From the IMG/VR virus record IMGVR_UViG_3300028498_000018: a DNA stretch of 64,000 bases, one strand, 5' to 3'. Under the pieces are notes generated by a model. It searched no databases. It worked only from the letters and a program-made list of their open reading frames with translations, and was not told the origin of the DNA. A program made the translations under genes and the position numbers. This document shows positions 1-64,000 of the stretch, piece by piece (position 1 is the stretch's first letter; every line of letters starts with the position of its first letter). Origin of the DNA: an uncultured virus (IMG/VR IMGVR_UViG_3300028498_000018). Lineage: Duplodnaviria; Heunggongvirae; Uroviricota; Caudoviricetes.

Positions 1-2
1 TC

Positions 3-65
3 ATGCCCGGTATCCCAGTGGCCTGTGAAGCAGGCATATCAGAACGTTATGGAGACGCGAAATGA
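3..65 (+). CDS. C-terminal end of family A DNA polymerase (partial, runs off the window)
   Basis: Frame reads MPGIPVACEAGISERYGDAK*, the typical PolA terminus (PVACExG...YGDAK); lies upstream of exonuclease/helicase genes. Confidence 0.7.
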   Translation: MPGIPVACEAGISERYGDAK

Positions 66-247
66 GACATATGAGTGTCGATGTCCAACCGAAAGAGGGT
101 GAGGACGTAGTCAGAGTGGTGCTGAGTTATGACGACACATGCGTGGGGGTCGAACACTTGTGCCTCACTGAGGCCCTATCCCTTGCACGGGAGTTTTCTT
201 TAGCGGCGGCCCAGCTGACGGCATTTGCAGCTGAGAGGTTGGAATGA
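62..247 (+). CDS. hypothetical protein
   Basis: ATGA overlap with the polymerase stop and with the next ORF. Confidence 0.55.
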   Translation: MRHMSVDVQPKEGEDVVRVVLSYDDTCVGVEHLCLTEALSLAREFSLAAAQLTAFAAERLE

Positions 248-393
248 CTTTAATGGATACCTTAACATTGACGCAGGAACGCCAGCTTAGGCAGGAGCTT
301 TCAGAGCTGTGGGCGATGCACAGAGCAGACCGCGCATATATTATTATGCTCAAGGCCGCGCTGCATGATGCAGTACAGGGGGCAAACCAATGA
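244..393 (+). CDS. hypothetical protein (49 aa, not in ORF track)
   Basis: MTLMDTLTLTQERQLRQELSELW...GANQ*; ATGA overlaps at both ends. Confidence 0.5.
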   Translation: MTLMDTLTLTQERQLRQELSELWAMHRADRAYIIMLKAALHDAVQGANQ

Positions 394-1214
394 GCGTAGA
401 ATGTCTGGCCCAGGAACGGGTTGTAAACGCTGTGTTAGTTGAGTCAATCAACCCATCGCGGCCACTGCCTGCGAACTTCAGTAAATTTACCGACTGTATG
501 TCGGAAGAAGGAATAGACACCTTGAGCCCTACTCGTGTTGTCCACTCGCACTCATCTCTTGATAACTTCCTGACGTGTGCGCGTCAGTACCAGGCTAAGT
601 ACATCACGAAGGAAGTCGTGTTTGTCGGCAGCGAATACTCAGCCTACGGAGACCGGGCGCACACCGCGCTCGAACACCGGATCAAGAGCGGCACACCATT
701 ACCGGCGGAGTTCGCTCAGCTTGAGGACATGTGCGTTGGCCTGCTCGCTATCGAGGGCGAGAAGCTAGTCGAGCGCAAGCTGGCCATCGACGAGGACTTG
801 AAGAGTTCAATCTACTGGGACAAGGAAGCAACCTGGTTCCGCGGCAAGGGTGACCTGACCATCATCCAACCCCACAAGCGCCGCATCATGACGTTCGACT
901 ACAAGACCGGCAAGCCGAAGCGCGACAAGAAGCAGCTCGAACGCATGGCGTTGCTGACCCTGCGCAACTTCCCGCACATTGAAGTCGACACCATTAAGTC
1001 CACGTTCATCTACACGAAGACGGGCGACATCGACTCAGAGACCATCTTTGCCGATGAGCTGGAGTCCCGTGTTGTTGCCGAGCTGAAGCAAGACATCGCC
1101 CGCGTCGAAGCAGCGATCAAAGCTAACGAGTACCCGCCAACACCGGGCGGACTATGCAACGGGTGGTGTGAAGTGCAGGCGTGCAAGTTCTGGAAACCGA
1201 AGCGTGAAGACTGA
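390..1214 (+). CDS. PD-(D/E)XK Cas4/RecB-like exonuclease with Fe-S Cys motif
   Basis: SHSSLDNFLTC, GDRAH, RGKGDL, FDYKTGK and C-terminal C-x3-C-x5-C. Confidence 0.85.
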   Translation: MSVECLAQERVVNAVLVESINPSRPLPANFSKFTDCMSEEGIDTLSPTRVVHSHSSLDNFLTCARQYQAKYITKEVVFVGSEYSAYGDRAHTALEHRIKSGTPLPAEFAQLEDMCVGLLAIEGEKLVERKLAIDEDLKSSIYWDKEATWFRGKGDLTIIQPHKRRIMTFDYKTGKPKRDKKQLERMALLTLRNFPHIEVDTIKSTFIYTKTGDIDSETIFADELESRVVAELKQDIARVEAAIKANEYPPTPGGLCNGWCEVQACKFWKPKRED

Positions 1215-1557
1215 CGTACAGATAGAGGCTGACCTAGATAACCTGTCGAAGAAGCGAGGGCGGACACCGGAGGGCGAGGTCAAGGAGCAGGTCAAGAAGA
1301 TACTCGCTGCGTACGGCGTGTGGTATTGGATGGCAGTCAAGATGATCTTCGGCAAGAGCGGACTGCCAGATTTTGTAGGGTGTGCTTGGGGCCTGTTCTT
1401 TGCGGTGGAGACCAAGTCAAAGAATGCGAAGCCCACCGCACTACAGACCATAGTAATGAATGCCATCACCAAGGCGGGTGGCAAATGTTTCATCATCAAC
1501 GAACAAAACTTAGCGGAGTTAGAGTCATGGCTGAAGAGCAACCAAAAAAAGAACTGA
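1204..1557 (+). CDS. VRR-NUC domain nuclease / resolvase
   Basis: TPEGEVK...GLPDFVGC...FAVETKS...PTALQ; GTG start at 1204 chosen over 1168. Confidence 0.85.
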   Translation: MKTDVQIEADLDNLSKKRGRTPEGEVKEQVKKILAAYGVWYWMAVKMIFGKSGLPDFVGCAWGLFFAVETKSKNAKPTALQTIVMNAITKAGGKCFIINEQNLAELESWLKSNQKKN

Positions 1558-1865
1558 CACCAGAAGAAACAGCGGTGATCCAAGCGCAGATCTTTGATGA
1601 CCGTAATCGCATCATCGATCGTTTGCAGCTCCACTTCTATGAAGAGGACAGCCTGCCAGCTTGTGCAGAGGCCACAAAGTATTTGAGCGCGTACTTCGTG
1701 ATGCAGCTTATCGAAGGGCACCGCATGTCGGGCAGTAATATCAGCCCAGACGCGATCCTAGAAGCGTGGTGCGAGGGGTTCAAGGCCGAAGTAATGAACA
1801 TCCATAGCCAACTCCTTATGCTCCCCTCAGAGCTGACATCTGAAGACCTAGCGAAGCTGCACTAA
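1527..1865 (+). CDS. hypothetical protein
   Basis: GGAG RBS before ATG 1527 (MAEEQPKK); TAATG coupling to the helicase. Confidence 0.65.
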   Translation: MAEEQPKKELTPEETAVIQAQIFDDRNRIIDRLQLHFYEEDSLPACAEATKYLSAYFVMQLIEGHRMSGSNISPDAILEAWCEGFKAEVMNIHSQLLMLPSELTSEDLAKLH

Positions 1866-3451
1866 TGCCCGTTGCAATACCGGAGAAGCGCGCTCTTGTC
1901 CTGAACCTGAAGGACCCGGAGCGAGTCAAGGCGCTGATCCCCATGTACCAGGTCGTTGAGGACGGGGGCATGAAGTTATTGGTTGTGCCCCACAACCTCG
2001 ACACGCTCAGGATACTGCGCAACATTGGCGTCAACGTTAAAGGCTACGAGCCTATGCGTTTCTACTACCAGTACCCGCTGCTGTATGGGCGCTATCCTCC
2101 GATGCTGCATCAGATTGAAACCGCCGTTGCGGTGACGACGCACAAGCGGCTGTACATCCTGAACGAAATGCGTACCGGCAAATCAGCGGCGGTGCTCTGG
2201 GCCACCAACTACCTGAAGAAGATGAAGGCTGTACGTGGCGTGCTCATCACCTGCACCCGCTCCTGCATGGACACCGTGTGGCGGGCTGCGATCTTCGGTC
2301 TGTTCCCCGAAGCAACGGTTGCGATCCTACATGGCGACAGGGCCACTCGGCTGAAGCTGTTGGCCATGAAGTTCGACTACTACGTCATCAACCACGACGG
2401 GCTGAAGACGATCCCGAAGGAACTGTATCGCGCTTGTGCTGACGGTAGGATCAACATGGGGATCATTGACGAAGGCTCTGAATTCGCGCAGCAGGGCACC
2501 ACCAAATGGAAAGTCCTCAAGGCTATATGCTCAAAGCTCGAGTATGTGAACTGGCTCACCGGCACGCCGATGTCGCGTGGCCCGGACAAGATCTGGGGCC
2601 AGTGCATGATCGTTACACCAGACACTGTGCCCGAGAGTTTCACGACGTGGAAAGACAGCGTGCTGCGGCAGGTGGCGACCTATACGTGGGTGCCCCGCCT
2701 CGGGTATGAAGACAAGGTATACAAAGCGATGCAGCCTGCTGTGCGCTACCGCAAGTCAGAGGTCATTGACACAATGCCCGTGACCTACGAAGACCGCGAA
2801 GCTGGGCTGACAGACGCGCAGAACAGCGCAATCAAAGAGATCAAAAAGGAGGGGGCGTTGGTCCTCGGTAACCGTTCGATCTCAGCGGTGAACGCTGCAA
2901 TCGTGCTCAACAAGATAGTACAGATTTCGATGGGGGCTGTGCTCGACGATAAACAAAATGTTGTGGCCTACCCCCCGACTAAACGGCTCGCCGTGCTCGA
3001 TGAGATCATCAGCCAGGCCAACGCCAAAGTGATCGTGTTCGCCCCGTACCATGCGGTGATTGATCTGATCGTCGCCCATCTCAGCAAGTACACGACAGTT
3101 GAGTTCATCGACGGCCGAGTCACAGGCAACAAGCGGTCCGCAATCATCAACGCGTTCCAGCACGACGAGAACCCTCGTGTGTTAGTAGCTCACCCTAAAC
3201 CTGCGGGCCACGGCTTAGAGTTGGCGGCGGCGGACACCGTGATATGGTTCGGCCCCCTGCCTGTGATTAACTCAACTGACTTATACGAGCAGGCGTGTCA
3301 CAGAGTGATGTCGGCACAACAGAAGAACAACGTGGGTATCTACCATATCTTCTGCACGTCGCTGGAACGGAAGTATTTCGACGCGCAGCGCAAGGGCGTT
3401 GCTGCACAGATGGAGGTCCTTAAACTTTTCGAGGAGGTTATAAATTCATAG
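1865..3451 (+). CDS. SNF2-like SF2 DNA helicase
   Basis: NEMRTGKS (I), IIDEGS (II), LTGTP (III), GHGLEL and EQACHR C-terminal motifs. Confidence 0.9.
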   Translation: MPVAIPEKRALVLNLKDPERVKALIPMYQVVEDGGMKLLVVPHNLDTLRILRNIGVNVKGYEPMRFYYQYPLLYGRYPPMLHQIETAVAVTTHKRLYILNEMRTGKSAAVLWATNYLKKMKAVRGVLITCTRSCMDTVWRAAIFGLFPEATVAILHGDRATRLKLLAMKFDYYVINHDGLKTIPKELYRACADGRINMGIIDEGSEFAQQGTTKWKVLKAICSKLEYVNWLTGTPMSRGPDKIWGQCMIVTPDTVPESFTTWKDSVLRQVATYTWVPRLGYEDKVYKAMQPAVRYRKSEVIDTMPVTYEDREAGLTDAQNSAIKEIKKEGALVLGNRSISAVNAAIVLNKIVQISMGAVLDDKQNVVAYPPTKRLAVLDEIISQANAKVIVFAPYHAVIDLIVAHLSKYTTVEFIDGRVTGNKRSAIINAFQHDENPRVLVAHPKPAGHGLELAAADTVIWFGPLPVINSTDLYEQACHRVMSAQQKNNVGIYHIFCTSLERKYFDAQRKGVAAQMEVLKLFEEVINS

Positions 3452-3465
3452 ACATTAAAATATAA

Positions 3466-3514
3466 ATTTACAACCCCTTGACAGGTTGTAAATACCTGAT
3501 ACTATTACAACCTT
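3466..3514 (+). promoter_or_regulatory. sigma70 promoter with overlapping inverted-repeat operator
   Basis: TTGACA 3478-3483, extended -10 TGaTACTAT 3497-3505; ATTTACAACC (3466-3475) / GGTTGTAAAT (3484-3493) flank the -35. Confidence 0.75.
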
Positions 3515-3531
3515 ACACACATGGAGGCACC

Positions 3532-4164
3532 ATGATTACTTACTTACACAAGAACATTGAGAACCCTGACGACTACGTTGTCAGCGAAGATGCGGTCCTT
3601 AGCGGCCACCATAAAATCACTGTGATGGAACCGGTAGAACTCAAAGGTTTCTACCGCGCTATCAAATCATACGTGGCACAGTTGCCGATACCGGCTCCCC
3701 CTGATCTGGATAAAGAGCCCGACGACGCGTTGGCTGGGGCATACATTATTCTGCGCGACCGCAAGGCTGCAAAGAACCGTGAGGCCAAGGTCACTGAGAA
3801 GAACATCAATGACGCGATGGACCGTATAGCTAATACGTTCCTAGCCCGTTTCACTGACCGGGGCAGTACCAGCATCGGCATCACTGGCGTCTGCACAGTG
3901 ACACGCAGCAAGTCAATCAAGATCGCGTCCACCGACTGGAAGACGCACTACAATTATCAATTGGATCGAGCTTGGAAAATCAAGGAGGACGGGGGAGACC
4001 CGACCGAGGTTTTCTCAGCGCTGCATAAGCGCTTGTCCCTCGAACCAATCGAAGCGTACATGGATAAGCACGACGGTGAACCGCCGCCGGGCATTGAAGT
4101 GAAAACAGAATACGGTATCAGTGTCCGCAAAGCAAACAGCAAAGGTGATGAGAGTTATGAGTAA
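3532..4164 (+). CDS. conserved phage replication-module protein
   Basis: GGAGG RBS before ATG 3532; YIILRDRK...DWK...LHKRLS...PPPGI pattern of proteins that precede SSB-like genes in such modules. Confidence 0.7.
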   Translation: MITYLHKNIENPDDYVVSEDAVLSGHHKITVMEPVELKGFYRAIKSYVAQLPIPAPPDLDKEPDDALAGAYIILRDRKAAKNREAKVTEKNINDAMDRIANTFLARFTDRGSTSIGITGVCTVTRSKSIKIASTDWKTHYNYQLDRAWKIKEDGGDPTEVFSALHKRLSLEPIEAYMDKHDGEPPPGIEVKTEYGISVRKANSKGDESYE

Positions 4165-5722
4165 TACACAAGTCGTTAATTTCGTGGCCCCCGGCGGGGC
4201 AGTAGGCCAGGCACTTCTGTCTCAGGAGCTGTTGGCTCTTGGTAAAACAGTAGGTGCGGGGTCAAGCGGTATCAACCGCATCTCAATCAAGGGCCACCGG
4301 TTCCGCATGTTGGTCAACGGCCAGCAGATTGCAAAGTCCGATGCGTCGTTCCTTGACGTGGTCATCGTTGGTGGTACGGGAGCCACGAGCCGCAAGTATT
4401 ATGCCGACAAGTACACGGGCGAAGCAGGCATCAAGCCAACATGCTGGTCGACCAACGGTATCAAACCAAATGATGAGGTGCAGAACAAACAGCACAGCAA
4501 TTGTGCCGGGTGCGAGCAGAATATTAAAGGCTCTAAGGTTGATGGCGAGAAGAAGTACCGCGCCTGTTCGTTCAGTCAGCGTGTTGTAGTTGTCCCTCCC
4601 GATAAGCTGTTTAAGAATACGGCCACCGCCGAAGACATCTTTGCGCTGGACGTGAATGCGACGTCAGCGTTCGGTAATGGTGACCCCGCTCGCGGCAAGC
4701 ACTCGTTGCAGAGCTACGTGCCGTACCTGGCTGCTCCTCGCAGCGGATTTTCAGGCGGCTTGATCACGGCCCAGTTGGTTACCCGGTTGGAGTTCGACGA
4801 AGAGTCCTCGACCCCACGGTTGTTCTTCTCAGTCGCCCCCAACGGCGAAGGCAATGCTGCATTCCTGGATGCCACCGCTCTGAACAACCTGACTGAACTG
4901 GCTCGCACCCCGCAGTTCAAGCGACTGATCGAGGTCCATGCTGAGGACTTCGCTGAAGCCGAAGACGCTACCCCCGCAGCAGCCGCAGCTCCTGCACGGG
5001 CGGCCATAACTAAACAGGCCGCACCGGCCGCTAAGAAGGAGAAATTCGTGGCAGCAGAGACAACGTGGCGCGACGTAGCCCAAGAAGGCGGACTCGATGA
5101 GGACGACATCCAAACTATCGAAGACCGAGGTGGTCCGTACTCTGAGAAGGGTCGCAAGTATTGGGACAAGGTAGCCCCAGAAGGTCTGGTGCCCCCTGTA
5201 GTCGGTGCTGTTGAAAGCGCGACATGGCAAGAAATGGCTAGGGTCGTCGGCATTGATGACGATGACATTGAAACCATCGAGTCAAGGGGCGGCCCGTACT
5301 CTGAGAGGGGTCGTAAGTTCTGGGACAAAGTCGCTCCCGATGGCGTAGCGCCGCCAGCATTGGGCGCGACACCTGCACCACCGGCTCCGGTCGTCAAGCT
5401 CCGCGCATGGAAGAGTGTCGCCATCGAAGCAGGTGCCGAAGAGGACGACATCGACACCCTGACAGACAAGGGTGGACCAGGCACTGAAAGCGGCCGCAAA
5501 TATTGGGACAAGATCGTGCGGGTCCCACTTGATGGCATTGATGTGAGCGTGGTTGCTGAGCCAGCTGCTGAGCCGGCTGCTGCTCCGGTAGCTGCTGCGG
5601 CCCCTGTGGCCGAGAAGGCTAAGGCTGGTGGCCGGCCGAAGAAGGCAGATGTAGTCGTGCCCCCAGTGACTGTGAAAGCAGGCTCTGACCTGGCGAGCAA
5701 GATCGTCGGCTTCGACGACTAA
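4157..5722 (+). CDS. putative ssDNA-binding/annealing protein with three C-terminal repeats
   Basis: RISIKG.RF, LDVVIV, PTCWS.NG, C..C..N..GS, ACSFSQR N-terminal domain; acidic end (GFDD); position in replication module. Confidence 0.7.
   Translation: MSNTQVVNFVAPGGAVGQALLSQELLALGKTVGAGSSGINRISIKGHRFRMLVNGQQIAKSDASFLDVVIVGGTGATSRKYYADKYTGEAGIKPTCWSTNGIKPNDEVQNKQHSNCAGCEQNIKGSKVDGEKKYRACSFSQRVVVVPPDKLFKNTATAEDIFALDVNATSAFGNGDPARGKHSLQSYVPYLAAPRSGFSGGLITAQLVTRLEFDEESSTPRLFFSVAPNGEGNAAFLDATALNNLTELARTPQFKRLIEVHAEDFAEAEDATPAAAAAPARAAITKQAAPAAKKEKFVAAETTWRDVAQEGGLDEDDIQTIEDRGGPYSEKGRKYWDKVAPEGLVPPVVGAVESATWQEMARVVGIDDDDIETIESRGGPYSERGRKFWDKVAPDGVAPPALGATPAPPAPVVKLRAWKSVAIEAGAEEDDIDTLTDKGGPGTESGRKYWDKIVRVPLDGIDVSVVAEPAAEPAAAPVAAAAPVAEKAKAGGRPKKADVVVPPVTVKAGSDLASKIVGFDD
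5063..5525 (+). repeat. three ~39-aa intragenic repeats
   Basis: TWRDVA...DEDDIQTIEDRGGPYSEKGRKYWDKV; TWQEMA...DDDDIETIESRGGPYSERGRKFWDKV; AWKSVA...EEDDIDTLTDKGGPGTESGRKYWDKI. Confidence 0.9.
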
Positions 5723-6327
5723 TGCTTGAGGTCCGCGACAGATTCAAGAAAGCGTTTACCAAAAGTAGACTGAGTACCGAGGACGTTGCGGACCTGGTCG
5801 GCGTGCGCCGCAGCCTAGTCGAGAACTGGATCAACGGCACAGTCCCCAACTGGATCAATGCTGTCGCCTTGGTTCGATTCATATACACCGTCGAACAATG
5901 TGAGGCCGAAGACGGGCTGCCGTATGGCCCCACAGCACCGAGGTGGTTCAAGGTGTGGTGGATAGAGTCGGCCCACAAAGCTGATCAGCACGAGCTGCTG
6001 AAAGGCTGGTCGAGACTGGCGAAGATGATGTCAGACATGGGGGTAACAGCCGCACAGGCCGCCCCGTGGCTCGGCGTCTCATCTAACACGATGACCAGTT
6101 TAGTTCTGAACCGTGTTGTCAGTCGTCTATACTACGACCCCCTCCTTAGATTCGCCTTGGCTTTGAAGGTAGTGCATGACGCGGGGGGGTTTGTCGGCGG
6201 CACGATGAACGAAGCGGAGTTCAGGCCCGTGTGGGACAGGGTGCAAAAGTTGGATTTGCCGTCGCGGCAGCTGGCAAACGAACAGAGAAAATCAAACACC
6301 CTGGCGGCAGGGACTAAAAATAGTTAG
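5722..6327 (+). CDS. transcriptional regulator with two Cro/XRE-like HTH domains
   Basis: LSTEDVADLVGVRRSLVENWING and VTAAQAAPWLGVSSNTMTSL. Confidence 0.7.
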   Translation: MLEVRDRFKKAFTKSRLSTEDVADLVGVRRSLVENWINGTVPNWINAVALVRFIYTVEQCEAEDGLPYGPTAPRWFKVWWIESAHKADQHELLKGWSRLAKMMSDMGVTAAQAAPWLGVSSNTMTSLVLNRVVSRLYYDPLLRFALALKVVHDAGGFVGGTMNEAEFRPVWDRVQKLDLPSRQLANEQRKSNTLAAGTKNS

Positions 6328-6433
6328 GATGAGTTTATGAGGCACGGCGTTACTTACGAAATAAGATTCGGTGGCAGTTCTGTGCCTCAGATTGTTCTAC
6401 TTGATTTTATTAAACCGCTCGTGATCTAGCGCC

Positions 6434-9400
6434 GTGTCTCATACACTTACACTAGAGGAATTCCTCTCCCTAGTCGTCCCTCGCAAGGGCGTTAAGCTAG
6501 CGGCCACCAACACCGGGCGTATCTCTGACATCACCAAGCGTCCAATCTGGACGAATGATGACAGCCACACCTATGCGTCCCTAGCTGCGGACATAGTTCG
6601 TCGGGACCAGAGCCCCAAGCACAACGTGTACTTCGCGCTGGGCGGCTACGCAGAAAACTCAATCACCCAACACTCAGGCCGAGCGCAAATCAACGTGCTA
6701 TGGCAGCGATCATTCTGGATCGACATTGACGTGGAGGCAGACAACCCAAAGAAGTACGGCACGGTCAGGGAAGCCGCTGAGGCGCTGTACGCGTTCGCCG
6801 CCCACATTAACCTGCATGACCCGCTGATAGTTCGAAGCGGTGGCGGGCTCCATGCGTACTGGCCGCTGGCCGATGACGTGACCCTAGAGCAGTGGCAGCC
6901 CTTGGCCAACGAGCTTAAACGTCGGTGCGTCTCGTTCGGTCTGAAGTTCGACCCGACCCGTACGGCCGATGCCGCAAGTGTCCTGCGCCCCATCTCCACG
7001 CACAACCGCAAGACAGAGCCAGCACGGCCCGTAGTCCTGGTCAAGGCGGGTGACCCGCCTGTGCAAGCGTCCGTGATCGCTGCGGCCCTGGGCACCACGA
7101 TAGCCACCCATATCCAGACGGGTATCCGGTTCAACCCGGCCGACCTGCCGCAAGAGCTTATCTCGCTGGGTCTGACTGTTGGTAAAACTATCGCCACGAA
7201 GTCGGCCCCGCTGGTGTTCCAGCGCTGCGCTCAGATGCGGTGGACCCAGCACCACATGAAGGACGGATCAGAAAAAGTACCTGAGCCTCTGTGGCGGGCG
7301 GGGCTATCTGTGCTAAAACGTTGTTACGACGGCGAGCGCGAGGCCCATCTGTACTCGAAACCTTATCCAGGCTATAGCCGGGATGAGACTCAGGACAAGT
7401 TTGACCTGCTAGGTGACACCCCCTCTACGTGTGTCAGCTTCAACAGTTTGAACCCAGACGTGTGCGGCAAGTGCCCACACTTCGACCGCATCAAGTCCCC
7501 GATCCAGCTGGGCGAACAGGCCGAAGAGCTGGTGGCCCCCAGCACCACGATCATTTCAGAAGTGGTGGAAGAGAAGGTCATCCAGGTTGAGGGCGATGAG
7601 CCCGACGCGCCTGTTGCCAAGACTGTGTTCGGCACGCGGATTATTGAGCTTGAAGTCGCCACTGTTAACCCGAAGCTGCCGTTCAAGCGCACTGCTGCGG
7701 GCATATCGAAGTCCGTCAAGGAATACGAGATCGATCCCGAGACCGGCAAGCCCATCAAGGACAAACCGTTCTGGGTGGACCAGGTCATCATACCCGTCGA
7801 CGTGTACCCAATGTTCATGGCCGAGTCTGATGACGGCACGCTGTCAGTCCGTTGGAGCATCCAGAAGATCGAAGACCCGGGCTCGAAGCGTGACCTTCAA
7901 GTGTCGAAGTTCGAGATGGCTGCACCTGATCGGCTGAGGGACACACTGCTGAACCAGTCGTTCATCAACACAGCCAAGCCCCTGGTCATGGTCATGATCC
8001 AGGACTACATGCTCAGCTACGTCGACCAGATCGACAGCCGCTCCGTCCAACGTCAACCGACGAAGATGGGTTGGGAAGGGCTTAACGGCAGCGACTACTC
8101 GAAGCTCGCGTTCATTGCGGGTGCCGCTCGCCTGAGCTTCAAGGGGAATGCGATCACCCGGTCCCCGATCTACCCAGCAGAGTCAATCAAGCTGGTGTCG
8201 GGTGCGTCTCAGCCTGTCGGCGGACTAGAGGGCTGGGCGGCGGCGGCGGCGGTCTACAACCACCCACACAAGAGCCTGCATGTGCTGTCCGTGCTGCTTG
8301 GTATCGGCAGCATCATGATGCCGTTCACTGGGCGCGAGGGGATCGTGGTCGCCGTCACTGGCCGAACCGGCACCGGTAAGTCCGTAATCCAGAAGCTGAT
8401 TGCCTCAGTCTGGGCGGCCCCTTCAAGCAAGTCATTCCTGATCAGCGGGGACTCGACTGTGGTTGGCGTGGTTAAACACGCCGAAGCCCTGAACAATATG
8501 CCCGTGCTGCTTGACGAGGTACGGTTCGAGAAGCGCGAAGACATCTCCCGAGTGGTGATGATCCTGGCCAACGGACGCGAGCGTAACCGCGGCCGCATTG
8601 CGAAGTCGGCGGGCGGCACCACGGTCATCTCTTCGCCGGGCGAAACCTGGTGCAGCACAACGGTCATGACCACGAACAACGACATCACCGGGATGCTCAC
8701 GTCGACCATCCGTGAGGCCGAAGGCGAGCTTGGGCGCATCATTCAAATCTCTCCGCGGCAAGTACCCGAGGGCGGGTGGGGTGACTACAACGCATGGGTC
8801 GAGTCCCTTGACGCCAACCACGGGATCGTCGGGCCTATCCTGGTGGAGCGCGTACTGGCCGACCCTGCTGGTGAGGTCGCCCGCCTTCGTGGCTACGAGG
8901 CCCTGATCCTACAGGCCGTTGCCGCCCGCGGTATTGTCGGGATGAATTCGGCCACGATGCGCCTGCATCTGGCGGCCTACGCCACAGCGGTCTGGGCCTT
9001 GTACCACCTGCGCAAAATCAAAGCGGTGACGTGGGGCGTAGAGGTGTTGCTTGATGATGTCGTCACGACCATTGTCAGCTCGATGTCAGTATTGCACAAG
9101 TCCCGTGACTGGGCGTACGACTTCCTGATTGGCTTCTACAACGAACAGCGCGGCAACATCGTCCGCGTTGCTGCTGACGGCCCGCTACTCAACGGCCTGC
9201 CGATGAGCGCGACACGTGACGTGAACAACAAGCTGGTCGGCCGGTATGAGATGAAGAACAGCACGCTGATGCTAGAAACGAAAGCTATCAAGCAGGCGCT
9301 AGAGACCCCCCGCAAGTCCATCCAAGAGCTGAAGGACGGGCTCAAGGTTCTGGGTGCGGAGGTCACAGAGAAGGTGGCTCGACTTGAGTCTGGCCTCAGC

Positions 9401-9481
9401 ATTGGATCGACAACCACAACCCGAGTCCTGGTCATCACTGGGCTCGGAGACATTTTCAACGACGAAGGAACGCTGACATGA
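6434..9481 (+). CDS. primase-helicase (AEP/RepB-like primase + Cys domain + DUF927-type helicase)
   Basis: FWIDID, SGGGLHAYW, DAASVLRP; C...CGKC; Walker A GRTGTGKS, Walker B LLDE. Confidence 0.85.
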   Translation: MSHTLTLEEFLSLVVPRKGVKLAATNTGRISDITKRPIWTNDDSHTYASLAADIVRRDQSPKHNVYFALGGYAENSITQHSGRAQINVLWQRSFWIDIDVEADNPKKYGTVREAAEALYAFAAHINLHDPLIVRSGGGLHAYWPLADDVTLEQWQPLANELKRRCVSFGLKFDPTRTADAASVLRPISTHNRKTEPARPVVLVKAGDPPVQASVIAAALGTTIATHIQTGIRFNPADLPQELISLGLTVGKTIATKSAPLVFQRCAQMRWTQHHMKDGSEKVPEPLWRAGLSVLKRCYDGEREAHLYSKPYPGYSRDETQDKFDLLGDTPSTCVSFNSLNPDVCGKCPHFDRIKSPIQLGEQAEELVAPSTTIISEVVEEKVIQVEGDEPDAPVAKTVFGTRIIELEVATVNPKLPFKRTAAGISKSVKEYEIDPETGKPIKDKPFWVDQVIIPVDVYPMFMAESDDGTLSVRWSIQKIEDPGSKRDLQVSKFEMAAPDRLRDTLLNQSFINTAKPLVMVMIQDYMLSYVDQIDSRSVQRQPTKMGWEGLNGSDYSKLAFIAGAARLSFKGNAITRSPIYPAESIKLVSGASQPVGGLEGWAAAAAVYNHPHKSLHVLSVLLGIGSIMMPFTGREGIVVAVTGRTGTGKSVIQKLIASVWAAPSSKSFLISGDSTVVGVVKHAEALNNMPVLLDEVRFEKREDISRVVMILANGRERNRGRIAKSAGGTTVISSPGETWCSTTVMTTNNDITGMLTSTIREAEGELGRIIQISPRQVPEGGWGDYNAWVESLDANHGIVGPILVERVLADPAGEVARLRGYEALILQAVAARGIVGMNSATMRLHLAAYATAVWALYHLRKIKAVTWGVEVLLDDVVTTIVSSMSVLHKSRDWAYDFLIGFYNEQRGNIVRVAADGPLLNGLPMSATRDVNNKLVGRYEMKNSTLMLETKAIKQALETPRKSIQELKDGLKVLGAEVTEKVARLESGLSIGSTTTTRVLVITGLGDIFNDEGTLT

Positions 9482-9873
9482 CTAGCTTCAGTACGGGGTG
9501 CCAAGAGATCGACAATCTTCGCGTGCGGCCCATCAACTCGACGCCGATCAAGGTTGTCAAAATGGTTAACTTCCACGGATGGACTGTTGCCGTGGACGCG
9601 AAGGGCACCGTGTTCACCAATGCAGTGCCGAAGAACGCGCTCTATTGGGGGCTCTCCGACAGAGGGAGGTTGGTTGTCAAAGCCCTTATCCACATGAAGG
9701 CCCTGTCAGCCGCAGCGACCGCAGCTTATATCAAGATACTCGACGAGCGAGAACGCGAAGGACAGCGGCGGCACCACACGACCAACCTGATTATAAACGC
9801 GGACACACTCGGCATAAAACTGACGGCCGCCCAGCGCAAGAAGCTACACCTAACCAAGAAAGTTGATCGATGA
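9478..9873 (+). CDS. hypothetical protein
   Basis: ATGA overlaps at both ends. Confidence 0.6.
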   Translation: MTSFSTGCQEIDNLRVRPINSTPIKVVKMVNFHGWTVAVDAKGTVFTNAVPKNALYWGLSDRGRLVVKALIHMKALSAAATAAYIKILDEREREGQRRHHTTNLIINADTLGIKLTAAQRKKLHLTKKVDR

Positions 9874-11843
9874 ATATACCATTTACCCCCTCCGTGCGCG
9901 CACAAGTCGTGACACGAAGGACTTACAACCGCCCACTTAACGAGGACGGCACGGAGTTTGAGACGTGGGAGCAAACGATCAACCGTGTGGTCATGCACCA
10001 AGAATGGCTGTGGACCCGCCAGATGAATGCGGCGCTCACTGTCGAACAGAGCAAAGAGCTTGTCGAGCTGCGTGACCTGATGCTGGACCGCAAGGCGTTG
10101 TTGTCTGGCCGCACCTTGTGGCTTGGCGGTACTGATGTCGCCCGCGAACGAGAGGCGTCGAACTTCAACTGCGCGTTCACCCACGTCGAAACTGTCTACG
10201 ATATTGTGGACTCGATCTGGCTGCTGCTGCAAGGCTGCGGCGTAGGGTTCCGCCCTATCGTTGGGTCACTGACCGGGTTCGCCAATTTCGTCGAAGAGGT
10301 TGAGATCGTCCGCAGTGTTGCGAAGGGCAAGACAGGCAAGGACGCCAACGTCGAGACCTGGGACTCAGCGACCCGTCATTGGACCATCGCTGTGGGCGAC
10401 AGTGCGGAGGCGTGGGCCAAGTTCTTTGGCAAGCTGATGGCGGGCAAATACCCGGCCTTGAAGATCACCTTAGACTTCGGCGCAATCCGTCCGGCAGGCA
10501 AGCGTCTTCGTGGATATGGATGGCTGTCGTCTGGTGACGTGGCAATCGCCAGAGCATCCGAGGCTATCTGTGACATCATGAACTCTCGCGCCGGCTCGTT
10601 GCTGACCCGCATCGACATCTTGGACATCGTGAACTGGCTGGGTACGATCCTATCCTCACGTCGATCTGCTGAGATTGCGATCCTGTCATATGGCGAAGCA
10701 GAGTGGGAAGAGTTTGCCAGCGCCAAGAAGGAGTTCTGGGTTGCCAACATTCAACGTGCCCAGTCAAACAACAGTCTCCTCTTTGACAACAAGCCAAGCC
10801 GTGACGAGCTGGCTGAAGTGTTTAACCACATGATTGCGGCGGGCGGATCAGAGCCAGGCTTCCTCAATATGGAGCAGGCTGTCGCTCGCGCACCGTGGGC
10901 CAAGGGGTTCAACCCGTGTGCTGAGATTCTGCTGGGTAACAAAGGGTTCTGCAACCTGGTGACGGTTAACGTCGCCCGCTTCGCCAAAGACAACTCGGGG
11001 CTGCATCGTGCGATGCGTATCATGGCCCGGGCAAACTACCGTCAGACCTGTGTTGACCTGAACGACGGCATCCTGCAGGAGGCGTGGGACCTGAACAACC
11101 GATACCTGCACCTGTGTGGCGTCAGCATGACGGGCTTGGCTCAGCGTCCCGACCTGTCCCCTTACGACCTGCGTGCCCTGCGGCGCACGGCTACGGCTGG
11201 TGCGTACTCGATGGCTGAGGAGCTGGGCACCCCCGTGCCGAAGAACGTGACCACTATCAAGCCTGAAGGCACCGCATCGAAGATCATGGACTGCACCGAG
11301 GGTATGCACAAACCATTGGGCCGATACATCATCAACAACATCAACATCGGCAAGCACGACCCGCTCGTCAGCATCACCCGTGCGGCAGGCTACAAGATCA
11401 TCGAGAACCCCGCTGACCCTGAGAACGTGCTGGTCTCGTTCCCAGTCAAGTACGACGGCGTGCGCTTCGATGAAGTCAACGGTGTTGAGGTCTGCATCGA
11501 GACAGCGGTCGAGCAGCTCGACCGGTACAAGACACTGATGGACAACTGGTGTGACCAGAACGTGTCCGCCACCATCAGCTACAGCGCCGAAGAGAAAGAT
11601 CAGATCGTCGACTGGCTGATGAACAACTGGGACTCCTATGTGGGCGTGAGCTTCCTGTTCCGCAACGATCCGACCAAGACCGCCAAGGACCTGGGCTATC
11701 TGTACCTGCCGCAGGAGGTCGTGACCAAAGAGGTGTACGACACCTACATGAAAGTGTTGCAACCGATTGATCTCGAAGCCACGAACAGCCATGCAACGGT
11801 AGACGTTGAGAACTGTGTTGGTGGCGTGTGTCCCGTACGATAA
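9870..11843 (+). CDS. nrdJ: class II (adenosylcobalamin-dependent) monomeric ribonucleotide reductase
   Basis: RRTYNRP, GRTLWLGG, FNCAF, RRSAEI, NPCAEILL...FCNL, TTIKPEGT, terminal CVGGVCPVR; no beta subunit gene. Confidence 0.93.
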   Translation: MNIPFTPSVRAQVVTRRTYNRPLNEDGTEFETWEQTINRVVMHQEWLWTRQMNAALTVEQSKELVELRDLMLDRKALLSGRTLWLGGTDVAREREASNFNCAFTHVETVYDIVDSIWLLLQGCGVGFRPIVGSLTGFANFVEEVEIVRSVAKGKTGKDANVETWDSATRHWTIAVGDSAEAWAKFFGKLMAGKYPALKITLDFGAIRPAGKRLRGYGWLSSGDVAIARASEAICDIMNSRAGSLLTRIDILDIVNWLGTILSSRRSAEIAILSYGEAEWEEFASAKKEFWVANIQRAQSNNSLLFDNKPSRDELAEVFNHMIAAGGSEPGFLNMEQAVARAPWAKGFNPCAEILLGNKGFCNLVTVNVARFAKDNSGLHRAMRIMARANYRQTCVDLNDGILQEAWDLNNRYLHLCGVSMTGLAQRPDLSPYDLRALRRTATAGAYSMAEELGTPVPKNVTTIKPEGTASKIMDCTEGMHKPLGRYIINNINIGKHDPLVSITRAAGYKIIENPADPENVLVSFPVKYDGVRFDEVNGVEVCIETAVEQLDRYKTLMDNWCDQNVSATISYSAEEKDQIVDWLMNNWDSYVGVSFLFRNDPTKTAKDLGYLYLPQEVVTKEVYDTYMKVLQPIDLEATNSHATVDVENCVGGVCPVR

Positions 11844-11856
11844 CCAAAGGCCAGTT

Positions 11857-12531
11857 ATGAAAATCAAATACGACCCGTTGCAAGACGGGATCAGCAACGT
11901 AGAGTACGTCGACCACATGGGGAGTGATCTCTCTGTGGTGAATGCTGCACGAGTCAGCTTCGACAAACACAGCGACGAGCTGGTGGATGCTGACGCAAAG
12001 CTCATCCGCTACCTAGCCAAGCACGGGCACTGGACCCCGTTCGGCCACGCACATGTGAGCCTGCGCGTTAAGGCCCCGATCTTCGTCGCCCGGCAACTGG
12101 TGAAGCACCAGGTCGGCTTGGTGTGGAACGAAGTGTCCCGCCGGTACGTGAGCACCCCGCCTGAGCTCTATTGGCCGACCAAGCTCAACAGCGCGGCAGT
12201 GAACGTGAAGCAGGGCAGCACAGGTGAGGCCCACCCGGCGTCAGAGTCTGCCATCCGTGCTGCATCAACCGCAGTGGATGAGTTATCTCGGCTCTACACG
12301 GGTATGATCGCGCAAGGGATCGCACCCGAAGATGCGCGCATGTTCCTGCCAGTCAGCATGTATACCGAGTGGGTGTGGTCAGGGTCTCTGATGGCCTGGG
12401 CCAGGGTGTGTAACCTGCGCCTTGACTCGCACTCCCAGGAGCACACGCAGGCATTCGCCGCGGGCATCGCCGCCGTTGTGGCCCCCCTGTTCCCAGTATC
12501 GTTCAATGCTTTGGTGACGCCCCGTGAGTAA
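11857..12531 (+). CDS. thyX: flavin-dependent thymidylate synthase
   Basis: DLSVVNAARVSF, HWTPF, PIFVARQLVKHQVGLVWNEVSRRY, APEDARMFLP. Confidence 0.93.
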   Translation: MKIKYDPLQDGISNVEYVDHMGSDLSVVNAARVSFDKHSDELVDADAKLIRYLAKHGHWTPFGHAHVSLRVKAPIFVARQLVKHQVGLVWNEVSRRYVSTPPELYWPTKLNSAAVNVKQGSTGEAHPASESAIRAASTAVDELSRLYTGMIAQGIAPEDARMFLPVSMYTEWVWSGSLMAWARVCNLRLDSHSQEHTQAFAAGIAAVVAPLFPVSFNALVTPRE

Positions 12532-12943
12532 GTTCTCACATCCAGGGGACATCCCTGTGACCCACATAAAGGGTGAAGACACCTTCGTCCTACGAGACGA
12601 CTCACGCACAACAGTGAGCCCCGGCGGGGGCTTGAAGGAGTCGATAGGTAAACCCCCCGTGGGGCTGGTACCTGCGGAGCTGATCCTCGGAGCGGCACGG
12701 GCGTTCGAGTTCGGCGCGAAGAAATACTCAGCTCACAACTGGCGGCGAGGGATCGCACGGGCCAAGCTGTACGACGCGCTTCAGAGGCACCTGCTCGACT
12801 ACGTCGAAGGTCTCGACCACGCAGAGGACTCTGGCCTTCTGCATCTTGACCACGCTGCGGCCTGCTTGGGTATGCTGATGCAGACGTGTAAGGATAAACT
12901 GTCACCTGACGATCGACACCATGTACCAGGAGACACGAGATGA
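12524..12943 (+). CDS. dATP/dGTP diphosphohydrolase domain protein (DUF5664-like)
   Basis: GKPPVGLVP...FGAKKYSAHNWRRG...ALQRHL...DSGLLHLDHAAACL. Confidence 0.85.
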   Translation: MSKFSHPGDIPVTHIKGEDTFVLRDDSRTTVSPGGGLKESIGKPPVGLVPAELILGAARAFEFGAKKYSAHNWRRGIARAKLYDALQRHLLDYVEGLDHAEDSGLLHLDHAAACLGMLMQTCKDKLSPDDRHHVPGDTR

Positions 12944-13677
12944 AACTAGGGAAACTACCAGCAGCGCCAAAGTCCACGGACTTCAAGCTCACGCAGTATC
13001 TGACAGCGTTACCCAAGCGCCCAACGTCATTTGGCCACGAGAAGCTTATCAGTGAGTGGGGCATGTTAGGCAACGACCGACACGGGGACTGCGTGTTCGC
13101 AGGCGCAGCACATGAGACGATGCTGTGGAATGCAGCAGCGGGGCGCACCGTACCGTTCACCACCGAGGGCGTGCTGTCTGATTACTCTGCCGTGACGGGG
13201 TTCAACCCGAATGATCCGAACACGGACAACGGCACGATGGTTGCGGATGCGATGTCGTACCGGCGCAAGACCGGGATCGTTGACGCCTTCGGTGTGCGCC
13301 ACAAGATCGGTGCCTACGTGTCAATCCGGCCACGCAACTACGAACAGTTCCTGTCGGCGCTGTGGATGTTCGGGATCGTGGGGGTCGGCATCCGGTTCCC
13401 CTCTTCAGCCATGCAGCAGTTCAGCGAGCAGAAGGTGTGGCGGGCGACGCAGAGCCCGATTGACGGCGGGCACTATGTGCCAGTAGTCGCTAACAGGGCC
13501 GGCCAACCGATGTGCGTTACCTGGGGCCGGCTGCAACGGATGACTCGGCAGTTCTATCTGCGGTACTGTGACGAAGCCTACGTCCTGTTGAGCGAGGGGA
13601 TGCTGACCAACGGCAAGTCCCCGGAGGGGTTCGACATGGAGAAACTGCTGAACGATCTAGGCTCGTTGCAGAAATGA
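12940..13677 (+). CDS. papain-like cysteine peptidase
   Basis: GMLGNDRHGDCVFAG (Cys), GGHYV (His), VTWG. Confidence 0.65.
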   Translation: MKLGKLPAAPKSTDFKLTQYLTALPKRPTSFGHEKLISEWGMLGNDRHGDCVFAGAAHETMLWNAAAGRTVPFTTEGVLSDYSAVTGFNPNDPNTDNGTMVADAMSYRRKTGIVDAFGVRHKIGAYVSIRPRNYEQFLSALWMFGIVGVGIRFPSSAMQQFSEQKVWRATQSPIDGGHYVPVVANRAGQPMCVTWGRLQRMTRQFYLRYCDEAYVLLSEGMLTNGKSPEGFDMEKLLNDLGSLQK

Positions 13678-13704
13678 AAAAGGCCCGGTAAGTCCGGGCC
13701 TTTT
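13677..13704. terminator. bidirectional intrinsic terminator between the convergent arms
   Basis: AAAAA-GGCCCGG-taagt-CCGGGCC-TTTT. Confidence 0.9.
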
Positions 13705-13718
13705 CACGTGTGGCTCAG

Positions 13719-13937
13719 TTACTTCGGGTAGACCGGAGCTACTGGGTCGAGGGCTGGGGCCACCGGGGCGTTCACAGCTTTATCGAGTGCCTTAAACCTG
13801 GACTGAAAAGCTTCGAGGGCCGCTGCCACTTTCGGCGTGGCTTTGACCTTGGCAATTTCAGCGCCCAAAGTGGCGGCAGCTTTAGTTACCCCGTTGTACG
13901 CGGCAGTGATGTTTTTAAGTCGGAGAGGGTCGCTCAT
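13719..13937 (-). CDS. hypothetical protein
   Basis: AAGGA RBS; last gene before the terminator. Confidence 0.65.
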   Translation of the reverse strand: MSDPLRLKNITAAYNGVTKAAATLGAEIAKVKATPKVAAALEAFQSRFKALDKAVNAPVAPALDPVAPVYPK

Positions 13938-13999
13938 CTTGTGGTCCTTTTAGGATTGGTCGAATGTCAAATATGGAGTCTACACGGGTCGTAAATATA

Positions 14000-14107
14000 C
14001 TACAACGTATCAGTAACCCAGAACGCGAACACAACTAGGACGGCGACTGCTGTGATCAAAACGCGGAGGGAAATTTTAACGACCATGTCAAAGGTTTCGT
14101 CACTCAT
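14000..14107 (-). CDS. small single-TM protein (35 aa, not in ORF track)
   Basis: MSDETFDMVVKISLRVLITAVAVLVVFAFWVTDTL*; GGGGGA RBS. Confidence 0.45.
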   Translation of the reverse strand: MSDETFDMVVKISLRVLITAVAVLVVFAFWVTDTL

Positions 14108-14125
14108 TTTTTCCCCCGGTTGTAG

Positions 14126-14251
14126 TCATAGGAGTTTTAGCACTTGAAATATGTGCCACACGAAAGCGACGGCGGTTATAAACAACGTCACAACAGTTAC
14201 GCCCAAACAGGCCGCCGTAGTGTGGCCCATAGCCTTAGTCCAAAAACTCAT
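14126..14251 (-). CDS. small single-TM protein (41 aa, not in ORF track)
   Basis: MSFWTKAMGHTTAACLGVTVVTLFITAVAFVWHIFQVLKLL*; ATGA overlap with endolysin stop. Confidence 0.5.
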   Translation of the reverse strand: MSFWTKAMGHTTAACLGVTVVTLFITAVAFVWHIFQVLKLL

Positions 14252-14697
14252 TTTGTACCCTCCCAAGCGCAGGAATAATGGTTGCCGTCAGGCTTTCTAA
14301 AGTACACCCCGGCAGCAGGCGTGACTCCGAACTCCTTACCAACGATCAGCCACAAGTCTGCGAGAGGTTTGTGGGCCATGCTATCTGTTGCGTATCGCCC
14401 ATCGACAAACAAATTCAAATCAATGGCGAGGCGCTTCGTGTGCAGCGAGTTTGCTATACCGACACCAGCATGAGCGTAGGACAAAGCGACAGATATAGGT
14501 CGGAAGGACTCGCCGAACGTGACCTTATATCGGCCTGCCGGTTCAATCATAGGGATCTGCGTCTGAAAGTAAGCGAGGGCCTGTATGCACCGTTGCTGGT
14601 ATGCGCCCAGCCCGTCTCCCGAGGGGGACTCATCCACAAAAAACCCGACGGACAGAGCTGCTGCAGCAGCAGCGAGTTTGGCCCTTATGTTGTCCAC
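14248..14697 (-). CDS. endolysin, M15-family peptidase
   Basis: GESFR, NSLHTKRLAIDLNLF, DGNHYS; GTG start at 14697 inferred. Confidence 0.85.
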   Translation of the reverse strand: MDNIRAKLAAAAAALSVGFFVDESPSGDGLGAYQQRCIQALAYFQTQIPMIEPAGRYKVTFGESFRPISVALSYAHAGVGIANSLHTKRLAIDLNLFVDGRYATDSMAHKPLADLWLIVGKEFGVTPAAGVYFRKPDGNHYSCAWEGTK

Positions 14698-14699
14698 GG

Positions 14700-15077
14700 C
14701 TATAGTCCAGTCCCGCTGAGAGCACGGGTCGCTACCACCACGCCTATCACCGCGGCGATGGCGCTGGCGATACTGGCCACCCATGTTGCCACCTTCAAGA
14801 ACCCTCTGAATACAACCGTGGCTGTCACTAAGTCCTCGGTGTTGGCCTGTATCTTTTTGGTCAGCATCGTGTTCTCTTTAACAAGAGTGCTGAGACCTTC
14901 GTGGCCTGTCTCTAGTTTAGATACGCGGGAGGCCAGCGCCTCATGCGTTGCCCCCAGCACGTACATGTCGAGCGGTGACGCGGATTGTAAATGAGCGCTG
15001 AGAGGAGACTCACGGCTTGCGCCGCCTAAGTTCTCCTCTACTTTAATACTGTCGGCCCCTTTAGCTGATACGCGCAT
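14700..15077 (-). CDS. holin-like membrane protein (coiled coil + C-terminal TM)
   Basis: GGGGGA RBS before ATG 15077; hydrophobic C-terminus; directly upstream of endolysin. Confidence 0.55.
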   Translation of the reverse strand: MRVSAKGADSIKVEENLGGASRESPLSAHLQSASPLDMYVLGATHEALASRVSKLETGHEGLSTLVKENTMLTKKIQANTEDLVTATVVFRGFLKVATWVASIASAIAAVIGVVVATRALSGTGL

Positions 15078-15099
15078 ATCCCCCCCTATTAAATATGTG

Positions 15100-16254
15100 T
15101 TACTGTTTAAGTGTAGGCGGCGGGGTCGGCGGAGCATTGGTACAGTTGACCGCACCTGATGTGCCCGTTCCGCCGCTGCCGCTTGAACCCGGGGTCCCGC
15201 TTGTGCCTCCTGGACCGCTTGGCGAAATGCCCCCGTTCCCAGTGCTGCCGCCATTCCCAGAGCTGCCAGTGCTGCCGCTTGGTGCGCCGTTGCCACCGCC
15301 GCCCGGACAGTTGTTAGTGTACGTCGTTGGTGCACTGACCGATGCAGTTGATGCCTGCGTGGCGACGGCGTTTTGATTCCCCGTCACAGTGATCGTGGTG
15401 ACGTTGGTGGTGCGCGAACCAAGAGTCGTGGCTGCTGCAAAGCCGGCATTGGCCACATCACGCGTCGCACCGAACCCAATGGCCGCAACGGCTGTGGTCG
15501 CCACCGCTCCTGATGCTGCGATAGCGGTGTTCGCTGTGCTGCCTGCCACTGCAATCGTCGAGTTGCTGGCAAAGCCAGCGCCCGCGGTATCACGCACCGC
15601 ATTGAGCCCCGTCGTGGCGATGTTGCTCGCCGTGGTCAAGCCCGCCGTCGCGATGGCCGTGGCCGCTGTTGAGCCGGATGCAGCGATGCTGCTTGCGGAT
15701 GCGAACCCTGCCCCGGCAACGTTACTGATCGCGGTGTACCCTGCTTGCGCCGTTGCCGCGTTGCTGCTGATCGCGGAGTACCCTGCTGCGCCCATGCCCC
15801 CCGCCACTGCGGCGATGGTATCGACTCGGGCACGCTGGTCACCCATAGCGATGTCTCGGTTGGCTTGCGTCTGCGCAACGCCGAGTTTGTACTGCATCAC
15901 GCCGCCGACTACGTTTGCTGCGACTGGCGCAAGGATGCCGGCAAACTTCAAGAGCTTGTCGTCCCACCCCTCAATGATCGGCATCGGCGGGAGCTGCGTC
16001 TGTCCTGCGCCTGATGCGCGCAGCGCGCTGGCAATACCATCCGATACGGCGAACGCCAGTTGTGCAGAGGGGTCGATCAGCTTTGACCCGTACAGATAGC
16101 GTGCGGCCTCAAGCTGCAGCTTACCTTGGTCAACCTTAGACTGCTCAGCGAGCCGGTTGCTGTACATTTCTTTCTGGATCTCGGCGGTGCTAGCGCACCC
16201 GGAAAGACTCACTGTTGCGCAGACAAAGACGAGGAAAATGGGTTTCATTGGCAA
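15100..16254 (-). CDS. lipoprotein with 11-residue repeats and Gly-rich tail
   Basis: Lipobox LSGC after hydrophobic signal; ten 11-mer repeats; G-x-x tail bracketed by two Cys. Confidence 0.8.
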   Translation of the reverse strand: MPMKPIFLVFVCATVSLSGCASTAEIQKEMYSNRLAEQSKVDQGKLQLEAARYLYGSKLIDPSAQLAFAVSDGIASALRASGAGQTQLPPMPIIEGWDDKLLKFAGILAPVAANVVGGVMQYKLGVAQTQANRDIAMGDQRARVDTIAAVAGGMGAAGYSAISSNAATAQAGYTAISNVAGAGFASASSIAASGSTAATAIATAGLTTASNIATTGLNAVRDTAGAGFASNSTIAVAGSTANTAIAASGAVATTAVAAIGFGATRDVANAGFAAATTLGSRTTNVTTITVTGNQNAVATQASTASVSAPTTYTNNCPGGGGNGAPSGSTGSSGNGGSTGNGGISPSGPGGTSGTPGSSGSGGTGTSGAVNCTNAPPTPPPTLKQ

Positions 16255-16502
16255 GCCTTTAATAGGTTGATTGCTTGGTCAAGCGCGGACGATAGCCGCG
16301 CAATGTCAGTGCCTGAGCGCAGAACACAGTCTGCATCGAGAGGGGCTGAGCCACAAGGGGTCAGCAGTGCAGGCTTCTCTGTCACGGTAGTGATGCAGGC
16401 GATACGCACCGGCACCTCGACGGTCTGGTACCGCACCGTGGCAGGGCAGCCAGCAAGCGGCAGCAACAGAGTGGCGGACAGACATGCCCGCAAGATACTC
16501 AT
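16245..16502 (-). CDS. o-spanin (Rz1-like lipoprotein)
   Basis: Lipobox LAGC, TVEVPVRIAC, terminal LLKACQ; follows i-spanin. Confidence 0.8.
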   Translation of the reverse strand: MSILRACLSATLLLPLAGCPATVRYQTVEVPVRIACITTVTEKPALLTPCGSAPLDADCVLRSGTDIARLSSALDQAINLLKACQ

Positions 16503-16885
16503 CGCAACACCTGCCGGATGGCGTCTTTAGTTCGCTCGCACTCAGTGGCCCCGGTCAATACCACGCGGTCAATGTACTTGATCCGCTCGACCTCGACGAT
16601 CTTGCGCTTGGCATTTACTCCTTGCGCTGCCTCCACTTGCTTCTTCAGCTTAGTGTCGTCCGCCTTGATCTTGACCATGTAACCCTCGATCTGCTTAAAT
16701 GCTTCGGCGTTTTGGTTGAGTTGGTCGGTGGCTTTTTGCAGCACTGGCATTAGCTTCGCCCGTACTTCGGCGCGCCCTGCCTCACGATACGGCTCGGCCA
16801 CATAGTGCCGCCACGCGAATGCTCCTCCCCCCATGAACAAAAGAACGCCAAGCAGCCCGACTGCGTATCGAATCAGCAGACTCAT
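16499..16885 (-). CDS. i-spanin (Rz-like)
   Basis: N-terminal TM, coiled coil, C-terminal Cys; coupled to o-spanin. Confidence 0.75.
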   Translation of the reverse strand: MSLLIRYAVGLLGVLLFMGGGAFAWRHYVAEPYREAGRAEVRAKLMPVLQKATDQLNQNAEAFKQIEGYMVKIKADDTKLKKQVEAAQGVNAKRKIVEVERIKYIDRVVLTGATECERTKDAIRQVLR

Positions 16886-17010
16886 TTTTTAGTGCCCCAT
16901 GATTTTATCCAGTTCGCAAGTGCGGCAGTGGCTGCAAGAACGGGGCCGGGGAAGAGCGCCCCGACCACCACCCCCGTCAGACTGAAGAGCACGATTAGTA
17001 AAAGGGTCAT
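16882..17010 (-). CDS. small membrane protein, holin candidate (42 aa, not in ORF track)
   Basis: MTLLLIVLFSLTGVVVGALFPGPVLAATAALANWIKSWGTKK*; ATGA overlaps at both ends. Confidence 0.55.
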   Translation of the reverse strand: MTLLLIVLFSLTGVVVGALFPGPVLAATAALANWIKSWGTKK

Positions 17011-18272
17011 GGGAAGACTACTTTTATGCAGCGCGGGAAAAGGATTATGTGCTCGTAGTTAGGGAAGTAGTCCCCACCTAAAGTAAATGCAGCAGAGTAC
17101 CCGCTGTCAACAGCGTACGGCCCAATGGTGTACACGTTAGCGCCCGGGGTATTTCCCAAAGCGGTGTTTGAATTTTCATCGAGCACCCCGTACGTTGCAG
17201 GATTGCACTCTGGGGAACTGTTGCCGAATGACGCCCCGCCGTAGCCCATTGCAAAAGGTACCCCAACCGCTCCAACAGGGGCAGTCACCACAATGCTGAA
17301 CCCGGTAGCAGTTTTCGGCACCGCTAGCGATATGGCAGTGTTGCCCAAGATGACTGTTGCAGCGGGGTTAGACAGCGTGATAGCCGTACTTGCTGGGCTA
17401 ACAGCAGTGTCCACCATAGGGTTAACGTTCCAGTTTTCTATGTTATCGACAGCGTGCCCGGTAGGGGTGCTCCACTCAAATGTTCCAGAAGGGGGTATAG
17501 TGAAAATGGGGGTAGCGGCATTTCTTGGGGCACCCGAACACACAATATTAAACGTCTGGCCCGGAGGGCCAATAACAGTTACCTGTATCCGCTGTCTTGA
17601 TGCGTTGTACGACGTGAGATTAGCAGGGGTAAACGCGCTTTCTGCTTTGATGACAGTGATGCGTTGCGTTGAGCTAGCGCCTGCACCCACGATCAGCGGG
17701 TATGTTACGGCGCAGTCTGCGCACCCCCCTTTGGCCCCGATAAACTTCACCGAGTATGTGCCCGCCGTGGTAGGTGAGCCATTGAGCGCTCCTGACGTGG
17801 ACGTAGTAGAAGCTGATAGGCCGGGGACAGACCCACTGACCACCACTGACGTGGTGCCTGAGAATGACTGCTGCAGCGACACGCTGCCTCCGACGGCCAC
17901 CTGCCGAGTCGCTGCTGTGCCCCCGCAAGGGATGAAAGAGTTGGACACGTCCGGGCAGCCCGTGGCGGGGGTTACCCCCGGATCAACAGGGGTGGATGTC
18001 CCCGTACAGTTCCAGTTTACGGCTACGGGCGAGGCCGTGCAGTTTGCCGCGCAGCCTGCCAGCTGAGGAGTAAACCGGTACTGGTGGGTAATCGTGCTGC
18101 TGGCCGACGTGTCTCGGTACGTCCCAGAGGCTGAGCCGGAGGAGTTGGTGGTTACCGAGAACGCCGGCAGGGTCACCCCGTCTCGCGTCACCGTCACCGA
18201 GAACGTGCAGCTGACTATAGGACCCACAGATGTTTGCGGGTTGAAGGACCAATTTATGTTTGCGATAGCCAT
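17007..18272 (-). CDS. beta-rich virion surface protein with putative Ig (He_PIG-like) domain
   Basis: SGSVPGLSAS...GALNGSPTTAGTYSVKF; Ser/Thr-rich; paired Cys. Confidence 0.7.
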   Translation of the reverse strand: MAIANINWSFNPQTSVGPIVSCTFSVTVTRDGVTLPAFSVTTNSSGSASGTYRDTSASSTITHQYRFTPQLAGCAANCTASPVAVNWNCTGTSTPVDPGVTPATGCPDVSNSFIPCGGTAATRQVAVGGSVSLQQSFSGTTSVVVSGSVPGLSASTTSTSGALNGSPTTAGTYSVKFIGAKGGCADCAVTYPLIVGAGASSTQRITVIKAESAFTPANLTSYNASRQRIQVTVIGPPGQTFNIVCSGAPRNAATPIFTIPPSGTFEWSTPTGHAVDNIENWNVNPMVDTAVSPASTAITLSNPAATVILGNTAISLAVPKTATGFSIVVTAPVGAVGVPFAMGYGGASFGNSSPECNPATYGVLDENSNTALGNTPGANVYTIGPYAVDSGYSAAFTLGGDYFPNYEHIILFPRCIKVVFP

Positions 18273-18297
18273 TTTTTATCCTAGTCTATTGGGCGGT

Positions 18298-20502
18298 CTA
18301 GCCGCACGTTCCAGCGGAGGCTGTCAGCACGCCAGCGCAAGCGCCCGTTGCAGACGCCAGTACGCGGAACGGTGTCGCTGTTGGGGCCAGCGCGCAGGTG
18401 GCCCCGGTCAACACCGCGCGGTACTCATAGTTGCTTCCGATGGAGCCCGATGAGAACGTCAGCAAAGAGCCAATAGTCACAGAGGGGGTCGTGTAATTAA
18501 GCACCACTGCCCCGCCAACCTGAGCCACGCCATTATCGAAGAACGTCAACGTTAAGGTGGAGCCCGGCACCAGGCCAGTGGCAGTGAACTTTTGCTGAGC
18601 TGGCACCCCCGCGATAAACGCAGTGGTCATCATGCTCCAGTTAACGGCACAGGATGTAGGTACCGCGCTCAGAGGGGTACAGACATGCGTGAATGAAGCC
18701 ACGCCAAAGTCAGTGTTAACGGAACACACGTCAGGCTGGGGGGATGCCGGTTTCCAGACAGCAGTGCCCGCAGATGTGCAGATCCCCTTGGCGGATTCAC
18801 CGACGCCGTTGGCATCCGTCTTAATCTTGATGAGCGCGCCGGGGATAATCGTAGTGCCGTCAGCCTGGTACGCCTGGAACGCCATCGAACAATTCGGCGG
18901 GCCGCTTAGGACGCGAAGGCTAGACGCCTTACCCTCTACAACTGGGCTCGGGAACAGGTCCCACTGGGTCACGAACCCAGAGACATCGAAGTCTATGCGG
19001 GCGGGGGTGATCGAGCACGGAGTGCAAGAGCCAATCAGTGGCATCACGGGGCGGTAGTTATAGTCAGCGCCGACGGCCACCTTCGAAAACCGAAGAGCCA
19101 AGTTAGTCACTGACGGGTTCAAAGCGGTCAGGGTAGAGATTTCGCCATACGGCTCTAGCACGTTGCCGTTGTACAGCTGGAACTTAATGCCGCAGTTGGC
19201 TGGTAACCCTGTCGCGCTGAGCGTTTGATCGCCAGGCTGTCCAGCTCTAAACGATTTGTTTGAAAGGCTCCAGTTGATAGCGCACAACGGGGGAGCGACG
19301 ACATCGAAGTCAATGCGGTCAGGCTTGACGAAGCACGTACGCGTGGCACAGCTGCCGGAGAGCGGCAACTGGGGGCGGAAGTTGTAGTCAAGCCCAGCCG
19401 AGAACGCAGGGAACGTAAGGTAGCCTGGATTTGAAACCGGGTGTACATCGCTTAGGACGAGTATGCCAGCCTGAATGAGGGTGTTGCCGTCATACCAGTC
19501 AAACACGACAGAACATCCCTTCGGGATATTGAACGCGCTGTACTCTTGGAGGGACGGGGACTCAGCCGTAAACCGTTTTGTCTTTATGCTCCAGAAGATC
19601 GCACACGGATCTTTAAAGTTGGGCACGAACCGTTCGACATATGGTACACAAGGCGTACAGCCGGCAAGGCACGCGGTCTGCGTTGTGCGTGGCTTAAAGA
19701 TGACGTGCTGGTTAACGTCGGTGTCCTGGATCGTATACTCGGAATCGCCTTGCGGCAGATAGATCGACAACGGCACGGGCGGCGTAATGCCTGGCAGCAT
19801 GTAGCGGGTGGTGCCGTTAGAGTCAAACGCATCTAACACCAGTTGGGCGTCTGGGTCACAGCCCTCTGGCAGTCGCACACTGGTCCGCACTTTCGTACCG
19901 ACGGGAGCAATCGTGGGCTGCATCGTATAGCAGTACGTGCAACCAGGTTGGCCAGTGACGCTGATGGACGCAATGAAGTCTACGCAATCGCAGGTACAGC
20001 TGTTCTTGATGCTGAAGCGCACTTCGAGCGGAGTCTGGCGAACCTTGACTTGGCCGCTGATACGCACCATCCGGCCGACGATCTCTGCCTTCAGACAGTA
20101 TGGGACTGAGCCACCACACATCTCGAACGGGCCAGAGCCGCCAAGCGGGATCAGCGCGTAATACTCTTCGCCGTAAATAGCACCTGGTAGATCCATAGGC
20201 GGGATCGACACTTCGACACAGCCGCACGACGTGGTCCCTTCGGAACCGCCCATCGCGCCTACAATGATCGTCGCCGTGCAAGCAGGGCAGTTGGTCAGGA
20301 TCTCGAATACAGCTTCGAAGTTGATGTAGGCTTCGGTGACAGTGCCGTTGATGATCAGCTGGTTGCCGATTATCTTGGCTGCGAGGCCAGCGGGTAAGTC
20401 GTACTTACCTAGCTCGAACGGACCTGTGCCCGTGAGGCTGATGGCTTCGTTATATCGGACGCCTATTGCGGCGGTCGGCAGGACGACATTGACCGTTGAC
20501 AT
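18298..20502 (-). CDS. Cys-rich multidomain Ig-like virion protein
   Basis: Two LP.A..G..Y...I.L.G.GPF domains, then repeats starting CAIFWS, CAINWS, CAVNWS; about 31 Cys by hand count. Confidence 0.75.
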   Translation of the reverse strand: MSTVNVVLPTAAIGVRYNEAISLTGTGPFELGKYDLPAGLAAKIIGNQLIINGTVTEAYINFEAVFEILTNCPACTATIIVGAMGGSEGTTSCGCVEVSIPPMDLPGAIYGEEYYALIPLGGSGPFEMCGGSVPYCLKAEIVGRMVRISGQVKVRQTPLEVRFSIKNSCTCDCVDFIASISVTGQPGCTYCYTMQPTIAPVGTKVRTSVRLPEGCDPDAQLVLDAFDSNGTTRYMLPGITPPVPLSIYLPQGDSEYTIQDTDVNQHVIFKPRTTQTACLAGCTPCVPYVERFVPNFKDPCAIFWSIKTKRFTAESPSLQEYSAFNIPKGCSVVFDWYDGNTLIQAGILVLSDVHPVSNPGYLTFPAFSAGLDYNFRPQLPLSGSCATRTCFVKPDRIDFDVVAPPLCAINWSLSNKSFRAGQPGDQTLSATGLPANCGIKFQLYNGNVLEPYGEISTLTALNPSVTNLALRFSKVAVGADYNYRPVMPLIGSCTPCSITPARIDFDVSGFVTQWDLFPSPVVEGKASSLRVLSGPPNCSMAFQAYQADGTTIIPGALIKIKTDANGVGESAKGICTSAGTAVWKPASPQPDVCSVNTDFGVASFTHVCTPLSAVPTSCAVNWSMMTTAFIAGVPAQQKFTATGLVPGSTLTLTFFDNGVAQVGGAVVLNYTTPSVTIGSLLTFSSGSIGSNYEYRAVLTGATCALAPTATPFRVLASATGACAGVLTASAGTCG

Positions 20503-21122
20503 TAAACAATGGCTCCCGTAGGTATGCAGTATATGAGGCGTTGGTTGGTCTCAAACTTGCCGCCGCAGTTAATGATTGCGATCTGCACAGAGTCACCATC
20601 CGCAGGGCTTCCCGGAATACCAGACAAGACAAGGGAGGTACCCGTCGTGGCCCCTGTGGGGGTAACGGTCATCCATGCCGGCTTCTTCAGCACAGTGACT
20701 GTGGCCGGGGAAGTGCCCGCCCAAGCGATCGCGTGAGAGTAGGGGATGCCCGACTCAGGGGACGGGAGCACTGAGCCAGCTAAGACGCTGAGCGGCATAC
20801 ACCCGAGGGGGCCGCCGCAGTCGCCGCTACTGATCAGGTCACAAATAGTTGCAGTTGTAATGACGTACGAGACGCAAGACCCAGCAGCGAACGCTCGGGC
20901 CGATGTGCCCTCTTGAGCCCGCGTAACAATCGGGTTGTCACCAGTACAGCCAGTGACGTACACCAGCTCTTCGTACACGCCGTCACTGATCTTCAGCTTC
21001 GAGGTTCTGGCCCCGAGGCGCACACATAGCGATGCACCGTTCGTAACCGGCAACACTAGGGCTGCCGCGCTGATACCGGTGGTCAGCTCTTCTGATACCC
21101 GGTCAAGGCCAATGAACGACAT
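20502..21122 (-). CDS. virion structural protein (spike-base-like N-terminus + Ig-like domain)
   Basis: EELVYVT...VTRAQEGTSARAFAAG; KPAWMTV...LSGIP. Confidence 0.7.
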   Translation of the reverse strand: MSFIGLDRVSEELTTGISAAALVLPVTNGASLCVRLGARTSKLKISDGVYEELVYVTGCTGDNPIVTRAQEGTSARAFAAGSCVSYVITTATICDLISSGDCGGPLGCMPLSVLAGSVLPSPESGIPYSHAIAWAGTSPATVTVLKKPAWMTVTPTGATTGTSLVLSGIPGSPADGDSVQIAIINCGGKFETNQRLIYCIPTGAIV

Positions 21123-21146
21123 ATAACAAATCTCCGTTGATACTTG

Positions 21147-21176
21147 ATGTTAAGTAAAACGACGGCTATAAGTCAA
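21147..21176 (-). promoter_or_regulatory. putative late promoter (18-bp spacer class)
   Basis: TTGACT-TATAGCC-N11-TAACAT. Confidence 0.55.
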
Positions 21177-21205
21177 TTCATAACCCGTCCGGGCCGTTGC
21201 CCCGT

Positions 21206-21847
21206 TTAGTAGGTAGATACCTCGGCCACCTCTACAGTGATGTAGGCCGTAACCACACCGCCCGCGCCCATTGCTGTGTCGTTAAGGATGTTGATGCCTT
21301 CATTGGCGGCGAGCAGAATCGGGTAGTCGCCCGTGTTGTGTGAAAACAGATTGTCTGGTGTCGCTGGTAACGTTGCACCGATCGCGCCTGCCCAGAACCC
21401 CGTCAGCCCGATACGAACAGCGTCTAAGGTCTTAGTGCCTACCGTCAGTGCCGCAGCGGCAGAAATCCTACAGTCCAAAGAGGACGGCGTAGCTAGACTG
21501 GTGCGGTGCTTACCGTTACTGCCCGATACAGCCAAGGCGGTGCCTGCTGTGTCTGACGCGGTAAAACCCCTTGCCACGATTAGGCCGAAGTCAAGTTTCT
21601 GTGCCGCAGTAAACGCGGTGGTGACAACCGCTCCGATGCCCACCCGCCGTACCATGAGCATATTGGTGCCGGTGTTACGAAGGCTGAAGATCGCGCCTAG
21701 CACGCCCACGCCGGTCATGGCCCCGGTTGGTGCTGATAGGGACACCCACGATAGGACTTCGGGAGGGCGCACTGTTACGCGGCCTGCCCTGAATGTGGAC
21801 TCTACTTCCGGGACTACGCCGGAGAACCCTTGCGGTTGGAATGGCAT
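21206..21847 (-). CDS. virion fibre-associated protein (distal member of cassette 2)
   Basis: Beta-rich Gly/Ala/Thr composition; tightly coupled to fibre genes. Confidence 0.6.
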   Translation of the reverse strand: MPFQPQGFSGVVPEVESTFRAGRVTVRPPEVLSWVSLSAPTGAMTGVGVLGAIFSLRNTGTNMLMVRRVGIGAVVTTAFTAAQKLDFGLIVARGFTASDTAGTALAVSGSNGKHRTSLATPSSLDCRISAAAALTVGTKTLDAVRIGLTGFWAGAIGATLPATPDNLFSHNTGDYPILLAANEGINILNDTAMGAGGVVTAYITVEVAEVSTY

Positions 21848-21849
21848 GG

Positions 21850-22341
21850 CTAATAACTCCAGTTTAAATTAAATTTACCGTAGGTCACAGGCCCCCTGCC
21901 CACTACAGACGGTGCTTCGGGCTCTAAGGCCACTGCCGTGATCGTGAACCCTGTGCCCGCCACGATGGCCGTCACATATATCTGAGGTGCTATGAGGAAA
22001 TGCTCGTCAATCGAGTGGTCTGGTGTAACTGCTGGTGACACCCAAGCTATCGCGTTTGAGGTGCTTAAAATTGCGGTCTGCCCCGTGACGGCCACAGACG
22101 CTGAGTCTGTGCCGGGGAACGGCCCGAAGTCCACCGTCGCCACTCCACTGCCGCCCGTAGCTCCAGACACAGTAATGGTTACGTCCCCTGTCCCCGCATC
22201 GGGGCCTGTCGAGGACATCGTGATGCCTGCCCCGGCGATGACCTTGCGGAGCACAGCACTGCCCGCTGTAGCAGCGTCTAAGTCTGTGCGCTGGATGCTG
22301 CCATCAGTTACTTGGCTGCCTGAGAGCTGCGTGCGGGCCAT
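21850..22341 (-). CDS. fibre protein C2 (N-terminal plug-2 motif)
   Basis: MARTQLSGSQVTDGSI; VIAGAGITMSSTG...GDVTITV fibre motif. Confidence 0.65.
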   Translation of the reverse strand: MARTQLSGSQVTDGSIQRTDLDAATAGSAVLRKVIAGAGITMSSTGPDAGTGDVTITVSGATGGSGVATVDFGPFPGTDSASVAVTGQTAILSTSNAIAWVSPAVTPDHSIDEHFLIAPQIYVTAIVAGTGFTITAVALEPEAPSVVGRGPVTYGKFNLNWSY

Positions 22342-22343
22342 GA

Positions 22344-22577
22344 CTACTTCTTCCGTCTAGCGACAGCCTGCTCGCGCAGAGCTGCCACATCCGCATCTCG
22401 CGCCACTACACGAGCGCGTAGCCCGTCGTTCTCGGCGATGAGGCGGTTGAGTTCAAGGAGTGCTGCCTTAAACTTGAGCTGGGTCTGTACCACCAGCACG
22501 CTGAGCTGCCCGATCTCGTTGCCCAGGTGCTCAACTACATCACCCGGTACCAGCTGCACATCATCAATTGGCGTCAT
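22344..22577 (-). CDS. small coiled-coil protein, possible fibre chaperone
   Basis: Heptad pattern; embedded in fibre cassette. Confidence 0.55.
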   Translation of the reverse strand: MTPIDDVQLVPGDVVEHLGNEIGQLSVLVVQTQLKFKAALLELNRLIAENDGLRARVVARDADVAALREQAVARRKK

Positions 22578-22579
22578 GA

Positions 22580-23665
22580 TTACTTGAAGTAGTCCGCCAA
22601 CAGCTGGTCACCCGTCGTTGGGGCAAACAGCATGGTGATCGCTGTGCCTGCGATGGTGTAGTCATTGCCCGCGCCCGACTTCAGGCGCTGCCCGTTTTGG
22701 TACAGCGCTAGGCTGGCTACCTGTGGGGCAAACCCCAGCGTAAACGCGGTGTTCGTGCTGTTGACTACGCCGGTTGGCACTTCGCTGTTAACGATGTTCC
22801 CATACTTGAGGAACCCCGTGCCTGCTGTAACGTTGACTGTGGCCGCGCCTGTTGAGCTGAACGTCACATCACCCGAAATAGTGGTGGCCGCAAACGCATT
22901 AGCTGCACCTGCAAGCAGCAGTTGGCCCGGTGTGCCGTCGGTTACTTTCACGCCGCTCGCGCTGACGTTAAGGCTCGTGCCGTTGGCCACCACCTGAATA
23001 TTATTTGTGCCATCAAAGCCGACACCGTTGCCCAACTTGGCCGAGAACGCGCTGCCCGTGAGCAGGATGCCGTTGCCTGCCGTGTAGGTGGCACCCGTGG
23101 TGTCCTGCGTGATGCTGACCGCTGTGGTGTCCACAACAATCGTGCCGTCTGTGATGGTGGTCCACTTGGTATCGGCCTTGGAGGTGCCGTCCGTGACATA
23201 GAACAGAGCAGGCTTCTGCGAAGACGCTGCGGCCCAGTAAGCGGGGCGGGTCCATGCACTTGCAGACACCACCCAAGGGCCGTTCTGCGAAGTGGTTGTC
23301 TGCGCGGTCAACAGGATCACGTCTGCCGCAACAAAGGTCACGCCATCGTTGGTCGGCAGCCCGGTCAGAGCTTGGTTGGTGGTGGCCGCGCCTCGGACGC
23401 GGGCGACGACACCGATACCCGACATCATGGCCTGTGCGGTGCGGATATTGACGGCATCTTGTGGGTTCACGCCGTCGGCCAACGATGTCAGCGAAAAGTT
23501 GCCCATGCTTTGACTAGCGGTAAAGGCTACCGTGCCGCCGCGCTGGATAAAGTTCGCTCCGTCCGCAAGCTGCGACGTAGCTAGACCTAGCGAGGAAACA
23601 AACTTGGCTGCGTTAATCGACGCATCAAGGATTTGGGTGCTGCCGCGAATTAGGGACTGTGACAA
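22580..23665 (-). CDS. fibre protein B2 (plug-2 N-terminus, socket-2 C-terminus)
   Basis: LADGVNPQDAVN, ILLTAQTTTSQNGPWVV...WTR, YTAGNGILLTG; C-terminal LYQNG...DYTI...GDQLLADY; TTG start with AGGAG RBS. Confidence 0.75.
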   Translation of the reverse strand: MSQSLIRGSTQILDASINAAKFVSSLGLATSQLADGANFIQRGGTVAFTASQSMGNFSLTSLADGVNPQDAVNIRTAQAMMSGIGVVARVRGAATTNQALTGLPTNDGVTFVAADVILLTAQTTTSQNGPWVVSASAWTRPAYWAAASSQKPALFYVTDGTSKADTKWTTITDGTIVVDTTAVSITQDTTGATYTAGNGILLTGSAFSAKLGNGVGFDGTNNIQVVANGTSLNVSASGVKVTDGTPGQLLLAGAANAFAATTISGDVTFSSTGAATVNVTAGTGFLKYGNIVNSEVPTGVVNSTNTAFTLGFAPQVASLALYQNGQRLKSGAGNDYTIAGTAITMLFAPTTGDQLLADYFK

Positions 23666-23682
23666 GATATTCTCCTGAACGG

Positions 23683-24144
23683 TTAACTGTGGAAGACGTA
23701 GGCCCCTATCACGTCTCCGGCCATTATAGCCAGAGAAGCCGAGTATGTTATATCCGGCGTTTCAAACGTGAAACTGTTGGCTGGCTGTATGAGCCCGTTG
23801 ATAGTGACAAACAACACTGAGGTGACAATGCCCGATACGGTCGCCGTCTGGACACCATCTGTAGACGCGACCCATTCTTGTAACTGGGCCGTTCCTGAAA
23901 CCGGCCCTGTGCCTGTGCCTGTACCTGGAGCCGGGGTGGGGCTTGTGCCGGGGGGACCCGGAGGGCCGGGCGGACCAGGCTCTCCTGGAGCTGGCGTCCC
24001 GATAAACGTGACTATGTCTCCAAGGTATACCCTCTTGGTCAAACCGCCTTGGTACAGAAGCATCTTCTCGGTGCCGGTCAGCGTTCCAGCTTGAGGTAGC
24101 TCCCCGATTGACACTCCTACTTTATTGCCGCACTTATCACGCAT
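23683..24144 (-). CDS. fibre anchor protein A2 (shared N-terminus + collagen + socket-2)
   Basis: MRDKCGNKVGVSIGELP...; GEPGPPGPPGPPG; VTINGLIQ...GDVIGAY. Confidence 0.7.
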   Translation of the reverse strand: MRDKCGNKVGVSIGELPQAGTLTGTEKMLLYQGGLTKRVYLGDIVTFIGTPAPGEPGPPGPPGPPGTSPTPAPGTGTGTGPVSGTAQLQEWVASTDGVQTATVSGIVTSVLFVTINGLIQPANSFTFETPDITYSASLAIMAGDVIGAYVFHS

Positions 24145-24180
24145 TTATATATCCCGGTTCATACCGCCGAAGGCGACGTG

Positions 24181-25155
24181 TTAGCGGAGGATTTCTCTCC
24201 ACTGAAGTGCTGGCAAGTCAGCGGCTCCGACCCACTGATTTTCGCCTTCGAGTATACCCTGGTAATTGAAGCCAACAATGAAAGATATGTCATCGTGCAT
24301 GGGCTCTATCGCCCGCATAGCGCTTTTCAGATTGTTCCGCAGCAGGCCCACAAGCTCCGGCTTGGTGGTGGCCGTTTCTACGATTACGGTGAGCTTCTGG
24401 TTCGGGAGCTTTTTGGCGTACAGCATCGACAGCATTTGCTTCCAGCTATAAGTTGAGCCGCCGCCCGTGGCGTCCAGGTCACCGCTCACGTAGGTGACCG
24501 GGTAGTAGTCGAAAGCCACAGTGTCCGCCAGCGCAAAACAAGGCCACGTGCCGGTGGAAAACGCCAAGTACGAGTAGACAATCAGCACGGGCGGACTGTA
24601 CCCAAAAACCTCTACGCTCACTTCGCGCATGATCTTTATCGCCTCAGCAAATAGAGCCCCGTCCACGTTTCTTATATCGGGTTCATCGACCAAGGTGTAG
24701 GCGAGGATCTGGCCGAACTGGGCCTGAGTCAACTTCTGCAACGCAGCCTTGAGGGTGACCCTCGCGTTGTCGGGGATAAACCAGGGGCTGTCAGCGCCGC
24801 CGCGGGTATTGAATGCAATACCGTACTCCACCACGGCTGGGCGTTGCAGCATCTCCGCCACGTAGTCGCCGTTACCGTGAGCCACGATCCAGTCAAAGTC
24901 CGCTTGCGGGACGATGTGCTCGTACTTATTGATCGGCGTCCACCACCAGCTGTGTGTCATGAAGAACCCGACTGGCCTCCTGTTCCTAACGGGCACTGGC
25001 GGGATTACCGGGGAGGGGGTAACAGGAGGGGACGGCGGAGCGGGCCGAACCGGCGAAGGTGCTACGCTCGGGTTGACATTTACAACTGGCTGGTTGTTGC
25101 TGCAGCCAGACATAGCTAGCAACAGGACAGCTGGAAGGGTGTATTTGTGGCTCAT
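24181..25155 (-). CDS. lipoprotein with Pro-rich linker and putative glycoside hydrolase (TIM-barrel) domain
   Basis: Lipobox MSGC; YTLVDEPD, DTVAFDYYP, VIVET. Confidence 0.6.
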   Translation of the reverse strand: MSHKYTLPAVLLLAMSGCSNNQPVVNVNPSVAPSPVRPAPPSPPVTPSPVIPPVPVRNRRPVGFFMTHSWWWTPINKYEHIVPQADFDWIVAHGNGDYVAEMLQRPAVVEYGIAFNTRGGADSPWFIPDNARVTLKAALQKLTQAQFGQILAYTLVDEPDIRNVDGALFAEAIKIMREVSVEVFGYSPPVLIVYSYLAFSTGTWPCFALADTVAFDYYPVTYVSGDLDATGGGSTYSWKQMLSMLYAKKLPNQKLTVIVETATTKPELVGLLRNNLKSAMRAIEPMHDDISFIVGFNYQGILEGENQWVGAADLPALQWREILR

Positions 25156-25157
25156 GG

Positions 25158-28100
25158 TTACCCTACAAACCAGCCTGCGCCATCGGAATACACAGGCACT
25201 TTAATGGAGCCGCCGCCTGTGACTGCTGCGCCGAAAGCCATAGTGAGTGCATCGGTTACGAACCCTCTAGCGCCAACACCTACTGCGCTGGCTGTAGGAA
25301 GCCCCGCTACGGTGGTAGCAGCGGTTTTAATTGTGCCATTAACGTCTAGCTTGTTGGTTGGGTTGGTTAGTCCTATACCGACGTTGCCCGCGTAATCGAT
25401 CCTCATTCGCTCTGACGGAGCCGCTACAGTCCCCGTACGAAAGACAATGTTTGACGAGCTATCAGCGGAAAACGCATCTACGCGAGTTGACCGGACGCCA
25501 GTAGCAAACGAAAGGCCGTTGTAGTACAACCCCCCATCTTGAAACTGCATACCAATACGTCTGTTCTCCGTCCAGTCCACCGTGATGTTTCCGGTAACGT
25601 CTAGAGTTGTTCTCGGCGTGGTCGTGCCTATGCCGACGTTGCCCGCCTGCGAATTGATGACCATTCGGGTCGTCATCCCGCCACCGTTGTCTCTAGTCTT
25701 AAACTTTAGGATTCCGCCGTAGTTACCGTCTACTGCGTCTTCTTTGACGCCTGAGATTTCAGCCCAACCTGTTTTGGTCGTGCCGGTATAGTTTCCGCCG
25801 AATAAAATCCCCCCACCGACCCCCGCCCCTAGCGCATCAGTCGAGTACAGGTTCAGGAGCGCATCGTAGTTTGAGCCGGGTAGGAAGCGTGAGCCGTAGA
25901 CGGTCAAAGCCATATCGGGCGTAGTCGTACCTATACCGACGTTACCAGCAGCGTTGATCCGCACCCTCTCTGTGGTGTCTTCTGTAGAACCTGATCTAGT
26001 TCCGAACGCCAAGTACCCCAGAGTGGACGTGCTCTCTGATTCATTCCCAGCAAAAATGTCAGCCATTACCCCCGTAGTGCCGGAATCGTTAGGAGAGCGA
26101 TTAAACCTAAGAGCGGTAGCAGCAGTACCTTGCCCGGCTCCGTACCCGTACGGGTTATTTAAATTGGCGGCTATTACTTTTCCGGCGGCGGTGGCGGATT
26201 TAATACTTAGCTTAAAAATTGGTGTCGTCGTACCTATGCCGACGTTGCCCGCAGCGTCGATGGTCATTGAGGTGGCTAAACCTGTGCCGCGACGGAAAAT
26301 CGTCGCAGACCCTGCGCCTGTGTCACCAGCGTTTATGTAGAGTCCATTGGCCTGCTGAAATGAAGATGTGCCGGTGACATCCTCAATTTGAATTTGGGGG
26401 GCGCTTGAGCTGTCTTTGACATGCAATCTACGCCCCGGCGTTGTCGCCCCTATGCCGACGTTGCCTGAAGCATCCACGTTAATACGCTGATTGCCCGCAC
26501 CGTCTGCAATGATGACGTTATTAGATAGCCCTGCTGCCAGCCCTGTGACGTTGGCTCCGATGATGGTGTTGCTAATGCCGGTGGTGATGCCGCGTCCGGT
26601 GTTGTAGCCCAGAGCCGTGTTGGCTGTGCCCGTGGTCACATCGTACAGGGCGGTCGTACCAATAGCGATGTTGCCCCCGCCCGTCGTCGCGTTTTGTAAG
26701 GCGTTTGACCCGAGGGCTAGGGTGCCGGTGGCAGTAGTAATGTTAAGAGCGGCGTAATACCCGATGCCTATATTCCCGTTACCAGTGCTGTTTTGAAGCG
26801 CTACGGTGCCGATGGCAATTGAGCCCCCGCTGCCGCTGTTTGCATACAGCGCCGATGCCCCGATGGCTACGTTGTCTGTGCCGGTGGTATTACTGTAAGC
26901 CGCATTTGTCCCGAAGGACACATTGTTGGTGCCAGTGGTGTTACTGATGGAGGCTGCATACCCCACGGCGGTGTTACTGGAGGCTGTGTTACCCTGAAGC
27001 GCGGCGTGTCCAATTGCCGTACAGAAATTGCCAGTCAGGTTGTAGTAGTTGGCGTTGACGCCAACGCCCACGTTGCCTGTGCCGGTGGTGTTACTAAACA
27101 CAGCTTGGAAGCCGACAGCCACGTTGTTGCTAGAGGTGTTGTTCTGAAGAGCTGCATACCCCACGGACACGTTCTGAACGCCTGTTGTGTTGGAATAGGA
27201 GGCGTTAATGCCCACAGCGGTGTTCGCTGTTCCTGTTGTGTTGGAAAAGCTAGACTGATAACCGACTGCTGTATTGTTATGCGCGGTGTTGTTTTGTAGC
27301 GCGGCAAAGCCAAGGGCGGTGATGTTAGTGCCTGTCAGGTTTGAGTAAGCGGCATACGCGCCCGCAGAAACGTTGTTGCCACCTGTAGTGGTGGAATACC
27401 CGGCGTTAAACCCAAACGCTGTGTTGTTTGATGTTGTGTTATTTTGGAGGGCGCTAAACCCGAGCGAGGTGTTGTTATTGCCCGTTAAGTTGTAGCGAGA
27501 AGCGTTGGTTCCGACGGCGGTGTTGTTAGTGCCTGTAGTGTTCGCCGTACTGGTCTGAAAGCCATACGCCGTGTTGTTGCTCGCCGTATTGGCTTGGAGG
27601 CTTGCTTGCCCAGATGCCGTGTTAGCGCTGCCCGCGAGATTGTTGCGTAGGGCGTTTGATCCAACAGCTACGTTGCTATCACCTGTGTAGTTTTCCCGGC
27701 TTGCGTTGGTGCCGAGTGCGGTGTTGTAGGAAGATGTGTTGCTCTGAAGAGCGGCGCTGCCTACGGCTACGTTCTGGGAGCCTGTTGTGTTGCTGAATGA
27801 GGCGTTCGATCCGACTGCCACATTGCTGTTGCCTGTGCTATTGCTGGTACTTGCGTTAGCCCCAACCGCCGTGTTGTTGCTGGCAGTGTTTTGCGCCAAC
27901 GCCCCGGACCCGATAGCGACGAGTTTACTGCCTAGTGAGTTATACCCAGCAGCGTTGTAGCCTACGGCCACATTCTGCACCCCAGCAGTGGTGTTTTGTA
28001 GCGCACTATTCCCAAACGCGGAATTTGAGCCTCCCGTGGTGTTTGCGGCTAACGCAAGATTCCCCACTGCTGTGTTATCGAACACAGCCCCCGCGCCCAA

Positions 28101-28370
28101 TCCCACCCGTACGGTGTTGACCACGAGGTCGCCCGCCGTGGTGTAGGTGAGGCCAGTCGAGGCTGACAGCGCCCCTCCTGTGTTGACTTGCACCTGCCCG
28201 GTTGCCCCAGCAGCGCCCAGCAAATCGCTGGTCATCGCCACCGTCCCGCTTTTGTCGGGTAGGGTGGCCGTCCTCGGCACAGTCAGACCAGCCGCGTCTA
28301 TAACGGCTTTGCCTTTCCCTATGCCGAAGGTGGCGCTCGTGGTTCCGAGCAGGTCAGTCCAGAACCCCAT
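25158..28370 (-). CDS. long fibre / adhesin C1
   Basis: Many NxAxGxxAL/AS..NTTG beta-roll repeats, repeated GNVGIGTTTP units, C-terminal VTDA...VPVYSDG..W. Confidence 0.85.
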   Translation of the reverse strand: MGFWTDLLGTTSATFGIGKGKAVIDAAGLTVPRTATLPDKSGTVAMTSDLLGAAGATGQVQVNTGGALSASTGLTYTTAGDLVVNTVRVGLGAGAVFDNTAVGNLALAANTTGGSNSAFGNSALQNTTAGVQNVAVGYNAAGYNSLGSKLVAIGSGALAQNTASNNTAVGANASTSNSTGNSNVAVGSNASFSNTTGSQNVAVGSAALQSNTSSYNTALGTNASRENYTGDSNVAVGSNALRNNLAGSANTASGQASLQANTASNNTAYGFQTSTANTTGTNNTAVGTNASRYNLTGNNNTSLGFSALQNNTTSNNTAFGFNAGYSTTTGGNNVSAGAYAAYSNLTGTNITALGFAALQNNTAHNNTAVGYQSSFSNTTGTANTAVGINASYSNTTGVQNVSVGYAALQNNTSSNNVAVGFQAVFSNTTGTGNVGVGVNANYYNLTGNFCTAIGHAALQGNTASSNTAVGYAASISNTTGTNNVSFGTNAAYSNTTGTDNVAIGASALYANSGSGGSIAIGTVALQNSTGNGNIGIGYYAALNITTATGTLALGSNALQNATTGGGNIAIGTTALYDVTTGTANTALGYNTGRGITTGISNTIIGANVTGLAAGLSNNVIIADGAGNQRINVDASGNVGIGATTPGRRLHVKDSSSAPQIQIEDVTGTSSFQQANGLYINAGDTGAGSATIFRRGTGLATSMTIDAAGNVGIGTTTPIFKLSIKSATAAGKVIAANLNNPYGYGAGQGTAATALRFNRSPNDSGTTGVMADIFAGNESESTSTLGYLAFGTRSGSTEDTTERVRINAAGNVGIGTTTPDMALTVYGSRFLPGSNYDALLNLYSTDALGAGVGGGILFGGNYTGTTKTGWAEISGVKEDAVDGNYGGILKFKTRDNGGGMTTRMVINSQAGNVGIGTTTPRTTLDVTGNITVDWTENRRIGMQFQDGGLYYNGLSFATGVRSTRVDAFSADSSSNIVFRTGTVAAPSERMRIDYAGNVGIGLTNPTNKLDVNGTIKTAATTVAGLPTASAVGVGARGFVTDALTMAFGAAVTGGGSIKVPVYSDGAGWFVG

Positions 28371-28372
28371 GA

Positions 28373-29071
28373 TTAGCTAGGGATGCAGTAATCGACTTCG
28401 ATGCGCCCTGCGCCTGCCGTAGCTCCGCCCGCTGCATACGTGGCAATGATGGCCTCCGCTGTTGCGATACTGGCCAGACCGGGGTTCACCTCAAACGTGG
28501 TGGTGGCCGCTGCCGTCAGGTCGATCTGCGTGCTGCTTGCGTACTTACTGGTCGTGCCAGCGATACCGACAGACAGGGACGGGGTACCCGTGAACGCGGT
28601 GTCAATGACTACGCGCACCCGTTGAACGACAGCGTTCGCAGGCAGAGTGAACATCGTCAGCGGGCTGGTTGACCCAAAGGCAAGGGTCGTAGTGTCGGTC
28701 ACGATTTTGTCGTTACCTGCTGCCACTGTGGTCCAAGACAGCGCGCCTGTTGCGCCATCCGTCGTCAGCACTTGGTTGGTCGATCCCACCGTTGGCGGGA
28801 ACGTGAGGGTGACGGCCCCGGTCATGCCTGCCGCTGGTCGCGCTAGGTTCATTACCCAGTCTGCGCCCGCCGCAACTGCGTCCTCGTTGAGCTGGATGCT
28901 ATCCCCAGAAGACGCAACTACACTGCCAACCAATGGCACGTCCGCGCTGTCCGCAACGTTACGCGCTCGGATCTTTGCGCCTACTACTTTGAATACTGCG
29001 CCCGCGCTACCTAACCCGATCTGAAATTTGGTGTATGTTGTGCCTAGTAGGTCTCTGAATGTGCCGGCCAT
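28373..29071 (-). CDS. fibre protein B1 (plug-1 N-terminus, socket-1 C-terminus)
   Basis: MAGTFRDLLGTT; NQVLTTDGATGALSWT; C-terminal domain homologous to that of 29094..29660. Confidence 0.7.
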   Translation of the reverse strand: MAGTFRDLLGTTYTKFQIGLGSAGAVFKVVGAKIRARNVADSADVPLVGSVVASSGDSIQLNEDAVAAGADWVMNLARPAAGMTGAVTLTFPPTVGSTNQVLTTDGATGALSWTTVAAGNDKIVTDTTTLAFGSTSPLTMFTLPANAVVQRVRVVIDTAFTGTPSLSVGIAGTTSKYASSTQIDLTAAATTTFEVNPGLASIATAEAIIATYAAGGATAGAGRIEVDYCIPS

Positions 29072-29093
29072 GATGGTGTCCTTAGTTGTTAAG

Positions 29094-29660
29094 TTACGGG
29101 GTGGCTGTTTCTATGACTATCCAGCCTGCACCTTGTGTGCATCCCGCGCCTGGGGTTATGGTTAATAAAATGTTGCTCGTGGCCGTTATATTTGGGTTCG
29201 TCTCATACTCTGCGACGAAACTCGTGTCTATCTGTGTGGGTGACGCTAGCAGTTGGGGCTGAGCCGCTGTGCCTAGTTTGAGACTTGCCCCGGCCCCGTT
29301 GAACGGTGTTGAAATGACAAGGTTGACCTGCAGCACGATGACCGGGGCGGTGACTAAATGGATAAACGCAGGTGAAGCGTCTCCATATGCAAAATACTTG
29401 AGCCCAGCCACTCCAGTTGGCCCGGCGGGTCCTGCTGGTCCCGCTAACCCCGAAGGCCCTGGTACCCCAGGTGCGCCTGCTGGCCCCGCTTGGCCAACCG
29501 TACCCACTGCTCCGCTGACGAACAGAAACAAATCTTGGACGTCGACTTTCCTCGACACGCCGTCTTGGGAGATGAGCAGCTTCTCCGCTCCCGTCAGGAG
29601 GTCAGCATCGGGGAACTCCCCGATGGACAATCCTATTTTGTTCCCACACCGATCGCGCAT
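29094..29660 (-). CDS. fibre anchor protein A1 (shared N-terminus + collagen + socket-1)
   Basis: MRDRCGNKIGLSIGEFP...; about 12 Gly-X-Y triplets. Confidence 0.7.
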   Translation of the reverse strand: MRDRCGNKIGLSIGEFPDADLLTGAEKLLISQDGVSRKVDVQDLFLFVSGAVGTVGQAGPAGAPGVPGPSGLAGPAGPAGPTGVAGLKYFAYGDASPAFIHLVTAPVIVLQVNLVISTPFNGAGASLKLGTAAQPQLLASPTQIDTSFVAEYETNPNITATSNILLTITPGAGCTQGAGWIVIETATP

Positions 29661-29664
29661 GGTC

Positions 29665-30078
29665 TTAGGCCGTGATGTACATATTGCCTTCGGCTACCAC
29701 GAACTCCTCCGCGCACCCCTCTGGCTTGCACTCTTCGATTACGATAGGCGCACAATCAGGCTTCATCCTCTGCACGCTAGCTGCACCGAACCTCGGACGC
29801 GGGATCGACATCCGCATCGAGTGGATTGGCTTGTTACAGTTGTAGACCGTACCGATGTACCAGCCCGGGTGAGCCTCGACCAGGTCATCGTCGATGATGA
29901 AGCACATCTTGCCGCCATCCTCCTGCCGAGCTGGGTAATTTGCCAACAAAGTGCGCGCCCCCTCTCGGTGGATTGAAAGCTTCATGTTGCTTGGATTGTA
30001 CCCCTCGACAACTCGTCGGCTCGGCAACTCGACACAGATCGGGCCGGAGGTGCGAGTTATTTCGATGAATGGTTTCAT
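29665..30078 (-). CDS. hypothetical structural protein
   Basis: TAATG-coupled; heads the fibre gene block. Confidence 0.6.
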   Translation of the reverse strand: MKPFIEITRTSGPICVELPSRRVVEGYNPSNMKLSIHREGARTLLANYPARQEDGGKMCFIIDDDLVEAHPGWYIGTVYNCNKPIHSMRMSIPRPRFGAASVQRMKPDCAPIVIEECKPEGCAEEFVVAEGNMYITA

Positions 30079-33000
30079 TATTTAATCCAGGGGAGTAAAC
30101 GCCCCACAATTTTTGCGTCCGCGTTGGGCAAGTGAACTAGGAGACCCGAAGATCTAGCGTCGAGTTTCTTTTGTACCCCAAGAATATCAGTTGCGCTGAT
30201 ATTCTTCTCTGGGTACTTGGCGTTATATGCCTGGGTAGCTGTGTTGGCCCCGTCGATCATGGCCTCTGTGTCTCCGCCCTGGCTAGCCTGGTGGAAAGCG
30301 TACCGGTATATCTCCATGATGACCCGGCGATCAGCCACCGCACCTGACACTAGGCTTTTCTCCGCCTGTACTTTCTCTGAGGCCAATGCTACCTTGGACG
30401 GACGGAAACCAAGCGCCTGAAAGAGGGCTTCGACCGTCGTGATCTGGTTGTCGTCAGCCAGTAGCGGGGTCCCGTCTTTCTGCGACGGGGGCGTGGAGTA
30501 CAGTGAATACCCCTTGATTACGTTTGCCAGTCCGGCGGGTAGCCCGCCTCCGCTAACGGCTTGTTTGGCTGCTTCAGCTGTCCCGACCACGCCGACCTTG
30601 TCCATGAAAGCCCCGCCTACCTTAGCGTACGACTCCATTGCTCCGAACGTTGGGCCAGCCAGCTGCTTGAGATAGTCAACAGGTTCATTCGTTGGTTTAC
30701 CAAACGGATCTTGGAGGATCAAGTTGTTGAGCGTGACGCGCTTGGACAACCCTGCCCCGAGTATGCCGTGGTACATATAGTTGCCCACGTCTTCTCCGTA
30801 GGATTCGTAGATCGAATTCTTGATGCGGACCGCTACCGGCAGGTTAGCCTGCTCGTCGTCTCCCTCGCCCATCGCTGAAGCGGCCAGCCAAGCCATCAGA
30901 GCAAACGGAGCCGTGATCATGAATGGCAAACCTGATGCCCCCGCCGCAACAGCGTGCATGGCGATGACACCCGTCAGGTGCTTCATGGCGTAAGCCTTCT
31001 CCTCTTTTGAAGACTGGCTATCAGCGATGCTGCGCACATCTCGGTACATACTGCTAGCAACGGCAAAGCCGTAGCTCTTCAGCTGGAGCATAACTCGCCC
31101 GCCCGGGGTGCGCTGCAGGTACGACTTGTTGGATGCCGAGTTGTCAGGGTTCGAGCGGTATCGAATTTCAGTGGCTATATCAAGCGCCAGCTCGCTCGTC
31201 GTGGTGCCGCGCCTCTTAGCCTCGACTGCGGTGCTCGGGGCCTCCATCGCCGCACGGTAAGCAGCGATCATCGCACCCATGTTGGTGATGTTCTCAGACA
31301 CTGACATCATGTATCCGCCGGCCTTCATAACCTTGCGGCCGATGTAGCTCGACTCGTTGGTGATGTCCATCACTTCATGGGTTTCCGCCGCGCCAATCAC
31401 GTTGTACTTTTCAGCGTGCTCGAACACTTTCCGCACGTCAGCAGGCAGGCCGTCGAACCCCGGGTTACCGTTCTTGTTGTTCTGTCGCAACTGGTATAGG
31501 GCTCGGGACGCATCAAGCATGGCCGTAGGCAGCTTTGCTGAGCCGCTGGTGCCATACCTAGCACCAATCTCTGCCGTAGTCATGATGGACCCGCCGATGG
31601 CGTTCACTACGGACGACGACACGTTGGCAAACATCGTGTGGATGAAACCAATTTTGTTGATCGTGTTTGCTGCGGTGTTGAGCGGGTTATCCTGCGCCGA
31701 ATAACTGATTGCCTTCGTGAAGATGTCGAGCGCCTGCTGTGCCCGGGGGGTATCGTATTTAGGATCATTCTGGTTGATGTTGACGAACCCCTTCGCGTCA
31801 CTGAGAGCTCCGAGGATGTCCCTCTGGAAAGTGATGTTAGCGATGGCTGTGGCCCCGCTGCGTAGCACCCGTAGGTTCGCCTGCAGCATATCCTCGCTGG
31901 CACCCGCAATAAACTTCCGTGTCAAAGCGTTCTTGTTCGCGTCGGTCACGAGGGTTGATTCGTACACCTCCCGCATACGCTGCTCTATAGTGACGAGCTC
32001 ATCAGCAGCAAGTCCTTTGGTCTTCAGGCCATCGACGACCCGCTGAATAAATTCTTCTTTCGCCACGCCAAGTTTCGGGCGCTCATGCTGCTGGTAAAGG
32101 CTGACGTTAGAGATGACCTCGTTAGGGTACTTCTCTCGCAACTGTTTGTTGATAGCCTCTGCTTCGGTGCGAGTTGTGTGCCGGCCGAACCAAAGCTGCT
32201 CTCCGTCTTTGGAAGCCTTGACAGACGTCACCCAGCTGCCGTGTCGGTCCTGGGCAAAGTACACCCCGAGCCCCGAGTTCCTGATTTCATCAGCGATCTT
32301 CTTGGCGTCTGTGGCGAGCGCTCCGTATTTAAGCATCGCTTGTTCTGTGGCGTTCGCCTGCTCCAGCCGCTGCTCCTGCATCATCGTGCGCGACACCTGG
32401 TACACCTTTCGCTCCGCAGATGTAGGCGTGAGAGCATCCCACATGTTTTGCAGCTTGGTCTCTTCCGGGGTTTTAGGAGCCCGGTATTTTGGCTCTGCCC
32501 TGTCAGGAGAGAACTGGAGCTGAGTGGCTGTGGACATCAGCTCGTTGGCCACTCGGTGGTTTAGCTTGCCGTACCCGTACAGGTCCGCTAGGCGAACGTT
32601 AATGTCCTTCATCGCGCCGTTGATGGCGGCCCCGCGTAGGGCGACCTGATCGATCACTTTGTTCAGTAGGTTCACGCCCGTGTTAGGCCCCTCCTTCGGG
32701 GTGAACAGGCTCTTCATCAGGTACCCGATGTCACGCATTGCTGTGATGTACAGAGCCTTGCCTTCGATCCAATCGAGAGCGTTGCGCACCCCTGTCTTGG
32801 AGGCAACCTCTTTGAACGTCGTGGTGATCGCGCCTGTAACTCCTTTGTGGTCGCCCGTGCGAATAGCCGTAGCAAGACGGTCGTTGATACCCGTCTCGAA
32901 GTCCCCGATCAGCTCAAGGCTTTTTTGGGTGGCAGCATCTGCATTGTGCTCGTTCTGGTTGGCGTTTGTCTGAGCCCCCATCGGCACGCCCTTCAGCGTG

Positions 33001-36000
33001 AAGGAGCCGTCGAACTTAGGAATCCGATACATCTTGAGGTTCGACGGGGGCGCGAGTAGCAACTCAGCAGCGCGGAAGCTGCTGCCTAGAAGGTTGTTGA
33101 CCCCGACAATGCTGAGGATCGCGTGAATCATCCTGCTGAACAGAGTCTGTGGTGTACCCGGGTCCTGCACGCGGGCGAGCTGCTTCTGGAACTCTTTGTT
33201 CGAGAACATCTCAGACACGAATTCAGCCACGTTCGTGAAGGCGTACTCGCCCTTGTTTATCTCCGGGCTAGCCTGGGCAACCTTGTAGATTCGGATCATC
33301 TCCGCAACTGCTGCACGTTGCAGTTCAGTCTGTGGGTTCACAATAGCGTTCAGCGTCGCCGCGTGGGTGATCTCGTGCAAGACGACGTGCTCGTTGAGGC
33401 CGTTCGTGTTGTGGATTAAGATTGACACCGTGTTGGGAGAGTACGTCCCGAGCACATTCGGTTTATTGAATTCAGAGCCCGCAGCAAACCGGATCTTTGT
33501 TCCGCCCAGACCGACGAGCAGGAGCCGAGCAGCCACCTCACGCACCAACGGGGTGCTGCCGTTCTTCGACAGGTCAGTCAGTACCGCGATCACATTGTTT
33601 TGGCGGATCGCTTCTATCGCCGCTGGTGTCAGCGGAGCCCGCAAGAATGCAGGAATCCTAGATGGGTTCAGGTTCGCAACATAGTCGCCTTCGTTGAGTT
33701 CGAGTGGGGGCTCACCAAGGTGAGTAGTCCTCAATGTTTCCGCTAGGGCTTTAAGCTCCGGTGTGGCTTCGACCTGGATGTTGTCGGTGACTGGGGTGTT
33801 CTCTAGTACGCCGGCCGCTTGCGTGCTGGTGGTTTCTTGTGTACCGGTGGCTTTTTCTTGGGCATCATTCTGAGCGGTCCCTTCAGGGGTTTGCTGAGCG
33901 GTCGACTGTGTAGCCTCTGCTTTTGAGTTCGGCGATAATTCTTTCAATCTCTTGAGCAGATAGGCTGTCGTTGGTACCGGCTGAGCCGGTATCGGCTTTG
34001 GGGGCTCGGACGCCACCGCCGGGGCGCTGGTCGTTTCTTTATTGGTGGCCTGTTTGACCTTGTCTTTGAATTCGTTAATTCGTTGATCAAGGGCTATCAC
34101 ATCGGGAAACTCCTCGCCGAGTTTCAGGGAGGCTTTATCTCGGGCAACGATCACGGCATCCAGCGCTTTATCGGTCGGAGCCGACCCGTTCATGGCGCGG
34201 TCTATCCCCTTAATGATTTCTTGCCGTTTGGCGCGTGCCTCCTCCGCCGCGGCTGTCGCCTTGGTCGCTGCCTTATCCGCTGCTTTTTTCTCGGCCTCGA
34301 CCGCTTTATCAGCACGCGCTTTTTTCTCGGCTTCGATAGCGTCGGTCTGAGTCTTTATTTTTAATCCCCGTGCGGCGGCTTCATCTTCTGTTTTTTTTGT
34401 TTTCTCCGCCTCCTTCATCCGGTTTTCCGCGTCTGCGATTTTATTTCTCAGCCCGTACACTTGATCTCGGTGTGCCTGGCGTGCGACGACTGCTGGGTTG
34501 GAGGGGTCATTACCCGCCACTTTGGGTAGGTTACTAATAGCGTATTCGATGTCTCTACGTGCCTTTGTCAGGTCGTACTTATCGGTCGTACTATCCAGTT
34601 TATGTGCCTCAACCTTTGCGACTATGTCGGCAGTGCCCGCTTTTATCTTATCAGCGGTAACATCATTTTGAGTTGGTTCTGGCGGCTTCGGCGGCTCAGG
34701 AATAGCAGATGGTGCCGATGTGGCTGCCTTTGGAGGCTCGGGCGGACTAGGCATCTTGCCGCGTACGGCATCTGCGACGTCAAACCTCTCGCGTATCCCG
34801 CTCACCTCGGCGGTGATGCGGTCGGCCTCCGCCCCAAATTCGGTAGTCGACAGAAACGGCTTAGAGTCGAGCAGGTCTTTCAAAGAATCAGATAGCTTGG
34901 CGCTGTCCGCTCGTTGTGAGTCATCGCCCTTTTCACTAACCAAAGTGTTTAGTTTTTTCACCCCGGCTGTGACCCGGGCCAAGGCTTCAGTTTTTTTTGT
35001 GCTCGCTTCCGCGGGCTCGACTGGCATCTGGGCCATCTGTTTTAATTGGGTGTCAAAGGCTTCTTTGACGGCGGTCGTCTGTTCGGGGGTTGGCGGCACA
35101 GCCGGGTCCGGGAACGACTTAGCTATGTAGGCGTCAAGCGCTTTCGTGTATGGCTCACTCTGGGCGATACCCGCTATAGGGTCGACTCCGCTCGCCGCGT
35201 CCTGACGAAGCTTAGCCAGCGCCGTAGGGGTCGACACGATCTCGTTTGCAACCCTCATGCCCTCAGCTTGAGCGCCGTTGGTCACAGCTGCTGCAGCGTC
35301 CTGCGCGTCCGAGGCAGTCTGTTGGGTCTGCTGCTGGGTCTGCTGTTCGGCTTCGGCCTGAGCGGCCTGAGCAGCCTTGGCTACCTCTTCATCTTGAGTG
35401 CGGATCGTATTGGCTACTTCAGTGTTTGCCGTGTTCTGTCGGCGCTCTGACACGCTGTCGCTGATGTTGCCGACGACCTTACCACCTGACCCCATAACAG
35501 CACCAAGGGCGGCAGCTGCGGGGTTAAATGTCGGGGTGTAGGGTAAACCCTGAGCATAGTCAGCACCCGCGGCTCCAGCTCCAGCAACCAGACCTTCTTC
35601 GAGGCCCTGGGTAGTACCCTCAAATAGCACCCCGCCCGCTTTTTTAGCCGCCCCACCTGCGGTGAGTTTAGCCGCTGCCCCCGCCGCGCCAGCTTCAACA
35701 GCCCCGACTGCTCCGGCTGCTCCGACCCCACCAGCTCTGCTTGCGACCGCAGCTTCGAGGTCTCGTGTTAAAGCGTCTCCAGTTTTTTTGCCGAATGCGC
35801 CGAATGCTTTACCTGTTGCTTTTTCTAGTCCGGGGGCAATCAACGTGCCCGCAGCCGTGATCCCACCACCCATCTCGGCAGCACGAAAACGAGCGTTGTT
35901 AATTTCTTCTTCGGTGGACTTTGGGTTCCGCTGTAACAGTATGCGTTCCGCGTCATCGGCTGCTTGGCCCGCTTCGGATAACCCAAACCCCACCGCTGCT

Positions 36001-36908
36001 GGTACATTCCCAGCCGCGCCCGCTAGCAGTTTCTGGGCAACGTTACCCGACTGGCCATACTTGGCTAGGGCCGTGCCAAATTTTGCCACCGTCTCCAGTT
36101 GGCGGGCTGTCTTGATCCCCATCCCAACAACGCCACTTGGCCCAACAATGCCTCCAGCCAGTTGGCTCATCATGTACCCCGGAGCATCCCCCAGAGCTTT
36201 AAACATCCCGCCCACGTCACCGTCGTCAATCGCTTTCGAGAACGCGGCCTGGGCCTTAACCTGTTCCTTTGTGCCGGCAGCCGCACCAATGGCCTGGCCA
36301 CCTTTACTGACGGCTGTGGTAAGTTTGAGCGCGAGACTGTCTCGGTCGACCCCAGCAAGGGTTAATATGCCACTTGCAGTGTCCGCCACCGACGAGATAA
36401 TACTACCGCCAAAGGCCCCTGCGGCCCCCCCTGCATTGCGGAAGAAGCCGGGTTGTTCTTTCTCAAGCCGTTTGAATTCAGACTGCGCATCACCTGTTGC
36501 TTGGGCTAGCTTGACGACTTCGTTCTCGAACCCTTTGGTGCCTGCCAGTGACGAAGAGAACTGCTTGATGTAGTCAAGGCGGAACTTGGCTCGCTCAGTG
36601 TCGTTTAGGGTCCTGCCGTCAGCCTGCTCGCGCAGGGCCAGCTTTTCACCGATGGTGGTGTCAAGCTTAGTTACTTTGTCGCGTATAGCCTGAGCAGCTA
36701 CAAAGTTCTGCACGTCGTCGGCCTGTTTTATCACCTTCGCTGCGTGGGTGTCGACAGCCGCAGCTTGTTGCTGAGCTAGGCGGGCCTCCGCCTGGTGTTG
36801 GCGTGCGAGCGCGATCGCCTGGGCAAATTGAGACGGACCGCTTGGCGCTGCGGAGCCAAACGGGTTTACGGCCGGCGTAGACACATCTATGTTGAACGGA
36901 TCGGCCAC
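30078..36908 (-). CDS. large internal (ejected) polyvalent virion protein with zincin metallopeptidase and PLxRFG-like domain
   Basis: 2276 aa, no Cys; VVLHEITHAA...EYAFTNVAEFVSE; YFAQDRHGSW resembles YFPLxRFG; QALGFRP. Confidence 0.8.
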   Translation of the reverse strand: MADPFNIDVSTPAVNPFGSAAPSGPSQFAQAIALARQHQAEARLAQQQAAAVDTHAAKVIKQADDVQNFVAAQAIRDKVTKLDTTIGEKLALREQADGRTLNDTERAKFRLDYIKQFSSSLAGTKGFENEVVKLAQATGDAQSEFKRLEKEQPGFFRNAGGAAGAFGGSIISSVADTASGILTLAGVDRDSLALKLTTAVSKGGQAIGAAAGTKEQVKAQAAFSKAIDDGDVGGMFKALGDAPGYMMSQLAGGIVGPSGVVGMGIKTARQLETVAKFGTALAKYGQSGNVAQKLLAGAAGNVPAAVGFGLSEAGQAADDAERILLQRNPKSTEEEINNARFRAAEMGGGITAAGTLIAPGLEKATGKAFGAFGKKTGDALTRDLEAAVASRAGGVGAAGAVGAVEAGAAGAAAKLTAGGAAKKAGGVLFEGTTQGLEEGLVAGAGAAGADYAQGLPYTPTFNPAAAALGAVMGSGGKVVGNISDSVSERRQNTANTEVANTIRTQDEEVAKAAQAAQAEAEQQTQQQTQQTASDAQDAAAAVTNGAQAEGMRVANEIVSTPTALAKLRQDAASGVDPIAGIAQSEPYTKALDAYIAKSFPDPAVPPTPEQTTAVKEAFDTQLKQMAQMPVEPAEASTKKTEALARVTAGVKKLNTLVSEKGDDSQRADSAKLSDSLKDLLDSKPFLSTTEFGAEADRITAEVSGIRERFDVADAVRGKMPSPPEPPKAATSAPSAIPEPPKPPEPTQNDVTADKIKAGTADIVAKVEAHKLDSTTDKYDLTKARRDIEYAISNLPKVAGNDPSNPAVVARQAHRDQVYGLRNKIADAENRMKEAEKTKKTEDEAAARGLKIKTQTDAIEAEKKARADKAVEAEKKAADKAATKATAAAEEARAKRQEIIKGIDRAMNGSAPTDKALDAVIVARDKASLKLGEEFPDVIALDQRINEFKDKVKQATNKETTSAPAVASEPPKPIPAQPVPTTAYLLKRLKELSPNSKAEATQSTAQQTPEGTAQNDAQEKATGTQETTSTQAAGVLENTPVTDNIQVEATPELKALAETLRTTHLGEPPLELNEGDYVANLNPSRIPAFLRAPLTPAAIEAIRQNNVIAVLTDLSKNGSTPLVREVAARLLLVGLGGTKIRFAAGSEFNKPNVLGTYSPNTVSILIHNTNGLNEHVVLHEITHAATLNAIVNPQTELQRAAVAEMIRIYKVAQASPEINKGEYAFTNVAEFVSEMFSNKEFQKQLARVQDPGTPQTLFSRMIHAILSIVGVNNLLGSSFRAAELLLAPPSNLKMYRIPKFDGSFTLKGVPMGAQTNANQNEHNADAATQKSLELIGDFETGINDRLATAIRTGDHKGVTGAITTTFKEVASKTGVRNALDWIEGKALYITAMRDIGYLMKSLFTPKEGPNTGVNLLNKVIDQVALRGAAINGAMKDINVRLADLYGYGKLNHRVANELMSTATQLQFSPDRAEPKYRAPKTPEETKLQNMWDALTPTSAERKVYQVSRTMMQEQRLEQANATEQAMLKYGALATDAKKIADEIRNSGLGVYFAQDRHGSWVTSVKASKDGEQLWFGRHTTRTEAEAINKQLREKYPNEVISNVSLYQQHERPKLGVAKEEFIQRVVDGLKTKGLAADELVTIEQRMREVYESTLVTDANKNALTRKFIAGASEDMLQANLRVLRSGATAIANITFQRDILGALSDAKGFVNINQNDPKYDTPRAQQALDIFTKAISYSAQDNPLNTAANTINKIGFIHTMFANVSSSVVNAIGGSIMTTAEIGARYGTSGSAKLPTAMLDASRALYQLRQNNKNGNPGFDGLPADVRKVFEHAEKYNVIGAAETHEVMDITNESSYIGRKVMKAGGYMMSVSENITNMGAMIAAYRAAMEAPSTAVEAKRRGTTTSELALDIATEIRYRSNPDNSASNKSYLQRTPGGRVMLQLKSYGFAVASSMYRDVRSIADSQSSKEEKAYAMKHLTGVIAMHAVAAGASGLPFMITAPFALMAWLAASAMGEGDDEQANLPVAVRIKNSIYESYGEDVGNYMYHGILGAGLSKRVTLNNLILQDPFGKPTNEPVDYLKQLAGPTFGAMESYAKVGGAFMDKVGVVGTAEAAKQAVSGGGLPAGLANVIKGYSLYSTPPSQKDGTPLLADDNQITTVEALFQALGFRPSKVALASEKVQAEKSLVSGAVADRRVIMEIYRYAFHQASQGGDTEAMIDGANTATQAYNAKYPEKNISATDILGVQKKLDARSSGLLVHLPNADAKIVGRLLPWIK

Positions 36909-37718
36909 TTATGCTGTCCTTGGTTTGGTGTCGGTGAAGTCCCAGATTTTATTGGCTTCACTCACTAAATTATCTCGGGGGGTTGGTCCGAACAGCGACG
37001 AATCAAAGTTCGCTATCCGCTGTTCTGAAACAACGTTCATCGCGGCGTAGGGGTCCAGTGCGGCCGCTGTCGGGACCGGGCTGAGCGGGGCACTAGCGGC
37101 CATTGCAGAGTAAGGGTCTGGCTGAGTGGTGGCCATCGCGGCGTATTGATCCAACCCGCCCGCTTTGTTGATCTCGTCTTCTAGGTTCCGCATCAGGAAT
37201 TCACTGCGCTTGGCTTCTGGGGCCAAAGCGTAATTTGCGCGGGGGTCAGTTGGGCTCGCGCCGGCAAGCCTGTCAAGAGTCCCCTGGCTCACTTTCGGTT
37301 GGGCGTATGGGCTCGACGGTAGACTGGCCCATACCCCGCCAAGTTTGGCTAGTGCCCCGCTCACGTCCCCACCCTCAAGTTGGCCAAGCGCCCCCGCACG
37401 GCGGATAAGCTCGATGGCCGCAATGTCTTGATTCCTCGGGCTGAAGTCTTTAAGCCCAAGCTGCTTAGCTACGTCGTCCCAGGTCTTTGCGAGGAACTGA
37501 TACCGGCCTGCCGCCGAGGTTTGGTTCTTCTTCCCGTCAGTCTGTGTGAACTCGTAATATCTACGCGGGTGGGCGTCCAGGGAAGCAAGTTTACCGCCGC
37601 CGAAGGCGATGTCGTACCCGCCACCAGAACCAGTCTTGTCGGTGCCCTCTGTGTTCGCAATGATGTTGAGCGCCTTGCGGACGTTCGGGTTATCAAGAGC
37701 GGATAGATCAGTTGCCAT
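36909..37718 (-). CDS. virion-associated lambda-type lysozyme / lytic transglycosylase
   Basis: NVRKALNIIANTEGT, TSAAGRYQFL..TW, DFSPRNQD, WASLP. Confidence 0.9.
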   Translation of the reverse strand: MATDLSALDNPNVRKALNIIANTEGTDKTGSGGGYDIAFGGGKLASLDAHPRRYYEFTQTDGKKNQTSAAGRYQFLAKTWDDVAKQLGLKDFSPRNQDIAAIELIRRAGALGQLEGGDVSGALAKLGGVWASLPSSPYAQPKVSQGTLDRLAGASPTDPRANYALAPEAKRSEFLMRNLEDEINKAGGLDQYAAMATTQPDPYSAMAASAPLSPVPTAAALDPYAAMNVVSEQRIANFDSSLFGPTPRDNLVSEANKIWDFTDTKPRTA

Positions 37719-39084
37719 TGTTCAGCCTAAATCTTGTCACGAAGTCCGCGGTATCGGCCGCTTTCTTGATGCGTGCATCAGACACCGCATTATTTTTTGC
37801 GTTGGCTTCTTTGTAATAATAGTATTGCTGCACTCGGGTTTTTGCGTCCTCAATGTTTTTACGTGCAATATCACCGATGCCGCCGTCTATCGCACCGGTA
37901 GCAGAGAGTTTTACATATTCCGCGAGCATCGCCTCATCTTGAACCGGCGTGTATTTATCGTTGATAAGCACGCGCCCAGGACTGCCCGGAGCCCCTAGCT
38001 GTTGCCCTATGCTCGATGCCCAATGGTCAACTGCTTGCCCAGCTCCGCCAGTGGTAGCCCGCCGCTCTAACATCCCCCCGTGCCCTGGTTCAGGGTTCAC
38101 CGCCATAGGTATCGGAGCCATAGCTGCCGCGGGCGGGGGAGCTACTGCGGCCGCGGGGGCGGCTGGGGCTACTGCGGCGGCTGGGGCTACTGGCTTCGCC
38201 CCCGGCGTTGCTGCCGGTCCTGACCCTGCTGATACAACCGGAGTAGTGGCCGCGGCAGCCCTACGCCCGTCGTCAACGATCTTCTGCCTATGCGCGGCAT
38301 AGCTGGCGACCTCTGTGCCAGCTGCCGCGGCCTGTGCAGCGGTTTGGGAACCCATCACATTACTTGTGACGACGGCCCTATCTTTGTTAGTAAGCACTCG
38401 TTGGCCGTCTTTGCCTATCCACCCGTAGCTGGGGATGAATACATAGTCCTTCTCGTCCCCGCCGAAGACCGCGGCCACTTGCTTGGGGTCCACGCCCGAT
38501 AGGGCTCTCTCCTGCGTATGGAACTGCATTAAGTCTCTTGCCGTGTTTGCGGGCTCGTCCAGCAATCCAGGAGTCAGGTTTACGGCTTTATCGCCCGCCA
38601 AAGCCACCTTATTGGCCATAGTCGTAGAAAGCAGTTCGGTTCCATATTTGTTTCTTATTATGTCCCCAAACACATTCCCCATGCCGCCTAGCGCGCTCGA
38701 CACGCTTCGGTTAATCATTTGCCTTCCTGGTGCTTGGTCATCCAATTGATTAAGGGTATGCCGGTTTACTCTGTTGGTTGTGGCCTGAGCATCAATAACT
38801 CCGGGGGTTTCAAGGCCGAACCGCTTAGCTTGTTCGTTAGTGTACCCGGTCGACGCGCCAAGATTTGCAACGTTTGCAGTGTTGAGCACGGTTTGGTTTT
38901 GGAGTCGCATCCAATCAGCAAAGTCCGCGTATTTGCCGCGCTCAATAAAGTCGTTACCAAGAGCGACCGTGTTGTTCGCCCGCATCAGATCGGTAGCGTC
39001 TTGATTCCGGCCGCGCTTGATCGTTGCGTCCGTGTTAATCGTCTGGTCGTAGAACTTCGCAAAGTTTTCGAATACGTTAGCCAT
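37708..39084 (-). CDS. internal virion (ejection) protein
   Basis: Ala/Asn/Gln-rich, Cys-free, between nozzle and large ejected protein. Confidence 0.6.
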   Translation of the reverse strand: MANVFENFAKFYDQTINTDATIKRGRNQDATDLMRANNTVALGNDFIERGKYADFADWMRLQNQTVLNTANVANLGASTGYTNEQAKRFGLETPGVIDAQATTNRVNRHTLNQLDDQAPGRQMINRSVSSALGGMGNVFGDIIRNKYGTELLSTTMANKVALAGDKAVNLTPGLLDEPANTARDLMQFHTQERALSGVDPKQVAAVFGGDEKDYVFIPSYGWIGKDGQRVLTNKDRAVVTSNVMGSQTAAQAAAAGTEVASYAAHRQKIVDDGRRAAAATTPVVSAGSGPAATPGAKPVAPAAAVAPAAPAAAVAPPPAAAMAPIPMAVNPEPGHGGMLERRATTGGAGQAVDHWASSIGQQLGAPGSPGRVLINDKYTPVQDEAMLAEYVKLSATGAIDGGIGDIARKNIEDAKTRVQQYYYYKEANAKNNAVSDARIKKAADTADFVTRFRLNNGN

Positions 39085-39941
39085 TATAATCCGTCTATGC
39101 CGCCAGGGTTAGGTAGGTTAGGGTTAGAGAAATCAGTGGTGGACCCAATCGCTCCAGTATCCCCGTTAATAGTTTCGCCGACACCACTGGTACTCGGGAG
39201 GCTCCCAAACATCGCCTTGGCCATCCCGGCCAACTGACCGCCAATCGCGCCAAAGCCACCAGCAAAATCAGACTGGCGGTCCTGGCCCTTCATCCGCAGT
39301 TCAGCGCCTTGGAGGCCGATGCCCTGAAGGCTACTGAGCCCATTGAGGCCACTTTGCAAGTTCGACCCCGCACCGACCAGCAAGTTGGCTGACGCGGCAA
39401 ACGCGTTTTGGGCAAACTGTCCAGAGGCTGCCGTGCGCTGCCAGTAGAAGCTCGTCCATTTAAATTCTTTCTCGCTCTCGAACGTCTCAGCTACGCCAAC
39501 AGCTTTGATCATCAGGGACGCCTGCAAAGCGTCGAGACGAAAGTCGTTGTCATAAGCTGCGCCGACTTGGCTACGAGACAGCCCTCGAAGGTTTGACCTG
39601 CGAGCTCGGTTCACGACGTTAGACGTGGAGGCGGCGATACGGTTATAGATGCTGTCGTCTCGGGTGTACGTGCATGTCGCCATGCCGCACTTAACAACCT
39701 TCTCAATGACCGCCCGGCTCCATATAGCGGAGTACCCCCACAGCAGGTTACTCGCCTTGTCAAACTGCGGTTTGGTCATGGTGTTATAGGCATCAAGTGC
39801 CAGCACCATCTGTTGCTCGATCTGCTTAGCCTGAGCATCAGCCAGACCCGCGGACTTACGGGCTGAATCCGCTTGGCTAGCCGCACCGTAGATGGTCGCG
39901 CCAATGCTTACGACGGAGGCAACAGCGGCTAAAATAGCCAT
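39084..39941 (-). CDS. internal virion (ejection) protein
   Basis: Hydrophobic Ala/Gly N-terminus followed by Gln/Ala helix, typical of podovirus pilot proteins. Confidence 0.6.
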   Translation of the reverse strand: MAILAAVASVVSIGATIYGAASQADSARKSAGLADAQAKQIEQQMVLALDAYNTMTKPQFDKASNLLWGYSAIWSRAVIEKVVKCGMATCTYTRDDSIYNRIAASTSNVVNRARRSNLRGLSRSQVGAAYDNDFRLDALQASLMIKAVGVAETFESEKEFKWTSFYWQRTAASGQFAQNAFAASANLLVGAGSNLQSGLNGLSSLQGIGLQGAELRMKGQDRQSDFAGGFGAIGGQLAGMAKAMFGSLPSTSGVGETINGDTGAIGSTTDFSNPNLPNPGGIDGL

Positions 39942-40345
39942 TACAGCATCCCGCAGGTCAGTAATTCTTGACGGAGCTCAAGCGAGTTGCCCCCGTTGAG
40001 GACTACGCATGTGCAAGCAAACTCATGAAAGGTGCGCCGGGCCATTGCTGCTGCTGCCCGCTCATCATCTGTCTTGACAGATAAGGCCCGCGACACGGAC
40101 TCCGCCCAGGACTTATAACCCAGGACTGCAACAGGGAACAAGTCCCCACGGTGTTGGGCGAAGAATTTGTTCCCGATAAACCCGGTGATAAAGTCTGAAG
40201 TCGCGGCCGGCACTTCTGGTAGTTCCGCCCGGCCGGCTACTGCCTCGTCGAACACTTTCACCGTGGCAAAGTAACGGATACACAAAGACACCGCCTCGGG
40301 GGGCAGGTATTTGTTAAGGATGTCTTCTACCGGGCGTTTCCACAT
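39941..40345 (-). CDS. hypothetical protein
   Basis: TAATG-coupled; ATG 6 nt after a -10 box. Confidence 0.65.
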   Translation of the reverse strand: MWKRPVEDILNKYLPPEAVSLCIRYFATVKVFDEAVAGRAELPEVPAATSDFITGFIGNKFFAQHRGDLFPVAVLGYKSWAESVSRALSVKTDDERAAAAMARRTFHEFACTCVVLNGGNSLELRQELLTCGML

Positions 40346-40351
40346 GATTAA

Positions 40352-40381
40352 ATATTACTCTCTGGGTGGGTTAAAGGTCAA
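40352..40381 (-). promoter_or_regulatory. putative late promoter, leaderless
   Basis: TTGACC-TTTAACC-N11-TAATAT-6 nt-ATG. Confidence 0.7.
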
Positions 40382-41904
40382 TCCGCTTTGGACAGCTCAG
40401 GAAGACTGGCCGCTATGTGGACTTCTTTGATCACTACTTCTCGGTCCGACTCTGGCAGGTGTAGCTCAACAAAGAACTCCATCCCTCGAACTAGCGGGAG
40501 ACGGAACGGTATGTTACTGTCTTCGTCCTTGAGTGTCCGGTCTATGATCACGCCCCGCTTAGCCTCACGAAATATAAACTTTACCCCGGCAAGGTTGTTG
40601 CCCGTGACCTTTGCAACTGAGAACGCCCGGACCCCCTGCTCCACATATCGTTCGCTTATCCAGGTAGCGCCACTGAATCGGTCCCCGCGGTTAAACACTT
40701 TGCCGTCGACCACTAGGTCCCCACCTTGCACACAAACCTTCGTGGCTGCCGGGTCTATTCTGACAAACGTCTGGAACTCGTAGGCCCCGTGGTTATTGTC
40801 CTTGATGTCCAGCCTGTACCCGATCGAGGCGTTCCACGCGAAGTACACACCCTGGAACCAAGCAGCTACTTTTGGCAGCATGGAGTCGAACCATGTGTCC
40901 TCGTTGATAGCGTTACGCGTCATCAACTGCATACCGTCTGGTACCGTTGGTGTTAACCCCACAAGCCCCATTTTAGATGGGTAGACCACCCCGAAGTCAG
41001 TTGCTACGGCTGGGCCAATACAGGGGTGCTGCTGCTTGTAATAGTTGAGCGATGGGGACGACATGCCCTGGTGCTCCCCTGTCGTGATCAGAGGGTTCCT
41101 GAGCAGGGCTGGAGCCCCTTTGGTCAAGACAAAGAACGTGTCGTAGTACGGGATGATGTCCACGATCTCCGAATCGCATTCGATGTACTGTCTCAGCGGG
41201 TATGCGTTCGGCATGTGGCGCTCGCTGATCCAGATGCCACGGTCGTTGTAGGCCGCTGTGTACCCGTCATCATTGGAGGCCAAACACTTCACGTCCGTCG
41301 GGGTACACCAGTCATCTGAGTCGTACCCGCTGGCGGTGATGCCCCACGTCTCCAGGTCGTACTGAAAGATCGGGTCGCTATTGAATTCCCCGACAAACAC
41401 TTCGTTGGAAAACGGAGATGTCATCGTGTCTCCGCTGGTGCTGGAGCCGTCCGCGGAGTCGGTGACGTACGCGTAGAGGCGTATTGGGTATGACCTGGCC
41501 AACACTGTCACGAGGGCCTTGACGCCGACAGGGGTCGGTAACGAAGCCTCTGACTTCCTGGATTCTTCGCCATACTCATTAACAAACGAGTACCGAAACG
41601 AGATGATGTCATGCCCGGGTTCGGACACTGTCACATAAGGCGCGGCAACGGGAGCTGAAAGGCCAACAACCGACCCGTCGCCGCTGTGGACGAGTTTACC
41701 GTTCATCACGGTTATCTGTCCAGGAGAACCGAGCGGAGTTTGACTAGTGCAGCCGGCCGGGCACGCCTCAGCTGTCGCGCCGTGTCTGAACGCTCTAAGC
41801 GTGCCGTCCCAAGTCTTAGCGTTGATGGCTAGGCTTGCGGTGCCCTTTTGTAGGTGGCGATCCGACAAGGCCGGGATCATTGAGCTGAACCGCGTGATAC
41901 GCAT
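40378..41904 (-). CDS. tail nozzle / DNA stabilisation protein
   Basis: YSFVNEYGEES, IWISE..MPNAYP, GVVYPS.MGLV; position after adaptors. Confidence 0.7.
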   Translation of the reverse strand: MRITRFSSMIPALSDRHLQKGTASLAINAKTWDGTLRAFRHGATAEACPAGCTSQTPLGSPGQITVMNGKLVHSGDGSVVGLSAPVAAPYVTVSEPGHDIISFRYSFVNEYGEESRKSEASLPTPVGVKALVTVLARSYPIRLYAYVTDSADGSSTSGDTMTSPFSNEVFVGEFNSDPIFQYDLETWGITASGYDSDDWCTPTDVKCLASNDDGYTAAYNDRGIWISERHMPNAYPLRQYIECDSEIVDIIPYYDTFFVLTKGAPALLRNPLITTGEHQGMSSPSLNYYKQQHPCIGPAVATDFGVVYPSKMGLVGLTPTVPDGMQLMTRNAINEDTWFDSMLPKVAAWFQGVYFAWNASIGYRLDIKDNNHGAYEFQTFVRIDPAATKVCVQGGDLVVDGKVFNRGDRFSGATWISERYVEQGVRAFSVAKVTGNNLAGVKFIFREAKRGVIIDRTLKDEDSNIPFRLPLVRGMEFFVELHLPESDREVVIKEVHIAASLPELSKAD

Positions 41905-43163
41905 TATGGTTGCCCTACGCCACCAGCGTTACAGTCGTTACCAGCCTGGAACGGGGCAGTCAGGTTAGCGATGTTTGACACTATCGCGCAGGTCGGATGC
42001 GTCGCTTGGATGTACGTGGTTGAACACCCAGACGTGCCAGTAAGTATCTCGAAGAATCCGACCGTTTCATCCCCCGTGATCTTGATCTCTTTCGAGTCCC
42101 CCGGGAGAATCATCGCAAACGCAGCAGCGTTAAGGCTTATTGCTGACACAGTGAGGATGGAGTCGACGGGGAAAAAATGAGCTGTTACAGACCAACGGGT
42201 GAGTCCGGCTCTGGACGGCGGCACTGGCACGAACTGAACCATGCCCGCGCAAAATTTGAATCCCGCAACAGCTTTATCCGCCGGAGCTGAATTCACGCTC
42301 TGGATAGACATGAAGGTCTTCAGTGTGCCGCACGCATTCACGAGTCGCAAAGCAAGCGACACGCACGATTCACCAGAGTCTTTCGAACAGATGTCTTTGA
42401 CCAACGCCCCTGTTACACATACCCTGCCCGGGGTGCGGTGGTCCCACACCAGCCCGACAGGGAGTTCTGGTAACTCCTCGATGCGGACCTTGGTGCCCTC
42501 GTACAACATGCAATACGTGTTGAGCACTCCCTCTTTAAACACAGGATCACCCGTGTGTTTAATGATCGCTGGGAGGATACAGTCAGGCGGTTTCTCCGCA
42601 GTGGTGACCAGGCCGGTAACCGTAAAAGTGCCGCACCTAGCGGACAACTCAACTCGGTACTCGAACGGGAACACTGTCGACGGCACGGGAGTACCGGACA
42701 GGCTCAGCCCGCTTTCGAACATGGTGGCTGTCATGCCTGTAGGCAATATGATCGGCTCAACGATAACAGCATCAGCTGCGACCTTGATGAGCTCCTGGAT
42801 CAGGGCGTTGGCTGAATATAGGTTACGAACAACGTCGGGGTTGTTTATGCACTTCTGAATGGCTTGGCCAGAGTAGCTGATGATCACGCCAGCTGAACAT
42901 TCGTTCTTCAGCTGGACGATTCCTGATACCTTCGTAGTGTCCGGTGGAGTACCAGAGAACTTAATTCCGTCCTGCGTCATGGCTATCGTCAGCCATGCCG
43001 GCTTAAACGGTGTGCCGGTGATCCTGGGCGTACTGCCTACGATGCGTACTTCTTGCTCGAACTTAGTGTCCGTTTCCCCCAGCCTTAGCGACGTGAGGCC
43101 AGGCGATAAGATCGGCGTACATTCGCAGGGTGGTTCCGGGTCGTATCCGATGGACTTAATCAT
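41904..43163 (-). CDS. Cys-rich Ig-like repeat virion protein
   Basis: KPAWLTI...FSGTP, LPTGMTA...LSGTP, LPVGLVW...VTG; domains end in N.CG/RCG. Confidence 0.65.
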   Translation of the reverse strand: MIKSIGYDPEPPCECTPILSPGLTSLRLGETDTKFEQEVRIVGSTPRITGTPFKPAWLTIAMTQDGIKFSGTPPDTTKVSGIVQLKNECSAGVIISYSGQAIQKCINNPDVVRNLYSANALIQELIKVAADAVIVEPIILPTGMTATMFESGLSLSGTPVPSTVFPFEYRVELSARCGTFTVTGLVTTAEKPPDCILPAIIKHTGDPVFKEGVLNTYCMLYEGTKVRIEELPELPVGLVWDHRTPGRVCVTGALVKDICSKDSGESCVSLALRLVNACGTLKTFMSIQSVNSAPADKAVAGFKFCAGMVQFVPVPPSRAGLTRWSVTAHFFPVDSILTVSAISLNAAAFAMILPGDSKEIKITGDETVGFFEILTGTSGCSTTYIQATHPTCAIVSNIANLTAPFQAGNDCNAGGVGQP

Positions 43164-43912
43164 TAAACTAACTTCCTTCCGGCGTCGCGTTCAGCTTCCT
43201 TGCCGATTGACTCGTCCCCGTTAACGTACTGGTTCTGAGCGTGGGCTTTCATCTTGTTCTTGGCCACCTGCCATTCTCGGCTAAAGTCCTGGTACTTGGC
43301 TCGGTTGTAAGTCGAGTCGTTCCGCAGCAATTTAGCTGCCGCCCCGACACCGATTTCTTCTTTCCACATCTCGAAAAACTGGAGCGGTACGGAGCACGAG
43401 AACCTTGATGGGAACACCGACATCGTCACCTCGATGCCGTCGTCCATGTCCACCGAAGGCGGGGGCGTCAGCACAAGGGTCTGGCCCTGGTCTACATAGA
43501 AGCTGAGGTCTGGTTCGTATGTAGGCAGCACCTGCACTCCGCCGTCTGCTTCGGGGTTCTGAAACCCACCGTAGCACCCGGCCCGCTGGGGGGCGCATGT
43601 GTTCACGCACGCCTCAGCTAGATCGTATGTCACCGGGCCACAAGGCTTGGTCCGGCTTGCGTTGTATTTGACGCCGTTAACGCACACCCGCTCAACCAGT
43701 GACAGGCTATAGCCGTCGTCAAGCGGCAGGGGGTACGTGCTGACAAACGCCTGGGAATCCGTGAAACGTGTCGGCCGTATCTGGCGTGTAGCCTTGGCCG
43801 CCTCCACCACAGCGTCCACGATGCGCAGGCTGGCCTGGGCAGAGCTGGCCTTTGGCACGATGCCAAGCACGATGTCGAAGTACGCCTCAAGGGGCACGGT
43901 TTCTTCTATCAC
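43163..43912 (-). CDS. head-tail adaptor-like protein
   Basis: LVLTPPP...WKEEIGVGAAAKL; synteny; GTG start. Confidence 0.6.
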   Translation of the reverse strand: MIEETVPLEAYFDIVLGIVPKASSAQASLRIVDAVVEAAKATRQIRPTRFTDSQAFVSTYPLPLDDGYSLSLVERVCVNGVKYNASRTKPCGPVTYDLAEACVNTCAPQRAGCYGGFQNPEADGGVQVLPTYEPDLSFYVDQGQTLVLTPPPSVDMDDGIEVTMSVFPSRFSCSVPLQFFEMWKEEIGVGAAAKLLRNDSTYNRAKYQDFSREWQVAKNKMKAHAQNQYVNGDESIGKEAERDAGRKLV

Positions 43913-43914
43913 GG

Positions 43915-44679
43915 TTATCCCCTAGTTACGTTTTCGTCGCCATTGCCTTTTTGTCCCAAGAAGAACCCGCTGCCGTAGCGCGTCTCTTGGCGATATTTGA
44001 TACCCATCATGCTGGCAAAGTTGGTAAAGTGTGAGCGTGAATCAACCAAGGCAGACTCGCTTTCGAGCTGCATACCGAGCAGGACGTACCGGACGTATTC
44101 AACCAGTTCAGCACGGTAACCGCAGGGCAGAGCAGTGGTCCTAGACTCGGGCCACTTGAGACACGGAGCGCAGCCCTGCAGTCCGACCCGGATTCTCGGC
44201 GCTACCCCCTCCGGCACAGCAGGGCTAACCGTGAGGGATGTGGGGTCACGCGGGTCGTAGACGTAGCTCGATAGTGTCCACCTAGCGCACGTGTTGCCAA
44301 TGGCCTTCTGGGCCGATTGCAAAGCCTTCGGGCTATGTGGCAGGCAGGCTCGGTCTGAATAGAACTGGAGGGCGCGTATTTCTTCCCGCGCCACTGAGGA
44401 GGCCACAGGTCCGTTAGTGATGGAGCCGTCGGGAGCCACACAGATATTCTGGATGTCACCGATCAGAGCGAGGGTACCTGCCGGCAGCACTTGTCGAGCC
44501 CCTGGTTTAAGGGTCACTTCTTGCGAGTGCGAAAACAGATCTGGGCGCTGGCTACTGATCGCAGCCAGCCCGTCCGAAATGGCCCGGGTCACATCGACTT
44601 CAGGCCACGTAACCGCCCCCTTATCTGCAAGGTAGGCGTTTACTTTCTGGACTGTTTCTTCTAGAGTGTCGCAAGCCAT
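43915..44679 (-). CDS. head-tail adaptor protein
   Basis: YLAD...TWPE...QRPDLF...LKPGARQVLP; start at MACDTLEE preferred to 44769. Confidence 0.65.
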   Translation of the reverse strand: MACDTLEETVQKVNAYLADKGAVTWPEVDVTRAISDGLAAISSQRPDLFSHSQEVTLKPGARQVLPAGTLALIGDIQNICVAPDGSITNGPVASSVAREEIRALQFYSDRACLPHSPKALQSAQKAIGNTCARWTLSSYVYDPRDPTSLTVSPAVPEGVAPRIRVGLQGCAPCLKWPESRTTALPCGYRAELVEYVRYVLLGMQLESESALVDSRSHFTNFASMMGIKYRQETRYGSGFFLGQKGNGDENVTRG

Positions 44680-45083
44680 TGTCCGGCCCTCTCGTACACC
44701 CGTTCCAAGAGTTCGTCCTCTATGGTGGGGTCTTGGTTCAGTAGTCTTGAAGCGGTATCGTGGTGACACCCGAGCACCTGTTTTGCAAACGCCCGAACCG
44801 AAGTCTGTTGGTTGGTCTTGAACATTTTCCAGATGCGGACTATTTCCTCCATCTTGAAATTGCGAGCCAGCAGAGCCTCGTCTTCAGTGTCCTCCATCGA
44901 CGCCTTCTCGCCCCGCTGAAACAAAAACCTATCGAGTTCGGTCTTCAGCTCGTCGGAAGTGAGCGGGCGGTCAAACCGCCGCAGCGCTAAATGGCCTACA
45001 CCTTCGGGGAGAGAAGGCTCATGCCTGTCGCTCCCAAATATAACCGTCTTATCGTTGGCATTGAAGATGTAGTAATGGCTCAT
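44661..45083 (-). CDS. hypothetical protein, possible C-terminal HTH
   Basis: SVRAFAKQVLGCHHDTASRLLN. Confidence 0.6.
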   Translation of the reverse strand: MSHYYIFNANDKTVIFGSDRHEPSLPEGVGHLALRRFDRPLTSDELKTELDRFLFQRGEKASMEDTEDEALLARNFKMEEIVRIWKMFKTNQQTSVRAFAKQVLGCHHDTASRLLNQDPTIEDELLERVYERAGQWLATL

Positions 45084-45544
45084 ATCAGACCAGCTAAAAC
45101 GTTCTTGCCTCCAAGAGTACCGCCCGCTCCGGCCACAACGTTTTCGAGCCTTGAGATCGCCTCGTCGACCTGGTCGCCGCTGGCCTGGTTGTTACCAACC
45201 ATCTCCATTACTTTCTTCGCCACATCTGAATCGTCAAGCCGAGCTTTGGTTGCAATACATTGCAACTGCTTGAATGACGCTCTGCCGTCGAGGATATTTA
45301 CCACGTTGGCAAAATGTACGGCCCGATCGCCCGGATCATCTGAAACAACTTTGTCGGTAAAGTACATGGCCACATCAACCATGCCGTTGCCGGTGACTAC
45401 TGTCCAGTTGCCTCGAATGTTCCGAGACATGGGACTAAACGTCCCCGTGTTAAACCCGTCTTCTACTGCCAGGTTTACTGCGTACGCAAACTTGAAGTCC
45501 CTGGGGGTCTTCTTGAATGGTTCACCTTGTTTGATCTGCGCCAT
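45080..45544 (-). CDS. hypothetical protein
   Basis: AAAGG RBS; follows capsid terminator. Confidence 0.65.
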   Translation of the reverse strand: MAQIKQGEPFKKTPRDFKFAYAVNLAVEDGFNTGTFSPMSRNIRGNWTVVTGNGMVDVAMYFTDKVVSDDPGDRAVHFANVVNILDGRASFKQLQCIATKARLDDSDVAKKVMEMVGNNQASGDQVDEAISRLENVVAGAGGTLGGKNVLAGLI

Positions 45545-45559
45545 GTTGAGCCTTTATAT

Positions 45560-45587
45560 AAAAACGGGGCAGGTTGCCCGGCCCCGT
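45560..45587 (-). terminator. intrinsic terminator after capsid genes
   Basis: Minus strand ACGGGGC-cgggcaacct-GCCCCGT-TTTT. Confidence 0.75.
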
Positions 45588-45611
45588 CATTCTAGCTCTA
45601 TCTACACCTGG

Positions 45612-46313
45612 CTAGATAGTGCGCAAACCGCCGTGGTGTTTTACAGGGGCTGTCACTTCGATGTTGATACATGCCAGCGCGTTTGCACCACAACCGAATT
45701 TGGTTACAGCACAAGCCACGCAGGTGTTAGCAACGCCGGTCGGTTCGACCACAGTAGGCAGAGTGTCGAGGATCAACACAACCACTTTGTGGCGGGCGCA
45801 AGTCTGAACACCCGTTTCACCTGCCAGCGTGGGGCGGGTCGAGATCGGGTTACCGTAGTACGGCAAGCCAGCATTGGCAGCAGTCACGCTGCTCCATCGG
45901 AAGCTAGGTGAGACACCGTTGATCGCAGGCAGGATAACTTCAGGCGTTGGGTGGACCAACGGGGTGGAGTCATTGACCACGTCGTAGAGGTCATGCAGCT
46001 CCAAGTGGAACGTCAGACCAGCACAGCCGTGGAGGTTCTTTACCGACAAGGTGTCAAGCAAGAACCCTGCGTGTACCGGGAATAAGATCAACCCGTCGCC
46101 GGCAACGATCTTGGACACGTCAGCACAAGCCAGCGCACGCTCTTTCGAGAAGTTCAATGCGCGGAAGTACGAGTAGCCGCCTTCGAAGCTGTGGGCGACG
46201 TCAGGGCTACCGCCGTCGCAACAGCCGGGGAGGTTGCCTGGGGCGCAGCCGCCGCCACTACAAGCCACCTTGCCGAGCGGGCCGCCACCAATTGCGTAGT
46301 TATAAATAGTCAT
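45612..46313 (-). CDS. capsid decoration / minor capsid protein (Cys-rich)
   Basis: Directly after MCP and before terminator; AGGAG RBS; 11 Cys. Confidence 0.65.
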   Translation of the reverse strand: MTIYNYAIGGGPLGKVACSGGGCAPGNLPGCCDGGSPDVAHSFEGGYSYFRALNFSKERALACADVSKIVAGDGLILFPVHAGFLLDTLSVKNLHGCAGLTFHLELHDLYDVVNDSTPLVHPTPEVILPAINGVSPSFRWSSVTAANAGLPYYGNPISTRPTLAGETGVQTCARHKVVVLILDTLPTVVEPTGVANTCVACAVTKFGCGANALACINIEVTAPVKHHGGLRTI

Positions 46314-46328
46314 TTGATTTTCTCCTGA

Positions 46329-47336
46329 TTAGGCTGCGTAGACGTAGCCAATAGCTACGGCTTCTTTGTGGGTAACAGCCCATCCGTCACGGATCATCGT
46401 GGTCGAATAGGAGTCCATGCCCGCGCCGTGGCGCACGTTGCGCTCGCTCATTACGATGCCCATTGCTGAGTCAAAGTATTTGCGCTTAATCCACGTAACA
46501 CGGTACACCGGCTTAACACCGCTGCCAGGATTGAACGTGCCGACAGCTGCTTGACAGTTTCCTGCGTAGACATCGAAGCCGCAGCGCAAGCTGATCGCCG
46601 AGCAATATTTGCTGTCAAGGTAGCTAGACGAATTGCCGTTGAGCTGCGCGTTGATCAGCAAGGTGCTGTTCAAAAGCTGATGCTTCATGAACGTGGGCAC
46701 AACAGCCGCAACACCGTCAGCGCCGAGTAACATCTCGTCAAACAGCTGTGGGCCGAGCAACAGGTAGGTGAACACGTACGTCGCACCTGCTGGGCCGCCC
46801 GTCTGTAATGAGGTCAAGCCGACGGGGGCTGTCTGCGTACCGAGGACAATGCCAGACTGGCCGGCGTTGTTACCTTGCGTGCAAGCAGAAGCCAGAGCAG
46901 GGATACCACAAGCCATGCGGGCGTCCGCATCTTCGGCCAGGGCTTTCTCCATCTCGGCGTTGATCTCTTTCTTGATCAGCGGGTCATTGCAATCAATGAG
47001 GCCGTCAAGCATGTTCGCTTTAGTACGAGCATAGTGGAAACCACCCAGCTTGTACTCGCGCTTGCAGTAGGTTGCAACGTCAGCTTCCAAGATGCCGTTA
47101 ATGTCGTAGCCGCGCACGTTAGGGCGACCAAACGATAAGAACTCACGAGGGCGGTTACACGACTTTGGGTCGGGTAACAGCCGTTGAGAAGCTTGGGCTA
47201 GAGGCAGCTTTGTGAAGACTTGTTCACAATAGATGTTCTCAATGATCCCAGCCATCTCTGGGTATTTGTTACACGTTTGATCTGGGTACCCAGAAGCAAT
47301 ACCGGTGGAGCTGCCACCATAAAATTCACCAGCCAT
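46329..47336 (-). CDS. major capsid protein
   Basis: 335 aa, after scaffold, AAGGAAAG RBS, C-terminal GWAVTHKEAVAIGY. Confidence 0.75.
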   Translation of the reverse strand: MAGEFYGGSSTGIASGYPDQTCNKYPEMAGIIENIYCEQVFTKLPLAQASQRLLPDPKSCNRPREFLSFGRPNVRGYDINGILEADVATYCKREYKLGGFHYARTKANMLDGLIDCNDPLIKKEINAEMEKALAEDADARMACGIPALASACTQGNNAGQSGIVLGTQTAPVGLTSLQTGGPAGATYVFTYLLLGPQLFDEMLLGADGVAAVVPTFMKHQLLNSTLLINAQLNGNSSSYLDSKYCSAISLRCGFDVYAGNCQAAVGTFNPGSGVKPVYRVTWIKRKYFDSAMGIVMSERNVRHGAGMDSYSTTMIRDGWAVTHKEAVAIGYVYAA

Positions 47337-47346
47337 GATTCTTTCC

Positions 47347-48261
47347 TTACGCGACTAGCGTTTTCGCCGCCGCATGTTTGTCGAAGATTTCGCGGAACCC
47401 AGCCAGTCGATCCCGATCAGGGTTCGGCTTCTGCATTTCATCCGCAATGAGTTTGTTGATTGACGCCGCTGAGACCGTCTTCACGCCAGAGCCGGGCACA
47501 GGTGCTGCCGCGACGGTAGTTGGCGTGGCCATGTGGGCGAAGCCCACAGGAACAGACGCTTTGTTTGCTTCCAAAAATTTGCGCGAATACCCGTCGAGAA
47601 TTTTTGCGGCCTTTGCAGGATCGCTAGTCATCCAGAATTGGTGTGCGCTTGAGCGCGGCATACCGCTCTCGTCTTCGGAATTCAAAAACTCTTCCCAGCC
47701 ATCCATTGACTGAGCTTTTTGAACCGACTGGTTCGAGGCTGAAAAACTACTCGCTACCCCGTTGCGAAGGGATGCCGTGCTACGGTCAAACTTATCGTTG
47801 AGAGTTGCAAATTGAGGACCGTACTTGGCTTCCAACGCCTGCACAGCACGAGCCACAGCACGCTCTTCAGCGTTACGTGCGACCTGCCCTGTGATCTTGA
47901 TGGATTCAGCCCATTGGGTCCGAGTGTCAGAATCGAGACCGTCCAGATAATCGGGCAAGGCAGGCGCAGCGGGGGGAGCGGCGGCTTGAGCAAACACAGG
48001 AGCGGGGGCATTTAGTCCCAGTTCACGCAAGGCAAGTGCTACACCTTTAGCGATCTGACCCGTTTGGCGGGCCTCATCTTCCTGCTGTCGACGAATCTGG
48101 CCGGCTCTACGCGGACTGATCTCAGTGGGGTTACCACTTGCATCATTGCCGGTATCGTCTCCGTTATCGTTGTTCTGCTGGGCCGGGGCAACAGGGGCGT
48201 CGGAGACCGGTACACCTGTGGACTGAGCTTCAATTTCTTGTTCGAGTGTCGGGGTTGTCAT
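47347..48261 (-). CDS. capsid scaffolding protein
   Basis: Acidic/Ala-Pro-rich, helical, directly upstream of MCP. Confidence 0.7.
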   Translation of the reverse strand: MTTPTLEQEIEAQSTGVPVSDAPVAPAQQNNDNGDDTGNDASGNPTEISPRRAGQIRRQQEDEARQTGQIAKGVALALRELGLNAPAPVFAQAAAPPAAPALPDYLDGLDSDTRTQWAESIKITGQVARNAEERAVARAVQALEAKYGPQFATLNDKFDRSTASLRNGVASSFSASNQSVQKAQSMDGWEEFLNSEDESGMPRSSAHQFWMTSDPAKAAKILDGYSRKFLEANKASVPVGFAHMATPTTVAAAPVPGSGVKTVSAASINKLIADEMQKPNPDRDRLAGFREIFDKHAAAKTLVA

Positions 48262-48551
48262 ATCAAATCACTACCTGTTCTTGTGGACAAAGCGGCATCA
48301 GTAGCCGGATGAAACACCTCGTTGTAAAACGTATCGAGCAAAGCTGATTGCCCCGCAGAAAAAGCTGTGGAGCGGATGAACTGCTGGTCAGAGATGGTCA
48401 TCACCGACTTCGCGTTCAGGGTCTGCACAGCGTCCACTTGGGATCGAGTTTTGTTGATATATTCTTTTACGAGCGTCGCGAGTTTGGGGTCACCAGCAAT
48501 CGCTTTAACGAGAATCGCTAAAGTTTCTGCCCGTGACCGTTCATTACTCAT
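48258..48551 (-). CDS. small head-module protein
   Basis: ATGA-coupled to scaffold; ATG 5 nt after a -10 box. Confidence 0.65.
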   Translation of the reverse strand: MSNERSRAETLAILVKAIAGDPKLATLVKEYINKTRSQVDAVQTLNAKSVMTISDQQFIRSTAFSAGQSALLDTFYNEVFHPATDAALSTRTGSDLI

Positions 48552-48556
48552 GCGGC

Positions 48557-48586
48557 ATTATGGCTTTTACCCGCGTTATCGGTCAA
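48557..48586 (-). promoter_or_regulatory. putative late promoter for capsid operon, leaderless
   Basis: TTGACC-GATAACG-N11-CATAAT-5 nt-ATG. Confidence 0.7.
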
Positions 48587-48596
48587 CCCTACAGCC

Positions 48597-48621
48597 AAAA
48601 AAATACCCGCTTGTAGCGGGT
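48597..48621 (-). terminator. intrinsic terminator
   Basis: Minus strand ACCCGCT-aca-AGCGGGT-ATTTTTTT. Confidence 0.75.
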
Positions 48622-48650
48622 GAGGTTTGGGACCAACAGCAATTCTATCT

Positions 48651-48920
48651 TTATTTAATCTCGGTGCCACACAGCCAGTACCGTTCTCCGATAGTCAAAG
48701 CAACCGAGAGCGCGACGAGGAATCCGCCGAGGATCGTGGCCGGTACGCCTCCGAAGATTGCAGCGGCAACGCCGAACCCTGCGATCCCAACTCTGACTGC
48801 CATGCAGTATTTACAGGTGGAACCCCAGAGGAAATCCATGATCCTAACGAGCGGCGACTTGTCCGAAGCCACCACGGAAGCAAACCAGATGTTGGAGACA
48901 TAGCAGTACCAGTTTTTCAT
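48651..48920 (-). CDS. small membrane protein with CxxC motif
   Basis: STCKYCMAVR followed by two hydrophobic helices; ATGA-coupled to GNAT gene. Confidence 0.65.
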   Translation of the reverse strand: MKNWYCYVSNIWFASVVASDKSPLVRIMDFLWGSTCKYCMAVRVGIAGFGVAAAIFGGVPATILGGFLVALSVALTIGERYWLCGTEIK

Positions 48921-49414
48921 TGGGAGTCTTTCGTTGATTGGAGGACCTTGCTCTTGGTTTCCTCTATCTCCTCGGGAGAGAATTCTTTCTTGATAGAGTA
49001 TCGGGTGGAGGTTATCCCCACCTTACGGTACCCGATTTTTTCATAGAAAGACACTAGCGGGTTGTCCCGGTGAATGCTGCCGGTCATCGCTGCCAGCCCC
49101 ATATCGAGCATCAGCCCGCGAATGTAGAACCGGATTTCTTTAAACGTGCCCTCACCTCGGTGACCCTCTTCAATTTGGATCTCTGCGGTGAACATGGCGC
49201 TGGGGTCGTTGGGGTCTGCTTGGACGCTAACGAACCCAATCGTCTGCCCGCCGCCAGTCACAATCAAGTGTATATCGTATGCGGATGTGATGTCCATCCA
49301 CTGCGCTTCATCAAGGACTGGCTCACCCCACCGTTCGTAGTAGGGGGCCATGTTGTTGGTTGATAACTTGTAGCAGTATTGCTTGGCTTGTTCAGTAGCT
49401 TTAACTAATTTCAT
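48917..49414 (-). CDS. GNAT-family acetyltransferase
   Basis: EIQIEEGHRGEG, N-P..SFYEKIGY. Confidence 0.8.
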   Translation of the reverse strand: MKLVKATEQAKQYCYKLSTNNMAPYYERWGEPVLDEAQWMDITSAYDIHLIVTGGGQTIGFVSVQADPNDPSAMFTAEIQIEEGHRGEGTFKEIRFYIRGLMLDMGLAAMTGSIHRDNPLVSFYEKIGYRKVGITSTRYSIKKEFSPEEIEETKSKVLQSTKDSQ

Positions 49415-49450
49415 GCTTGGCCTTTGTGGTTGTGGTTCTGTTCTCAGTAA

Positions 49451-50158
49451 CTATAAGGGACCCGCTGTACACCGGGCAATTTTAAATGGTTCGCCGACAG
49501 CAGAAGGCCAATACCCGCTAGTGCCAAAAGCGATGTAGCCCCCGGTACCTACTGAGACGTTAGCTGGGTTTAGTGGGACGGGGCCATACAACGCGCCGTC
49601 CAGATAAATACGCACGGCCAAGCTCTCGAACTCAAGCCTAAGCGTGTGGAGCCCGGGCGCGGTTGGCTGAGGGTAACCGAGGAAGTTATACGTTGTCCCC
49701 ATCGCGTTAAACCCCATGCCAACGTTAATGCCCGCCCCGGCTACATAATGCGGTGTCCAAGCCACTACGACAAATTTATTGTCTCGGCGGCCGGCGGGGG
49801 GGACGGGGGCGGTAGCTATCCTTCCGGCTAAGTACACATACCGTTGCTCGTTCGGTACCGCCGCAGGGATTTCAACTTCTACCTCAACAAAGTAGCTCTC
49901 AGTCGGGATCTCAATGATCGGCGTAACTCTGGCGTCACTCGGGATTGGTGACAGGGCGAAGCCCGTACCAGACAGCTGAAGGTTCTGGCTACCATCAAAG
50001 GGGCGATATGCCGCCCCGGAATCGCTGATATGCCCGGCAATAATGTTAGTGCCCGCTGCGCCGTTAAATGTGTCTAGAAAATATGGAGGGGCTATGCAAC
50101 AACAGTTGGTGAAGACTCCGGGCGAAGGCTGCTGAACGGTGTGTACAAAATCAACCAT
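49451..50158 (-). CDS. ConA/lectin-like beta-sandwich virion protein, paralog 2
   Basis: MVDFVHTVQQPSPGVFTNCCC; YFLDTF, SDSGAAY, HTLRLEF, LDG, GGYIA shared with paralog 1. Confidence 0.65.
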   Translation of the reverse strand: MVDFVHTVQQPSPGVFTNCCCIAPPYFLDTFNGAAGTNIIAGHISDSGAAYRPFDGSQNLQLSGTGFALSPIPSDARVTPIIEIPTESYFVEVEVEIPAAVPNEQRYVYLAGRIATAPVPPAGRRDNKFVVVAWTPHYVAGAGINVGMGFNAMGTTYNFLGYPQPTAPGLHTLRLEFESLAVRIYLDGALYGPVPLNPANVSVGTGGYIAFGTSGYWPSAVGEPFKIARCTAGPL

Positions 50159-50280
50159 TATTTCTCCGCGTGGCTGCTGATCGATGTGGCCTGTTTAAGC
50201 CGCAGGGTAGGGGCCGTGTTGTTGGCTGGTAACTTGTAGCAGTGTTGCTTGCCTTGTTCAGTAGCTCTAACTATTTTCAT
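50158..50280 (-). pseudogene. truncated duplicate of the GNAT 5' end (40-aa mini-ORF)
   Basis: 50210-50300 matches 49344-49434 (91 nt, 7 mismatches); MKIVRATEQGKQHCYKL...*, TAATG-coupled to the next gene. Confidence 0.8.
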
Positions 50281-50301
50281 GCTTGGCCTTTGTGGTTGTG
50301 A

Positions 50302-51042
50302 TTAAGGGCTAAGAGGCCCCACTTCGAACCGAAGCACTCTAAACGGATCGCCGCTATTCCTTTCGGCAATCATGTCTCCTACTGCAAGTGCAACATACCC
50401 GCCTGAACCGGACGACACGTTTTCTGCTACGAGGGCTCGTACCCCGCCGTAAGCTATACCGTCCAGCTTAGTGGTCATGCTTAGCCCAATGAACTCTAGC
50501 CTAAGAGTATGTGTGCCTTCAGACACTACGCCTGGGGTTAGGTGGAACCGCCCATCTCCCTGTACGCCTCGGCCATATTCGCCGATGGTCAAGTTACCAG
50601 TGTATGAGTCAATATATGGGGTCCAGTATGCACTAGCATATCTATAGGAGCTATAACCATATATAGAAGTTGGAGTCGCTGTTCTTGCTACTAGAAGTAT
50701 ACTGCGCCGGTCTGTCGTTGGGAGAGCCCGAAACGGAATGTTAAAAGTGACCTCAACAAAATAATTTTCGCTTGGTATTTGGACTGCAGGGAATACGGTA
50801 TTGGCTGGGCCGGCTGTCGTAGGTTGGTAGGCATAACCCGCCCCAGACAGGAGTAGGTTCGTATTAGAAGCAGGATAGGTTTGAAAGTAAGCTGCCCCAG
50901 AGTCAGTGGGGCGGTTTATTACCAGTGTTTCTGAAGGCCCCTGGAACGTATCAAGGAAATACCCCGTAAACGGCGGCCCGCAGCAGCAGTTAGTGAAAAC
51001 TCCTGGTGAGGTCTGCTGAATAGTGTGGACGAAAGCCACCAC
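50302..51042 (-). CDS. ConA/lectin-like beta-sandwich virion protein, paralog 1
   Basis: MVAFVHTIQQTSPGVFTNCCC; motifs as in paralog 2. Confidence 0.65.
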   Translation of the reverse strand: MVAFVHTIQQTSPGVFTNCCCGPPFTGYFLDTFQGPSETLVINRPTDSGAAYFQTYPASNTNLLLSGAGYAYQPTTAGPANTVFPAVQIPSENYFVEVTFNIPFRALPTTDRRSILLVARTATPTSIYGYSSYRYASAYWTPYIDSYTGNLTIGEYGRGVQGDGRFHLTPGVVSEGTHTLRLEFIGLSMTTKLDGIAYGGVRALVAENVSSGSGGYVALAVGDMIAERNSGDPFRVLRFEVGPLSP

Positions 51043-51695
51043 TACAAGATGGCCCTAAACGTGTATTGAAGCACGTTGTTACAGTCCCTAAGCTCAATAG
51101 TCTGCAGAGCTTGCTTAACCATGCACCCGCTAGCGTCGATGCCGACAACGTACTGTGTGATCGTGCCGACCGGAATCGAAACCCCCATTGCACATGGGGT
51201 CGTGCCGCTAGTAGAACCAGCAGGTCCTACTGGGCCGGTAGGGCCAATAGCTCCAGCAGTCCCAGAAGGGCCAACAGGGCCAACGCCCCCTCCAGTAGAA
51301 CCACAAGGCAAGTCCTCGCCTAAGTATTTTTCCGACTGGAGCAGGACTGCTCCCGCTGCCGCGCTTGATTGAAACTCAAACCAGCCCGGGCCACACAAGG
51401 TGATCATGCGGTTAGTGTCTGTGATCGCCACTGACGCGCCGCACCGCAGATAGGCAGCGCGCAAGTTTGAGGCGCACTCCCCGCCGTCTACCGCATAGAC
51501 AGTGACCGATGCCCCCGATGGAACGGTGTACCCTACGATCCGCAGACACTCTGTGGCTTCCAGTCGGACGCGCTTTTTTGCGGGTGACGTTGAGCCCATG
51601 AAGGGCTCGTACCGGCTGCAGTCGAGCGGAGCGGTCGGAACACAACAAGTAGCTGACGGGAGGCTTACGAAGTTAGTGCGGGGGCGGTTTGACAT
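51042..51695 (-). CDS. Cys-rich collagen-linker protein (possible third fibre anchor)
   Basis: 11 Cys; GVGPVGPSGTAGAIGPTGPVGPAGS. Confidence 0.65.
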   Translation of the reverse strand: MSNRPRTNFVSLPSATCCVPTAPLDCSRYEPFMGSTSPAKKRVRLEATECLRIVGYTVPSGASVTVYAVDGGECASNLRAAYLRCGASVAITDTNRMITLCGPGWFEFQSSAAAGAVLLQSEKYLGEDLPCGSTGGGVGPVGPSGTAGAIGPTGPVGPAGSTSGTTPCAMGVSIPVGTITQYVVGIDASGCMVKQALQTIELRDCNNVLQYTFRAIL

Positions 51696-51718
51696 GGTTG
51701 TCTATCCTGCGGTTAAGG

Positions 51719-53749
51719 TCAAGCTGCCGGTAGACGGTTCTGGACGTCCACTGTAGCTGGCGGGATACTACGCCCGTCTAGAGGGGGGGCGGTCTCAACG
51801 TTTTGGTTGCTTCCGACCGCGTCTTGAATAGCCGTTTGTTCTTCGGGGTCCGAAAGGTTTGTGGTGTCCGCCCCTTTAGCTCTAAAGATGTCTTTAACCA
51901 GCTGGTTAATGAATCTCGGGTCGAGCCCTTGGCCGGTCTGCTGCATAGCCTGCATAATCGCGGGCAGGAACTGTAGGGTTTCGACCAGCCCTTGCGTCTG
52001 TGCGTCTCGAGTTGCCACGCTGGTAAGCCCTTTAAGGTCCACGCTCGCGTCAGACTTTATCGAGTCGTCTGGGTTGTACAGCATGTGGTACGTCCACAGC
52101 GCTTTGAACATTGGAAGGAAACAGCCCTTGTCCGCTGACATCGCCCTGTAGTTAATTAGTCTGGTGCTGTTCTGCTGGACAGTGGCGGCCACGCCGTTCG
52201 TTCGTACACCTGACGTGCCCTCAAGCGCTCCAGACATGAAGTCTTGGATGCCAGTGTCCTTCTCAGCGATCATGATGTAGTGGTCATGTACGGCCATCAA
52301 CTCAGCAGCTTTGCTTGGGATGGTCTGAAGCTGGATAGCATTGGGCGAGCCGCCGATCATGGGCACTTCGGTACGGTACAGCTTCCACGGCTGCAACGTC
52401 TGGGGGACGCTGCCGTCTGCAAACCTTGAACCGTCTACTTCTGCGATGATGCCAGCACTGAACTCGTTGCTTTTGACCATGTCGCGAGCTGTTTTACAAG
52501 CAGCGCGTTCGGCGTTCTGTACGGTATCGTACAGACTCTTGCCGTAAATTGTCCCCTTGATGGGTTCCCACGAGGCAGTGTAGAAGCCGCGGTCATCAAG
52601 CGGGTGAGCGTTTGGCACGATGTACACGATCTTCCGGTCGATCATCCACATCTGCACTTCGTACAGCTTGCGGTCCTCAACGGGCTTTGTCGTTGGGTTC
52701 GATACCGACGTGATCCCGTACTCTTTAAGCTTCTTGCCGCTGATCTTCTGGTAGCACTTGAGGGTGTCAAACGTACCCTGCGCGTGCTCGGACACGAAGA
52801 AAGATCGGCCCTGGGCCATCTTGACCTCGTTGTCGGTCGTGTGGAACGTCATCCAGTCGCCGACCCCCTCGTTGCCTTTGTCCAGGATTGACTGGATGTT
52901 GCGCTTGATAGGGCTTTCAGTGGTCGCCCGCTCGCTCAGTTCGAACAGAGCCTCGTAAGTGATACGGTCCTTGACAAACACGGCCCGACAGTTGTTGGGG
53001 GTACTGCCGTCTGACGTGGTCCAGAAGTCCAAAGGGCTGATGCTTTTAAAGGTCATCACCGCATCTTCGACCACTTTGACTTTAGTGCCGCTCCACTTGA
53101 GGCGCTTCTTGACCTCAACACAAGGGAACTGCATGATCGCTACGGGGAACGTAGCGAAGTCCATCCACCAAGAGAAATACTCTGACAAGTAGTTGCCCTC
53201 AACCATCGTGTCAAGCATCGACGAGCTCATCTTGTCGGTCGCCGCTTTTGCCTTCTTGTAGATGTAGTTGAAGACGTTAGCCTTCATCGTCGCTACGTTC
53301 TGACGAAGAAACTCGTTTGCTTGCTCAGGGGGCACGCCAGACTTGATCAGGTTGTCCACAACAAAGCTGATTGCCTGCTGCCTCAAGCTGTCCGGTACTT
53401 CTGGCACTGGGGTGGGGGAGATCGTAAACTGCTTCTCGCCCGCGGGTACAACCCGGTCGAAGTGCCACGCCAGAAAGATCGCTCGCAGCCGAGCAAAGAT
53501 GCCGAGGAAAATGTCGATAGAGCCCAGAGCCGCGCAGTGCTCGGGTAGGTACTTCATCTGGCCAGAGTAGAACGCCCTGCGCATCCGCAGGTCCACGCCG
53601 GAGTTAACCCGGTGGTCCCGCGCTTGAAGAAACAAGGTGTAGACGCTACTGCCTAACGGGCAGTTAGGCTGCTCCAGCTCCTTCTCTAGCTGGGCTGTCA
53701 GCCCGAAGGACCCAGCAGTGATCTTGGAGATGTTGAGTTCGTCAGCCAT
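51719..53749 (-). CDS. portal protein
   Basis: 676 aa directly after terminase; FTISPTPVP, ISPLDF, IYGKSL, RTNGVA. Confidence 0.85.
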   Translation of the reverse strand: MADELNISKITAGSFGLTAQLEKELEQPNCPLGSSVYTLFLQARDHRVNSGVDLRMRRAFYSGQMKYLPEHCAALGSIDIFLGIFARLRAIFLAWHFDRVVPAGEKQFTISPTPVPEVPDSLRQQAISFVVDNLIKSGVPPEQANEFLRQNVATMKANVFNYIYKKAKAATDKMSSSMLDTMVEGNYLSEYFSWWMDFATFPVAIMQFPCVEVKKRLKWSGTKVKVVEDAVMTFKSISPLDFWTTSDGSTPNNCRAVFVKDRITYEALFELSERATTESPIKRNIQSILDKGNEGVGDWMTFHTTDNEVKMAQGRSFFVSEHAQGTFDTLKCYQKISGKKLKEYGITSVSNPTTKPVEDRKLYEVQMWMIDRKIVYIVPNAHPLDDRGFYTASWEPIKGTIYGKSLYDTVQNAERAACKTARDMVKSNEFSAGIIAEVDGSRFADGSVPQTLQPWKLYRTEVPMIGGSPNAIQLQTIPSKAAELMAVHDHYIMIAEKDTGIQDFMSGALEGTSGVRTNGVAATVQQNSTRLINYRAMSADKGCFLPMFKALWTYHMLYNPDDSIKSDASVDLKGLTSVATRDAQTQGLVETLQFLPAIMQAMQQTGQGLDPRFINQLVKDIFRAKGADTTNLSDPEEQTAIQDAVGSNQNVETAPPLDGRSIPPATVDVQNRLPAA

Positions 53750-53756
53750 AAAAGGG

Positions 53757-53786
53757 ATAATACTAGATGTGTTGGTTAAAGGTCAA
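53757..53786 (-). promoter_or_regulatory. putative late promoter for portal, leaderless
   Basis: TTGACC-TTTAACC-N11-TATTAT-7 nt-ATG. Confidence 0.7.
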
Positions 53787-55378
53787 ACCAGAGGGCCGGT
53801 GCTAAAGTCCTCCCTCTGCTGGCGCACCGGGCCGCCGGCCTGGCGCATCTCGTTGTACTGCCGGTCAATCTCAGAAACGCCCGCGGCCGCCCACGTTACT
53901 AGGTACTGAGCTCCGTCCTGGACATGGGAGAACTCATTTTTCTCAGCGTCCGGCAGCATCTTGTAGTGTTCGGTGTTCTTGATCTTGTCCCGGTTGTAGC
54001 GGCCCCGAAACCCGCCGATCAGCCACGTACACTCCTTGGCCACCAGCAGTTGCCGGGTGATCAGGGCCTTCTTAACCGCCCCCTGCCGCTTGACCGGATC
54101 GTTGGTTGGCGCATACACCGTCTTGAACCCGCGCTTCATCAGCATCTTCCGCGTGGTGTTGCCGGTGCGGTCCAAGCCGTCGGCCGGGTCGAGTATGACG
54201 ATCAGGTCCTTCTTGTCGTACCCCTTGAGGTTGTTGAACGGGATGAACACGTCCTCGATGAAGTCCTCGACAATACACTCGCCGATGTAGAGCTCGTGCA
54301 GAAACACCATACCGTTGACCACAGACTGGCCGTAGACCATCGCGGGGTGGATACCTGAGTGGTCGAACCCAACCGATATGCGCCGGCCGGCCACAGCCAC
54401 CAGAGAGGTTTTAGCAATGTGATACTCGTCGGCCCATTCCGGGTATACGGGTTTACCCTCTTGGTTCGTGCCGTATTCACCGAACACGTCAACCTTCAGC
54501 TTGCCGCCAGTGCCGGGGCGTTGCAGCAAGTCACGCGCCTTGTTGACCCAGTAGTCGTAGCCAGACGGCTGCTTCTCAGCGTAGTCTGCCAGCGGGTTAG
54601 GCTCAACGTCAATGATCGTACCCTCTGCGTCGAGGATCGGTAGCACTGGGGGCGGGTAGGCGTAGAACTTCCACGCGTCGGGGCGCTGGCCCATCTCCAA
54701 CTTGTAGAGCCAGTGCAGGTCATCTGGTGGGTTGAAGTCCGAGTAGATCATCTTCTGGCCCATGTACGAGTTGGACGTCTTCGAGCCAAACTCATCGCGT
54801 GTCGCCAGAGGGTACCGGCCCAGTCGGTCGTCCACCTCGTCGACAATCCACGGCCCATCGTAATACTGGATCTCGTTGATGATCGCGCACGTCGCCTCAA
54901 ACGAACGCAGCTTCGAAGCATCCTCTCGAGAGGCCACACCCATGAACACCCACTCAATTAAGACAGTGCGCTCCACGCCGTCAACCTCGCCCACGAACGG
55001 CACGTCCTTGATCACGATCGGGTACAACATGGATGTCAGGTCATCAGTCACCGCGCTGAACCACATGCGAAACGACGCCAAGATTGTCGACTTCAGTTTC
55101 GTCTGGTCCTGCCGCACGACCAACACTCGCGCCCGTCCCGGCTTCCCCTTCTTGCTCATTGGGACCACACGCAGGCAGAACTCCGCCGCGCCAAAGATCG
55201 CAGTGACCGTCTTACCAGTACCCACTGATGAGCGCATGAGCTTCACCCGCGGCCCGTCATCGTCGAGAATCTTCCGTGAGAAATTGTCCTCGATATAGAT
55301 GACCTCTTCGTCTTTACCCTCTATCTCCTGCTCCTGCTCTTCAGGGTCGCTCTCGATATACAACTTATCATCAATCAT
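53783..55378 (-). CDS. terL: terminase large subunit
   Basis: SSVGTGKT, LRSFE...INE, DFNPP...HWLY, VGFD, LDPA, KNEFSHVQDGAQY; start at MIDDK preferred. Confidence 0.9.
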   Translation of the reverse strand: MIDDKLYIESDPEEQEQEIEGKDEEVIYIEDNFSRKILDDDGPRVKLMRSSVGTGKTVTAIFGAAEFCLRVVPMSKKGKPGRARVLVVRQDQTKLKSTILASFRMWFSAVTDDLTSMLYPIVIKDVPFVGEVDGVERTVLIEWVFMGVASREDASKLRSFEATCAIINEIQYYDGPWIVDEVDDRLGRYPLATRDEFGSKTSNSYMGQKMIYSDFNPPDDLHWLYKLEMGQRPDAWKFYAYPPPVLPILDAEGTIIDVEPNPLADYAEKQPSGYDYWVNKARDLLQRPGTGGKLKVDVFGEYGTNQEGKPVYPEWADEYHIAKTSLVAVAGRRISVGFDHSGIHPAMVYGQSVVNGMVFLHELYIGECIVEDFIEDVFIPFNNLKGYDKKDLIVILDPADGLDRTGNTTRKMLMKRGFKTVYAPTNDPVKRQGAVKKALITRQLLVAKECTWLIGGFRGRYNRDKIKNTEHYKMLPDAEKNEFSHVQDGAQYLVTWAAAGVSEIDRQYNEMRQAGGPVRQQREDFSTGPLV

Positions 55379-55559
55379 CGTGGGCCTGTATTTCATACTC
55401 AATAGGGGGCAGCATCTCAACGACTGCTGGCTCGGGCTTGGCCGCGTGGGCCGGAAGACCTCTGCGTCGCCGCTCGTCTTTCGCCATTGTCGCCCTGTCC
55501 TTGTAGAACCCACAGCGCTTGTGGGCTGCGGTCTCCTGCTCGCTCATGGGGTACAGCAT
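55371..55559 (-). CDS. hypothetical protein
   Basis: Overlap-coupled to both neighbours. Confidence 0.45.
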   Translation of the reverse strand: MLYPMSEQETAAHKRCGFYKDRATMAKDERRRRGLPAHAAKPEPAVVEMLPPIEYEIQAHDD

Positions 55560-56710
55560 CAGCCGCCTCGTTTCTGTTTGTACAGCTCAAGGGCTATGCG
55601 CCGCTTCTCCAGCCGGATCGTGGCCCGCTCCTCTTTAGTCAGTGGGGGCAAGATCGGTTTCGGCTCTTTTCTGGGCCGCTCGTCTGGCAGCGGTTTACTA
55701 AACGCTTTGGGCAAGGGCTTGATCGAGACCAGAGGCGGGGGAATAGGAGCAACTAGCTCGGGGCTTTCGACCTGCTCGCCCATGACAAAGCCTTCGTTCC
55801 GGCTGGCCCGGATCGCTTTCAACTCGGACGAGTCAACGGATACGCCTTTATGGACAGTCACGCCCGTGGCCGCTAACGGAATATTAACGCTGTCTGCGTG
55901 GGGGGTCACCGAAGGTTTGTTGTTCTTCCGCGTTGAGGCCCAGTGCTCCTCGCCTGTTGGCGTCTCATATGGAGCTGCGTCGCCCTCGTTGGTCGGCATC
56001 TCGATCTCGCCAATCTGGGGCACCAGCTCCAAGAGCTCTGTCAAGTCGTAGTCTGCCACGTAGCCTGGGATGTAGTCGAGCCGATCTCGCAGCACGTCCT
56101 CCAGCAGCCGTTGCGCCATCACCGGGAGAGCAGCGACTCGAACCTCTAACTCGATCGGGGTAACGCTCACGATGACCGGCACAGGCTCGTCGTCTATCTC
56201 CTCGTCAGAAAGCATTTCGATGAATGGCTCGCGCTGCGCCTCAGTGGTCTTTGGTCCTATGCGCCGAGCAACTTCTTCGTTGATCCTTTCCTGTGAGGAG
56301 GGCACTCGCCCGCCGATAACCTTTGGCCCCAGCGGGGTCTGCGCCGTTGGCGACTCACCCACTATCTGGCTGGCTCGGGTCTTAACCGCACGGATGTAGA
56401 TGCTCTTGGTGCCGGTTTTCTTCTTGCTTGAGGACTCCTCGCCGAACGACTTGGCCAGCTGGGTGCAGTTCTCCATGATCAGCTTGCAGGTGTTCAGGTG
56501 TGTTGGTATCCTGTACGCCTCGGACGAATACTTGCTCACCACGGCAATCAACCAGTCGTCGATGAGTCTGCCGCGCTGGTCGTCAGTCAGGCTCCTGATC
56601 GCTCCGATGATCTCGGACAATGGGTGCCCGTCAATCTCGGCCAGGATCGCGCCATCGCGCATCTCCATGAAGATGCGTTGGTTCTGCTCGTTGCTTGTAA
56701 GTTCGGCCAT
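55559..56710 (-). CDS. hypothetical protein; N-terminal part is a terminase small subunit candidate
   Basis: Upstream of terL; helical N-terminus, long acidic/Pro-rich tail. Confidence 0.5.
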   Translation of the reverse strand: MAELTSNEQNQRIFMEMRDGAILAEIDGHPLSEIIGAIRSLTDDQRGRLIDDWLIAVVSKYSSEAYRIPTHLNTCKLIMENCTQLAKSFGEESSSKKKTGTKSIYIRAVKTRASQIVGESPTAQTPLGPKVIGGRVPSSQERINEEVARRIGPKTTEAQREPFIEMLSDEEIDDEPVPVIVSVTPIELEVRVAALPVMAQRLLEDVLRDRLDYIPGYVADYDLTELLELVPQIGEIEMPTNEGDAAPYETPTGEEHWASTRKNNKPSVTPHADSVNIPLAATGVTVHKGVSVDSSELKAIRASRNEGFVMGEQVESPELVAPIPPPLVSIKPLPKAFSKPLPDERPRKEPKPILPPLTKEERATIRLEKRRIALELYKQKRGG

Positions 56711-56727
56711 GTTGGGAGTTTATAGTG

Positions 56728-56967
56728 TCACGGCTTTTTGTTGTGGAAGTCGCGCTCCCAGTTCTTGCGCCTCTCAATGATGCGCTGAAGAAGCTCGTAG
56801 TCTTCGCTAGTAGCAAACGTGGAGCTGGTGAACTTTACCTTTGGAAAAAAACCGCCGAAGAACGTGTACACCTGCCGCAGTTCGTAGAACGGAGAGTATC
56901 CTTTGAATGCCCGCTTCGTGATGCGCCATTCGTCGTTGTTAAAAACAATTTCTTCTAACTCAGTCAT
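56728..56967 (-). CDS. hypothetical protein
   Basis: ATGA-coupled. Confidence 0.55.
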   Translation of the reverse strand: MTELEEIVFNNDEWRITKRAFKGYSPFYELRQVYTFFGGFFPKVKFTSSTFATSEDYELLQRIIERRKNWERDFHNKKP

Positions 56968-57581
56968 ACGGCCAACTGGGAGATCAAGTGCGTCTTCGTG
57001 ATTGCTTTGCGGGCGATCGTCATCCGCCCAGTGGTCTGAAGGTCGTCGTGCGCGTCCGCTACGCTCTGGGCCAATACAATACTGCGGTCGTCTTCGTACA
57101 CTTTATAGCCAACAGACACCACGGTCGCTGGCCCTTGGTGGCCCTTTTGTGTAGCGGCGATGCGCTCCCAGTCCGCAGACGGCTGCCGGCTGTCGTGCCA
57201 TTCAATCATCAGCAGTGGGTACGGCACAAACGTGATGTCGCGCAGAATGTTCTTCGGGGGCACACCGGCCACCTTTGGCCCTAGCAGCTTGTCAATGGTC
57301 GGTTCCAGTTTTGACCACCAGTTGGTTGTCGCTTTGAAGGATTCACCGCCGTCAAACGGGGGCGGGACGGTGCGGGCACCCTCGTCGATATAGTACGTTG
57401 CTTTGCCCGCGGCCTTCATCGATTTTAGCGCTTGAACAATAGAGCTTTGGTCGTGGCTTTGGGGGGCGGCTGTAGCGGGCGATAAGCCCACGCGTTTTTT
57501 AAGCTCGTTTATGCGGTCCGATGCTGCGGTCTCTTCTAGCTGAGTGAGCGCTTCCTTGAACGGGTCTGAGTACGTGTGCAT
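56964..57581 (-). CDS. hypothetical protein with common phage 'IEWxDS...SVGY' domain
   Basis: GAAAGG RBS before MHTYSDP; LMIEWHDS...VVSVGY...IVLAQS. Confidence 0.7.
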   Translation of the reverse strand: MHTYSDPFKEALTQLEETAASDRINELKKRVGLSPATAAPQSHDQSSIVQALKSMKAAGKATYYIDEGARTVPPPFDGGESFKATTNWWSKLEPTIDKLLGPKVAGVPPKNILRDITFVPYPLLMIEWHDSRQPSADWERIAATQKGHQGPATVVSVGYKVYEDDRSIVLAQSVADAHDDLQTTGRMTIARKAITKTHLISQLAV

Positions 57582-57606
57582 GGTTGGCCTTTCATTGTGG
57601 AGCCGC

Positions 57607-57635
57607 ATTCTGGCACGGGGCGGCCTGGTTGTCAA
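57607..57635 (-). promoter_or_regulatory. sigma70 promoter at head of leftward arm
   Basis: TTGACA-17 bp-CAGAAT with extended -10 TG. Confidence 0.7.
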
Positions 57636-57691
57636 CGGCTCTGGGGATCGCTGGCCGCGGGCGGTTTCGTTTACAACCTTGTCTGAGGGCC

Positions 57692-57850
57692 TGGAAAAAT
57701 TTTGGGGTCTGGGTTTGCACCGGGGGCTTGGAAAAATTTTGGGGGTCTGGGGATAGCCGGGGGCGACGGAGCTGTCGTGTGGAAGAGGTAGGGGTAAGAG
57801 GGACACCCCCGCCCCCCTATGCCGCGCCGACTCCCCACACCCCCCGCCCT
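57692..57850. repeat. direct repeat and G/C-run tract, candidate packaging/terminus region
   Basis: TGGAAAAATTTTGGGG(G)TCTGGG at 57692 and 57729; abrupt switch from G-runs to C-runs near 57800. Confidence 0.55.
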
Positions 57851-58163
57851 CTTCATCGTCGCCGCTCCACACACGATCGACCTGCTTCATGTTAGTAAGG
57901 ACTCACTATGATAAGCCTATGCAAAGCTTGACAAGCCTCAAGGCATAGGGAACGGGTACATTTAGAGGGTTTTAGTGGCCATAGGAGGCTCGCCACGCGA
58001 TTCTGTGGAGGGTCAAGCTACCTACCCACCACCCGAAAACCCGAAACGTTGGCAGGGCGCTATTACGCGGCTCCTACGATCTGCCATAGGTGAAGCCATG
58101 CGGCATAGGCATAAGGTTTGAAGCATAGGGGAACGGCCACGCTATGCGATCAAGGCATAACGT

Positions 58164-58747
58164 CGGAAAACCGCATGTAATAAGGGTTCGAACGTCGGAA
58201 AACTGACGTGATGAAGACATCGCGCGCCACGTTTCAAGGGTCCGGGCGTCAAACCAACCTCAAAATGTTGCACCGCAGCACAAAATCAGGCAAAAACCAA
58301 GGTTGTAAGGAAAGTTCAAACAACCCTAAAACCTCTGTAACAGCGGAAAACTCCGCTCCATGCGGTTTTCCGTTTTCTGTTACGCGATGTTACAAAATGT
58401 TGTAACAACAAAACTACTGTGCGTTAACCCAGCGTTTCACTCGGAAAACCGCATCCAGCAGTCACAAATTAGACTACCTTATTATTATTATTTGCTCTGT
58501 TACATGTTACAAACAAAATGTACTGGAGTGTCAGGGTTCGTTTTGTTTTGTTGGTCGTTCCCTCCTTCCATCCTCCTAAAACACCGACGAAAACTTTGTA
58601 ACAAGAAAACTCGACTTGTTTTGACGTAAGCCATTGAAACATAAGGGAAATTTTGTTACGCGGGTTTGTAACATCGTGAAACAAAGCGCCGAAAACCGCA
58701 TCCACACGTGAGAATTTTGTTACAAAACCAAGCGGCACTTTGTAACA
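58164..58747. repeat. iteron-like array
   Basis: 11 TGTWACR at 58336, 58378, 58388, 58401, 58498, 58505, 58597, 58654, 58667, 58718, 58741; CGGAAAACCGCAT at 58164, 58360 (inverted), 58442, 58689 (1 mismatch). Confidence 0.8.
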
Positions 58748-58850
58748 GGCTGGAAGCCCCTAAAATCAATGGTCCCGGTGCTGAACAGCTCAAGAATCGT
58801 TTAGGACCACGTAGAAACCACGCCAAAATCCACGTTTATTTTCGTTTCTA

Positions 58851-58892
58851 AGGGTTTCCCCTATCAAATCCATCGTTTTGCCGTGAGACATT
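58851..58892 (+). promoter_or_regulatory. early promoter 1 (palindromic box class)
   Basis: AGGGTTTCCCCT-24 bp-GACATT. Confidence 0.6.
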
Positions 58893-58934
58893 ACATACAT
58901 CGGCTCTAAGCCACAACACGAAAGCGAAACGATC

Positions 58935-59288
58935 ATGCAAAAGTTCATCCTCAATATCGGTCACGACACACGTTCAGGCAAGCTGCTTAATGCCGCACGC
59001 ATCGCCAAAATCGTTGAGTTGTTCGTGGGTTTCGAAGTCACACAGAAACGCGTGGTTGTTGGCGAATACAACGGCAAAGCGGAGAAAACCAGCGTCATCT
59101 TTTGTCAGACCAAGAACTATGCCGGGAGCGTAGTGTTCAACGCTATATCAGGCGAATGTGATCAGGAGTGTATAGCGGTCGTAGAGCTGGGGAGCCGCGA
59201 TAACTTCGGCTCGACAACCGCCGTGGGTGATCTGTACGGGCACAATCCTAGCGGGTTATCGTTTGACTGGGCACATTTCAGAATCTAG
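58935..59288 (+). CDS. early hypothetical protein
   Basis: First gene after promoter; LNIG...GEY..E...QECIAV. Confidence 0.7.
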   Translation: MQKFILNIGHDTRSGKLLNAARIAKIVELFVGFEVTQKRVVVGEYNGKAEKTSVIFCQTKNYAGSVVFNAISGECDQECIAVVELGSRDNFGSTTAVGDLYGHNPSGLSFDWAHFRI

Positions 59289-59290
59289 TC

Positions 59291-59361
59291 AGAATCTTGT
59301 TTGTATGCCCTACAACGGGCATACAGGCGGCGATTTTGCCGGTTAACGAAAGAATCATATG
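59291..59361 (+). ncRNA. structured intergenic element, copy 1
   Basis: TGTATGCCC-tacaac-GGGCATACA then CGGCGA-tt-TTGCCG then AACGAAAG. Confidence 0.6.
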
Positions 59362-59490
59362 TGCGCAAACGATGTTGCTACTTGCTACGCCGTCGTCTTC
59401 GGCGTAGCGTTCCTCCTCGCAAGCTTCGGGGCGACCGTCGGGATTGTGTGGTGTATCTGCGACATCCTGAAAAGCTGTCGCGGCCAATAG
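59359..59490 (+). CDS. small membrane protein (43 aa, not in ORF track)
   Basis: MCANDVATCYAVVFGVAFLLASFGATVGIVWCICDILKSCRGQ*; fills the space between two structured elements. Confidence 0.5.
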   Translation: MCANDVATCYAVVFGVAFLLASFGATVGIVWCICDILKSCRGQ

Positions 59491-59493
59491 AAC

Positions 59494-59566
59494 AGAATTC
59501 TGTCCGTGCGCCTACATGCTGGGCGCACAGGCGGCGATTTTGCCGGTTAACGAAAGAACCATCATG
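59494..59566 (+). ncRNA. structured intergenic element, copy 2
   Basis: GTGCGCCTA-catgc-TGGGCGCAC then CGGCGA-tt-TTGCCG then AACGAAAG. Confidence 0.6.
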
Positions 59567-59905
59567 GCCAACGACATCACAACCACAACGCCGCTTCCTC
59601 ATCTAGACCGTGACAACAAACGGGCGATCATCGCGTTCAGGACATCAAAAGCATCGGGAGGCGGACTATACGCGGCCGCGTCCGTGTATTTTCAAGACGG
59701 TCAATTCATCACGTTTGAAATATTCGGAGATTTTCGGGTCAACGTGAAGCGTGCGCCTGAACTGCGGGCGACGGCGAAGAACATCGCAAACCTTCATGCC
59801 GAAGCGTTCAACGCGGGCGCACAGGCGGCACTTATTGAACAGGCCAACGCTTTTTATGCGAACAAGGCGCAGTCAGACGCGAATCGTGCAAGGGTTGCCG
59901 CGTAG
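59564..59905 (+). CDS. early hypothetical protein
   Basis: Start MANDIT after element copy 2. Confidence 0.7.
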   Translation: MANDITTTTPLPHLDRDNKRAIIAFRTSKASGGGLYAAASVYFQDGQFITFEIFGDFRVNVKRAPELRATAKNIANLHAEAFNAGAQAALIEQANAFYANKAQSDANRARVAA

Positions 59906-59945
59906 GGTTTGCCCTAATGACAACACCGGGTCAACGCGCTACTGT
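59904..59945 (+). promoter_or_regulatory. early promoter 2 (palindromic box class)
   Basis: AGGGTTTGCCCT-24 bp-TACTGT. Confidence 0.55.
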
Positions 59946-59983
59946 TGACCCCTACACCACACACCACCAGCGGAGAATCTACT

Positions 59984-60259
59984 ATGAACATCATTAGCAA
60001 CAACACACCACGCGACCTTATTTCATTCGCCGATCTGCCGGCGGACGCACAGGCGGAGTTTGATTACGTCGGCACGGACGAACGCTACGTCTGCCGATTT
60101 GCCCGATATAAGGGCAACTTCTACGACGTGGGCGACATCGCGTGCGCACCGGACAGTTTGCCGGGATGGCACGGCATACAGAACGAGTCCTACTTCAGCG
60201 GCGTGTTGTTTCACCTGTTGCCAAATGAGCGGGTCATCGTCGGCGCTTATTTCAACTAA
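59984..60259 (+). CDS. early hypothetical protein
   Basis: GGAG RBS in repeat; MNIISNNTPRDL...GWHG...SYFSGVL. Confidence 0.75.
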   Translation: MNIISNNTPRDLISFADLPADAQAEFDYVGTDERYVCRFARYKGNFYDVGDIACAPDSLPGWHGIQNESYFSGVLFHLLPNERVIVGAYFN

Positions 60260-60287
60260 TCCACACAACACCAGCGGAGAATCTACT

Positions 60288-60632
60288 ATGAACGAAAACA
60301 TCGGTTACCACACGCGCCTATACACCGACAACTCGCAGAAGGTTGTAGGGGGAAGCTTCGGCGGACGGATCGACTCAGAAACCGTGGAGCGCCTAACCAA
60401 GGCGCACTTCTCGGTAGCCATCAAACCTAGCGGCACGGTTGTTTTCGTGGACAAACAAGGTAGGGAAGTGTGGTTGTATCTAACTGTTGACGCGGGATCG
60501 ACGACACAGGGGCGTGCGCTGGCTGTGCAGCACCGCAAGACGGTCGAAGCAGCTCAAGAGCAGCAACGAGTGCGGATCGATGAGCTGCTTGATTCGTTAA
60601 GCCCCGAAGAGATCATTGCTAGGCTGTCGTAA
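60288..60632 (+). CDS. early hypothetical protein
   Basis: GGAG RBS in repeat; MNENIGYH. Confidence 0.75.
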   Translation: MNENIGYHTRLYTDNSQKVVGGSFGGRIDSETVERLTKAHFSVAIKPSGTVVFVDKQGREVWLYLTVDAGSTTQGRALAVQHRKTVEAAQEQQRVRIDELLDSLSPEEIIARLS

Positions 60633-60667
60633 TCCCTACGCCACACACCACCAGCGGAGAATCTACC

Positions 60668-61072
60668 ATGAGAACACACGAACTAATCAACAAGGCGGCG
60701 GACTTGATCGAGGCAACGGGCTGGACGCAGGGCGCGGGCGCTCGCGATGCGTACGGGAACTGTTGTTTCGTTAACCCGGGAGCTAATGACCCCGAACCCG
60801 TTTGTTTCTGCGCAAGTGGCGCGATAACCCGCGTGTTCGCTATCGAGCGGCAAGGGTTCACCGCAGGCGGACAGAAACTAGAGTCTCGCGCCCACAAAGC
60901 GCTGAACGCGGCAACGAGTTATCTCGACATCATCGCGTTCAACGACGCGCCGGGGCGCTCCGCCGATGAGGTCGTGGCGGTCCTACGCACGACGGCGGCC
61001 AAGCTTGCGGCGGAGGAAGAGGCGGTGGACGCAGCGCTACTGACTGAATTGCAACAGGGCACTACACAGTGA
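60668..61072 (+). CDS. DUF6197-like hypothetical protein
   Basis: AADLIE..GWTQG, FCASGAI, FNDAPGR..EVV..LR. Confidence 0.7.
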   Translation: MRTHELINKAADLIEATGWTQGAGARDAYGNCCFVNPGANDPEPVCFCASGAITRVFAIERQGFTAGGQKLESRAHKALNAATSYLDIIAFNDAPGRSADEVVAVLRTTAAKLAAEEEAVDAALLTELQQGTTQ

Positions 61073-61287
61073 AGCCTAGAAACGCAAGCACAATCAGCGA
61101 CGGGGCACTGCGGACTCTCCTTAGAGGGTTTGCGCTGCTCCTTAATGTGGAGATAACAGAGACCCCGGATAAGGTCGTTGTAATCGAAACGCATCTGCGG
61201 CGGGGCGTCATAGTCACGCTAACGGCGCAGCGACGGGGCAACGTGTGGGACATCGAGGTTGTAGTCGTGCCCCTGAAAGACATCTAG
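61069..61287 (+). CDS. early hypothetical protein
   Basis: GTGA overlap. Confidence 0.55.
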   Translation: MKPRNASTISDGALRTLLRGFALLLNVEITETPDKVVVIETHLRRGVIVTLTAQRRGNVWDIEVVVVPLKDI

Positions 61288-61356
61288 AGTTCTGTCCATG
61301 TGCCCGCATCGGGTACATCGGCGGTAATTTTACCGGGCAACGAAAGGCTGATCATG
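61286..61356 (+). ncRNA. structured intergenic element, copy 3
   Basis: ATGTGCCCG-cat-CGGGTACAT then CGGTAA-tt-TTACCG then AACGAAAG. Confidence 0.6.
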
Positions 61357-61524
61357 TGGACGATATACGATAGAAAAGAGGGCTGTTATGTTGGCAAACC
61401 CTACGGCAACCGGCGGCGGGCACAGTCTCGCGCTGAACGACTGGACCTGATATATGGGGCCTATCGCTACAACGTGCGGGCACTTACGAAACCCGAAACG
61501 AGCGAGGCAAGCTATGTTGACTGA
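61354..61524 (+). CDS. early hypothetical protein
   Basis: MWTIYDRK...AERLDLIYGAYRY. Confidence 0.65.
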   Translation: MWTIYDRKEGCYVGKPYGNRRRAQSRAERLDLIYGAYRYNVRALTKPETSEASYVD

Positions 61525-61663
61525 GACGCAACGACGCAAACCCTATGTAAAGCCCATTACATATAACGGCGTGTTAGTCGGTTGGCGCGTATACGTGCGC
61601 CATGCAAATAGCCTGTTTGGCGCATCATTTCTTAAACATATCTGGAAAGAACCAACAAAATGA
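61514..61663 (+). CDS. early hypothetical protein
   Basis: GAGG RBS, MLTETQRRK; ATGA-coupled to the next gene. Confidence 0.45.
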   Translation: MLTETQRRKPYVKPITYNGVLVGWRVYVRHANSLFGASFLKHIWKEPTK

Positions 61664-62375
61664 AAACCAACAAAGTTCAACAGTGGACCGCAAAACTAAA
61701 CAGCGGATTTTTAGATGGCGTATTTTGGACGCCAACGGATACCGCTTCATTGAAGCGAGCAACAAACAATTCAAACCGGACGCTAGAAGTCACGGCGCAA
61801 GACATAGAGGGCCTGATCGAGGCGGCCAACGAGCTGGACAAACNNNNNNNNNNNNNNNNNNNNNNNNNNNNNNNNNNNNNNNNNNNNNNNNNNNNNNNNN
61901 NNNNNNNNNNNNNNNNNNNNNNNNNNNNNNNNNNNNNNNNNNNGTCACGGCGCAAGACATAGAGGGCCTGATCGAGGCGGCCAACGAGCTGGACAAACCG
62001 CTGCCGGTCAACGGACACCACGAAGACAAAGCGTTCAAATTTTGGCGCGACACCGTTTTAAAACCCGACGGCGGACTGCGTAGGACGGCGGAGGTTAAGA
62101 GCCTCAGCACGGCGGAGCTGAAGGTCATCCTTGCGTATCTTGAGTGGCACGCGGGGAAAAAATACTTGGTTGCCGACGAACAAGTCAATCGCCCGCATCA
62201 TGCGTTCAACGGGTTACATGACGCCACCAGCGAAGCGAGATACCGGCATAGCGGAGGGTTAACGCGTGACGTGGTCCCCGTGTGGCGCATGATCGTTCCG
62301 GGCGTGGGTTATCTGGACTATACCTACGGCGGCACGCTGGCGATTCTTCAGGTGGTACTAACCGAAGCAGAATAA
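61660..62375 (+). CDS. early hypothetical protein split by a spurious scaffold gap (186 aa once collapsed)
   Basis: Removing the 100 N and one copy of the 55-nt duplicate gives a continuous 561-nt frame. Confidence 0.65.
61789..61998. other. assembly gap (100 N) flanked by an exact 55-nt duplicate
   Basis: 61789-61843 = 61944-61998. Confidence 0.9.
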
Positions 62376-62387
62376 TTTTAAGGCTTG

Positions 62388-62429
62388 CGGGTTTTCCCTA
62401 ATGTAATTCATTGAGAACCCGCAGACAAT
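62388..62429 (+). promoter_or_regulatory. early promoter 3 (palindromic box class)
   Basis: CGGGTTTTCCCT-24 bp-GACAAT. Confidence 0.6.
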
Positions 62430-62459
62430 AGAGTTATCAACACAAACAGGACAACGATC

Positions 62460-62627
62460 ATGACAACGGAAAGAACGATTCAAGGAGCATGGCGCGTCTC
62501 GGACGTGATCGACGGCCAGCTCGAAACCCGGCAGTATTTTGGGTACACGAAACGCGAAGCTGTCGAAGCATTTAAGGTGGTCATTGCTGACGCACAATCT
62601 AAAATCATCAGGGAGCAACGCGCATGA
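62460..62627 (+). CDS. early hypothetical protein (55 aa, not in ORF track)
   Basis: AGGA RBS; MTTERTIQGAWRVSDVIDGQLETRQYFGYTKREAV. Confidence 0.65.
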   Translation: MTTERTIQGAWRVSDVIDGQLETRQYFGYTKREAVEAFKVVIADAQSKIIREQRA

Positions 62628-62920
62628 ACACAACAGAATTCGGCGGACGCGTTGAGTCCGTGTATGACCCTGAACTCCACGACGGAGACCTTGAGAACGT
62701 ACATGCTATTTGTCTGGACTTCGATGGCAGCATCATCGACTCTGATGATGACCTAGAGTTCATGGAGTTCGGCGATTACTTCAGCGTCTTCCTGCACTTG
62801 CGCGACGGCGGCATGGACTGCGTCGGCAACTTCAAAACCCTGAAGGAAGCGCAAGCTTACCGCGACGGGCACGCAACCAATTACATCAATGGACAACGCA
62901 ATGAACACCAAAATATTTGA
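62624..62920 (+). CDS. acidic early hypothetical protein
   Basis: GGAG RBS, ATGA overlap. Confidence 0.65.
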   Translation: MNTTEFGGRVESVYDPELHDGDLENVHAICLDFDGSIIDSDDDLEFMEFGDYFSVFLHLRDGGMDCVGNFKTLKEAQAYRDGHATNYINGQRNEHQNI

Positions 62921-63164
62921 CAAGTACGGGCGAATCACCCGGCACGACACGGACCACCAGCTGCTGCGCGACTATGCGCGGGTCAACATTGTAAACACGG
63001 TTGAGATCATAGCCAACGGCACCGGCACCGCGACGGTCGTGGTGGCGTACGCCAACGGGGCAACGGGCACATCCCAGAATCTGACACTGGCAGACGCAAA
63101 CCAGTTCTGCGTCGGCCGCAACGGGTTCCCGCACGCAATAGTTCGCGCAGAGGTAACAGTATGA
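62901..63164 (+). CDS. early hypothetical protein
   Basis: GGA RBS before MNTKIF. Confidence 0.6.
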   Translation: MNTKIFDKYGRITRHDTDHQLLRDYARVNIVNTVEIIANGTGTATVVVAYANGATGTSQNLTLADANQFCVGRNGFPHAIVRAEVTV

Positions 63165-63406
63165 CGAGGGCCCAAAAAATAAACGTGTGGCTCGCTGCCG
63201 TTGAGGCGGTGAACTACACCTCAGTGCCGTACGGCATAAAAATCGCGGTCGCAGTTGATGTTGCCAAGGCGCTTAGGTTTCAAGCGTACCGAGCGCCGCT
63301 TGGGTCTCAAGCAGCGGAGTGTGTCGAACTGTACGCGGTTCGGGGCATTTGCCCGATCAAACGAATTGCGCACACTTCATTTGTCGTAAACCCTTCGAGG
63401 AACTAA
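63161..63406 (+). CDS. early hypothetical protein
   Basis: GAGG RBS, ATGA overlap. Confidence 0.6.
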   Translation: MTRAQKINVWLAAVEAVNYTSVPYGIKIAVAVDVAKALRFQAYRAPLGSQAAECVELYAVRGICPIKRIAHTSFVVNPSRN

Positions 63407-63407
63407 T

Positions 63408-63845
63408 ATGTCAATCAAATTTTTATCGCTCTGGGCGGACGTACCAGAGCAGACCATCGAAGCGGGCCGACGTTTGTCCACACTTGGCCTGCAATGCGAT
63501 GCCTTTGGGCACATTAACTATGCCGCGACACCATCACGGCACTATGCCGGGCACTCAGCGGACGGTGGCGGCGTTCAACAGCACTCGTGCGGCGCGGACT
63601 ATCCCTATGTGATCGGGCAACGTGAGACGGGCCTAGAAGACGGCACCGTGTACCACTACGTGGTCGGCGGACGCGCAGGAAGCACGCCTAACATCCTCTT
63701 CAGCACTTTGGAGCGGGCCCGGCAGTTCGTTGGGTTCCTGAAGGCGAGTGACATACTGGACGCACAGGACGCATCAGACCGACGCGCAGGTAAACATATT
63801 GCGGCGGCGATTCAGCTCGCGGCAGTTCGCGCTCTGGGGCACTGA
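63408..63845 (+). CDS. early hypothetical protein
   Basis: GAGG RBS. Confidence 0.65.
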   Translation: MSIKFLSLWADVPEQTIEAGRRLSTLGLQCDAFGHINYAATPSRHYAGHSADGGGVQQHSCGADYPYVIGQRETGLEDGTVYHYVVGGRAGSTPNILFSTLERARQFVGFLKASDILDAQDASDRRAGKHIAAAIQLAAVRALGH

Positions 63846-63846
63846 G

Positions 63847-64000
63847 GTGATCAAAGCAATAACCGCATACATCACAGAAGACGAGCATATTTTCTCTACT
63901 CATAAGGAGGCAGAGGAGCACGAGACTGAGATGGCGGACGTGTCACTGCGAGACGCCATCACTTCTTTTTTGTCGGCCAACTACCGCGAAGGGAGCTTGG
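63847..64000 (+). CDS. hypothetical protein (partial, runs off the window)
   Basis: GTG-IKAITAYITEDEHIFSTHKEAEEHE open to the window end. Confidence 0.55.
   Translation, partial: MIKAITAYITEDEHIFSTHKEAEEHETEMADVSLRDAITSFLSANYREGSL

Follow-up and report, generated by a model that had tools for sequence, protein, structure and literature searches.

A repeated stop-to-start RNA hairpin in the early operon of a podovirus-like phage

Lambda-type phages place early genes under the control of RNase III, as at the N-leader and sib, and inside bacterial operons REP and BIME elements form stable hairpins after stop codons, where they could block 3' exonucleases. In phage T7, the intergenic regions after genes 0.4 and 0.7, once folded, form hairpins whose first base is at or close to the UGA of the preceding gene (position 1 after 0.4, about position 6 after 0.7). 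They carry an upper stem of 9-10 bp above an irregularity and, after 0.4, end 19 nt before the next AUG. The T7 record used does not annotate the RNase III sites, and we take the folded hairpins to be the sites R0.3-R1.3 (R0.3, R0.5, R1, R1.1 and R1.3), after Dunn and Studier 1983. PMC3867540 gives the idealised E. coli RNase III target as 22 bp, or two turns, and states that a target site with bulges or mismatches tends to be cut on one strand, which leaves stabilising 3' hairpins. In T4-type phages, the passages of PMC2839356 on PeSLs (promoter-early stem-loops) describe stop-to-start cassettes whose stem-loops mediate shuffling.

Here we describe three copies of an RNA element from a novel podovirus-like phage. 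From the folds and the comparisons below, they most likely represent a familiar, T7-like design in a new sequence family. Like the T7 sites, they lie between cistrons of an early polycistron attributed to the host polymerase, with several copies per early region; each is a hairpin of about 45-50 nt that adjoins a stop codon, ends about 19-21 nt before an AUG and has a 9-10-bp upper stem (here the 9-bp stem called P1), which in two of the three copies lies directly over an irregularity. The RNA structure is well supported and the sequence family is new; the function that we infer is an ordinary one.

The three elements and their setting

The elements sit in the early operon, on the + strand of a 64-kb window (the whole stretch of DNA that was analysed). 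Each spans an upstream TAG to the next ATG, at the places where the preliminary description had put them (Table 1). The motif GGCGGYRATTTTRCCGG occurs exactly three times in the window at 0 mismatches; with up to three mismatches there are five matches, against 1.15 expected. Copies 1 and 2 contain direct repeats of 42 nt, 93% identical and separated by 204 nt, with one gene of 43 codons between them. The hairpin starts on the stop codon or 1-2 nt past it, within 0-5 nt of the first base of that codon in all three copies, and its 3' end lies 20-21 nt ahead of the next AUG. Between the two runs a conserved, unpaired leader (CCGG..AACGAAAG), whose Shine-Dalgarno-like signal, by direct reading of the sequence, is a weak GAAAG.

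Among the 73 ORFs of the window (possibly less than the whole genome) scanned against PHROGs, none belongs to an RNA polymerase family, and the early mRNA is therefore regarded as a host-polymerase polycistron. An N4-type hairpin promoter for a virion RNA polymerase was rejected on the same result, with the same proviso about the window. Elsewhere in the phage, a 2276-aa protein is DarB/helicase-like in its C-terminal third, while for its N-terminal half the only leads, weak and sub-threshold, point to unnamed clusters of phage proteins, one of them partly LPD22; the protein had no relative in the PDB. A 734-aa protein is Ig-like. The frame that follows the TAG of gene A stays open for about 106 codons, which we judge to be an off-frame artefact.

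Table 1. Positions of the elements, their helices and the adjoining early genes in the window
Feature	Position	Strand	Description	Basis
Gene A	58935..59288	+	117 aa, first of the early genes; phrog_11722; match to S-AdoMet lyase weak and sub-threshold; 5' of copy 1	
Copy 1	59286..59361	+	gene A stop TAG 59286-59288, long hairpin, leader, gene B ATG 59359-59361	
Copy 1, long hairpin	59290..59338	+	21-22 pairs, loop 59311-59316	RNA folding
Copy 1, lower helix	59290-59296/59332-59338		bulge C59331	
Copy 1, middle helix	59297-59301/59326-59330			
Copy 1, P1	59302-59310/59317-59325			
Copy 1, P2	59328..59341	+	alternative hairpin (CGGCG/UGCCG), overlaps 3' arm of long hairpin	
Copy 1, leader box	59345..59352	+	invariant AACGAAAG, weak Shine-Dalgarno-like, 6 nt 5' of ATG	
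Gene B	59359..59490	+	43-aa hydrophobic peptide, between copies 1 and 2	
Copy 2	59488..59566	+	gene B stop TAG 59488-59490, long hairpin, leader, gene C ATG 59564-59566	
Copy 2, long hairpin	59493..59542	+	21 pairs, loop 59515-59519	RNA folding
Copy 2, lower helix	59493-59499/59536-59542		bulge C59535	
Copy 2, middle helix	59500-59504/59530-59534			
Copy 2, P1	59506-59514/59520-59528		mismatch C59505/A59529	
Copy 2, P2	59532..59545	+	alternative hairpin	
Gene C	59564..59905	+	113 aa, no family; 3' of copy 2	
Gene G	61069..61287	+	72 aa; 5' of copy 3	
Copy 3	61285..61356	+	gene G stop TAG 61285-61287, itself paired; long hairpin, leader, gene H ATG 61354-61356	
Copy 3, long hairpin	61285..61332	+	21 pairs, loop 61307-61309	RNA folding
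Copy 3, lower helix	61285-61291/61326-61332		bulge U61325	
Copy 3, middle helix	61292-61296/61320-61324			
Copy 3, P1	61298-61306/61310-61318		mismatch C61297/C61319	
Copy 3, P2	61322..61335	+	alternative hairpin (CGGUA/UACCG); C-G to U-A and G-U to A-U relative to copies 1 and 2	
Gene H	61354..61524	+	56 aa; 3' of copy 3	

The long hairpin

In every copy the minimum-energy RNA fold is a single hairpin of 21 pairs (7+5+9 bp: a lower stem, a middle stem and P1), interrupted by one bulge in all copies and by one 1x1 mismatch in copies 2 and 3, at the place where copy 1 has a U-A pair. Fold energies are -28.3, -30.4 and -26.3 kcal/mol for copies 1, 2 and 3; measured against shuffles, their z-scores are -4.6, -3.7 and -3.0, and the antisense strand folds worse (z of -3.6, -2.4 and -0.3). 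The preliminary description had recognised P1, fully paired with a different sequence in each copy, and its extension by pairing of YTGTY with GGCGG. Both are real, but the structure was drawn too small: seven further pairs had been overlooked, CAGAAUU/GAUUUUG in copies 1 and 2 and UAGAGUU/AAUUUUA in copy 3.

When a 20-pair consensus is laid over the three copies, 60 of 60 cells are paired, five pairs are changed on both sides and none is disrupted, a covariation that comes from three paralogous copies in one genome. Equally good consensus pairing arose in 1 of 500 shuffles, and slid controls paired 37-45% of cells. The pair at columns 5-54, beyond the U tract, covaries from C-G to U-A. The sequences of the lower and middle arms are conserved, and that of P1 varies between copies. 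The loops also differ (UACAAC, CAUGC and CAU), ranging from 3 to 6 nt while the stem stays at 21 pairs. Such hairpins are rare: with a strict finder (a sliding-window fold scan being too permissive at 56% GC), the two strands of the 64 kb yielded only four of 21 or more pairs with no more than two defects, three of which are these elements, against 0.17 +/- 0.37 in 30 dinucleotide shuffles.

Each copy holds five G-U pairs, three of them invariant, and the long fold can therefore work on the sense strand only. Folded as single-stranded DNA, the element loses the long hairpin and keeps P1 and P2. These two results bear out the earlier view of the element as a structured RNA.

Candidate functions

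Three functions had been put forward for the elements: a processing or stabilising site, an antitermination element and a translational switch. Judged by the likeness of geometry to the early intergenic hairpins of T7, the first fits best. We tentatively propose that they are intercistronic mRNA punctuation hairpins, putatively cut by host RNase III in a way that would cap both products, a reading that we hold to be quite possible rather than probable. Host RNA polymerase would make a polycistronic early mRNA carrying the three hairpins, and RNase III would recognise the two-turn helix and, as at the T7 early sites, cut near its irregular centre, where the mismatch and bulge lie some 9-10 bp down from the loop. 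At the 3' terminus of the upstream message the GC-rich, 9-bp P1 would remain as a hairpin, a block to 3' exonucleases. The freed 3' arm would refold into P2 at the new 5' end of the downstream message, just before the ribosome-binding leader, and a 5'-terminal P2 may protect that message from 5'-end-dependent decay.

The length of the helix, 21 bp, was counted in favour of RNase III because it is close to the 22 bp of the ideal substrate. In modelled products of the hypothetical cut, all three copies retain P1 at the 3' end, while the 5' end folds into P2, or into P2 in a shifted register, with probabilities of 0.49, 0.59 and 1.00. That copy 3 keeps the pairing of P2 (see below) also counts in favour; the single compensatory event behind P2, and its probability of only about 0.5-0.6 in the products of copies 1 and 2, count against. 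The helix is also much more regular than the T7 sites, with no mismatch at all in copy 1, and RNase III might cut both strands, which would destabilise the message; antideterminant base pairs might also block the enzyme at these helices. If the hairpins are cut and the products capped, phages far from T7 and wholly dependent on host polymerase would share T7's trick, and one long early transcript would be turned into separately stabilised single-gene messages. A two-turn hairpin anchored on a stop codon would then be an annotation feature for the early operons of metagenomic phages, and such elements would offer compact, portable insulators for synthetic operons.

Alternatively, although we think it rather unlikely, the hairpin may be left uncut and act as a passive barrier to 3' exonucleases and to RNase E scanning, as REP-type elements might, such that decay would not spread between cistrons. 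The structural evidence, with energies of -26 to -30 kcal/mol, serves this reading as well as a cut hairpin, and a near-perfect helix with no large internal loop like that in T7, together with a ribosome-binding site that is free in every modelled state, would suit it. However, a passive barrier leaves unexplained why the stem has exactly 21 pairs in three copies despite loops of 3-6 nt, why sequence is conserved in the lower and middle arms but variable in P1, and why P2 pairing is kept in copy 3; moreover, the 9-bp P1 alone would already be enough to stop an exonuclease.

An improbable function is that of a weak intrinsic terminator or attenuator that would grade expression along the early operon. 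In 'I-shaped' terminators the U tract has an A-tract partner in the 5' arm, and here an invariant AUUUU follows a GC-rich stem, with AGAAU or AGAGU in the 5' arm as the A-tract partner. A scan that called a GC-rich stem directly followed by a U-rich tail (at least 5/8) made no call on the + strand in 57800-64000. The lack of a canonical terminator there speaks for attenuation, but the same result led us to reject the elements themselves as intrinsic terminators: only four U are present before GCC or ACC (UUUUGCC/UUUUACC), these U's are paired in the long hairpin, and the stem base beside them, built of A-U and G-U pairs with a bulge, is weak. The phage's best terminator candidate is unlike the elements, with a 7-bp stem and seven T (48621-48605, minus strand), and the candidate of a related phage (L120) also looks different. 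The covariation at columns 5-54 lies past the U tract, where a terminator needs no pair, and with three stops in its first 2.4 kb, the operon would leave every gene further downstream short of transcript.

Doubt is greater for translational coupling, in which a ribosome at the TAG would melt the 5' arm, and either P2 or the proximity of the stop codon to the leader would control the next initiation. The position of the hairpin relative to the stop codon in all three copies and the weakness of GAAAG are in keeping with it, and the genes upstream of all three copies end in TAG, as against 13 of 69 ORFs overall. The hairpin P2 had been noted for a compensatory change, and this holds: 15 of 15 cells are paired, with one double and one single change. 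In copy 3 the pairing is kept through a change in the bulge base, which the long hairpin leaves unpaired. The support for P2 amounts to one compensatory event, with a chance informally estimated at 0.15-0.2. In copies 2 and 3, P2 (or P2 in a shifted register) forms once the 12-16 nt that follow the stop codon are blocked, and in copy 1 it takes a block of 18 nt.

The two folds do compete, both using GGCGG, as had been suggested, but the idea of a balanced switch does not stand: at equilibrium the lower stem has a probability of 0.95-0.99 and P2 of 0.003-0.03 (0.3-3%). On passing from the long hairpin to P2, the stretch from -16 to +3 around the next start codon has a modelled accessibility that goes from 0.69 to 0.52, from 0.66 to 0.66 and from 0.58 to 0.58. 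Since the ribosome-binding site is unpaired in both states and access to it does not change consistently, a translational switch is unsupported; no conserved pairing joins either arm to the ribosome-binding site. If the hairpin is cut as we propose, the two folds would be its states before and after the cut, with no regulatory switch.

Least probable of all is a DNA element, be it a recombination joint for swapping small early genes, like a promoter-less PeSL, a protein-binding site or a single-strand hairpin promoter, with an incidental RNA fold: copies 1 and 2 are direct repeats around a single gene, parts of PMC2839356 ascribe such shuffling to T4-type PeSL cassettes and the single-stranded DNA fold has two hairpins, but the 12 lower pairs depend on G-U pairing and are confined to the sense strand, P1 varies in sequence with its pairing kept, which argues against a sequence-specific DNA-binding protein, and recombination at the repeats is compatible with an RNA function without being a substitute for it. 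Two further DNA-level candidates were tried and rejected. Direct reading found neither GTTRRRY nor RYYYAAC cores, and integron attC sites were discarded. The sigma-54 consensus has GG at -24 and GC at -12 at fixed spacing; copies 1 and 2 read GGC-N8-TTGC, but copy 3 reads TTAC and has lost the GC.

A bolder version of the punctuation hairpin, to which we would give little weight, is that the element is a self-capping, translation-gated mark and possibly a general, convergent and undescribed design rule of phage early operons instead of a peculiarity of T7. A ribosome on the upstream stop codon would prevent the two-turn helix, with P2 holding the 3' arm in the meantime; after its departure the helix would form and be cut, and the products would emerge already capped, by P1 at the upstream 3' end and P2 at the downstream 5' end.

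Homologue searches and comparison with known elements

The family had not been recognised in the preliminary description, and a search of the whole window against Rfam 15, whose families include ribozymes, riboswitches and leaders, gave no match at gathering score. At E <=10, the region 57800-62000 gave two chance-level rows, one of 14.9 bits (gathering score 300) and one of 17.7 bits (gathering score 50). Known ribozymes were discarded on these results. A blastn of 58800-61800 against INPHARED in distant mode gave the elements no match; its sole hit, to Burkholderia phage BcepSauron, covers 156 nt of gene E. In IMG/VR, a 17-mer motif had at least 119 single matches, which we regard as due to chance because none of the matches listed carries the GAAAG/ACGAAAG box; a 22-base pattern and a two-arm pattern had no match there, and TerL, searched as a single protein, had no relatives.

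The covariance model that had been suggested for searching relatives was trained on the three copies (R1; self-scores of 93.6, 94.6 and 84.6 bits for copies 1, 2 and 3), and it found no further copy. An alignment of TerL yielded eight loci from JGI and ENA metagenomes, in which R1 detected nothing; its best non-training scores, 11-12 bits, fall in the window itself. Seven loci found by pattern in GTDB genomes score at most 17.9 bits, against 85-95 for true copies, and are thus chance matches. In a relative with 61% TerL identity, L120, the early genes are also separated by a repeated hairpin, of 14 bp and different sequence, followed by a leader, which we count in favour of punctuation hairpins. 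The nearest relatives by TerL stand at 87%, 69% and 66% identity.

A covariance model of the five T7 sites (R2) recovers its five training sites and gives no match in the window at E <=10. Homology is rejected on this result, and the elements are therefore an analogue of the T7 sites. They also differ from them in detail. T7 conserves the upper stem, whereas here the lower and middle stems are conserved and P1 varies; T7 has a 4x5 internal loop, whereas here there is a 1-nt bulge 5 bp under the position of the P1 base, and a 1x1 mismatch that is absent in copy 1.

With the lambda N-leader and sib hairpins and nut sites, the elements share the presence of structured RNA in early transcripts near a ribosome-binding site. 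Unlike nut sites, their loops differ between copies, they contain no boxA (by direct reading) and they have no Rfam match. An N/boxB-type antitermination site is thus unlikely given the variable loops and missing boxA; nut or put antiterminators were rejected on these grounds, and the antitermination proposed earlier receives no positive evidence. Unlike REP and BIME, the elements are phage-specific, in three copies, with a fixed leader, a fixed length of 21 bp and no REP signature.

PeSLs, as far as the relevant passages of PMC2839356 describe them, carry a strong sigma-70 promoter and have stem-loops that are terminators. No sigma-70 promoter-like site lies within any of the three elements, which leads us to reject both such a promoter and PeSL membership, and the stem here is a 21-bp, G-U-rich helix instead of a short GC clamp. 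In their arrangement the two are alike, on the evidence of those passages: both are repeated stop-to-start cassettes with a stem-loop and a ribosome-binding site at the end, placed before small orphan early genes. Both could also serve as crossover points (PMC2839356, same passages), and in this phage the conserved arms and leader would be natural places for the exchange of small early genes.

Structure of the intercistronic elements

Three elements, c1, c2 and c3, lie on the + strand where the preliminary description had placed them, each spanning a TAG stop codon to the next ATG, and the window has exactly three mismatch-free copies of their core, GGCGGYRATTTTRCCGG. The two hairpins noted at that stage, P1 (a 9-bp helix) and the small hairpin P2, are paired in all three copies, and the extension of P1 by pairing of YTGTY with GGCGG holds as well. 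The whole structure, however, is larger than was described: the bases directly after the stop codon form seven further pairs with GAUUUUG or AAUUUUA, so that each copy has as its minimum-energy RNA fold one hairpin of 21 pairs (7+5+9). P1 is its upper helix, its 3' side carries a one-base bulge, and it contains a 1x1 mismatch (replaced by a U-A pair in c1). Folding energies lie between -26 and -30 kcal/mol (z-scores -3.0 to -4.6).

Among these three copies from one genome, the 20-pair consensus is paired in 60 of 60 cells, no pair being broken. Both partners are changed in five consensus pairs, of which P1 holds three, one per copy, and the lower stem of c3 two; five further pairs are changed on one side, to or from G-U. 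Only 1 of 500 column shuffles equalled the observed pairing, and slid registers pair just 37-45% of cells. A strict hairpin finder applied to both strands returned four hairpins of at least 21 pairs, three of which are c1-c3, versus 0.17 +/- 0.37 in 30 dinucleotide shuffles. We conclude that the elements are a real and well-supported structured RNA repeat of a new sequence family, and that their most likely role is an ordinary one, in the processing and stability of phage mRNA.

Each copy contains five G-U pairs, three of them invariant, which become A-C mismatches on the complementary strand. The antisense strand folds less well (z = -0.3 for c3), and with DNA parameters the + strand forms P1 and P2 alone, the picture originally drawn. 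The 12 lower pairs therefore exist in the sense RNA only. This agrees with the preference for RNA first argued from G-U pairs, single-stranded DNA, the alternative then offered, giving P1 and P2 only.

Genomic setting and related loci

The 64-kb window (GC 56%) holds most of a phage genome. No RNA polymerase was found among 73 ORFs scanned against PHROGs, so the host polymerase presumably transcribes the early genes into a polycistronic message.

Features of the window, with coordinates and strand
Coordinates	Strand	Feature	Context
1-16530	+	Replication and nucleotide metabolism genes (helicase, primase-helicase, ribonucleotide reductase, thymidylate synthase, exonuclease)	
17007-57890	-	Terminase, portal-like, internal virion, tail-spike and lysis proteins, 2276-aa protein	
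30078-36908	-	2276-aa protein	Among virion genes
48586-48557	-	Promoter-like site	After candidate terminator
48605-48621	-	Candidate canonical intrinsic terminator (7-bp stem, 3-nt loop, 7 T)	Inside late operon
57891-58934		1-kb non-coding stretch	Between late genes and + strand small-gene run
58935 (first ATG)	+	Run of small genes	
59286-59361	+	c1	Genes A/B
59488-59566	+	c2	Genes B/C
61285-61356	+	c3	Genes G/H
59950-59987	+	Second leader family CCACACACCACCAGCGGAGAATCTACYATG (87-100% identity)	Directly 5' of another early gene
60254-60291	+	Second leader family	Directly 5' of another early gene
60634-60671	+	Second leader family	Directly 5' of another early gene

The non-coding early control region is repeat-rich, with about five TGTTAC...GTAACA inverted repeats, three copies of GGAAAACCGCAT spaced 247-278 bp apart, and GCATAGG motifs at 57910-58160; these repeats are probably operators, promoters or genome-end sequences. 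The first early gene, gene A (58935-59288, +), matches S-adenosylmethionine lyase, the function of phage T3 gene 0.3, but weakly and below threshold (E 0.0019, 18.6 bits vs a cut-off of 28). Its frame stays open for about 106 codons past the TAG (59289-59606, +), across c1, gene B (in a different frame) and c2, which we judged to be an off-frame artefact of GC-rich sequence. Part of gene E (60297-60452, +) shares 72% DNA identity with a hypothetical gene of the Burkholderia jumbo phage BcepSauron; no other nucleotide match to the early region came from INPHARED, and this one hints at a Burkholderiales host. Within ORF 61602-62375, a perfect 55-nt direct repeat (61789-61843 and 61944-61998, +, 155 nt apart) suggests an internal duplication.

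Among the late genes, the 2276-aa protein resembles DarB-like antirestriction helicases in its C-terminal third, and its residues 1156-1298 match Achromobacter podophage proteins and gp65 of Cellulophaga phage phi14:2. Its N-terminal half gave weak, sub-threshold Atlas leads only, to unnamed phage protein clusters, one partly LPD22, and no relative was found in the PDB. A 734-aa protein is Ig-like. On the - strand, the stretch 48918-48967 has a small hairpin, then CAACGAAAGA, then an ATG overlapping the upstream stop (ATGA); the box AACGAAAG is the same as that of the element, here in a late-operon leader, and the site scores 11.1 bits with the covariance model built on c1-c3.

INPHARED and IMG/VR contain no close relative of the phage, and metagenomes contain TerL relatives of 36-87% identity; no second genome carrying the element was found in INPHARED, IMG/VR, the metagenome relatives or GTDB. 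L120, a metagenomic locus with 61% TerL identity, has distant paralogues of gene A and the early layout of the window, with a different intercistronic repeat module: a perfect 14-bp hairpin, then a CA-rich leader and GGAG. A CA-rich leader like this one precedes three other early genes in the window; the CCACACACCACCAGCGGAGAATCTACYATG leader, whose first copy has two small hairpins 5' of it, may be a CA-rich translation enhancer. Judged by the different module and the shared leader, hairpin-plus-leader joints are a habit of this phage group, the c1-c3 hairpin being lineage-specific. In another relative, L123 (54% TerL identity), a 25-pair hairpin on the late-gene strand (11407-11462, +) may be another processing-type hairpin.

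Proposed processing and alternative readings

Because P2 is built from the 3' arm that the long hairpin also needs, only one of the two folds can exist at a time, as had been proposed. The modelling does not support the switch built on this competition: at equilibrium the lower stem has a probability of 0.95-0.99 and P2 of 0.003-0.03, and positions -16 to +3 of the next gene show no consistent change in modelled accessibility (0.69 to 0.52, 0.66 to 0.66 and 0.58 to 0.58). For P2 or a register variant to be the best fold, the first 12-16 nt past the stop codon (18 nt in c1) must be blocked, mimicking a terminating ribosome. The compensatory change announced in P2 is present as one double and one single change in c3, one of which falls on a base bulged in the long hairpin; this single event is weak evidence that P2 itself is under selection.

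In each element, a two-turn hairpin of the sense strand, conserved and anchored at the stop codon, is followed by a free, conserved leader. The favoured reading, to which we give somewhat less than an even chance, is that host RNase III would cut near the irregular centre of the hairpin. The upstream RNA would retain P1 at its 3' end (as in 3 of 3 modelled products), the freed arm of the downstream RNA would refold into P2 at its new 5' end (P2 probability 0.49, 0.59 and 1.00 in the modelled products), and both would thereby be protected. Such processing would explain why the length stays at 21 bp although the loops vary from 3 to 6 nt, why the lower arms are conserved beside a freely varying P1, why P2 persists, and why the hairpin lies immediately 5' of the ribosome-binding leader. 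A hairpin that stabilises the message uncut is consistent with the very regular helix, but is unlikely, as it leaves the length constraint and P2 unexplained.

Weak attenuation, which the arrangement of A-tract, GC stem and UUUU could suggest, is quite improbable: the U tract is short and paired, a covarying pair lies beyond it, and the best terminator candidates in the window and L120 look different. We hold it very unlikely that the element couples translation to termination; the anchoring at the stop codon, the weak Shine-Dalgarno sequence and the TAG stop of all three upstream genes (vs 13 of 69 ORFs) would fit such a device, but accessibility modelling does not support it. Least probable, and contradicted by the G-U lower stem, is a role at the DNA level or in recombination alone. 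Crossover may well occur in addition to the RNA role at c1 and c2, which flank the 43-codon gene B as 42-nt repeats, 93% identical; the T4 PeSLs, described as crossover sites in PMC2839356, offer a parallel. Readings of the elements as sigma-70, sigma-54 or N4-type promoters, nut, attC or ribozymes were rejected after examination.

Comparison with T7 early processing sites

The early intergenic regions of T7 were folded from the public record and their hairpins, which we take to be the RNase III sites R0.3-R1.3 (Dunn and Studier 1983; the T7 record is without such annotation), were compared with c1-c3. The hairpin downstream of gene 0.4 begins on the UGA stop itself, whereas that of gene 0.7 begins roughly 5 nt later, near position 6 of the centroid fold; in each, an upper stem of 9-10 bp sits over a 4x5 internal loop. 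From hairpin end to next AUG there are 19 nt after gene 0.4 and 20-21 nt in c1-c3. With this distance and the stop-anchored start, the modelled folds point to the same stop-hairpin-leader-start geometry in both. According to Nicholson's review (PMC3867540), the idealised E. coli RNase III substrate spans two turns (22 bp), single-strand cuts that leave stabilising 3' hairpins are favoured by loops, bulges and mismatches at target sites, and the T7 early precursor of roughly 7000 nt has five processing signals. The five T7 hairpins were used to build a covariance model, which recovers all five and has no match in the window; the likeness of c1-c3 to the T7 sites is one of design, not descent.
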